In this document: positions 1-20,000 of the stretch, one piece after another
Numbering within the stretch: the first letter of the stretch is position 1
How the letters are laid out: every line of letters starts with the position of its first letter
From: an uncultured virus (IMG/VR IMGVR_UViG_3300032268_000397)
Taxonomy: Duplodnaviria > Heunggongvirae > Uroviricota > Caudoviricetes
Direction: 5' to 3' (one strand)
Length of the DNA: 20,000 nucleotides
Virus record (IMG/VR): IMGVR_UViG_3300032268_000397
Notes under the pieces: model-generated
What the model saw: only the letters and a program-made list of their open reading frames with translations
Told to the model about the DNA's origin: nothing
The model's database searches: none
Program-made: the position numbers and the translations under genes

Positions 1-1679
1 ATATGATTCCAAGAAAGTGGGGCTACTGTTTGATTAGCATTTGTTGTGAGGGTAACGAGATTACTACTATCTATGTTAGTTGAATACTGCAATCTTCCAT
101 TTGAAAGTAGAGACAATAGTACGTACTGCCCATTTGCATTTGTTGGACGCATATCTAATAGGAATCTATATACGTCTGCTGAAGAAGGCAAGCTATCTGG
201 CCTAATCCAAAAGTCTATCGTAAAATCATTAAGATCAAAAGCAAATGCGTTTAATATAGAAGTTTGTATACCCTGTCTACCGGAACCATTGAGATATAAG
301 CTTTGAGTGCCAGACTTATAACTTACATTAGATAGCGCACTGTTGATGTTATTAACGGTAAAATTATTATCTGAAAAATCTGATATGCCCTGATTAAAAT
401 TTATTAGTAAGGAAGGCTTTTTCACATCCGGCGTATCTGTAGACGGAGTAGGAGCTAGATAAGATATACTATATTCTCTATCGTACCAATAATCTTTAGA
501 CTTTAAATATAATCCAGCATTATTAATTAAATCGTCTGAAAACAAACCAGCAGCATTACCATTGATATCAATATTTGATGCTAAGTAAAATCTTTTAAGC
601 TGTGGTAGTAAAATACTATTTTGTATAACAAGATTATTTACAATAGCATTTCTCCAAGCGTGATTTGGAGAACCTAGATCATAAAAATTATCTGCCTCGG
701 GTATTATACTGCCCTTAGATGTAACTAACCCTTCTGATCTATGTAAATTAGTAGTGTTTAATCCAATATAACCATCTTTGGAGAGAAATAATAAAGTATT
801 GTTGGTATCGCCTTGAGACTGAGGTGGTTTATTAAACGATAAGTTATCTAAAAATTCTATTGATTTATCTAGATATAAACTTCTCCACCAGTAATTACGA
901 CTACCTAAGTCAAATAAAGCTATAGAGGTATCGTTATTAACATCCAGCCTACCAGACATAGTGGGGCCGATATTACCACCAACCTGTAGGACGGCTTCGT
1001 TGTGAAGCGAAATACCCGTGCTATTTACTGTTGGGGCTATTGCTAATTTTAAATTGGATGAAGATAGTTTTCCAAATATTAATGGTCTTAAATCATTTCT
1101 GGTATTACCAGAAGACCCACACATATCATCATAATCAATGTCATAAGAAGCAATGAATAAATTATAGTCTTGCTCTAGGTCTGGAAGTTTATTTAAATGA
1201 TATCCAGCGGCATGACCTAAAGCTATATTGTAATTTCTGTGTTTATTTAGATATAACGAATAATTTCCAATAGAAACATTACCAATACCGTCAATGATGC
1301 TAGGTAAAGAATTATAACCTATTGCAATATTCTTACTACCATATAAATTACAACTCATAGCAAAAGAACCAATAGCTGTATTAAAGCTTGATTGGTAGTT
1401 TGAAGCTAGTGCTGAATAACCAAAGGCAGAATTATCTTGACTGAGATAGCCAACAGTACTGACTGATCTAGATAATGTATTTTCACCAGCCTTAGTAGTT
1501 CTATCATTAACTGTAGCAAAATTTGCTGAATTCAAATTTGTAGTAACTAAGATATTAGGAAGAGAGTCTAGTATGTTGACTAGACTTTCTCTTAAATCTT
1601 TAGGTGAAATTCTACCAGAATTATTATCTGGTAGAACTCTATTAATGCTGTCTACAAGCTGATTTTTTGATAGAATCAT
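1..1679 (-). CDS. Virion fibre/adhesin-like protein, partial (>=559 aa, runs off the left edge): 14-aa NxAxG repeats, fibre-type DLGS..W motifs, LamG/ConA-like domain
   Basis: Absent from the ORF track. ATG at 1679 (MILSKNQLVDSINRVLPDNNSGRISPKDLRESL...) and no in-frame stop to position 1 by manual check. Repeats NSAFGYSAL/NTAIGSFAM/NIAIGYNSL/NVSIGNYSL/NIALGHAAG; DLGSRNYWW and YDLGSPNHAW motifs; Pro/Thr linker; then SLYLNG...DFTIDFWIRP...SWNH typical of LamG-like domains. Confidence 0.8.
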   Translation of the reverse strand, partial: MILSKNQLVDSINRVLPDNNSGRISPKDLRESLVNILDSLPNILVTTNLNSANFATVNDRTTKAGENTLSRSVSTVGYLSQDNSAFGYSALASNYQSSFNTAIGSFAMSCNLYGSKNIAIGYNSLPSIIDGIGNVSIGNYSLYLNKHRNYNIALGHAAGYHLNKLPDLEQDYNLFIASYDIDYDDMCGSSGNTRNDLRPLIFGKLSSSNLKLAIAPTVNSTGISLHNEAVLQVGGNIGPTMSGRLDVNNDTSIALFDLGSRNYWWRSLYLDKSIEFLDNLSFNKPPQSQGDTNNTLLFLSKDGYIGLNTTNLHRSEGLVTSKGSIIPEADNFYDLGSPNHAWRNAIVNNLVIQNSILLPQLKRFYLASNIDINGNAAGLFSDDLINNAGLYLKSKDYWYDREYSISYLAPTPSTDTPDVKKPSLLINFNQGISDFSDNNFTVNNINSALSNVSYKSGTQSLYLNGSGRQGIQTSILNAFAFDLNDFTIDFWIRPDSLPSSADVYRFLLDMRPTNANGQYVLLSLLSNGRLQYSTNIDSSNLVTLTTNANQTVAPLSWNH

Positions 1680-1694
1680 TTAACATATTTCTAT

Positions 1695-2375
1695 TTAATT
1701 GAAGACAATTTGTAAAGATTCTGCATCAAATCTTATATTATCTCCAGCATAAACTAATCTTGGATTTGTCAATGTAGAATACATGAGAACATTACCAGAC
1801 TTATAGTTTGCATTGTCAAGAATAGCAACACCAGAAACAAAACCCCAATCATTGATAGCAGTGGGGAAGATTATTTGATACTTATTTACTAAATATCTAC
1901 TGGGTGCAGGGTAAGTGTTATAGTTTGTATTAGACCCAATGCTTGAGCCAGATCCATACACATTGTTGTTACCACTAGCAAAATAAAATATTGTATTTGG
2001 AAACTGTGAGAACGTTACTGTTTCTGATGTAGAACCTCCAGCGCGTACTTGTGATAAGTATACTGGGTAAAAATTACCTGTTACTCCACTACCAACGCCA
2101 GCATTACTTCTGGTTCCAGAAACAGCAAAAGAAACATTGTCAGCAGATGACGCAAATCTCCAAGCGTCTTGTAGGCTTGTGATATTAACGCGGCTATAAC
2201 CAGTAATCGCTGAACCAACTCCACTTGGAATTTCAGAAATTGAACTACCATTACTAATATCCGTAGCGGGATTAGACAATAGAGCTAAAGCTACAGAGCT
2301 TGGCATAGTAAATGGCTGATTAGCAAATACGTGATGTAACAATCCAGATTCAAGGTAATCAGACAAAGCAGACAT
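1695..2375 (-). CDS. Phage virion structural protein (head/tail-associated; SDYLE...GY.R...FPTA..DWG family)
   Basis: 226 aa ORF with AGGAG RBS directly downstream of the capsid gene; motifs SDYLESGLLHHV, GYSRVNI, IIFPTAINDWG, GNVLMYSTL resemble a common phage structural family. Confidence 0.6.
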   Translation of the reverse strand: MSALSDYLESGLLHHVFANQPFTMPSSVALALLSNPATDISNGSSISEIPSGVGSAITGYSRVNITSLQDAWRFASSADNVSFAVSGTRSNAGVGSGVTGNFYPVYLSQVRAGGSTSETVTFSQFPNTIFYFASGNNNVYGSGSSIGSNTNYNTYPAPSRYLVNKYQIIFPTAINDWGFVSGVAILDNANYKSGNVLMYSTLTNPRLVYAGDNIRFDAESLQIVFN

Positions 2376-2412
2376 ATAGATTCTCCTTATAATTTATTTT
2401 CCATATCTATCT

Positions 2413-2421
2413 ATAATACAC
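2413..2421 (-). promoter_or_regulatory. Candidate late promoter motif GTGTATTAT
   Basis: Same motif recurs upstream of four minus-strand genes (2413, 5461, 7525, 14207). Confidence 0.55.
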
Positions 2422-2452
2422 AAAAAGCCACCCCCATGAATATGAGAGTGGC
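2422..2452 (-). terminator. Rho-independent terminator after the major capsid gene
   Basis: Minus strand GCCACTCTCAT-ATTC-ATGGGGGTGGC hairpin (with G-U pairs) followed by TTTTT, about 25 bp after the capsid stop. Confidence 0.8.
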
Positions 2453-2477
2453 CTTACTGTGTGTGACTAAAACAGTA

Positions 2478-3485
2478 TTAGAATGAGCCTAGAATAATTC
2501 TACGGTTATCTAACACGCCAAAGCCAAGTTCCGCAAAGCCATAGTAACCGGCTCTTTGCTGTCTGTGAAGAGTAGGATCTTCGAATACCTGTAGCTGTTC
2601 CTTAACGGGCATTACAAAACTGTCCTTAGTTGACTGATCAAGACCAACGACTAATTCTAGATCGTTTGTCTGAACATTACCACCAAGCTGTGAGGTAAAG
2701 AATGTCTGATATTCCTGACCTTCGCCTAGTTCGTCAAGATCATGGAGGTTCACACCGTAGATTCTGGTGATGGGAGCGCCATCGCCGGAAGCGTTGTAAA
2801 TCTCACGACGAGTTACTTCGTCAATCTGATCAAGACCCCAATTACGAACATCCTCTAAAGCTTCTGGAGAAACATAGAGATCAGTTAGGCGACCACGACC
2901 AACTGATGCACTATTACCACCAGAATTACGACGCATTACTGTCTGGAGAAGAGAAACAAGTCTCTTGCTGAAAAGGCCAGCAGTTGCATCGGCATCAAAA
3001 ACAAGAATGTTACGATCAACGCCAGCAGCTAGAAGAGTGTGCCAGCCATCGTCATTCATCTTCTTTGTAAAGCCAGCTTCCATAACTTGCATGGCGCGTG
3101 ACACCACATCCCAACGAGCATCGCGGGCATAACGAAGAAGATAATCAATTGAAGAAGTGATACTATATGTTGGAATCATCACATAGTCACTCTCAACTGA
3201 ACGTTCTGGAATTCTACCGTGGCCGGGATTAGTATAAGCAACATGGTCGCCTTCTAAGCCGGGAGCCACAAGGTCTAATGGAAACTCAGTGTTGGCACCG
3301 GGTTCTACATTAATGGTTTCAAAGATGTTACCAAGAATGTTACCGACAAGAATGCCCTTACGTAAGGGTAGTTCCAGTGCTTTAGCAAACTCTCTTTGAG
3401 CAGCTTGAGCAACATTGATATCCGCATCCCCTGACTTACGTAGGAGACTGATGAACTCATCACTAGGTCTATTATTAATTGGCAT
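2478..3485 (-). CDS. Major capsid protein (HK97 fold, probable)
   Basis: 335 aa; order portal-protease/scaffold-decoration-this gene; strong AGGAG RBS; followed by a terminator; C-terminal GYYGFAELGFGVLD typical of capsid proteins. Confidence 0.85.
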   Translation of the reverse strand: MPINNRPSDEFISLLRKSGDADINVAQAAQREFAKALELPLRKGILVGNILGNIFETINVEPGANTEFPLDLVAPGLEGDHVAYTNPGHGRIPERSVESDYVMIPTYSITSSIDYLLRYARDARWDVVSRAMQVMEAGFTKKMNDDGWHTLLAAGVDRNILVFDADATAGLFSKRLVSLLQTVMRRNSGGNSASVGRGRLTDLYVSPEALEDVRNWGLDQIDEVTRREIYNASGDGAPITRIYGVNLHDLDELGEGQEYQTFFTSQLGGNVQTNDLELVVGLDQSTKDSFVMPVKEQLQVFEDPTLHRQQRAGYYGFAELGFGVLDNRRIILGSF

Positions 3486-3512
3486 AAAAATTTCTCCTTT
3501 AGTTTAAATTAG

Positions 3513-3962
3513 TCAGGGAAGGTTTACTTCGACTTTGGCATAACCGTCTTCGTCTTTGCTAGTTAAAAATGCTCCGACCTTATTTCCGCTAGCAACTGCG
3601 CTGAAATTTCCAGCGGTTACTGTGCAGCGATAAGCGGTAGCACCAGCAGACGGAGTGCCAGTTACGTTACTGGTGACTACATATCCTTTACGTAGGACTG
3701 TTACCTTGCCACCCTTTTGTACTTCATCCTTATATAGATTAAGGTGAGTTCTAGTTAGATCCTTGTTTACAACGTCGTTAAGAAGAACGCCAACTGGAAT
3801 GCCAGTTGTTGAATACTTAACAAGATTGACACCTTGATCCATTGAAGCACCTGAACCAGCTGTTGTATCGTGAGAAACTACGCCACCGCGAGTGGCAGTT
3901 CCATCGTTATAGAAAAAGCTGATATCAGTTTGAAGTTCATATCTATCTGATTTTAGAGCCAT
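3513..3962 (-). CDS. Capsid decoration/cement protein
   Basis: 149 aa Gly/Thr/Val-rich beta-type protein between scaffold and capsid; PVGVLLNDV, KVTVLRKG and VGAFLT motifs; AGGAG RBS. Confidence 0.65.
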   Translation of the reverse strand: MALKSDRYELQTDISFFYNDGTATRGGVVSHDTTAGSGASMDQGVNLVKYSTTGIPVGVLLNDVVNKDLTRTHLNLYKDEVQKGGKVTVLRKGYVVTSNVTGTPSAGATAYRCTVTAGNFSAVASGNKVGAFLTSKDEDGYAKVEVNLP

Positions 3963-3979
3963 AGTTATTTCTCCTTATA

Positions 3980-5443
3980 TTATTTAACACGTAGTACGTT
4001 TGTCTCAAGCCACTCTGCAATACTTGCTCTTGTGGCCTCTAATTGATCTACCTCATCAGAAGCGTTAATTAAAGTGGCTTCGGTTGAATCTACGTTTGTG
4101 AAAAGTTCTTCAGTAACTTCATCAGCCTTTGATTCTTCTTCAGCATACTTCTTATCCTTCTTTTCCTCTACCATTTTTGCGTCTTTCTTACTATCCTCTT
4201 GCTTAAGAGCCTTTTCCTTCTTCATTGTAACCTTCTTCATTGCGGCTACGATGAGATCAAAACTTGTATCGTCTAATTCTTCATAAGAAGCTAGAGACTC
4301 TTCTGTTTCTTCTTCTGAGAAACCTAAATCTAGAAGACTAGCTTTACGTGACATCTTACTCTTTTCCTTCTTCATCATCTTGAGTTCTTCTTCCTTGCTC
4401 ATCATTTCTTCCTTAGACTTAGCTAAAGCTTCTTCTAAAGATGAAATTGTTACATCTCTTTCTGATAATGACTTGTTGAGACTTTCAATTGAATCTGCTT
4501 TTGTTGTTAGTTCAGCTTGTAGCTTCGAAACAACATCTTCATGCTCTTTTGAATTAAAAGCTTCAACTGAAGCACGAAGTGTAGCATTTTCTTCTTTGAG
4601 AGATGCTAACTCAGCGCGAAGATCAGTCACGTTCTGTTCTAGTACTGTGTTATCTGTCATAGTATCTCCTTCACTGTGATTAAACTTAAAAGTTATTGTA
4701 TTATCTGAGCTAGCACGACTAGCATCTAAGATGACACTTCTTGGGTTGGCAGGCTTTGATACTAAACCTTTACCAGAAAAAGAAATGTCTTTTAAATATC
4801 TACCTATCTTACGTCCTTCATACTGTCCAGTTCCACCATAAGCTCTTAAATGCTTTGTTAAAAACGCCGACGCTTCACTCCTTGGTAATAATGCTGTAGA
4901 TCCACTTTCATCCATTACCGCGTAATCAAATCCAGAAAAAAGACATTCCATTGAAACAAACCATTTGCCTTCTTCAATTTCGGCAATAAGTTGCTTCATC
5001 CTGTCTCTATTTTCTTGATTCGTCCAACTGTTGTATAATACAGCTTCTGTTACGATATCGAAATCAGAAGTATAAGTTTCTACATCAGCTACAGTCGCAC
5101 CATCACGATCTACTACATAACTACCAGTTATATGCCCAATAATGTCATTCTCATTGTGCATAAAATTGAATTGTTTGTCTTCTGGTGTCTTACGAGCAGC
5201 CCAAGTTACAGCTGAATCGAAGACATCATCATTTTTATTCCATCCAGTAGAAACCAAAATAGACTTAATGTAATATAAATCTATTTGTTTAGGATTAGCA
5301 CTGTTTGCTATAACCTTATTTACATAGGACGGATTAAGGTCATTTTCTTCTGAAAGTATAACTGGCGAACAATATGCTATGGATACTTGTTTTTCTACAA
5401 GCTCTCCCACACCATCTTGTAATTCTTTCTTATATACGTTCAT
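3980..5443 (-). CDS. Prohead maturation protease fused to coiled-coil scaffold
   Basis: N-terminal domain with NKNDDVF, FNFMH..DIIG (His), VSMEC (Ser) and GLVSKPANPRS motifs; C-terminal half is an E/K-rich coiled coil; lies between portal and capsid. Confidence 0.75.
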   Translation of the reverse strand: MNVYKKELQDGVGELVEKQVSIAYCSPVILSEENDLNPSYVNKVIANSANPKQIDLYYIKSILVSTGWNKNDDVFDSAVTWAARKTPEDKQFNFMHNENDIIGHITGSYVVDRDGATVADVETYTSDFDIVTEAVLYNSWTNQENRDRMKQLIAEIEEGKWFVSMECLFSGFDYAVMDESGSTALLPRSEASAFLTKHLRAYGGTGQYEGRKIGRYLKDISFSGKGLVSKPANPRSVILDASRASSDNTITFKFNHSEGDTMTDNTVLEQNVTDLRAELASLKEENATLRASVEAFNSKEHEDVVSKLQAELTTKADSIESLNKSLSERDVTISSLEEALAKSKEEMMSKEEELKMMKKEKSKMSRKASLLDLGFSEEETEESLASYEELDDTSFDLIVAAMKKVTMKKEKALKQEDSKKDAKMVEEKKDKKYAEEESKADEVTEELFTNVDSTEATLINASDEVDQLEATRASIAEWLETNVLRVK

Positions 5444-5460
5444 ATTTACCTCTTATGAAG

Positions 5461-5469
5461 ATAATACAC
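5461..5469 (-). promoter_or_regulatory. Candidate late promoter motif GTGTATTAT
   Basis: TTTTTGTGTATTAT identical to the copy at 2413-2426, in the 35-bp gap before the protease gene. Confidence 0.55.
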
Positions 5470-5478
5470 AAAAAATAG

Positions 5479-7485
5479 TTAAAATTGCATAGTATACTCT
5501 ATATACTTACCAAGTACGCTATTTTTGTATTCTTCTAGACTTAGTTTGTCTAAAGATATACCGCTTGTTTTAAGAATTTTTTTGAAATCTTGTGGAGTTT
5601 TTGAATTAGCTTTTAATAATGATACTATATCTTCATTTGATACACTAGATAATGGATTTATATTAGTAAAAATATCTAGTTTAATATTTTCTAGCTGTTT
5701 ACACTCGCTTTTTGTTAACTGTCTAAGGTTAGATTTATTAAGACCATTCAGGTATGGCTCAACTATAAGAGAGGAAATAGCATTCATTGTATTTTCTGAC
5801 CAGACTAAAAGCTCTGCAACTCCCGGCTTAGACCTAGGTTTATCAACTCTCTTTTTCCTAACATTAGTATCTTGCTTTAGTAGTGGGCGACCATTAGGAT
5901 TGGGAGGTTGAATAGGTTTTGGAGCATTTTGTTTATCGATCTTAGATTGCTTGTCCATTTTTTCTAACTCAAATTTTTGATTAGCGTTATGAAAAGGACT
6001 AGCTTTAGGTGGGCCAACACTGTCTCTTTTTTCCATTTCTCTTTTTAGTCTTATTCTCTCTATATCTGGAATTTCTTTAAATCGTTCAATTAAAGTTTCA
6101 TGACTGATAATATCCCTATCAGCTAATTGTATTAATAGATTCTTTTCAGCAGCCTCATCAGATAATGTCATTTGATCAAATTGTATATGAGCCTTATATC
6201 TAAAACCCATAGCTTTTCTAATTATCTCAATTTCCTTCTCCCAAAAACCCGCCAATTGATCGCGTCCGTATTGTAGTCTTTCGACAAGAGTTTTTAGTGA
6301 TATAAAGTTATTTGTAAATCCTCCACCATTTGTTGCCATGCCGGTTAAAGTTGGTGGAACGCCAAGGCCAGCATATATACTATTTAAAACTGAAGTATAT
6401 TTTTCAGAGCCTAGAAATTTATATACTTCACTACTTGATTCAGTGAAGGAAAGTTCTGGACCCCATACTAATTCCATTGTTCCTCCACCCACGTTACTTG
6501 CTAATATATCTCTTAGTTTATTGATAGCAGCTTTATTGGGTAGGATTTTATATTCTAAGTTACCAAGTGTCCATAGTCTTATATTTGATATAGCTCCATC
6601 TAGGGCTGATAAATCTGCTAGTCTCATTTTTTCTAACATGACAATATCATCTAAAATAGCATATATCATAGGGTTCGCCCACTGTCTCCAATCGTCTTTC
6701 TTGTAGTAAAAAACGCTTAATCTCTCTGGGTCTAGTGGAATATCCCTCTCTCCATTAAGTAAACTTTGTTTTACATTTTTTGGTAGACTTTCAAGAACGT
6801 GACTTGGTATATTGCCAGACTGAAATTTATCAAGAAAGTTATCTGCTTTTATTGAAAAATTCTTTAGTCCCATGAAAAGTGATAAGTTCCCATCTTTCAT
6901 CGCAACTGTAAGCGGATTAAAAAAGTTATATCTCCAAGGGATTACATTTTTGTCAGCATTTGGTACTTCAACTTTAATATCGCTAGCAATAGATTTCATG
7001 TAATTATTTAGCTGTGGTGTTACTTTAGCGTAGCTTCGATATATAATTACATTACCACATTTATATAGATTGTTAAGAAATCTTTCTGACCTTTCTTTGC
7101 CATTGACGCTTTTGAACCATTGCTGATAAAATTTTTCTACACTTTTATCACGATGCACAATTTGTATACCTTGACTACCAAAGTCTCCCATTAAGTCAAT
7201 AATGTTACGAATAATGCCAACTTTGTCATATGCTTCCATGCACATTTTTATGATTCTGCGCTGTTCAGTAGGAACTGCTTCTTCTGGCCTAAATGCATAA
7301 TAATCTTTATGCGTAAAACCGGGTCTTACCGATCTATTAGGCTCAATATCTATGAAATTTCTGTAATGATTACCAACAGATTTATTGACAGAAGAATATT
7401 CGCTTACGCTTTCGCTTAATTTGCTCATAGCAACGCTCTTACTGTTTTGATCATCATCAGACCATGTAATCATATCGTCAGTCAT
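5479..7485 (-). CDS. Portal protein
   Basis: 668 aa immediately downstream of TerL; IYAGLGVPPTL and IISHETLIE motifs plus a Pro/Lys-rich C-terminal extension are typical of portals. Confidence 0.8.
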   Translation of the reverse strand: MTDDMITWSDDDQNSKSVAMSKLSESVSEYSSVNKSVGNHYRNFIDIEPNRSVRPGFTHKDYYAFRPEEAVPTEQRRIIKMCMEAYDKVGIIRNIIDLMGDFGSQGIQIVHRDKSVEKFYQQWFKSVNGKERSERFLNNLYKCGNVIIYRSYAKVTPQLNNYMKSIASDIKVEVPNADKNVIPWRYNFFNPLTVAMKDGNLSLFMGLKNFSIKADNFLDKFQSGNIPSHVLESLPKNVKQSLLNGERDIPLDPERLSVFYYKKDDWRQWANPMIYAILDDIVMLEKMRLADLSALDGAISNIRLWTLGNLEYKILPNKAAINKLRDILASNVGGGTMELVWGPELSFTESSSEVYKFLGSEKYTSVLNSIYAGLGVPPTLTGMATNGGGFTNNFISLKTLVERLQYGRDQLAGFWEKEIEIIRKAMGFRYKAHIQFDQMTLSDEAAEKNLLIQLADRDIISHETLIERFKEIPDIERIRLKREMEKRDSVGPPKASPFHNANQKFELEKMDKQSKIDKQNAPKPIQPPNPNGRPLLKQDTNVRKKRVDKPRSKPGVAELLVWSENTMNAISSLIVEPYLNGLNKSNLRQLTKSECKQLENIKLDIFTNINPLSSVSNEDIVSLLKANSKTPQDFKKILKTSGISLDKLSLEEYKNSVLGKYIEYTMQF

Positions 7486-7524
7486 ATTAAATCCTTATCA
7501 GTTAGATTGTTAGTTCAATAACAA

Positions 7525-9501
7525 TTAATACACATCTTTCATAGTGTCAGTAAACCAGCTTGGGCCAGAATAGTAATCTTCATCCTTGTTCTTCTTTTGA
7601 TAATCTCCATTAGCAAATCCGCCATAAAAATTGTATTCGTGAGCAGTCGGTGTTCTTTGTATTGTACGCGCAGCCATGTTAGCCATTAACAATGCAGAGT
7701 ATCTATCTTTTCTGATCTTATTTTTTTTGCCAGTACGAACTAAAACTTCTGGAGTGTCCCATCTATCTCTACCATTAGAAGTTTGAGTCATTTGTATCAT
7801 AGATAATTCATCTTTTAGTTCCTCAATCTCAATTACGCATTCTTCTAAAGTGTCAAACATTCGACTTCTAGATATATCTTCTGATTCAGATATAGCCAAA
7901 CTAATAGCGTCAAAATCTGGGAACAGTAGAACCTTGTCTTCAAAATCCTTTCTCATTCCATGATTAGCTTCTGCTAGCCATTCATGTCTAGCAAATTGAC
8001 ACATCTCTAATATGTGTAGTCCGCGCTCATCGTCTGTATCCTTTGGTTTACTATCTTCAATAGTAGGCCACACTAGAAATTCTCCAGGTTTTAATTTATC
8101 TTTATCGTGCAACGATTCCATGACTGCTATACCGCCGCCCTGCGCGTCAATAGAAACGTGTAGGCATGGAAATAGCTGCATTAAATCTCTAATTTTTCTA
8201 GCACAATATGAGTAGAAGTCTGTTTCAGATACATAGCCCTTTTTAACTTTTTCTTTATGCTCTGTTCGCGTAGTTGTCCAACAATGTACTATTTTTCTAT
8301 AGTTACCATCTAGTTCTAAAACAACAATACTAAAATTATCAACTTCTGAAGCAGGGTCTACGCCGTATACATAACGCTTTTCTTTATTACCAATTAAAGA
8401 TGCGTTGAAATGTATTGTGTTGCCGTTACTATCTATAATGTTATTAGATACTGAAGCAATACAGGATTCTACCAATGATCTTTTAAAAAACCCTTGAGAG
8501 TCTCTTGTAAAACAAGCTCCGTACTCCATTTGGTAAATACCAGTATGTACAGTCGCTTTAGATCTTGCTACTTGATCGGCATCCATAAAGCCTTTAGGTA
8601 GCAATTCATAAGGTATACGTATTATAGAATATTGCTTCCAATCAAAATTTTCTGGAGGATCTTCTCCAAAAATTTCGCGTAACATATTTGCATCACCCTT
8701 ACTTTTAATTATAGATTTCCACTTTTTCCAATAAGTAGCAAAGTGATTAAAATCATAGTAAGCAGTTCCAGATAAAATAATTTGATTGTCTTTTTTGATC
8801 TCTACAGGTTTATCAAGATCAATACCTAACTCTATGGCTTTTTGCTCTGCCGCCAATCTCTTTACGTTCTCTACTGGGTTAGCACTTACAGCAGCGAAAC
8901 CGGCAACAACGTTTTCGAAAATTTCTCTTGGAACAGACGCGAATTCGTCACATATGATATCATTGGCACGTTGACCTCTAATCTTTTGACCATCACCTAA
9001 AGGTAAACAGGTTATAGTGCTGTCATTAAGCTTAAGAGTACAACGATCAGTATCTCTTCTTGGGCCACTATCTCCATCGCAAACATCTCTAAGCATTGGA
9101 GAATTGTTCCATATCGTTTCCATGTATTCAAACAATATTTTGGACTGACGAAAAGCGGCACCAACAATAACAATTTTTCTTTTTGGTAGTATTAATGCGC
9201 GCAGTATGGAATATAATGAAAGCATAAAAGACTTTCCAGCACCGCGAGTAGCGATAAGCATAGGGAATTTACGCTCCCATAGTTCTCTTAAAATCAAAGA
9301 TTGAGATGGAAGAAGTTGAGTATTTAATATATGCTTGGCTATAAATGGAAGATAGTCGGGCTGGGTCATAAGCCAAGCTAATCTTATATTAAATTCTTCA
9401 TCATCAGAAGAAACGAATTGCATAGGATTAAAAAAGTTGCTTCCAACTTGATCTAAACCAAGCCATGCTTCTTCTACTATTTTAAGATCATTTACTCCCA
9501 T
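7525..9501 (-). CDS. terL: Terminase large subunit
   Basis: Walker A ATRGAGKS, IRGQRA, Walker B IICDEF, coupling motif LSGT, RNase H-like nuclease YGVDPA and C-terminal KDRYSA. Confidence 0.92.
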   Translation of the reverse strand: MGVNDLKIVEEAWLGLDQVGSNFFNPMQFVSSDDEEFNIRLAWLMTQPDYLPFIAKHILNTQLLPSQSLILRELWERKFPMLIATRGAGKSFMLSLYSILRALILPKRKIVIVGAAFRQSKILFEYMETIWNNSPMLRDVCDGDSGPRRDTDRCTLKLNDSTITCLPLGDGQKIRGQRANDIICDEFASVPREIFENVVAGFAAVSANPVENVKRLAAEQKAIELGIDLDKPVEIKKDNQIILSGTAYYDFNHFATYWKKWKSIIKSKGDANMLREIFGEDPPENFDWKQYSIIRIPYELLPKGFMDADQVARSKATVHTGIYQMEYGACFTRDSQGFFKRSLVESCIASVSNNIIDSNGNTIHFNASLIGNKEKRYVYGVDPASEVDNFSIVVLELDGNYRKIVHCWTTTRTEHKEKVKKGYVSETDFYSYCARKIRDLMQLFPCLHVSIDAQGGGIAVMESLHDKDKLKPGEFLVWPTIEDSKPKDTDDERGLHILEMCQFARHEWLAEANHGMRKDFEDKVLLFPDFDAISLAISESEDISRSRMFDTLEECVIEIEELKDELSMIQMTQTSNGRDRWDTPEVLVRTGKKNKIRKDRYSALLMANMAARTIQRTPTAHEYNFYGGFANGDYQKKNKDEDYYSGPSWFTDTMKDVY

Positions 9502-10118
9502 GATGTAATAACCTTATCAGCAAATCCATAGTTTACTGCGTCATTAGCGTTTATATACCAATCGCCATTCTTCATCTTTCTATAAAGAAAGTTTTTGACT
9601 TTTGTTAAATCCCAATTCTGATCTTTGAAATATTTACCTTTTACGCATCTGCTAGCATAAATATCCATCATGATGTCACAAAGGTTTTTCTCATATTTAA
9701 CCCAGTTTTGAACATTTAAATAATGACCATTAGCATCGCTAGAGCCAAAATGGGACATAAAGTAAGAATTTGGCGTCATAAGTCGTTTATCAGCAGCTTG
9801 TAAAATGATACTACTCATAGACTCTGCCTGTCCATAAACTATTATGGTTACATGGGATTTGCACATAGTAATAGTATCGAATATAGCCATTCCGTCAGAC
9901 CATTCTCCACCTATACTATGCATATGTATGAAAATTTCATTGTTGTTATCTTGTTCCAAAACACGTACATTTTTTATGAACGTATTAGCCATTTTATATT
10001 CAACGCCGGGATTGCTATTCTCATCTGATGCATAAGTATTATGCAAAAATATTTCTCTAGTCTTTATATTGCAGCCATAATTATGTAAATCAAACAATTT
10101 GTCATGTGTAATTGCCAT
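9492..10118 (-). CDS. clpP: ClpP-family serine protease
   Basis: HSIGG, AESMSSIIL (catalytic Ser), FMSH (His), DWYINANDAVNYGFADKVI. Start placed at 10118 (MAITHD), just after the upstream stop, rather than 10217. Confidence 0.85.
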   Translation of the reverse strand: MAITHDKLFDLHNYGCNIKTREIFLHNTYASDENSNPGVEYKMANTFIKNVRVLEQDNNNEIFIHMHSIGGEWSDGMAIFDTITMCKSHVTIIVYGQAESMSSIILQAADKRLMTPNSYFMSHFGSSDANGHYLNVQNWVKYEKNLCDIMMDIYASRCVKGKYFKDQNWDLTKVKNFLYRKMKNGDWYINANDAVNYGFADKVITSWE

Positions 10119-10119
10119 A

Positions 10120-10623
10120 TTATTTCTTTCTTCCAATAGTGTACATTTCATTAATTCGCTTAAAAATGCTACTAACAGCAAGGAATGCTGACTTTTTATT
10201 TCCGCAGAATAAGACATTTATGTTATTGTATATTTGAAATTCAACTAGGCACTTGAGCATGTATTTACCAGTAATTTTTAATGACGATTGATTTTTAATA
10301 GGTATTCTGGTGTCTTCGGGAAACTTTATTAATTCTTCCAAAGAAAACTCTAAAACTATAAATCTATGTGGGAATGACTGCATACGATCAATCTCTTGTA
10401 GGAACTGATGTTTTTTTTGTCCCAAATTTATAGCTAGTTCTTCTACGCATCCTTTGCGCTCTATACAGACTTTATCTTCTAAGCCTTGTATTGTATAGTC
10501 ACCAGTATCTAGTTTTTGATCAATCATGCCAGCGCATGTGTTGAATTTACTAAAGTAATAACCCTCCTGTTCTCTAGTGTCCTTAATTACAGTAAAAGGT
10601 GGTGCGACTTTATAGTTTGCCAT
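10120..10623 (-). CDS. ERCC4-domain (XPF/Mus81-type) nuclease
   Basis: IKDTREQ, LDTGDY and IERKG..E signature of ERCC4 nucleases. Confidence 0.85.
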   Translation of the reverse strand: MANYKVAPPFTVIKDTREQEGYYFSKFNTCAGMIDQKLDTGDYTIQGLEDKVCIERKGCVEELAINLGQKKHQFLQEIDRMQSFPHRFIVLEFSLEELIKFPEDTRIPIKNQSSLKITGKYMLKCLVEFQIYNNINVLFCGNKKSAFLAVSSIFKRINEMYTIGRKK

Positions 10624-10876
10624 CTACTATCTCTCTAAATAATTTTTCGTATTGTTTTTCTTTGTTTTTGATGCTATCATGGCAAGATTTACATAAAGTA
10701 ATACCATTATCAGTATCATATCTTAGAGATGCTGCACTAGACCACATTTTTATATGATGAACTTGCAACCTACTTTTAGATTTACATCCCGGCATTTGGC
10801 ATTGTCTTTTATCTCGTTTTTTTACATCCTGAGTAAAACGCTTATAGACATCTTCTGAAATTTTTCTATTATTCAT
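10610..10876 (-). CDS. HNH endonuclease
   Basis: RDKRQCQMPGC...LQVHHI...NGITLCKSCH zinc-finger HNH motif. Confidence 0.9.
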   Translation of the reverse strand: MNNRKISEDVYKRFTQDVKKRDKRQCQMPGCKSKSRLQVHHIKMWSSAASLRYDTDNGITLCKSCHDSIKNKEKQYEKLFREIVDGKL

Positions 10877-11127
10877 AGTTTTTCTACTTTAGTGATTCTA
10901 ATAAATTTTTTGATTTTTCTGCAAAGTATTCTACTTTTTATGGACTTATCTTTTTTTAAGACATACTTTATTAATCGATCCACTACGACAAAACACGCAT
11001 CGTCATAATTATCTGCTTCTATGAAAACTAGAGAAAATGGTATAGTGTATCCTATTAAGTGTACAGAGTACGATACTAGCTCTTGATATACATCAGAAAG
11101 ATCTATTGTTAGTCTATAGTTTTGCAT
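10873..11127 (-). CDS. Hypothetical protein
   Basis: 84 aa ORF overlapping both neighbours, consistent with translational coupling. Confidence 0.7.
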   Translation of the reverse strand: MQNYRLTIDLSDVYQELVSYSVHLIGYTIPFSLVFIEADNYDDACFVVVDRLIKYVLKKDKSIKSRILCRKIKKFIRITKVEKL

Positions 11128-12166
11128 CTATCATCAGTTTCACCAATCCGTATAGATCATGCTTTGGACTCCAACCTAGAACACTTTTTGCTTTTGAACA
11201 ATCACCGCGTAAGTATGGGACTTCTGAGGGTCTAACTAACTGCGGATCAATATATATAGCATCTTTCCAATCTATAATACTATCTAAATTAGTATATTTA
11301 AAACAAAGATCTAGAAATTCCCAAACGGTATGCGAGTTACCAGTGCAGATTACATAATCGTCTGGAATTTCTTGCTGTAGCATAAGCCACATAGCTTCAA
11401 CATAATCTCCAGCATATCCCCAATCTCTATAAGTATCTATATTTCCAAGCTTTAATTTTGGAAATACGCTGTCACCGACAATAATATTATGGTTATTAAC
11501 AAACACATTATTTGATGAATGATTAATAGAATTTAGCCATTTCTTAAAACTCACAGTCCATTTGACTATTTTTTGGGTTACGAAATTATCGCCTCTTCGC
11601 GGGCCTTCGTGATTGAATAATATTCCACAGCTACCATGCACATTGTAAGCGTCACGATACAATCTAACTAAATAATGTGCCGCGCATTTTGATATAGCGT
11701 ATGGTGAGTTGGGCATAAATTTAGTATTTTCGTCTTGATATTTACTTCCATCTTTATCTAGATCAAATGAACTACCAAACATTTCACTAGATGAGGCTTG
11801 GTAAAATTTGCAATTATTACCTGTATCCACAATAGCTTGGAGTACATTTAAGCAGCCTTTGCCGGTTATGTCCCATGTTAATGCTGGTTGACTAAACGAG
11901 GTTGCAACATGCGATTGTGCGGCTAGATTATAGACCTCATCTACATCTTCGTTATTCTTAAAAATGTTAATTACACTACTTACATCTGTTATATCCCCTT
12001 CGATCAAATTGAAGCTATCACAATCAGACAGATGTTTTAATCTTTGGGTATTATCCACGCTACAGCGACGAGTTACACCAATGACACTATAATCTTTCTC
12101 TAATAATAGGTCTGCTAGGTGACTGCCGTCCTGTCCAGTGATTCCAAATATAATAGCCTTTTTCAT
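11114..12166 (-). CDS. gmd: GDP-mannose 4,6-dehydratase
   Basis: GITGQDGS Rossmann motif, YNLAAQSHV, FYQASSSEMFG, SPYAISK (YxxxK), GILFNHE, LGN...RDWGYAGDYV, RPSEVP. Confidence 0.95.
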   Translation of the reverse strand: MKKAIIFGITGQDGSHLADLLLEKDYSVIGVTRRCSVDNTQRLKHLSDCDSFNLIEGDITDVSSVINIFKNNEDVDEVYNLAAQSHVATSFSQPALTWDITGKGCLNVLQAIVDTGNNCKFYQASSSEMFGSSFDLDKDGSKYQDENTKFMPNSPYAISKCAAHYLVRLYRDAYNVHGSCGILFNHEGPRRGDNFVTQKIVKWTVSFKKWLNSINHSSNNVFVNNHNIIVGDSVFPKLKLGNIDTYRDWGYAGDYVEAMWLMLQQEIPDDYVICTGNSHTVWEFLDLCFKYTNLDSIIDWKDAIYIDPQLVRPSEVPYLRGDCSKAKSVLGWSPKHDLYGLVKLMIDAKL

Positions 12167-12168
12167 AA

Positions 12169-12954
12169 TTAGTCCTTAATTGTATCCGGTGTAAGAAATG
12201 GTTGATCTACTGTATTATCTGCGTAGGTATGATAAGAAGAAAGGCGTTCCTTCTCCTTTTCTGTAGCAAGGCGCATTTTCTCCATCTCAATTCCATATTG
12301 TTTCATTTTGTCTGGATTATCGATTAGCATAGCTACCCAACTAGTAAAGCTTTGCTTAGAGTCCTCCAATCGCTTTATTCTCTGTTCGCGTGTACCCTTC
12401 ATTTCACGAAGTATAGCGGCCTTCTTTGTTTGTAGTTCACGATAGTCTTTATTTAGAGCTTCCTGAGAAGCTCGTAGAGAAGCAGACTGTCTTTCTAGGT
12501 TGAATATATAATCCATGTCTTGTTGATCTTTTTCGCGCTCACGTTCAGTCGCAATCATTTTATCGTAAACGTTTATCTGTACTATATTATCCTTATTACT
12601 TCTAAGGCACCTATTCATTAATATCTCTAATTTTATAACGTCTATTACTTGCAACTCTTCTGTTGGGAAAACGTCATCATTAAACTGTGATATGATTCTA
12701 CCCCAGTGATATTTAAACAACTCTAATTCTTCCTCAGTAAACTGTGAAGCTAATTCACCCCAATAGGGGCGATCTTCTAGTGAGTAAGTGGCCTCTTCTT
12801 CTGGTGATAAATTATGTCTAAATTTTCGCTTAATAAACTGATCTATAGATTCTACATCACGATCTAGCTCTTTAGCTATATCTTCTGGAACCATAGTATT
12901 AATTAGGCGCGAAATAATACGCTCTTCTTCTTTAGAAATACGCCCCTTACGCAT
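12169..12954 (-). CDS. N-terminal HTH plus coiled-coil protein; possible terminase small subunit
   Basis: KGRISKEEERII...PEDIAKELDRDVESI is HTH-like, followed by long helices; upstream of TerL in the same operon. TerS role is inference only. Confidence 0.45.
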   Translation of the reverse strand: MRKGRISKEEERIISRLINTMVPEDIAKELDRDVESIDQFIKRKFRHNLSPEEEATYSLEDRPYWGELASQFTEEELELFKYHWGRIISQFNDDVFPTEELQVIDVIKLEILMNRCLRSNKDNIVQINVYDKMIATEREREKDQQDMDYIFNLERQSASLRASQEALNKDYRELQTKKAAILREMKGTREQRIKRLEDSKQSFTSWVAMLIDNPDKMKQYGIEMEKMRLATEKEKERLSSYHTYADNTVDQPFLTPDTIKD

Positions 12955-13435
12955 TATTTATATTCTCCATTATTTCCTTTATTAGAGCGACTATTTTTTC
13001 CCTTTTAGCTTTTGTCATGGCAACGTTGTTAATAAACTTAAGGTAATCTGAACGATAGCGCGCTGGCAAGCGATCAGAGATTAATTCGTCCATATCTTTA
13101 AAATCAACGCTGTGAGTAGTTTCGTTATTTTCTACATTTTCTTCATAAGATAATTGCATAGGGGAACAGACTCTTCTTTTTTCATAATTATTACTAAATG
13201 AGTAGTTGTCGCGTACAAAGTTTTTTAATCTATTTGACAGATGGACGGATAGGAAGTTTTCAAGGGGGCGCGTTTCATCATAGCGATCTAGCGCATCTAA
13301 GCAAATGATAAAAGACTCTTGCTTAATATCGTTTATGTCATAACCGTAAAATGTATACTTGGGGGATATTCTATCTATTACTTTATTGATTTGTGCAACC
13401 AGTTCTTCTTCTGTCATGTTTGAAGGTATTTTCAT
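12947..13435 (-). CDS. Phage sigma70-family sigma factor-like protein (region 2)
   Basis: YGYDINDIKQESFIICLDALDRYDETRPLENFLSVHLSNRLKNFVRD matches sigma region 2; start 13435 overlaps the upstream stop (ATGA); region 4 poorly recognisable. Confidence 0.75.
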   Translation of the reverse strand: MKIPSNMTEEELVAQINKVIDRISPKYTFYGYDINDIKQESFIICLDALDRYDETRPLENFLSVHLSNRLKNFVRDNYSFSNNYEKRRVCSPMQLSYEENVENNETTHSVDFKDMDELISDRLPARYRSDYLKFINNVAMTKAKREKIVALIKEIMENINNA

Positions 13436-14055
13436 ATTTTGCGCCATCCTTTACCGCTGTAATATTTTAAACAGTCATCGGCGTTATCATATATAATAAG
13501 CCCCTTAGTCTTTGGCGCATCTTTACAGGAATCATAAGAAGTGGCCCTGCATAAGTCATTAATATTTAGTGATTTTACACTTGAACCAATTCTTCCTAAG
13601 ACACAATTATCATCTAAAGTAACGGCGTCAACTAGGCCAGACTCATTAGAATAAACAACACTATATGGAAATGCGAAAAATTCATCAAGTGAGAGGGGCG
13701 GATCTACGGATAGGGAGATAACTTCCTTGTCTACGCATACCATATTAGTGGGTTGAGTATATACGTTAGCCTGCTTGAGTTCACCGTTGTAGAATAGTGT
13801 GATGGGGCGTAAACGTACTAGGTATGTCTTGTCTAGTATTTTCTTAAACTTACCTATACCGCGCTCACCTATAGAAATGGCATTGGGGGGCGTTAGCTTA
13901 ACTAATGAATATATATAGTGGGACTCATAATCGATTAGTTCAAGAGTCTTTGCTACATTGGGGTCTAGTTGCTCATTTGTTAATTCAAGTAGGTTGCTAG
14001 AGTTAATTACGTATTTAGCTAGGCAATTGTTTAGTGGAAGTTGTTGATGATTCAT
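13432..14055 (-). CDS. Hypothetical protein with C-terminal GLIIYD...KYYSG..W motif
   Basis: About 207 aa ORF; purine-rich RBS before ATG 14055; the C-terminal motif resembles short beta modules of virion fibre proteins. Confidence 0.6.
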   Translation of the reverse strand: MNHQQLPLNNCLAKYVINSSNLLELTNEQLDPNVAKTLELIDYESHYIYSLVKLTPPNAISIGERGIGKFKKILDKTYLVRLRPITLFYNGELKQANVYTQPTNMVCVDKEVISLSVDPPLSLDEFFAFPYSVVYSNESGLVDAVTLDDNCVLGRIGSSVKSLNINDLCRATSYDSCKDAPKTKGLIIYDNADDCLKYYSGKGWRKI

Positions 14056-14188
14056 CCTTTTTCCCTTCATCCAGTAATAAAGATTCTAGTGGGCGATCCT
14101 CTTTCTCTAAGTCTTCAATAATAGAAGTGTTTAGACTTGCATTGGCGCGACAGTGTAATTGCGATTCAACTAATTTTGGTTCATTCAT
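14015..14188 (-). CDS. Small hypothetical protein, first gene of the leftward operon
   Basis: AAGGAG RBS upstream of ATG 14188 (MNEPKLVESQ...), 57 aa. Confidence 0.6.
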   Translation of the reverse strand: MNEPKLVESQLHCRANASLNTSIIEDLEKEDRPLESLLLDEGKKDESSTTSTKQLPS

Positions 14189-14206
14189 ATTATTTCTCCT
14201 TACCGT

Positions 14207-14215
14207 ATTATACAC
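14207..14215 (-). promoter_or_regulatory. Leftward promoter motif GTGTATAAT
   Basis: Variant of the recurring GTGTAT(T/A)A motif just upstream of the RBS of the first minus-strand gene. Confidence 0.55.
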
Positions 14216-14355
14216 TGTTTGGTGCCTTTTGTTGCGCTTGGGGGCGATGAGGGAGGATTGGGTAGTACATTACGTTAATAATTTTGAATCGTGAATGAAC
14301 TACCCCGGCCCAAAGGCATAGTCAGCCCACTTTATCTATTGAAGATAAAACCCCC

Positions 14356-14376
14356 CAGTGTCAGTGTCAGTGTCAG
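14356..14376. repeat. Tandem hexamer (CAGTGT) x3.5
   Basis: cagtgtcagtgtcagtgtcag read directly, at the strand switch. Confidence 0.9.
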
Positions 14377-14381
14377 CTACA

Positions 14382-14459
14382 TAAGTGTTTGGTATATAAG
14401 GACTTACATCGCATATTGTACGCTTGATCGGTCGTAAGTCTTTATATATCAATAACTTA
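14382..14459. repeat. Double-palindrome element, copy 1
   Basis: TAAG-N17-CTTA at 14382-14406 and 14435-14459 (53-bp offset). Confidence 0.9.
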
Positions 14460-14472
14460 CGTAAAGAGTGTT

Positions 14473-14506
14473 TGGCATAGGTCTTGCTATAGCAAACGGT
14501 ATGCCA
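14473..14506. promoter_or_regulatory. Face-to-face pair of sigma54 (-24/-12)-like sites
   Basis: Plus strand TGGCATAGGTCTTGCT (14473-14488); minus strand TGGCATACCGTTTGCT (14506-14491). Both are GG-N10-GC. Confidence 0.65.
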
Positions 14507-14571
14507 AGTATAGGGAAAAGGGAAAGAAAGTTTTGTCAAAATCTCTTGACAATATTATTTGGATTTTTCTC

Positions 14572-14607
14572 TTGCAAGCTAAAGAATGTTTGGTATAATG
14601 TCGATAT
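14572..14607 (+). promoter_or_regulatory. sigma70 promoter with nested sigma28-like motif
   Basis: TTGCAA-N16-TATAAT with TG extension; TAAAG-N15-GTCGATAT. Confidence 0.7.
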
Positions 14608-14635
14608 AAGAAGTAAGAAAGAAAGAGAAGAGAAA

Positions 14636-14854
14636 ATGGAAAAAGCAACCTCAGTCAACAGTTTCATCAACAGTCTCCCCAAGATTACCCAGAAGAAAGT
14701 CTGGAAGGTAATCGATCAGAATGGTACGGTTGTACAGTATGTCGGGGCTACCGATAATCGGAAAAGCTCTGCACAAGCGTATATCGATCATAAGTACGCT
14801 GGTCAAAAGCTTACGCTGACCTTCTCGCACTTCAAGGGATTGATGACCCTCTAA
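14636..14854 (+). CDS. Hypothetical early protein (72 aa, basic)
   Basis: MEKATSVNSF... start chosen downstream of the promoter and a purine-rich leader instead of the ORF-track start 14468. Confidence 0.7.
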   Translation: MEKATSVNSFINSLPKITQKKVWKVIDQNGTVVQYVGATDNRKSSAQAYIDHKYAGQKLTLTFSHFKGLMTL

Positions 14855-14863
14855 TAGAGGGGG

Positions 14864-14891
14864 TTGACACGAAGAAAAAACTTGCTAGAAT
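14864..14891 (+). promoter_or_regulatory. sigma70 promoter
   Basis: TTGACA-N16-TAGAAT with TG extension, preceded by a CCCTCT-AAT-AGAGGG hairpin. Confidence 0.75.
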
Positions 14892-14916
14892 AAACACACA
14901 AGAAAGAGAGACTCTA

Positions 14917-15033
14917 ATGATTACGGTTATCGAATACGCCCAACTGTTTGCCCTTATTACGTTTGCTGGTTTCATGTCCTACACTGCTCACGAAGTGGGT
15001 AACGCTGTTCAAGATATGTTCGATGAAATGTGA
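14917..15033 (+). CDS. Small hydrophobic peptide (38 aa)
   Basis: MITVIEYAQLFALITFAGFMSYTAHEVGNAVQDMFDEM; has its own promoter and exactly fills the gap to the next promoter. Confidence 0.6.
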   Translation: MITVIEYAQLFALITFAGFMSYTAHEVGNAVQDMFDEM

Positions 15034-15062
15034 TTGACACAGCAAAAGAAGTTTGATAGAAT
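15034..15062 (+). promoter_or_regulatory. sigma70 promoter
   Basis: TTGACA-N17-TAGAAT with TG extension. Confidence 0.8.
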
Positions 15063-15102
15063 ACACACACAAGAGAACGATAACCCAATAGGATAGAAAA
15101 CA

Positions 15103-15423
15103 ATGGCTACCAAATTCCCCATCATCGAAAATGCCAAGCGTCAAGCCCGTATGTGCTTCCTTGGAATGGCAATCCCAACAGAGGTAAAGAACATTGACGG
15201 TGAGATGATTCAAGTTGAAAAGGTACTAAAGTTCAATCGTAAAGCCTTGAAGAATCTTGGTAAGGTAACAAAAGAAAAGATTGACAAGCGATACTCTGGT
15301 GGTGACGATACTATGATCGTTCCAGTAGGTAAGCCGGGATCGCGTGAACGTGTTGAAGAATTAGCCAAGCAGTACAGCGTTGTACAGCGTATGGAAATTA
15401 GCCCCTTTTCATTTAAGGAGTAA
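15103..15423 (+). CDS. Hypothetical early protein (106 aa)
   Basis: ORF with AGGA RBS downstream of a promoter. Confidence 0.75.
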   Translation: MATKFPIIENAKRQARMCFLGMAIPTEVKNIDGEMIQVEKVLKFNRKALKNLGKVTKEKIDKRYSGGDDTMIVPVGKPGSRERVEELAKQYSVVQRMEISPFSFKE

Positions 15424-15428
15424 TAACA

Positions 15429-15500
15429 ATGATAGGCGCAATACTATTTGTGGTTTGCTGGTGTGGAATGTTGTATACCTGTACAATTGTCAGAGATTGA
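15429..15500 (+). CDS. Hydrophobic micro-peptide (23 aa)
   Basis: MIGAILFVVCWCGMLYTCTIVRD with AAGGAG RBS. Confidence 0.5.
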   Translation: MIGAILFVVCWCGMLYTCTIVRD

Positions 15501-15517
15501 AAAAAGAGAGAATTGAA

Positions 15518-15712
15518 ATGGACAAAAGATTTGTTATCGGTTATGATGGGTTTCTCAGGCGTGAAGCAATGCAGACTTTTGAGCAAGCAAAAGCGTCTTG
15601 GCTGAAGGATATCCAGAATCGTTTTCTTTATGAGTACGATTGTTCAGTATATGAACTGAATGAAGATGGAAGTATCAATCGTCGCGTGTCATATGAAGAA
15701 CTCAAATCTTAA
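15518..15712 (+). CDS. Hypothetical protein (64 aa)
   Basis: MDKRFVIGYDG... internal ATG of the ORF-track 15380 frame, with a GAGAG leader. Confidence 0.65.
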   Translation: MDKRFVIGYDGFLRREAMQTFEQAKASWLKDIQNRFLYEYDCSVYELNEDGSINRRVSYEELKS

Positions 15713-15730
15713 TACAACCTTTGCTTGACG

Positions 15731-15808
15731 TAAAGCCTTGTGCCTAAAAGACTTAGGGCAAGGCGGGCGAGGCGAATTCGCCGTAAGTGTTTATGCCACA
15801 ATGGTTTA
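15731..15808. repeat. Double-palindrome element, copy 2
   Basis: TAAA-N17-CTTA 15731-15755 and TAAG-N17-TTTA 15784-15808; GC-rich 28-bp spacer. Confidence 0.9.
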
Positions 15809-15839
15809 TGACAATCTTATTTTTCCTTGATTTTTCCTC

Positions 15840-15867
15840 TTGACGATGCCGATACATACTGTATAAT
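15840..15867 (+). promoter_or_regulatory. sigma70 promoter with internal GCCGATAC
   Basis: TTGACG-N16-TATAAT. Confidence 0.75.
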
Positions 15868-15890
15868 GAGCGTATCCAAAGGAGAGAATC

Positions 15891-16595
15891 ATGAAAGTTG
15901 CAAACGGTAATGACAAGTTGGGCAAGGGTTGTTTGGTAGTGTCGCGTCCAGTGGGTGATACATGCCCGCCCGATTGTGATTTCTTGGGTAACGGCTGTTA
16001 TGCAGAGCAGACCGAAAAAATGTATCCTAATGTTCGCCCCGCTGGTATGCAGAATATCATAACGGAAAAGAATCGCATTCGTGCTATGATTCTTGATGCC
16101 ATTCGTCAAAGTAAGTCTATCCGCTGGCATGAGCGTGGTGATTGGTTTCTCAATGGCGAACTTGACCTAGACTATGTTGCTAATGTAACGTGGGCTTGTG
16201 AGAGTATTATTGCCGATGGTACAACGCTGCCTGACATGTGGTTTTATACTCATATCTATGACGATAGGCTTGTAAGTCTTAGTAAGTATATGAAAGTATA
16301 TGCCAGTATTCACAATGACGAAGACATGGGAGAAGCTCTCGCAAAGGGATTCAAACTTTTTGCATGGTGTGATAGTGATCAGAAGATTGCTAAAAAGCGT
16401 CCCAAGCGTAAGAATCTGGCAGAGGCTTGGAGACAGTCTCTGCCCAAGCTTGTAGTGTTGAATGGTACTAAATTTGTAACATGCCCAGAGATTCGTCGCG
16501 GTCGCGGTGTTGTAACATGCACCCCCACTAAGGGTAGTGTAACATGTGATTTGTGTGTAAAGGGTTTGGCTAACGTATTGTTTCCAGCACATTAG
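15891..16595 (+). CDS. Gp88-like Cys-rich protein (radical-SAM-like fold, probable)
   Basis: GNDKLG, TCPPDC......CYA, IRWHERGDW, WFYTH and C-terminal CPE/C/CDLC; AAGGAG RBS. Confidence 0.6.
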   Translation: MKVANGNDKLGKGCLVVSRPVGDTCPPDCDFLGNGCYAEQTEKMYPNVRPAGMQNIITEKNRIRAMILDAIRQSKSIRWHERGDWFLNGELDLDYVANVTWACESIIADGTTLPDMWFYTHIYDDRLVSLSKYMKVYASIHNDEDMGEALAKGFKLFAWCDSDQKIAKKRPKRKNLAEAWRQSLPKLVVLNGTKFVTCPEIRRGRGVVTCTPTKGSVTCDLCVKGLANVLFPAH

Positions 16596-16606
16596 GAGTA
16601 TACATC

Positions 16607-16840
16607 ATGATTAGTTATAGTCACCAGTATTTAGATATTAGGGCAGTTTGTGAACATAATGAACTCGACGTTGAATTAGTAATGCAGCATCTTTGCGATA
16701 GCGACCTTTCATTTGGAAGTAACTATGATACTTTAATATCTCAGCATCATCTACAGAGTATTATTAACGAGGGATTTGATAACGTGCAGTTAGACTTTGG
16801 TGGACATGATGATACTGTCGTTATTAGCCTAGGAAGTTGA
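16607..16840 (+). CDS. Small acidic hypothetical protein (77 aa)
   Basis: AGGAG RBS; stop codon abuts repeat copy 3. Confidence 0.7.
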   Translation: MISYSHQYLDIRAVCEHNELDVELVMQHLCDSDLSFGSNYDTLISQHHLQSIINEGFDNVQLDFGGHDDTVVISLGS

Positions 16841-16842
16841 CG

Positions 16843-16920
16843 TAAGTCCTTGACCCTAAAAGACTTAGGGCAAGGGCGGCGGGCCGCATTTGTCGCAAGT
16901 CTTTATTTGATAAGGGTTTA
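16843..16920. repeat. Double-palindrome element, copy 3
   Basis: TAAG-N17-CTTA 16843-16867 and CAAG-N17-TTTA 16896-16920. Confidence 0.9.
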
Positions 16921-16950
16921 GAGAAAATCGAAAAAAATCTTTTTTGGCAC

Positions 16951-16987
16951 TTGACAACTAAACTTTTGCTCTGTATAATGCCGATAT
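16951..16987 (+). promoter_or_regulatory. Consensus sigma70 promoter with nested sigma28-like motif
   Basis: TTGACA-N17-TATAAT with an A/T-tract UP element; TAAAC-N16-GCCGATAT. Confidence 0.85.
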
Positions 16988-17007
16988 AGAAAGTAAGGAG
17001 AAATCAA

Positions 17008-17166
17008 ATGGAAACGCTTTACATTAGTGATTGCTGTGGCGAGTACCTTGCGAGTGAGCATGTGGAGTATGAGGTTTGCCCGCGATGCAAAGAACATTGT
17101 GAAGTAATTACAGAAGAGTATACTCTGGCACTTGACGAAAACAATACACTGTGGTATATTGGCTGA
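17008..17166 (+). CDS. Small zinc-ribbon-like protein (52 aa)
   Basis: METLYISDCCGEY...VCPRCKEHCE...; AAGGAG RBS; below the ORF-track size cut-off. Confidence 0.75.
   Translation: METLYISDCCGEYLASEHVEYEVCPRCKEHCEVITEEYTLALDENNTLWYIG
17132..17160 (+). promoter_or_regulatory. sigma70 promoter inside the zinc-ribbon gene
   Basis: TTGACG-N17-TATATT with TG extension. Confidence 0.6.
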
Positions 17167-17177
17167 AAGGAAATAAA

Positions 17178-17246
17178 ATGAATGTCTTGCTGTTTGGCTT
17201 TTTTCTTGCGTTTCTTTTTTATCTCGCTATCACACTAAGGGACTAA
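17178..17246 (+). CDS. Hydrophobic micro-peptide (22 aa)
   Basis: MNVLLFGFFLAFLFYLAITLRD with AAGGA RBS. Confidence 0.5.
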   Translation: MNVLLFGFFLAFLFYLAITLRD

Positions 17247-17250
17247 TACC

Positions 17251-17475
17251 ATGAGCCACCCCGACCCATTGTTTGATCCAGAGAATTCTTACGAGGACGA
17301 TGATATGAACTATGACGATTACAATGACTTTTATGAGGATACGGATGAAGAAACGACCGATGAATCTTGGGATGATTCATATGATGATAGTATGGATGGG
17401 GATGCTGAATCTGCGTTCGGTTCATGTGGATGGGGAACTGATGAAACCTACGGCTATTATGGAGACGATGAATAA
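17251..17475 (+). CDS. Extremely acidic small protein (74 aa)
   Basis: About 29 D/E and no K/R; AAGGGA RBS; C-terminal DGDAESAFGSCGWGTDE motif. Confidence 0.75.
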   Translation: MSHPDPLFDPENSYEDDDMNYDDYNDFYEDTDEETTDESWDDSYDDSMDGDAESAFGSCGWGTDETYGYYGDDE

Positions 17476-17681
17476 TGTTGCATAGATTCTATGATATCAA
17501 GGCAGAAAATGAACAGTTCGAAGAGTTTGTTCATGATAAAGAATATGTCTTGCATGTACCAGAATATGACATGTCAACCCCTCTTGAGAGGCAGGAGGGT
17601 ATAGGATACATGCTCGAAATTCTGACTGCCGCAAGTGGCGTGAACGTTTGTTCATTCAAGGTAGATCAGAAGATCGCTTGA
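17475..17681 (+). CDS. Hypothetical protein (68 aa)
   Basis: TAATG overlap with the upstream gene; stop abuts repeat copy 4. Confidence 0.7.
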   Translation: MLHRFYDIKAENEQFEEFVHDKEYVLHVPEYDMSTPLERQEGIGYMLEILTAASGVNVCSFKVDQKIA

Positions 17682-17683
17682 CC

Positions 17684-17761
17684 TAAAGCCTTGTCTCTAA
17701 ACGACTTAGAGCAAGGCGGGCGGGCTGGGTTGATCGTAAGTCTTTTCATATCAAGTATTTA
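17684..17761. repeat. Double-palindrome element, copy 4
   Basis: TAAA-N17-CTTA 17684-17708 and TAAG-N17-TTTA 17737-17761. Confidence 0.9.
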
Positions 17762-17770
17762 GGACAAAAT

Positions 17771-17810
17771 TCAAGTTTGTCTTGACAAGTGTCGATACAT
17801 GGTGTAAGAT
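17771..17810 (+). promoter_or_regulatory. sigma70 promoter with nested sigma28-like motif
   Basis: TTGACA-N17-TAAGAT; TCAAG-N15-GTCGATAC. Confidence 0.75.
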
Positions 17811-17828
17811 GGTATGCACAAAGGAGTT

Positions 17829-17966
17829 ATGTATATGGTAGATGAGGAAGATTGGGTACAACCGGAAGATGAGACAGAACAGCAACTCTTGGTAGAGTGG
17901 GAGGAATGGGTAAGATCGCAACCCGCACAACCGCCACAAGAGGATGGGCAGTCCTGCCCGAACTAG
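17829..17966 (+). CDS. Small acidic protein (45 aa)
   Basis: MYMVDEEDWVQPEDETEQQLLVEWEEWVRSQ...; AAGGAG RBS. Confidence 0.65.
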   Translation: MYMVDEEDWVQPEDETEQQLLVEWEEWVRSQPAQPPQEDGQSCPN

Positions 17967-18006
17967 AAACATCATAGTTTTTGGCCGCATAGTCAGCGAA
18001 ACTGAT

Positions 18007-18046
18007 TAAAGTTGGGCTTGACGTATGGCCGATAATAAGATATACT
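18007..18046 (+). promoter_or_regulatory. sigma70 promoter with nested sigma28-like motif
   Basis: TTGACG-N17-TATACT; TAAAG-N16-GCCGATAA. Confidence 0.75.
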
Positions 18047-18052
18047 GAGCGT

Positions 18053-18565
18053 ATGAACATATTCATATTAGATAACGATCCACGAACAGCAGCAGAGTAT
18101 ATGTGTGACAAGCATATACCAAAGATGATCGTGGAGACATTCCAAATGATGGGTAGTGCATTGCGTCGGCATGGTGCTAGGGATGAGCAAATGCCACTCA
18201 CGCAGGCCGGAAAGCCACTCATAGGTGGGTATAAGCATCATCCATGTACGGTGTGGGCTGGTGATAGCATATGTAATTTTGTCTGGCTAGGATTACATGG
18301 TATGTCATTGTGCGACGAGTATACATTTAGATATAACAAGACTCATAGCTGTGATATGAAAATACGTCATATGTGTGAGCTTATGGATATGCTACCTAAT
18401 ATCCCGCAAACTCCATATGCCTTGGCAATGCCAGACGAGTATAAATGTTCAGACGCTATTGACTCTTACCGTCGATACTATATAATGGAAAAGTCGCGTT
18501 TTGCTAAGTGGGAAAAGGGCCGCAAGTCTCCACACTGGTGGAATAAGGAGGAATGTTATGTCTAG
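18053..18565 (+). CDS. Pyrimidine-dimer DNA glycosylase / endonuclease V-like protein
   Basis: MNIFILD...DKHIPKMIVETFQM...HHPCTVWA...EYTFRYNKTH...AMPDEY...YRRYY pattern of the DenV-like (Pyr_excise) family. Confidence 0.8.
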   Translation: MNIFILDNDPRTAAEYMCDKHIPKMIVETFQMMGSALRRHGARDEQMPLTQAGKPLIGGYKHHPCTVWAGDSICNFVWLGLHGMSLCDEYTFRYNKTHSCDMKIRHMCELMDMLPNIPQTPYALAMPDEYKCSDAIDSYRRYYIMEKSRFAKWEKGRKSPHWWNKEECYV

Positions 18566-18806
18566 TATTTTTGATGAATATACAGCCGCACAACTTCGTG
18601 AGATATATCAGGAACCTTTTGAGGATTGGCCTGATGATTTCAGGCATTTCTTGCATGATGAGATAGCGGCAGATTTCTTGGAAGCGTGGATGGAACAGTG
18701 TGAAGAAGATGAATACATGGAACGTGTCCGTCAAGTTATAGAAGATTTGACTTATGGATATGAAGATGAGCATGGCAATGTTATGAAAGAATTTGATATA
18801 CACTAA
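18558..18806 (+). CDS. Acidic hypothetical protein (82 aa)
   Basis: MSSIFDEY... with AAGGAGG RBS. Confidence 0.7.
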   Translation: MSSIFDEYTAAQLREIYQEPFEDWPDDFRHFLHDEIAADFLEAWMEQCEEDEYMERVRQVIEDLTYGYEDEHGNVMKEFDIH

Positions 18807-18825
18807 CTTTTTAGAGGAATATAAA

Positions 18826-19308
18826 ATGCCAAACTGGTGTTCTAATAATATTGTTGTTACTCATACAAAGCCTGAGAAGTTGAAAGAATTTGTTGACGCA
18901 TATAACAATGGTGCCGTATGCGAACACTTTATGCCACAGCCCAAAGATTTAGATTCAGACGATTGTTTTGGCCCAAACGGCTGGTATACTTGGCGTTGTA
19001 ACAATTGGGGAGTCAAGTGGGACTTTGGTAAAGAAGATCATGACAGTCGAGCAAAGATTGTAAACAACGAGGTGAGCATCAGCTTTTCAACTGCATGGTC
19101 GCCCCCTATTGAGCTTTATCATCATTTACAGGACGAAGGATATGAGATTAAAGCTACATACTGGGAGCCAGGAATGGCTTTCTGTGGCGTGTATGAGGAT
19201 GGTGAAGAAAATACTATTTCCTATACATGCAATGATGAAATCCCAATTGGGCTTTGGGATGAATACAATATGGAAGAACTTTTGGAAGAGACGGAGGCTG
19301 ACGCTTGA
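18826..19308 (+). CDS. DUF1281/YubB ferredoxin-like domain protein
   Basis: MPNWCSN, WYTWRCNNWGVKWD, FSTAWSPP and YWEPGMAFCG signature; GAGG RBS. Confidence 0.8.
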   Translation: MPNWCSNNIVVTHTKPEKLKEFVDAYNNGAVCEHFMPQPKDLDSDDCFGPNGWYTWRCNNWGVKWDFGKEDHDSRAKIVNNEVSISFSTAWSPPIELYHHLQDEGYEIKATYWEPGMAFCGVYEDGEENTISYTCNDEIPIGLWDEYNMEELLEETEADA

Positions 19309-19333
19309 CAGGTGTGGGACTATGTGATACAAT
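19305..19333 (+). promoter_or_regulatory. sigma70 promoter for the tRNA
   Basis: TTGACA-N17-TACAAT with TG extension. Confidence 0.8.
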
Positions 19334-19351
19334 CATGTAGTCCTACCCTTT

Positions 19352-19424
19352 GGGGGTGTAACTTAGCGACTAAAGTAGCGGTCTTTTAAACCGTTTATCG
19401 TGGGTTTGAGTCCCACCGCCCCCA
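19352..19424 (+). tRNA. tRNA-Lys (anticodon UUU), CCA not encoded
   Basis: Acceptor GGGGGTG/CGCCCCC plus discriminator A; D-stem ACTT/AAGT; anticodon arm GCGGT-CTTTTAA-ACCGT; T-arm GTGGG-TTTGAGT-CCCAC. Confidence 0.9.
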
Positions 19425-19446
19425 CTTCTTTTACAAAGGACGCAGC

Positions 19447-19521
19447 ATGATAGAGTTATATGTTTTGATCTTGTTTTGGGTTTTGATCTTTGGGGCTACA
19501 GGGGATAACAATGGAAAATAA
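19447..19521 (+). CDS. Hydrophobic micro-peptide (24 aa)
   Basis: MIELYVLILFWVLIFGATGDNNGK with AAGGA RBS. Confidence 0.5.
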   Translation: MIELYVLILFWVLIFGATGDNNGK

Positions 19522-19654
19522 CTTTCTATATAATGAGTATGTGATGGGTGATACAGACTATTACGAAGATCAAGAAAATAGACAAACTCAAGTGTGGGAC
19601 TACTACGCTCTCTACCATGATGAAGAGATTGAAGACATAGACGTAAGTGATTGA
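19511..19654 (+). CDS. Small acidic protein (47 aa)
   Basis: MENNFLYNEYVMGDTDYYEDQE...DEEIEDIDVSD; GGGGA RBS; ends inside repeat copy 5. Confidence 0.6.
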   Translation: MENNFLYNEYVMGDTDYYEDQENRQTQVWDYYALYHDEEIEDIDVSD

Positions 19655-19721
19655 TAAATAAGGACTTATGGATGATCGGGGCCGCCGCGTTGATCCTAAG
19701 TCTTTATGTACCATAGACTTA
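19644..19721. repeat. Double-palindrome element, copy 5
   Basis: TAAG-N17-CTTA 19644-19668 and 19697-19721. Confidence 0.9.
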
Positions 19722-19739
19722 CAGCAAATAAAGATTTTT

Positions 19740-19782
19740 TCAAGTTTACCCTCTTGACAGGACGATAATGATAGTATACAAT
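19740..19782 (+). promoter_or_regulatory. sigma70 promoter with nested sigma28-like motif
   Basis: TTGACA-N17-TACAAT; TCAAG-N16-GACGATAA. Confidence 0.75.
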
Positions 19783-19804
19783 ACGTGTAATGAAAGAGAG
19801 ATCA

Positions 19805-19957
19805 ATGATGAATACAGACACTTACATGGTAATGAAGGGCAGTAAGGTTCTTGGATACGTTGAAGCGTATAGCACCTATCACGCCTTGATTATGGCTGAA
19901 AAGCTGTATGGTAAAAATTTGATTATTGAGAGAATTTCTCAAGTTTGTCAAGCATAG
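19805..19957 (+). CDS. Small hypothetical protein (50 aa)
   Basis: MMNTDTYMVMKGSKVLGYVEAYSTYHALIMAEKLYGKNLIIERISQVCQA after a promoter and GAGAG leader. Confidence 0.65.
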   Translation: MMNTDTYMVMKGSKVLGYVEAYSTYHALIMAEKLYGKNLIIERISQVCQA

Positions 19958-20000
19958 ATAAAACAAGCAGATAGTGGCCGCTGGCAGAATGATATCAAAG

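Follow-up and report, generated by a model that had tools for sequence, protein, structure and literature searches.

A length-invariant double-dyad element at early-cassette borders of large uncultured phages, and its possible role as a docking and transcript-end module

A 20,000-nucleotide stretch of DNA from an uncultured virus (IMG/VR IMGVR_UViG_3300032268_000397), hereafter the window, carries five copies of an approximately 90-bp element that belongs to a large family, whose carriers are uncultured phages with genomes of about 135-244 kb. Each copy contains two imperfect palindromes (sites A and B) at an invariant offset and lies between the end of one small ORF and the promoter of the next. 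The interpretation that we favour, tentatively, is that the element is a composite boundary module of early gene cassettes, which may combine docking sites for a protein with a transcript-end hairpin. The family is a sharply defined and highly constrained cis-element for the early infection of large uncultured phages, a little-known stage, and the module is found at each cassette border and at every other early promoter. New features described here are a hairpin specific to site A, a non-pairing centre and a look-alike repeat in a bacterial genome.

The five pairs of 25-bp sites listed in a preliminary description of this DNA were all found at their positions, with an offset of 53 bp in every pair (Table 1). 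The consensus given there matches eight of the ten sites with at most three mismatches (0.04 matches expected by chance; none of 200 shuffles reached eight), but it misses the more degenerate sites at 15784 and 17684, which were recovered within whole elements by a profile HMM. Applied to the 20-kb window, the profile detected exactly five elements, all on the plus strand and with E-values between 2.5e-18 and 9.7e-14, and none within positions 1-14300. The unit had been described as 78 bp long; the paired 25-bp sites stand, but the true module is longer, about 90 bp, with each site widening to a dyad of 37 bp (TtGaCG...cGnCaA). As previously noted, the sites have CG flanks and copies 2-5 a G+C-rich spacer; element 1, the first copy of the array, has an A+T-rich spacer.

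Table 1. Elements and downstream sigma-70-type promoters in the window
Feature	Coordinates	Strand	Details
Element 1	14376..14465	+	site A 14382-14406, spacer 14407-14434, site B 14435-14459; profile E 9.7e-14
Promoter after element 1	14572..14599	+	TTGCAA-16-TATAAT
Element 2	15725..15814	+	site A 15731-15755, site B 15784-15808; profile E 4e-17
Promoter after element 2	15840..15867	+	11/12 matches, 31 bp past site B
Element 3	16837..16926	+	site A 16843-16867, site B 16896-16920; profile E 2.5e-18
Promoter after element 3	16951..16979	+	12/12 matches, 30 bp past site B
Element 4	17678..17767	+	site A 17684-17708, site B 17737-17761; profile E 7.3e-17
Promoter after element 4	17782..17810	+	10/12 matches, 20 bp past site B
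Element 5	19638..19727	+	site A 19644-19668, site B 19697-19721; profile E 1e-15
Promoter after element 5	19754..19782	+	11/12 matches, 32 bp past site B

The rigidity of the element extends to the whole family. In all, 189 distinct copies were found, 184 of which are without net indel, and the 121 copies that are less than 90% identical to one another align over 90 columns without a single gap. In an IMG/VR scan that allowed a variable gap of 13-43 between half-site words, AAGGACTTA and TAAGTNTTTAT were separated by 28 in 44 of 67 distinct contexts and by any other gap in at most three, which extends the 53-bp geometry to DNA outside the window; with the AAAGACTTA variant there was no such peak among the matches listed (4 of 93 at gap 28). 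Seven columns of the 121-copy alignment are invariant and 15 nearly so. The fixed letters, TAA..CCTT-N7-AAGGACTTA and TAAGTCCTTAT-N4-cAA...TTTA, show little or no variation and the positions between them vary freely, in agreement with the earlier suggestion that geometry is kept over sequence. At 14 orthologous loci, diversity was 0.00-0.02 in the conserved blocks as against 0.10-0.20 in the flanking genes, values which show that purifying selection acts more strongly on the elements than on the neighbouring genes.

This pattern agrees with duplex DNA being recognized in a sequence-specific manner. Along the palindrome diagonals, pairing at variable positions did not exceed expectation (observed minus expected -0.01 to -0.04), and the lack of covariation at the variable positions of site B and of the centre suggests that the element is recognized as double-stranded DNA. 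Binding itself, as well as the dimeric state and the cooperativity proposed in the preliminary description, are inferences. The further proposal that all half-sites face one side of the helix holds as arithmetic (53 = 5 x 10.6), which is its sole support, but the conservation profile has a periodicity of about 18 bp and lacks a 10.5-bp period.

In all of four complete genomes, the copies, 15-20 in each, are confined to one region of 18-20 kb, and this region is the early region; the preliminary description missed this family-wide trait. The phages are remote from cultured ones: megablast and blastn searches with the 5.8-kb region and with a single element gave no DNA match among 50,697 phage records, and the best matches of TerL were to Microcystis and Bacillus phages with 25-29% identity, identity to any cultured phage being at most 29%. 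Literature searches with the motif strings and for palindromes at phage early promoters turned up nothing relevant. Metagenome-assembled genomes (MAGs) labelled bacterial and carrying true elements were rejected as a guide to the host, because the element-bearing contigs are short and were binned into four different phyla or classes.

The elements are tightly coupled to a promoter downstream and to an ORF end upstream, a relation overlooked in the preliminary description. All five elements of the window are followed by a sigma-70-type promoter (Table 1). In the family, counting promoters with at least 10/12 matches within 250 bp on the same strand, 120 of 168 elements have one downstream and 12 upstream. 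Measured from the centre of site B, the -35 box most often lies 44-45 bp away (14 of 57 sequence clusters), and A/T runs occur in the interval that separates site B from this box. Helical phasing between site B and the promoter was considered and rejected: Rayleigh tests gave p values of 2e-4 to 0.04, but a single preferred distance drives this signal, and the distances, with modes at 49 and 60 besides 34, 45 and 55, are not strictly phased. The element is dispensable for promoter activity as such, because it is missing at four of the nine strong promoters of the 14.3-20 kb interval. On the other side, the ORFs upstream of the elements in the window terminate in the element or just before it. 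Element 2 starts 19 nt past the stop codon of ORF 15518-15712, the TGA stop codon of ORF 16607-16840 lies inside the TTGACG flank of element 3, that of ORF 17475-17681 inside the flank of element 4, and ORF 19490-19654 terminates within site A of element 5.

Unlike site B, site A with its flanks also has hairpin potential, another feature that the preliminary description overlooked. Among the family copies, this hairpin occurs in three registers, and site A folds better than column shuffles (-9.0 vs -6.1 kcal/mol, z -14.5). A comparison with the dyad-equivalent side of site B likewise favours site A (-9.0 vs -4.8 kcal/mol; 88 of 121 copies, p 3e-8). Site B shows no excess over column shuffles (z 0.9), and the centre and the spacer fold worse than shuffles (z +7.5 and +5.3). 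In the window, elements 1 (-33 kcal/mol, z -5.2) and 5 (z -4.5) can each form one long, imperfect hairpin of about 35 bp as RNA, element 2 has a local hairpin on the site A side, and elements 3 and 4 have class III hairpins of -22.3 and -18.2 kcal/mol, respectively. Compensatory changes in class III stems were found in 33 cells against 14.4 expected and were equalled in none of 500 shuffles, a comparison biased by the class having been picked by folding. The preference for the transcribed strand is weak (-9.0 vs -7.9 kcal/mol on the other strand), and the site A hairpin could for this reason equally form in DNA. An intrinsic (Rho-independent) terminator was rejected: the hairpin is without a U tract, and a terminator consensus scan flagged one of the five elements, giving three matches in the region where 3.7 were expected. 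A canonical terminator is located elsewhere in the window, at 2455-2424 on the minus strand.

In the interpretation that we tentatively favour, the module would separate two immediate-early gene cassettes. The two dyads, centred roughly at -80 and -133 relative to the downstream start site (a separation of 53 bp), would serve as docking sites in duplex DNA for a sequence-specific protein, probably one dimer per dyad, which would build a single fixed complex across the G+C-rich centre. Such a complex may act on the strong host-type promoter behind it as an insulator or a co-regulator, for instance by stopping read-through and the spread of supercoils from the upstream cassette; alternatively, it may allow all early promoters to be switched together. 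Once the upstream cassette is transcribed, the promoter-distal dyad, consisting of site A and its flanks, would in addition form a stable hairpin in the RNA, directly behind the stop codon, where it could act as an attenuator or as a protector of the 3' end. If the modules are read by a protein, this reader would control, in an abundant group of freshwater phages, the entire programme of host takeover, and the modules would represent ready-made insulator/promoter parts. The modules also account for the places at which the assemblies and genomes of these phages break and recombine.

Among known systems, the element comes closest to PeSL (promoter-early stem-loop), a cassette of terminator and promoter in T4-like phages (Arbiol et al. 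2010, PMC2839356; Comeau et al. 2014, PMC4122927), and can be seen as a variant of that kind. Both are repeated intergenic modules of about 100 bp among the small early ORFs of a hyperplastic region, both have the order stem-loop (a potential hairpin in the present element), A+T-rich stretch, sigma-70-type promoter and ribosome site, and both lie at cassette borders, with indels between close relatives abutting the module. PeSL is described as a single stem-loop with G/C runs that acts as a terminator. In contrast, the element studied here has two sequence-specific dyads at an invariant offset, its G+C centre is non-pairing and only the distal dyad makes a hairpin, and its carriers form a clade unrelated to the T4-like myoviruses, as indicated by the DNA and TerL comparisons above.

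It could be asked whether the element is simply a PeSL-type cassette, a terminator stem-loop joined to an early promoter, which has no dedicated binding protein, whose copies are conserved mainly by recombination or gene conversion and whose main consequence is cassette shuffling. The architecture would fit that described for PeSLs (PMC2839356, PMC4122927), and so would the traces of exchange. All three indels that distinguish the window from a 98%-identical relative, G001, abut an element on one side. In element 1 of this relative, site A and the spacer have been replaced by unrelated letters with the break at site B, the 25+28+25 geometry being retained, and ORF 16607-16840 is missing, with the break at the edge of element 3. 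In contigs of other sequencing runs, cassettes meet at elements or promoters, and one contig has the ORF before element 3 exchanged for 231 other letters; these are DNA contigs only, and such joints are weak evidence. Between two clades the early proteins are 59-70% alike, as compared with 26-65% for most structural proteins. However, gene conversion would even out whole tracts, yet single letters are invariant beside saturated neighbours. A terminator requires neither the exact 53-bp offset nor a second dyad nor a non-pairing centre, the U tract is absent, and a simple deletion running from one element to another accounts for none of the three indels. Taken together, we consider this explanation rather unlikely.

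A related motif pair was also encountered in a bacterial MAG (G006), in which the motif TAA-nnn-CTTAT is found with its partner AAGGACTTA 28 nt away, the gap of the phage elements. The pair is dispersed in 17 copies, and 120 other genomes of the same order have none. No Tn3-type transposase was found in this genome, none of its five Y1 transposase genes lies within 1.5 kb of the motif, and the repeat has no Rfam match. The look-alike repeat gives a tangible starting point for finding the reader protein. It also bears on a wider and speculative view, to which we give little credence, that the modules are the phage version of chromatin boundary elements, with a host-encoded or injected protein, on hand from the very start of infection, sitting on both dyads and dividing the immediate-early region into 5-20 insulated transcription/supercoiling domains. 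The reader could then be a widespread bacterial DNA-binding protein co-opted by large phages, since the same recognition code occurs in a dispersed chromosomal repeat of a bacterium.

A more specific candidate would be an IHF/HU-type or similar nucleoid protein of the host, bending DNA upstream of the early promoters and borrowed from the first minute of infection. The IHF consensus is WATCAANNNNTTR, and the spacing of its CAA-N4-TTR part recurs as AA-N4-TTA in all four half-sites; in site B, C69-A70-A71...T76-T77-A78 fits the consensus. The elements act at immediate-early promoters, ahead of any phage protein, and the bacterial motif pair with its equal 28-nt gap would be in line with a host factor. 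Against this, the WAT part is unconserved (columns 66-68 are near random), the consensus C is restricted to one or two of the four half-sites and reaches 70% only at column 69, and the bacterial genome with the related repeat appears far richer in G+C than the phage (35% for G001 and for a divergent member, G002). Genes for HU or IHF were found in none of five element-bearing phage genomes. On balance, IHF/HU sites seem improbable.

The early genes of T7 are separated by long, imperfect hairpins that are processed by RNase III, and the long hairpins of copies 1 and 5 resemble them. A purely RNA-level element, transcribed as a long hairpin and subject to RNase III-type cleavage or termination, would agree with these hairpins, with the covariation in the site A hairpin and with the location directly behind stop codons. 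Pairing is, however, not conserved family-wide and each element has its own promoter after it, unlike in T7: RNAalifold predicted no pairs on the 121 copies, folding of the full element does not surpass that of column shuffles (z -0.1) and is worse for its centre, the two strands of the full element are equal (90 vs 90 copies), and the fixed letters fall in stem, loop or internal loop according to the hairpin register. A search of positions 14000-20000 at E up to 1 matched no Rfam family to the elements. We regard this possibility as quite improbable. The sole Rfam match in that interval was a tRNA at 19352-19424. Phage N4 has a virion RNA polymerase that uses hairpin promoters; an enzyme of this kind was rejected as a candidate, the giant ORFs of G001 being tape-measure and fibre-like proteins.

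REP doublets, BIMEs and REPINs of bacterial chromosomes are extragenic, lie at operon ends and provide both protein-binding sites and mRNA-end hairpins; like the present elements, they consist of two imperfect palindromes of about 25 bp in inverted arrangement with a less conserved spacer between them. They differ in being dispersed and in lacking the fixed relation to a promoter and the exact conservation of length seen here. This likeness, the 9-11 bp arms around a variable 7-bp core and the genome-specific burst of the bacterial repeat might point to a selfish miniature mobile element (REPIN/MITE-like) or to sites of site-specific recombination, but this is very improbable. All copies occupy a single region, most of them share an orientation, and they are linked to promoters and ORF ends; they are under strong purifying selection and would, as direct repeats of recombination sites, delete the cassettes. 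The recombinase option of the preliminary description also lacks support at the level of the enzyme: neither a tyrosine recombinase (PF00589) above the Pfam cut-off nor a Y1 transposase (PF01797, RAYT) was found in the five phage genomes, one of which has a single weak PF00589 match below the cut-off.

As to a protein that might read the module, a Pfam search of the 49 proteins common to the divergent members G001 and G002 identified functions in replication and nucleotide metabolism as well as glycosyltransferases, and no clear DNA-binding domain or regulator. A family of basic proteins of 106 amino acids, for which the AlphaFold model is of low confidence (pLDDT 67.7, pTM 0.31) and the Atlas leads are weak, is the most widespread early family, with 21 distinct homologues encoded beside elements.

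The paired palindromes are a real, strongly selected and family-wide feature. Ten 25-bp sites were found in the window in five pairs, every pair with an offset of 53 bp (Table). At up to three mismatches the consensus proposed in the preliminary description recovered eight of them, against 0.04 expected (none of 200 shuffles reached eight), and missed the degenerate sites at 15784 and 17684. A profile built from the family detected exactly five elements in the 20-kb window and none in its late-gene part; the matches span 14379-19726 on the + strand, with E values of 2.5e-18 to 9.7e-14. The + strand outscored the minus strand at every element, and a minus-strand match accompanies each copy because the element itself is a large palindrome. 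The family consensus is TtGaCG / TAAa.CCTT-N7-AAGGACTTA / gGgC.Ag..cGGCCGGCCc..tTtG.CG / TAAGTCCTTAT-N4-cAA...TTTA / CGaCaA. Thus each 25-bp site forms the middle of a 37-bp dyad; with these dyads counted, the unit previously given as 78 bp measures about 90 bp.

Coordinates of the elements and associated features (positions in the window unless a genome or locus is named)
Feature	Position	Strand	Remark
Late/structural genes	1-14215	minus	Large terminase, ClpP-like prohead protease, minor capsid protein, fibre-like proteins; also GDP-mannose dehydratase, HNH nuclease, ERCC4 nuclease, weak sigma-70 region-2 protein
Canonical terminator	2455-2424	minus	After a late gene
Small protein	12947-13447	minus	Weak sigma-70 region 2 match, E 2e-4, under Pfam cut-off
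(CAGTGT)n short run	14356-14376		Directly upstream of element 1
Small ORFs	from 14380 on	+	Behind very strong sigma-70-type promoters
Element 1	14376-14465	+	Sites 14382, 14435
Element 2	15725-15814	+	Sites 15731, 15784
Element 3	16837-16926	+	Sites 16843, 16896
Element 4	17678-17767	+	Sites 17684, 17737
Element 5	19638-19727	+	Sites 19644, 19697
Basic early protein, 106 aa	15103-15423
ORF	15518-15712		Ends 19 nt before element 2
ORF	16607-16840		TGA of TTGACG flank is its stop codon
ORF	17475-17681		TGA of TTGACG flank is its stop codon
ORF	19490-19654		Ends inside site A
CGATA(A/C/T) inside promoter spacer	15840-15867, 17782-17810, 18018-18046, 19754-19782
CGATA(A/C/T) just after -10 box	14600-14610, 16980-16990
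tRNA-Lys (anticodon TTT)	19352-19425		Early region, without element
Consensus-like promoter of tRNA-Lys	19305-19333
Indel 1 (window/G001)			700-bp block in G001, extra element at its start
Indel 2 (window/G001)			154-bp ORF directly before element 2
Indel 3 (window/G001)	16607-16840		245-bp ORF directly before element 3
Tape-measure-like ORF, G001 (L298)	52171-62478		3435 residues
Tape-measure-like ORF, G002	13704-33068		6454 residues
TAAGTCCTTATNTNTCCGGAATTTAC repeat, loci L253-L256	~1520-1640		Dispersed in G006, often followed by G-run and TACCC

The invariant spacing noticed in the window was borne out in relatives. When IMG/VR was scanned for AAGGACTTA..TAAGTNTTTAT with gaps of 13-43, the gap was 28 in 44 of the 67 distinct contexts and every other gap occurred at most three times; with the AAAGACTTA variant, 4 of 93 among the matches listed had gap 28, without a peak there. 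A profile search of the fetched loci gave 313 places representing 189 distinct copies, 184 of which have no net indel. The 121 copies less than 90% identical to each other could be aligned over 90 columns without gaps, and columns A2, T23, T24, A55, A56, T76 and T77 are invariant.

The alignment was analyzed for base pairing. The top paired fractions (0.63-0.65) were those of the three palindrome diagonals, and they were due entirely to conserved letters: at variable positions pairing was no higher than expected (observed minus expected -0.01 to -0.04), and RNAalifold predicted zero pairs for the 121 copies. Relative to controls in which each column was shuffled among the copies, the centre (columns 17-62) and the spacer folded worse (z +7.5 and +5.3), and site B and the full element were neutral (z 0.9 and -0.1). 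In 14 orthologous loci the conserved blocks differ at 0-2% of sites, compared with 10-20% in flanking genes. The simplest explanation of the conserved letters would be that a protein recognizes this sequence, in a fixed frame, in duplex DNA. That the G+C centre is a terminator stem was ruled out, because its composition rather than its sequence is conserved and its asymmetric G/C runs occur in either orientation. Across the same 14 loci nearly every ortholog has its own version of the 4-nt centre of site B (columns 65-68) and of the right half of the spacer. The estimated diversity there is ~0.6 per site versus 0.10-0.20 in flanking genes, next to letters that do not vary; these positions may simply be unconstrained, or their divergence may guard against recombination between copies.

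Site A together with the first part of the spacer folded at -9.0 kcal/mol, compared with -6.1 in column shuffles (z -14.5), and better than the dyad-equivalent site B side (-4.8) in 88 of 121 copies (p 3e-8). The hairpin occurs in three registers: pair sums of 26, 33 and 39/40 were found in roughly 32, 20 and 38 of the 121 copies, respectively. Since the fixed letters keep their columns throughout, a given letter can be part of a stem in one copy and of a loop or internal loop in another. Compensatory changes were seen in 6 of the 12 pairs of the class III subset, in which 82.7% of cells were paired versus 75.1% in shuffles (0/500), a test that leans towards structure because the subset was chosen by folding. 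The transcribed strand was slightly favoured (-9.0 versus -7.9), and the hairpin has no U tract. A canonical terminator was found after a late gene (Table). The simplest view of the hairpin is that it would be needed on the promoter-distal side alone, where it would form at the 3' end of the transcript coming from upstream. In our reading, two constraints overlap in the element: sequence recognition in a fixed frame and a promoter-distal hairpin.

In four complete genomes of 230-244 kb (with terminal repeats, by the source's classification) 30-39 strand-matches each, corresponding to 15-20 elements, were found. In all four, every element lies within one 18-20 kb stretch, and the profile model detected none in the remaining at least 210 kb. 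In the 135-kb relative G001, all four of its elements lie within the first 3.2 kb. Eight promoters with 11-12 of 12 consensus matches were found in the 6-kb early part of the window, seven of them on the + strand, and none above 10/12 in the late 14-kb part. A promoter with at least 10/12 matches follows within 250 bp on the same strand in 120 of 168 elements; the control counts were 12 (upstream), 10 (downstream, other strand) and 27 (upstream, other strand). The distance from the centre of site B to the -35 hexamer was most often 44-45 bp (14 of 57 sequence clusters) and otherwise varied between 33 and 141 bp. An open frame ends inside or up to 80 nt upstream of 151 of 160 family copies, 46 of them in the flank itself, a rough count since 40-codon open frames are common by chance. 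An extra small palindrome, CCTTAC-N6/7-GTAAGG, lies between site B and the -35 box in many copies from related loci; it is built from the same CTTAC/GTAAG letters as the edges of the sites. The early promoters, in related contigs as in the window, also share a conserved CGATA(A/C/T) word whose place is fixed: it lies within the spacer or directly follows the -10 hexamer. This word may act as an additional regulatory signal or mark the region where transcripts start.

We tentatively regard the element as a composite boundary module, a reading to which we give slightly less than an even chance: placed before an early promoter, its dyads would serve as a putative protein docking array, and its hairpin would form at the end of the transcript arriving from upstream. 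A literature search for the motif strings or related descriptions found nothing. The closest described system is the promoter-early stem-loop (PeSL) cassette of T4-like phages. Between ORFans, it combines a terminator formed by a stem-loop with an A+T-rich stretch and an early promoter of the sigma-70 type, and indels occur at the repeats (PMC2839356, PMC4122927). The element has a PeSL-like position and probably part of the PeSL function; beyond this it contains two sequence-specific dyads whose offset is invariant, and its phage clade is unrelated. A second analogue is the REP doublet of bacteria, but neither its defining RAYT transposase, sought in five phage genomes, nor its dispersal was found here.

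The early regions of the window and G001 differ by three indels (Table), each adjoining an element on one side; none of the three is a clean element-to-element deletion. In element 1 of G001, whose flanks are 98% identical to those in the window, site A is different and the 28-bp spacer wholly so; the breakpoint lies at site B, and the geometry is preserved. The (CAGTGT)n run upstream of this element is replaced by unrelated sequence together with site A and the spacer. Metagenome contigs from other runs, which are weak evidence, show 231 other letters instead of the ORF before element 3, and cassettes joined at elements or promoter leaders. Between G001 and the 244-kb phage G002 early proteins are 59-70% identical, most structural proteins 26-65%, and the early-region proteins are also more alike than most replication proteins. 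These identities suggest that early cassettes have been exchanged between the clades of the 135-kb and 244-kb phages.

Candidates for the protein reading the elements were sought in five genomes. A recombinase had been one of the options, and no tyrosine recombinase above cut-off was found; HU/IHF and Y1 transposase were likewise absent (0/5 each). The 49 proteins shared by G001 and G002, with functions in replication, recombination, nucleotide metabolism and glycosyl transfer, included no evident regulator. A basic 106-aa early protein is encoded beside elements in many loci, sometimes in two copies; its low-confidence structure model makes it a mere candidate reader. Members of this family are 104-139 aa long, with an invariant EKV.KFN motif and, in most, GK-PGS; no Pfam or PHROG match was obtained.

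Scanning of bacterial genomes gave 31 matches, compared with ~17 by chance (rough estimate; 18 specified bases, 596 Gb, both strands). True elements occur on short contigs, presumably of phage origin, that had been binned into bacterial MAGs of four different groups. G006, a 4.3-Mb Gammaproteobacteria MAG, contains 17 copies of TAAGTCCTTATNTNTCCGGAATTTAC at up to two mismatches, and 120 other genomes of its order contain none. The frame of this 25-mer is that of site B (TAAGTCCTTAT-N10-TTTA, then CG or CA), and its half-sites vary in the way those of the phage elements do. Four copies have AAGGACTTA on their upstream side at a distance of exactly 28 nt, the two motifs flanking a small perfect hairpin. 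Neither an associated transposase in G006 nor an Rfam match was found for the repeat. Its likeness to the phage elements may be due to recognition by one common protein or to descent from a common mobile element.

No DNA match to cultured phages was found in the phage records, and the best TerL matches, to Microcystis and Bacillus phages, reach at most 25-29% identity; by these comparisons there is no close cultured phage. The nearest record is G001, which shares 98% identity with the window and whose terminus lies inside element 3. The small protein with the weak sigma-70 match is conserved in G002 (38% identity) and may therefore be a phage sigma factor for later genes. A virion RNA polymerase as product of a giant ORF was ruled out, the giant ORFs being tape-measure and fibre proteins. 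The tape-measure-like ORFs of G001 and G002 would imply extremely long tails, and the giant fibre-like ORFs contain RCC1, DUF285, laminin-G and fn3 repeats. Public runs containing the stretch are labelled unspecified, freshwater, lake-water or aquatic metagenomes.

Follow-up and report, generated by a model that had tools for sequence, protein, structure and literature searches.

Facing sigma54-type sites upstream of an early sigma70 promoter in an uncultured tailed phage: candidate silent docking sites for host RNA polymerase

The window, by which we mean the whole 20,000-nt stretch of DNA that was analysed, is part of a large uncultured tailed phage. Its leftward genes include a probable major capsid gene (2478-3485, a weak match), a terminase gene (7525-9501), Clp-type protease and GDP-mannose dehydratase genes, and a gene for a phage sigma70-family factor (12947-13447, minus strand; weak matches below curated cut-offs). 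The first leftward ORF (14015-14188, minus strand; 57 aa) heads the operon containing the sigma70-like, terminase, and capsid genes. Small rightward genes begin with a first early gene at 14636-14854 (plus strand), which encodes 72 aa of no known family and returned matches at 0.80 only in a protein atlas search. A tRNA gene lies at 19352-19424 (64 bits in Rfam). Public sequencing runs containing this DNA are labelled metagenome, lake water, or freshwater, and the nearest relative is a 135-kb contig (G001/G002, L123). No cultured relative was found by capsid protein or by the DNA of the promoter cassette described below, the latter giving 22 short chance matches only.

Between the first leftward ORF and the first early gene, positions 14473-14506 read TGGCA-N6-TTGC-N4-GCAA-N6-TGCCA, i.e., two overlapping, facing matches to the -24/-12 elements of sigma54 promoters. 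The forward site (14473-14487, plus strand) has its -24 GG at 14474-14475 and its -12 GC at 14486-14487, and the backward site (14492-14506, minus strand) has the same bases at 14505-14504 and 14493-14492. Both show GG-N10-GC in a TGGCAY..TTGCW context. A four-base A/T centre (14488-14491) separates the -12 boxes and supplies positions -11 and -10 for both sites, with T at -11 in each and hence an A:T pair directly 3' of the -12 GC. Self-complementarity extends to 26 of the 34 bases, the exceptions being two 4-nt spacers (14480-14483 and 14496-14499). With the GC set at -13/-12, the predicted transcription starts are at about 14499 for the forward site and at about 14480 for the backward site, each falling inside the opposite site; the latter start is 292 nt from the first leftward ATG (14188).

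The strict pattern TGGCA-N6-TTGC was matched twice in the 20 kb, both times at the pair, as compared with 0.13 ± 0.39 expected from 200 dinucleotide shuffles (maximum 3). Allowing one mismatch gave three matches in the window against 1.01 expected, and 16 of 200 shuffles reached three. Scoring with an RpoN matrix, proposed as a check in the original prediction, ranked the pair first and second in the window (16.8 and 9.8, with 8.2 next); the matrix was built from 24 relatives' sites with an upstream motif and so is not independent of the phage family. The facing near-consensus boxes that had been predicted (from a string corresponding to 14472-14507) are therefore real and constitute the only strict matches in the window, although both sites read TGGCAT and not the TGGCAC of the quoted consensus. 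The pair had also been placed 14 bp past a palindrome copy, and the forward site in fact begins 13 nt after the second of two dyad cores (14435-14459). Contigs assembled from four public DNA runs span the region. One (X1) contains the stretch unchanged and may be its source; X2 and X5 cover the pair and have 14357-14434 replaced, and among the differences listed, those near the pair are at 14466, 14469, 14509, 14510, and 14520, with none inside it. We conclude that the pair is a real feature, most likely consisting of sites for host sigma54 holoenzyme.

The pair belongs to a repeated early-promoter cassette in which two dyads spaced by 53 bp are combined with optional sigma54 sites and a sigma70 promoter, followed by a purine-rich leader and a small gene. 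In the cassette at the pair, the IHF-like dyad 1 (14382-14406; YAA-N4-TT-N7-AA-N4-TTR) has other letters in the strain contigs, and dyad 2 (14435-14459) matches the E. coli IHF consensus perfectly at 14447-14459. A conserved A/T tract with a TGTCAA-N6-TTGACA dyad (14528-14551, the dyad itself at 14534-14551), which served as a search anchor, follows the backward site and precedes the sigma70 promoter. The sigma70-type promoter of the first early gene (14572-14599, plus strand) has 10 of 12 matches and a TG before its -10 element, and the outer end of the backward site is 65 nt upstream of its -35 element. The TGTCAA-N6-TTGACA dyad is a possible site of a further regulator. A leftward sigma70 promoter arising from the reverse TTGACA (14539-14534) was rejected by eye, having a 21-nt spacer and being absent from promoter prediction. 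The left cassette edge is formed by a C-run and then a short AGTGTC tandem (14352-14377), and the strain contigs differ from 14357 on. Many early sigma70 promoters have the word GYCGATA in or just after them, as at 14600-14612, 15846-15856, and 16981-16990 in the window.

All nine strict dyads of the window fall in five intergenic cassettes (18 matches on both strands versus 0.68 ± 1.14 expected). Sigma54 sites are found in the first cassette only; the other double-dyad cassettes (15725-15810, 16837-16920, 17677-17765, and 19640-19725) precede sigma70-type promoters without them. At 19640-19725, a GCAAAT remnant occupies the position of the backward site in relatives. Across the family, the backward site is the core part and the forward site is optional. 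Among 60 cassettes found via the downstream anchor, 56 had the backward site, 29 the forward site, and 27 both. In a set of 127 cassettes defined by dyads and sigma70 promoter, anchored loci included, 71 had the backward site, 44 the forward site, 34 both, and 46 neither. Given these 46 cassettes and the four others in the window, the sigma54 part as a whole is dispensable.

The dyads behave as DNA sites rather than RNA stems, showing no covariation in 94 copies and a dyad 1-dyad 2 complementarity of 16.1 versus 15.9 ± 0.14. IHF has the consensus WATCAR-N4-TTR (PMC3897727), and three of the nine window dyads match it perfectly. Most family dyads deviate at 2-3 positions, such that 13 of 121 first dyads and 24 of 121 second dyads had zero or one mismatch. 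IHF-like genes were present in eight family loci (L679:2458-2757, L303, L361, L311, L350, L319, L294, and L299) and were not found in G001 or G003-G006. Thus, the three perfect window copies and the IHF-like genes make IHF a good candidate for the dyad-binding protein, although most copies are off consensus. The IHF-like gene of L679 lies directly behind a sigma54 promoter equipped with the upstream motif, in the early region.

The original prediction favoured two protein sites over a hairpin, and comparison of viral copies supported this choice. We computed column statistics at positions outside the search pattern for 104 distinct viral 34-mers, or 208 half-sites, among the matches listed. 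In these, the unsearched columns follow the sigma54 consensus, with Y in 205 and then R in 202 of the 208 half-sites, and A/T after the -12 GC in 166. This A:T pair 3' of the -12 GC is the one that holoenzyme opens (PMC4496707). Boxes and spacing are conserved in relatives while spacers and flanks vary, and the GG-N10-GC spacing, whose loss in relatives would have counted against the prediction, is kept. Spacer-to-spacer matches numbered 189 of 624 among the matches listed, below the chance level of 245 ± 12 in shuffles, and it is this lack of covariation that led us to reject a hairpin.

An RNA hairpin, terminator, or cruciform is accordingly very improbable, being already largely refuted by the lack of compensatory change. 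In silico, the stretch is predicted to form a fold (-15.6 and -14.5 kcal/mol; z of -2.9 and -4.9), but this is expected of any inverted repeat. Beyond the spacers, family pairs match at just 1-4 of 7 inner positions, and about half of the cassettes lack the forward arm. The region 14000-15200 has no terminator-like site, and neither compensatory pairs, a U-tract, nor an Rfam match was found at the element. Position 6 is anti-correlated between the halves: in the pairs of L001-L122 it tends to be C in one half and T in the other, and it was identical in 23 of 104 cases versus 51 ± 5 expected among the matches listed, as if perfect palindromes were avoided. A long hairpin between dyad 1 and dyad 2 can be drawn in the window and was discarded as it is not a family trait.

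The exact layout recurs in viruses, where the original prediction had proposed looking for further copies. It was present in at least 122 viral contig stretches, giving 104 distinct 34-mers with full flanks among the matches listed, versus 12 stretches across 596 billion bases of prokaryote genomes. Four of these 12 read as coding coincidences (L278, L279, L285, and L287) and five appear to be viral, with L280 having an identical viral counterpart, L288 resembling a viral locus at 72%, and L282, L283, and L286 carrying 6-10 sites. The remaining three look chromosomal (L281, L284, and L289). L281 (2501-2534), on a Pirellulaceae MAG contig, is a rare chromosomal-looking case in which the facing pair comes right after the stop of an ORF that we read as cysteine synthase-like. 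Viral pairs avoid genes, lying inside ORFs in 6 of 50 cases in viral loci versus 122 of 250 random positions, and 41 of 65 viral loci had at least three sigma54 sites within 500 nt. Over 143 facing pairs, the gap between sites was 3-7 nt in 112, most commonly 4 nt (47), and 0-2 nt was never seen, an absence that fits each site keeping its own -11 and -10 bases. Back-to-back pairs (155) had gap peaks at 8-10, 15-20, and 26-29 nt.

Cultured phages also carry the layout. The Pakpunavirus phages PAK_P1, JG004, EM, and Ab10 have an unannotated facing pair with the same 4-nt gap and variable spacers, in non-coding DNA before the early block, and the pair region was matched by 133 Pseudomonas phage records. 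At the EM locus the double dyad was not matched, and the family's 64-nt link between site and promoter was not seen in Pakpunavirus. A terminal-repeat location for the Ab10 pair was rejected, as it lies 12.5 kb from the right end and outside the 1165-bp repeat. One of three short-query searches of cultured phages gave just a chance match. The first 12 kb of the T5-like Vibrio phage Thalassa have single sites only, among them non-coding pre-early ones at L509:501 and L509:3562, and Vibrio phage D260 has a site cluster that includes a near-consensus facing pair (L511:2716-3033).

The 34-bp palindrome might instead bind a different protein (a dimer of phage or host origin) and resemble sigma54 boxes by chance. 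The sharp gap preference would fit such a dimer, as would the consideration that two holoenzymes could not both fit. However, half-sites also occur alone, in tandem, and back to back, the layout is common to unrelated phages, and half-sites front genes with enhancer-like motifs at -99 to -174. Moreover, we found no RpoN or activator gene in G001-G004 (68-85% complete), nor any RpoN DNA-binding or activator domain. We consider another protein improbable, and on sequence grounds both halves are very probably binding sites of the host sigma54 (RpoN) RNA polymerase holoenzyme.

Sigma54 sites in relatives fall into two classes. In gene-driving promoters, a GCAAAATGC-centred dyad occurs 2-4 times between -99 and -174, and downstream of it come the boxes, an A/T-rich stretch from -11 to -1, a leader, and a gene. 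We take the shape of this dyad to resemble that of NtrC-family activator sites. At least two copies of this upstream motif were found at 13 of 17 lone forward promoters but at none of 112 other sites, comprising 27 paired forward, 24 paired backward, and 61 lone backward sites. In a separate viral scan, a forward site lay 58-90 nt downstream of 25 of 106 doubled motifs, and the reversed control had none. The motif is present in G003 and G005 and was not found at the window junction, in G002, or in the complete G006. Promoters with three GCAAAATGC-centred dyads drive small early genes at L376:10400-10640 (in G005), L378, L297, L301, L148, and other loci. Also in G005, a homolog of the first early gene of the window (51% identity) stands behind a motif-equipped sigma54 promoter. 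A separate recurring group of metagenome loci (L644, L651, L655, L688, and others) combines a sigma54 site with one or two copies of the motif and encodes an acidic protein of 220-270 aa.

The two classes also differ in base composition. Motif-equipped promoters (n = 38) had a mean of 9.2 A/T out of 11 in -11 to -1, with a purine at the predicted +1 in all 38 and T at -15 in just 13. Motif-less sites had 7.0-7.8 A/T in the same stretch and T at -15 in 104 of 113. Motif-less sites are thus closer to consensus and less meltable, a comparison between classes that were set without the A/T criterion and whose copies are related by descent, which makes the p-values calculated for it too small. The least meltable zones (5.4) belong to seven backward sites within reach of an upstream motif. 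At the window pair, we found no copy of the family's motif in the region about 80-170 bp upstream where activator sites would be expected, nor an A/T-rich -11 to -1 followed by a leader and gene.

These properties bear on the proposal, made in the original prediction, that the pair is a mutually exclusive left/right switch between early and late modules. Mutual exclusion would follow from the overlap, but a switch of this kind is contradicted by where the pair occurs. It is found in 22 of 55 non-junction cassettes, most of which have further dyads upstream, and inside early operons of relatives. We examined 1.3 kb at 36 junction rows identified by homologs of the leftward genes. The pair was present in eight rows (seven contigs), an upstream-motif forward promoter in nine, a backward site alone in three, the motif only in one, and none of these in 15, some of which may stop short of the junction; L125, L128, and L129 clearly reach it without any sigma54 site. 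The pair is therefore neither confined to the divergence point nor conserved there. Furthermore, neither window site has the upstream motif of the family's gene-driving promoters, and the first early gene has a sigma70 promoter of its own. The roadblock that had been offered as another option is weakened by intragenic E. coli sigma54 sites, which gave no roadblock (PMC4591121).

A weaker form of the switch would have the sites act as conditional promoters. A host enhancer-binding ATPase would switch the backward site on under some signal, with the forward site competing; the resulting antisense RNA would damp upstream early genes and, at the junction, RNA would run leftward into the sigma-factor and morphogenesis operon. 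This is consistent with the family's use of triple-motif sigma54 promoters for early genes, and with the motif near seven backward sites. A backward site also lies at the L647 junction (around the match at 2172-2254), where it is 131 nt away from the first leftward gene and stands back to back with three motif copies and a forward site. All five junction cassettes in the anchored set carry both sites, and the predicted +1 was a purine at 50 of 61 lone backward sites. Paired backward sites had a purine in just 9 of 24, however, and the predicted +1 of the window's backward site is C. Melting zones are poor, most of all at the seven motif-near sites, the window and G002 lack the upstream motif, and siteless junctions exist. 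The position of the backward site, moreover, is tied to the sigma70 promoter and not to the would-be transcript start in the dyads, and we regard conditional promoters as unlikely.

The tie to the sigma70 promoter is seen in the distances from the backward site to the sigma70 -35 element, which were 21, 32-35, 43-44, 54-56, and 63-66 nt (65 nt in the window). Circular concentration at 10.5 bp was R = 0.89 over 63 cassettes, 0.79 over the 11 distinct values, and 0.84 for the 30 cassettes lacking the anchor. The distance between dyad and backward site was unphased (R = 0.11, n = 71). Hence, the backward site appears keyed to the sigma70 promoter and not to a transcript through the dyads. Because the cassettes share ancestry and some were chosen through the anchor, the phasing may rest on about five indel events, and p-values calculated for it overstate its strength. 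Unrelated phages showed no phasing: 28 of 386 pair ends had an outward sigma70 promoter within 150 nt, with R = 0.27.

The reading we prefer, with a probability of roughly 0.45, is that sigma54 holoenzyme docks silently at these sites and acts in cis on the early sigma70 promoter, beside the IHF-like dyads. From the sequence, its conservation, the absence of the family's upstream motif, and the phasing, we infer binding, silence, and an effect on the sigma70 promoter. Holoenzyme would sit in a stable closed state and normally not fire, the sites lacking an activator site. The backward site stands back to back with the early sigma70 promoter, a whole number of helical turns away from it, which would put the bound complex on a fixed DNA face relative to the sigma70 enzyme. 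The docked complex would most likely tune the sigma70 promoter, help or shielding from silencing being the favoured effects, and the two IHF-like bending sites would act alongside. The forward site is an optional mirror copy that overlaps the melting zone of the backward site. Considering the size of the holoenzyme footprint, the overlap would leave room for a single enzyme in either orientation, and this either-way occupancy may raise overall occupancy and hinder leftward firing.

Silence can be compared with mapped transcription starts in PAK_P3, whose sites are not a facing pair. Upstream of its first early promoter, this phage carries two consensus sites, one backward (50812) and one forward (50946), and its genome has five matches as compared with one in the control. 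Rows P024-P075 of its start table (PMC10914365), compiled under one growth condition and with thresholds, list a sigma70 start at 51049 and nothing between 48439 and 51049, hence no start at the predicted 50786 or 50972. Silent docking is weakened by the seven backward sites near an upstream motif and by the arrangement in L647, and another activator with a different site is conceivable.

Alternatively, the sites may serve as decoys in trans, a role also named in the original prediction, the compact two-way sites soaking up limited sigma54 holoenzyme after genome copying and damping host sigma54 programmes. The enrichment of the layout in viruses over chromosomes and its mostly non-coding location agree with this, as do tight-binding consensus sites lacking an enhancer and frequent arrays in both orientations with regular gaps; the loci with at least three sites within 500 nt fit a sponge better than silent docking. 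A decoy role has also been raised for silent sites in E. coli (PMC4591121). Yet the phage and G002 have 2-3 strict sites each versus 135 mapped in E. coli (PMC4591121), and a sponge acting in trans needs no helical phasing to a sigma70 promoter. A decoy thus seems unlikely as well, and we rank silent docking in cis ahead of conditional promoters, a decoy in trans, another protein, and a hairpin.

Silent docking could be part of something broader, for which our confidence is low: phages may use host sigma54 holoenzyme as a helix-phased architectural factor and not for transcribing. A silent closed complex, oriented backwards and braced by paired IHF bends, would sit two to six helical turns before strong early sigma70 promoters, and early transcription of the incoming genome would be boosted or shielded. 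The facing pair would then be a compact either-way dock that evolved repeatedly in unrelated phages and almost never in chromosomes.

Several known systems share parts of this arrangement. Enhancer-dependent sigma54 promoters such as E. coli zraP and pspG (PMC4591121 Table 1; PMC4496707) have the same boxes, spacing, and A:T pair after the -12 GC, and the motif-equipped promoters of L133 and L335 read like the zraP motif (PMC4591121). Unlike these promoters, the sites described here overlap face to face without an enhancer motif, leader, or gene. Closer in kind are the inactive sites of E. coli (Bonocora et al. 2015, PMC4591121), where sigma54 is bound at most sites while apparently inactive. 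Sites that overlap a further promoter were seen to repress, and a decoy or structural function has been suggested. The inactive sites are bound without an activator. They are mostly intragenic and had no roadblock effect, whereas the phage sites lie between genes, recur in early cassettes, and keep phase with a sigma70 promoter without overlapping it. Overall, the window pair would appear to work like the silent sigma54 sites of bacteria, and it has the features of neither an active promoter nor a switch.

The IHF-assisted sigma54 promoters of the D. vulgaris orp operons (PMC3897727) have IHF-like sites beside the -24/-12 boxes, as here, and among the 38 motif-equipped promoters of relatives, 8 have a dyad no more than 110 nt upstream. 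In contrast to orp, the phage dyads are symmetric, doubled at 53 bp, located downstream of the backward site, and shared with sigma54-less cassettes. The only phage use of sigma54 that we found in print is a sigma54-like promoter of Pseudomonas phage YuA (PMC10914365), a single promoter with no pair. By our own reading, the 50 bases given upstream of the start labelled sigma54 (P015) have sigma70-like -35/-10 elements and no -24/-12 elements at the expected place. The openly accessible papers searched contained no account of phages with facing sigma54 pairs or with backward sites in phase with a promoter. The contrast between two classes of sigma54 site and the phasing to a sigma70 promoter are what was measured here.

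The purpose of bacterial sigma54 sites that are bound but silent, as most are, is open (PMC4591121). In this phage family, silent-looking and gene-driving sites occur side by side and differ in upstream motif, melting zone, -15 base, and phasing, offering a natural comparison for how an unactivated sigma54 complex is used. Because the pair is present in the cultured phages PAK_P1 and JG004, laboratory strains in which to test its binding and function are already available. If silent docking is correct, the early transcription of lytic phages has an unrecognised dependency on host RpoN and IHF.

As to which host this would be, a search of 201 genomes from the phylum of G007 gave no match to the capsid protein, and the doubled upstream motif occurred in 6 of 301 genomes of that phylum, none with a sigma54 site nearby. 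Cluster look-ups gave one 'Proteobacteria' MAG label, possibly from a mis-binned phage contig. The IHF-like protein of L679 offers a weak hint of a Planctomycetota host: when compared with four genomes, it was most similar to two planctomycete MAGs (48% and 44% versus 42% and 32%), and two of its three NCBI-named matches were from Planctomycetota and one from Proteobacteria. RpoN was present in both planctomycete MAGs tested.

Follow-up and report, generated by a model that had tools for sequence, protein, structure and literature searches.

The attC sites of integrons form imperfect hairpins with an unpaired base and are located at the ends of gene cassettes. In T4-type phages, PeSL (promoter-early stem-loop) cassettes contain a repeated unit between small early genes that combines the upstream stop codon, a stem-loop, and a sigma70-like promoter and that serves as a seam for gene shuffling; the placement of the stem-loops themselves is reported to vary, within the promoter or close to it (PMC2839356; PMC4122927). 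REP sequences are short intergenic stem-loops without a U-tract that come straight after a stop codon, which is often supplied by the edge of the repeat (PMC12306157; PMC3733652). REP tags are described as GTAG or CGTC unpaired beside the stem (PMC3733652), and REP stem-loops are reported to be exonuclease barriers (PMC12306157). At the level of duplex DNA, the IHF kink geometry, as seen in the sites of IHF and HU (DNABII), places a TT step and an AA step 9 bp from each other, with N4-TTR after them (PMC1874591; PMC5829579).

The element described here, found repeatedly in the early region of a tailed phage, resembles the stem-loop part of a PeSL or a stop-proximal REP and belongs to neither. 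Like a PeSL, it is a repeated unit between small early genes in which an upstream stop codon, a stem-loop, and a sigma70-like promoter are combined, and it may serve as a seam for gene shuffling. Unlike in a PeSL, a rigid 78-bp twin palindrome lies well upstream of the promoter, one of its halves carries the overprinted stem, and the register of this stem moves with the stop codon. The phage also differs from the PeSL-bearing phages in not being T4-like, and the sole match of its capsid protein among 50,697 phage records is Bacillus phage G, at 20%. With REP, the element shares a short intergenic stem-loop that has no U-tract and stands straight after a stop codon. It differs from REP in that the hairpin has no GTAG tag, no accompanying RAYT/Y1 gene in five relatives, and no stem or loop sequence conserved in its own right; it also occurs only in the early region of the phage, where its orientation is always that of the genes. 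The imperfect hairpin, the unpaired base, and the location at a cassette end are likenesses to integron attC sites; unlike these, the element has no core motifs, its bulge is variable, its cassettes carry promoters, and no integron integrase was found in five relatives. The DNA layer, with the layout TT-N7-AA-N4-TTR, resembles the step pattern of IHF/HU sites; unlike these, it has two-fold symmetry and comes as pairs 53 bp apart. In most half-sites of the element, 2 to 4 bases deviate from the IHF consensus WATCAANNNNTTR; with at most one mismatch, WATCAANNNNTTR was present in 79 B-right, 58 A-left, 25 B-left, and 18 A-right half-sites of 353 unique elements. No DNABII gene was found in five complete relatives. 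Judging from the figure legends of the source, the paired "global regulator" sites of Geobacter have consensus repeats that differ from those of the element. Our literature search, which covered sources other than subscription journals and bioRxiv supplements, returned no description of the element.

Genomic setting and the twin-palindrome element

The window, i.e., the whole 20,000-nt stretch that was analyzed, comes from a large tailed phage. Genes for terminase, a major head protein, and a sigma-factor-like protein are carried on the minus strand, and from about 14.5 kb the plus strand carries small genes with sigma70-like promoters (Table 1). A genome scan for host assignment gave 66 scattered matches with inconsistent taxa. 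The early region of the window is punctuated by five twin-palindrome elements, and in related phages, with sizes of up to 244 kb, such elements are clustered over about 20 kb.

Table 1. Positions of the elements, hairpins, and other features in the window
Feature	Position	Strand	Remarks
Nucleotide-sugar epimerase-like ORF	11114-12166	-	start of minus-strand block
Sigma-factor-like ORF	12947-13447	-	start of minus-strand block
Twin-palindrome element 1	14382-14459	+	sites 14382-14406 and 14435-14459; opens cluster; no same-strand upstream gene assigned; without bulged hairpin
Remnant of gene abutting element 2 in nearest relative (L280)	15714-15728	+	last codons and TGA
Twin-palindrome element 2	15731-15808	+	site A 15731-15755, site B 15784-15808
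Bulged hairpin, copy 2	15735-15764	+	site A positions 5-34; 11/12 pairs, G-G at 12-28
Sigma70-like promoter downstream of element 2	15840-15867	+	consensus match only
Twin-palindrome element 3	16843-16920	+	site A 16843-16867, site B 16896-16920
Bulged hairpin, copy 3	16847-16876	+	12/12 pairs including U5-G34 wobble; begins 6 nt past TGA of ORF 16607-16840
Sigma70-like promoter downstream of element 3	16951-16979	+	12/12; consensus match only
Twin-palindrome element 4	17684-17761	+	site A 17684-17708, site B 17737-17761
Bulged hairpin, copy 4	17688-17717	+	12/12 pairs; begins 6 nt past TGA of ORF 17475-17681
Sigma70-like promoter downstream of element 4	17782-17810	+	consensus match only
tRNA gene	19352-19424		inside early region; Rfam search
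Twin-palindrome element 5	19644-19721	+	without bulged hairpin; long A-B fold instead

Each element is a 78-bp twin palindrome upstream of early promoters and consists of two 25-bp sites, each built as TAAGTNNTT-N7-AANNACTTA, with starts 53 bp apart. In the long loci, 164 site pairs were spaced at 53 bp, and any other spacing occurred at most 3 times. Site A, the gene-proximal half of the twin palindrome, carries the bulged hairpin. The strongest column dependencies across the elements, as measured by mutual information, are those of neighboring dinucleotides, which suggests shape readout at the DNA site, and the twin palindrome is regarded here as a putative duplex-DNA protein site with that mode of readout. 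In all copies, the center of the 28-bp linker (element positions 35-44) is almost pure G+C and directional, with G36 in about 90%, and it folds no better than the null. Three variants (L429, L560, and L624) possess site A and the bulged hairpin without site B and have a reverse sigma54-like motif in its place. Rfam covariance models run on window positions 14000 to 20000 gave no match to the element; they returned the tRNA and a chance mir-96 match.

Several further motifs were seen around the elements. GCCGATA or GTCGATA recurs in or beside the spacer of sigma70-like promoters, in the window at 15850-15856 and in the 16970s, and at many related loci. Three GTGTCA-like hexamers stand in tandem just ahead of element 1 (14360-14377), and two sigma54-like -24/-12 motifs are placed head to head right after it, at 14473 on the plus strand and at 14506 on the minus strand. 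Downstream of the 353 elements, sigma54-like motifs were found in forward orientation in 19 cases and in reverse orientation in 50, the latter mostly at offsets 103 and 107-108; they showed no association with the bulged hairpin (reverse motifs, 2/30 versus 15/97).

Structure and covariation of the bulged hairpin

If the first base of site A is counted as position 1, the stem joins positions 5-10 to 34-29 and positions 12-17 to 28-23, leaving base 11 unpaired and positions 18-22 in the loop. The first-pass annotation had reported hairpin strings in copies 2, 3, and 4, and all three were found at 15735-15764, 16848-16875, and 17688-17717. Copies 1 and 5, which it described as lacking the hairpin, form 5 and 5 of the 12 pairs, versus 11, 12, and 12 in copies 2, 3, and 4. 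The median energy of the stem is -16.0 kcal/mol as RNA versus -8.9 kcal/mol for the same stem folded as DNA, and for RNA ending at position 45 the pair probability is above 0.5 in 94%. When copy 3 is folded over 101 nt, the minimum-energy fold is another long hairpin, and the bulged hairpin prevails when the RNA ends near position 50.

Homologues were collected with a pattern in which seven scaffold pairs were fixed and the others were left free, giving 385 matches, with 231 unique sequences that have site B and 6 that do not. The loop, which had been described as AmGAC, is actually ANNAC in this set (AGAAC 66, AGCAC 46, AGGAC 38, AAGAC 29, and ACGAC 21 of 231), and it coincides with the conserved right half-site of the DNA site. 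The identity of the bulged base is not special either (T 88, C 80, A 58, and G 5 of 231). As for the single extrahelical base that the hairpin was said to keep, its position is fixed, and in copy 2 the G-G at 12-28 requires a U-G register shift. Conservation of the bulge position also holds in the homologues and is what the DNA site alone would lead one to expect. Since the 7-bp core and the 53-bp spacing are set by the DNA site, the one-base offset would be irremovable, and the loop and the bulge would therefore need no separate explanation.

The free pairs covary in the 231 homologues, and the hairpin withstands this check. Pair 14-26 is Watson-Crick in 228 sequences (permutation mean 183.9, maximum 198) and pair 13-27 in 176 (permutation mean 93.3, maximum 111), and pairs 12-28 and 5-34 are Watson-Crick in 149 and 150, respectively; each of these counts exceeds the maximum of 1,000 permutations. 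Among 173 representatives, pairs 13-27, 14-26, 12-28, and 5-34 rank 1 to 4 of 3,655. The E values of these four top free pairs, which come from our own tree-based null and not from R-scape, are 0.007, 0.020, 0.18, and 0.53, with only two below 0.05, and in smaller sets no pair had an E value below 0.05 (best E, 0.055 to 0.09). By parsimony, double changes recur on single branches, 12 of them at pair 14-26 and 17 at pair 13-27. RNAalifold recovered the 12-pair fold on 84 diverged copies of the 231, and the covariation score was reached by 0 of 500 shuffles and also beat all slid registers. The hairpin points to the sense strand, as G-U outnumbers A-C by 42 to 4 under a Watson-Crick-only gate. 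At pair 9-30, T-A (112) and T-G (115) account for the sequences other than four with T-T; a purine at position 30 is, however, already common in the non-hairpin copies (77%, versus 97% of the hairpin copies). Hairpin copies showed no avoidance of site A's own palindrome. In one further element (L279, minus strand, index 14582), the near-invariant pair 15-25 has a compensatory T-A to C-G change, and the hairpin is perfect. Judged by its covariation, the hairpin in site A is a real RNA hairpin.

The frequency and register tests were carried out on the 353 unique elements, which were collected without the hairpin pattern; a hairpin-biased set of 31 loci (8 of 361 unique elements) was excluded. 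At least 11 of 12 pairs in the bulged-hairpin register (A-right) were found in 55 of the 353 elements, a frequency that may be overstated because 6 of the 9 discovery genomes were reached through hairpin-biased matches. The three symmetry-equivalent registers gave 0 of 353. The pairing excess peaks at z values of 7.3 and 5.5 in the exact registers and does not go beyond 2.6 at other offsets. In the 251 of 353 elements without T15A16, there is essentially no pairing excess in the bulged-hairpin register, with 5-34 as the only exception (p, 0.016). Hairpin pairs are not among the top pairs in the unconditioned mutual information of all elements, which are neighboring dinucleotides only, because the hairpin copies are a subclass.

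Hairpin register and the upstream stop codon

The new result of this comparison is a general rule by which the axis of the site A stem tracks the upstream stop codon; the bulged hairpin represents one of the registers. In elements without the bulged hairpin, site A still outfolds half-swapped controls (z, -7.6 on the plus strand and -6.1 on the minus strand), and the frequent alternative fold axes over it are 26 and 33; site B shows no folding excess versus such controls (z, +1.1 to +2.0). When the stop codon lies 1 to 5 nt before site A, 40 of 43 stems are in the bulged-hairpin register. With the stop 6 to 12 nt before site A, 12 of 16 stems have an axis of 29-34, and with the stop 28 to 60 nt before it, 9 of 14 have an axis of 25-27. 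The correlation between axis and stop position is 0.66 (rho; n = 84). Ten held-out genomes, which are not fully independent because cassettes are common to several genomes, gave a rho of 0.60 (n = 57), with 15/17, 10/15, and 10/14 stems in the three stop-distance classes. An abutting stop codon is present in 25 of 29 elements with the hairpin versus 13 of 79 without it, and in 13/17 versus 4/71 in the held-out genomes; elements that scored in between or had no assigned ORF are not included in these tables. At the level of gene families, the corresponding numbers are 10/14 versus 11/40 (p = 0.009). ORF ends were assigned by our own rule, and no ORF was assigned in 21/145 and 12/107 elements. 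The end of the stem is fixed at position 34 in the abutting class only.

The five copies in the window agree with the rule or depart from it in appearance only. Copies 3 and 4, which start 6 nt after a TGA, and copy 1, which opens the cluster, are consistent with it, and in copy 5 the upstream ORF (ATG at 19511, stop codon ending at 19654) runs into site A. Before copy 2, another gene, ending at 15712, now precedes the remnant of the gene that abuts the element in L280, the replacement being located upstream of 15714. Copy 2 keeps the old abutting stop, so that its exception to the register rule is only apparent. From the match of 15714-15728 to L280, the gene replacement before element 2 is evidently recent. 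Across the elements, the common ancestry of site A and the hairpin is with the flank upstream of them and not with the one downstream; 113 element pairs have only the upstream flank in common, and 234 have only the downstream flank in common.

The register rule bears on the possibility that the hairpin is a mutational by-product without a function, template switching having perfected a latent quasi-palindrome in the protein site. This would fit a hairpin of which 7 of the 12 pairs are built from bases that are near-consensus across the whole family and which occurs in a minority of the elements. However, site B, on the same scaffold, shows no excess, half of the copies retain T-G wobbles, and the register follows the stop codon, all of which make a by-product very unlikely.

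It also bears on a possible action on the terminating ribosome, either by REP-like stalling with mRNA cleavage or by modulation of release, which would tune the output of the upstream gene. Among elements with a stem and a stop codon within 27 nt, the first paired base falls 5 to 6 nt past the stop in the modal class (29/70 and 14/40). A stem 6 nt past the stop would stand at the entrance of the mRNA channel, which accommodates 11 nt downstream of the first P-site base; stem-loops at 11 to 12 nt are reported to impede A-site binding (PMC7282821); REPs within 15 nt of a stop have also been reported as ribosome stallers, in a paper that cites another study (PMC12306157). However, closeness to the stop codon is not required, since 14 of 15 genes ending 28 to 60 nt upstream keep a site A hairpin in each set. 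Bacterial SECIS elements require an in-frame UGA upstream. A signal of this type, or another readthrough signal, was rejected, as TAA and TAG also fill the stop slot (TGA 21, TAG 2, and TAA 2). A role at the terminating ribosome is decidedly unlikely.

Predicted role at the mRNA 3' end

The reading that we consider the best, and on balance probable from the sequence comparisons, is that of an mRNA 3'-end stem-loop, similar to those of PeSL and REP, which is overprinted on a duplex-DNA protein site. The hairpin most likely would protect or mark the end of the preceding gene's message, rather than being a recombination site. The first-pass annotation had proposed a selected single-strand structure; this is borne out by the covariation, the sense-strand G-U bias, the restriction to site A, and the coupling to the stop codon, and the same observations support one of the roles it had suggested, that of an RNA 3'-end stabilizer, as the predicted function. 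In the proposed mechanism, each early cassette is ordered as promoter, gene or genes, stop codon, and twin palindrome, and the twin palindrome would provide a docking site on duplex DNA for a putative protein. The 3' end of the upstream mRNA would include site A as well, and the covariation shows that the free positions of site A are used there to build a stem-loop. Where the gene ends well upstream, site A folds about its own axis together with its flanks. With a stop codon directly against the repeat, coding sequence occupies the left flank, which would be the reason why the stem is found about 7 nt farther to the right, and this shift would force the conserved half-site into the ANNAC loop and leave one base unpaired. 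The stem would then begin about 6 nt past the stop, at the edge of the terminating ribosome, although it may be conserved bases of the site that set this 6-nt spacing. Its most likely job would be that of a REP-like barrier against 3'-5' exonucleases, defining and stabilizing the mRNA 3' end, and transcription would be halted or cut downstream by another agent, such as the protein at the twin site.

The absence of a sense U-tract, already remarked on in the first description of the hairpin, extends to the homologues. No U-tract follows the stems in the window, and at least 5 T in 8 nt were found in 0 of 231 homologues; the 8 nt after the stem contain on average 0.13 T and 7.7 G+C. The element thus has the stable hairpin after the gene that intrinsic terminators have and no 7- to 9-nt U-tract directly after the stem. 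Mycobacterial polymerase is reported not to terminate in vitro at hairpins without a U-tract (PMC3993855), and terminators a few bases from a stop codon are reported to be repressed (PMC4824070). With the missing U-tract and the G+C-rich sequence that follows, these reports make a canonical terminator unlikely. They also weigh, together with a would-be RNA-DNA hybrid that is almost all G+C, against a U-tract-less terminator or attenuator of the PeSL kind, which might release polymerase stalled by a protein bound at site B. Such a device would suit a hairpin located at the cassette end ahead of a strong promoter, and with the polymerase 9 to 11 nt beyond the stem, its front edge would be near site B. 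In addition, one inserted PeSL stem-loop lowered lacZ expression as much as the strong terminator rrnB T1 (PMC2839356), which counts against the exonuclease barrier. We regard this terminator or attenuator as unlikely. A composite U-tract-free termination device, in which a single sequence would have three readings (the twin-site protein would block polymerase, the site A hairpin would release or cap the transcript, and the register would be tuned to the mRNA entrance of the terminating ribosome), is quite unlikely; if it exists, it would link, in every swappable early cassette, the end of transcription with that of translation.

The first-pass annotation had also considered a single-stranded DNA substrate of the attC-like or HUH type, in which one base is extrahelical. 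A substrate of this sort would be used for cassette shuffling. The cassette-like layout, the fixed position of the bulge, and module exchange near the element are in line with such a substrate, as is a weak Phage_integrase match in one of five relatives (E, 3.4e-6, below the cut-off). This match (L289; G004:135211-135405) is in a 311-aa frame far from the repeat cluster. Against this, the bulged base and the loop vary, other registers substitute for the bulged one, the position of the bulge is set by the 25-bp/53-bp geometry, and the loop is the right half-site. The single exchange inspected breaks at 15714, upstream of the hairpin, and the stem is weaker as DNA than as RNA. The attC core motif pair, RYYYAAC / GTTRRRY, occurs in 2 and 0 of the 231 homologues on the plus strand and in 0 and 2 on the minus strand. 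The GTAG/GGAG tag is present in only 5 of 231; GACG, which reads CGTC on the other strand, is present in only 65 of 231 and belongs to the extended arm of the DNA site. Y1_Tnp (PF01797), Resolvase, and above-cut-off Phage_integrase (PF00589) domains were each found in 0 of five complete relatives. A single-stranded DNA substrate is extremely unlikely.

In this element, the free positions of a rigid, putative DNA protein site carry another code, at the RNA level, and a simple stop-register rule holds across hundreds of natural copies. These copies provide a natural allelic series for the debate on the part, if any, that hairpins lacking a U-tract have in making or protecting the 3' ends of bacterial RNAs. 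The minus strand also has a site A folding excess, and at least 5 U follow the stem there in 52 of the 231 homologues.
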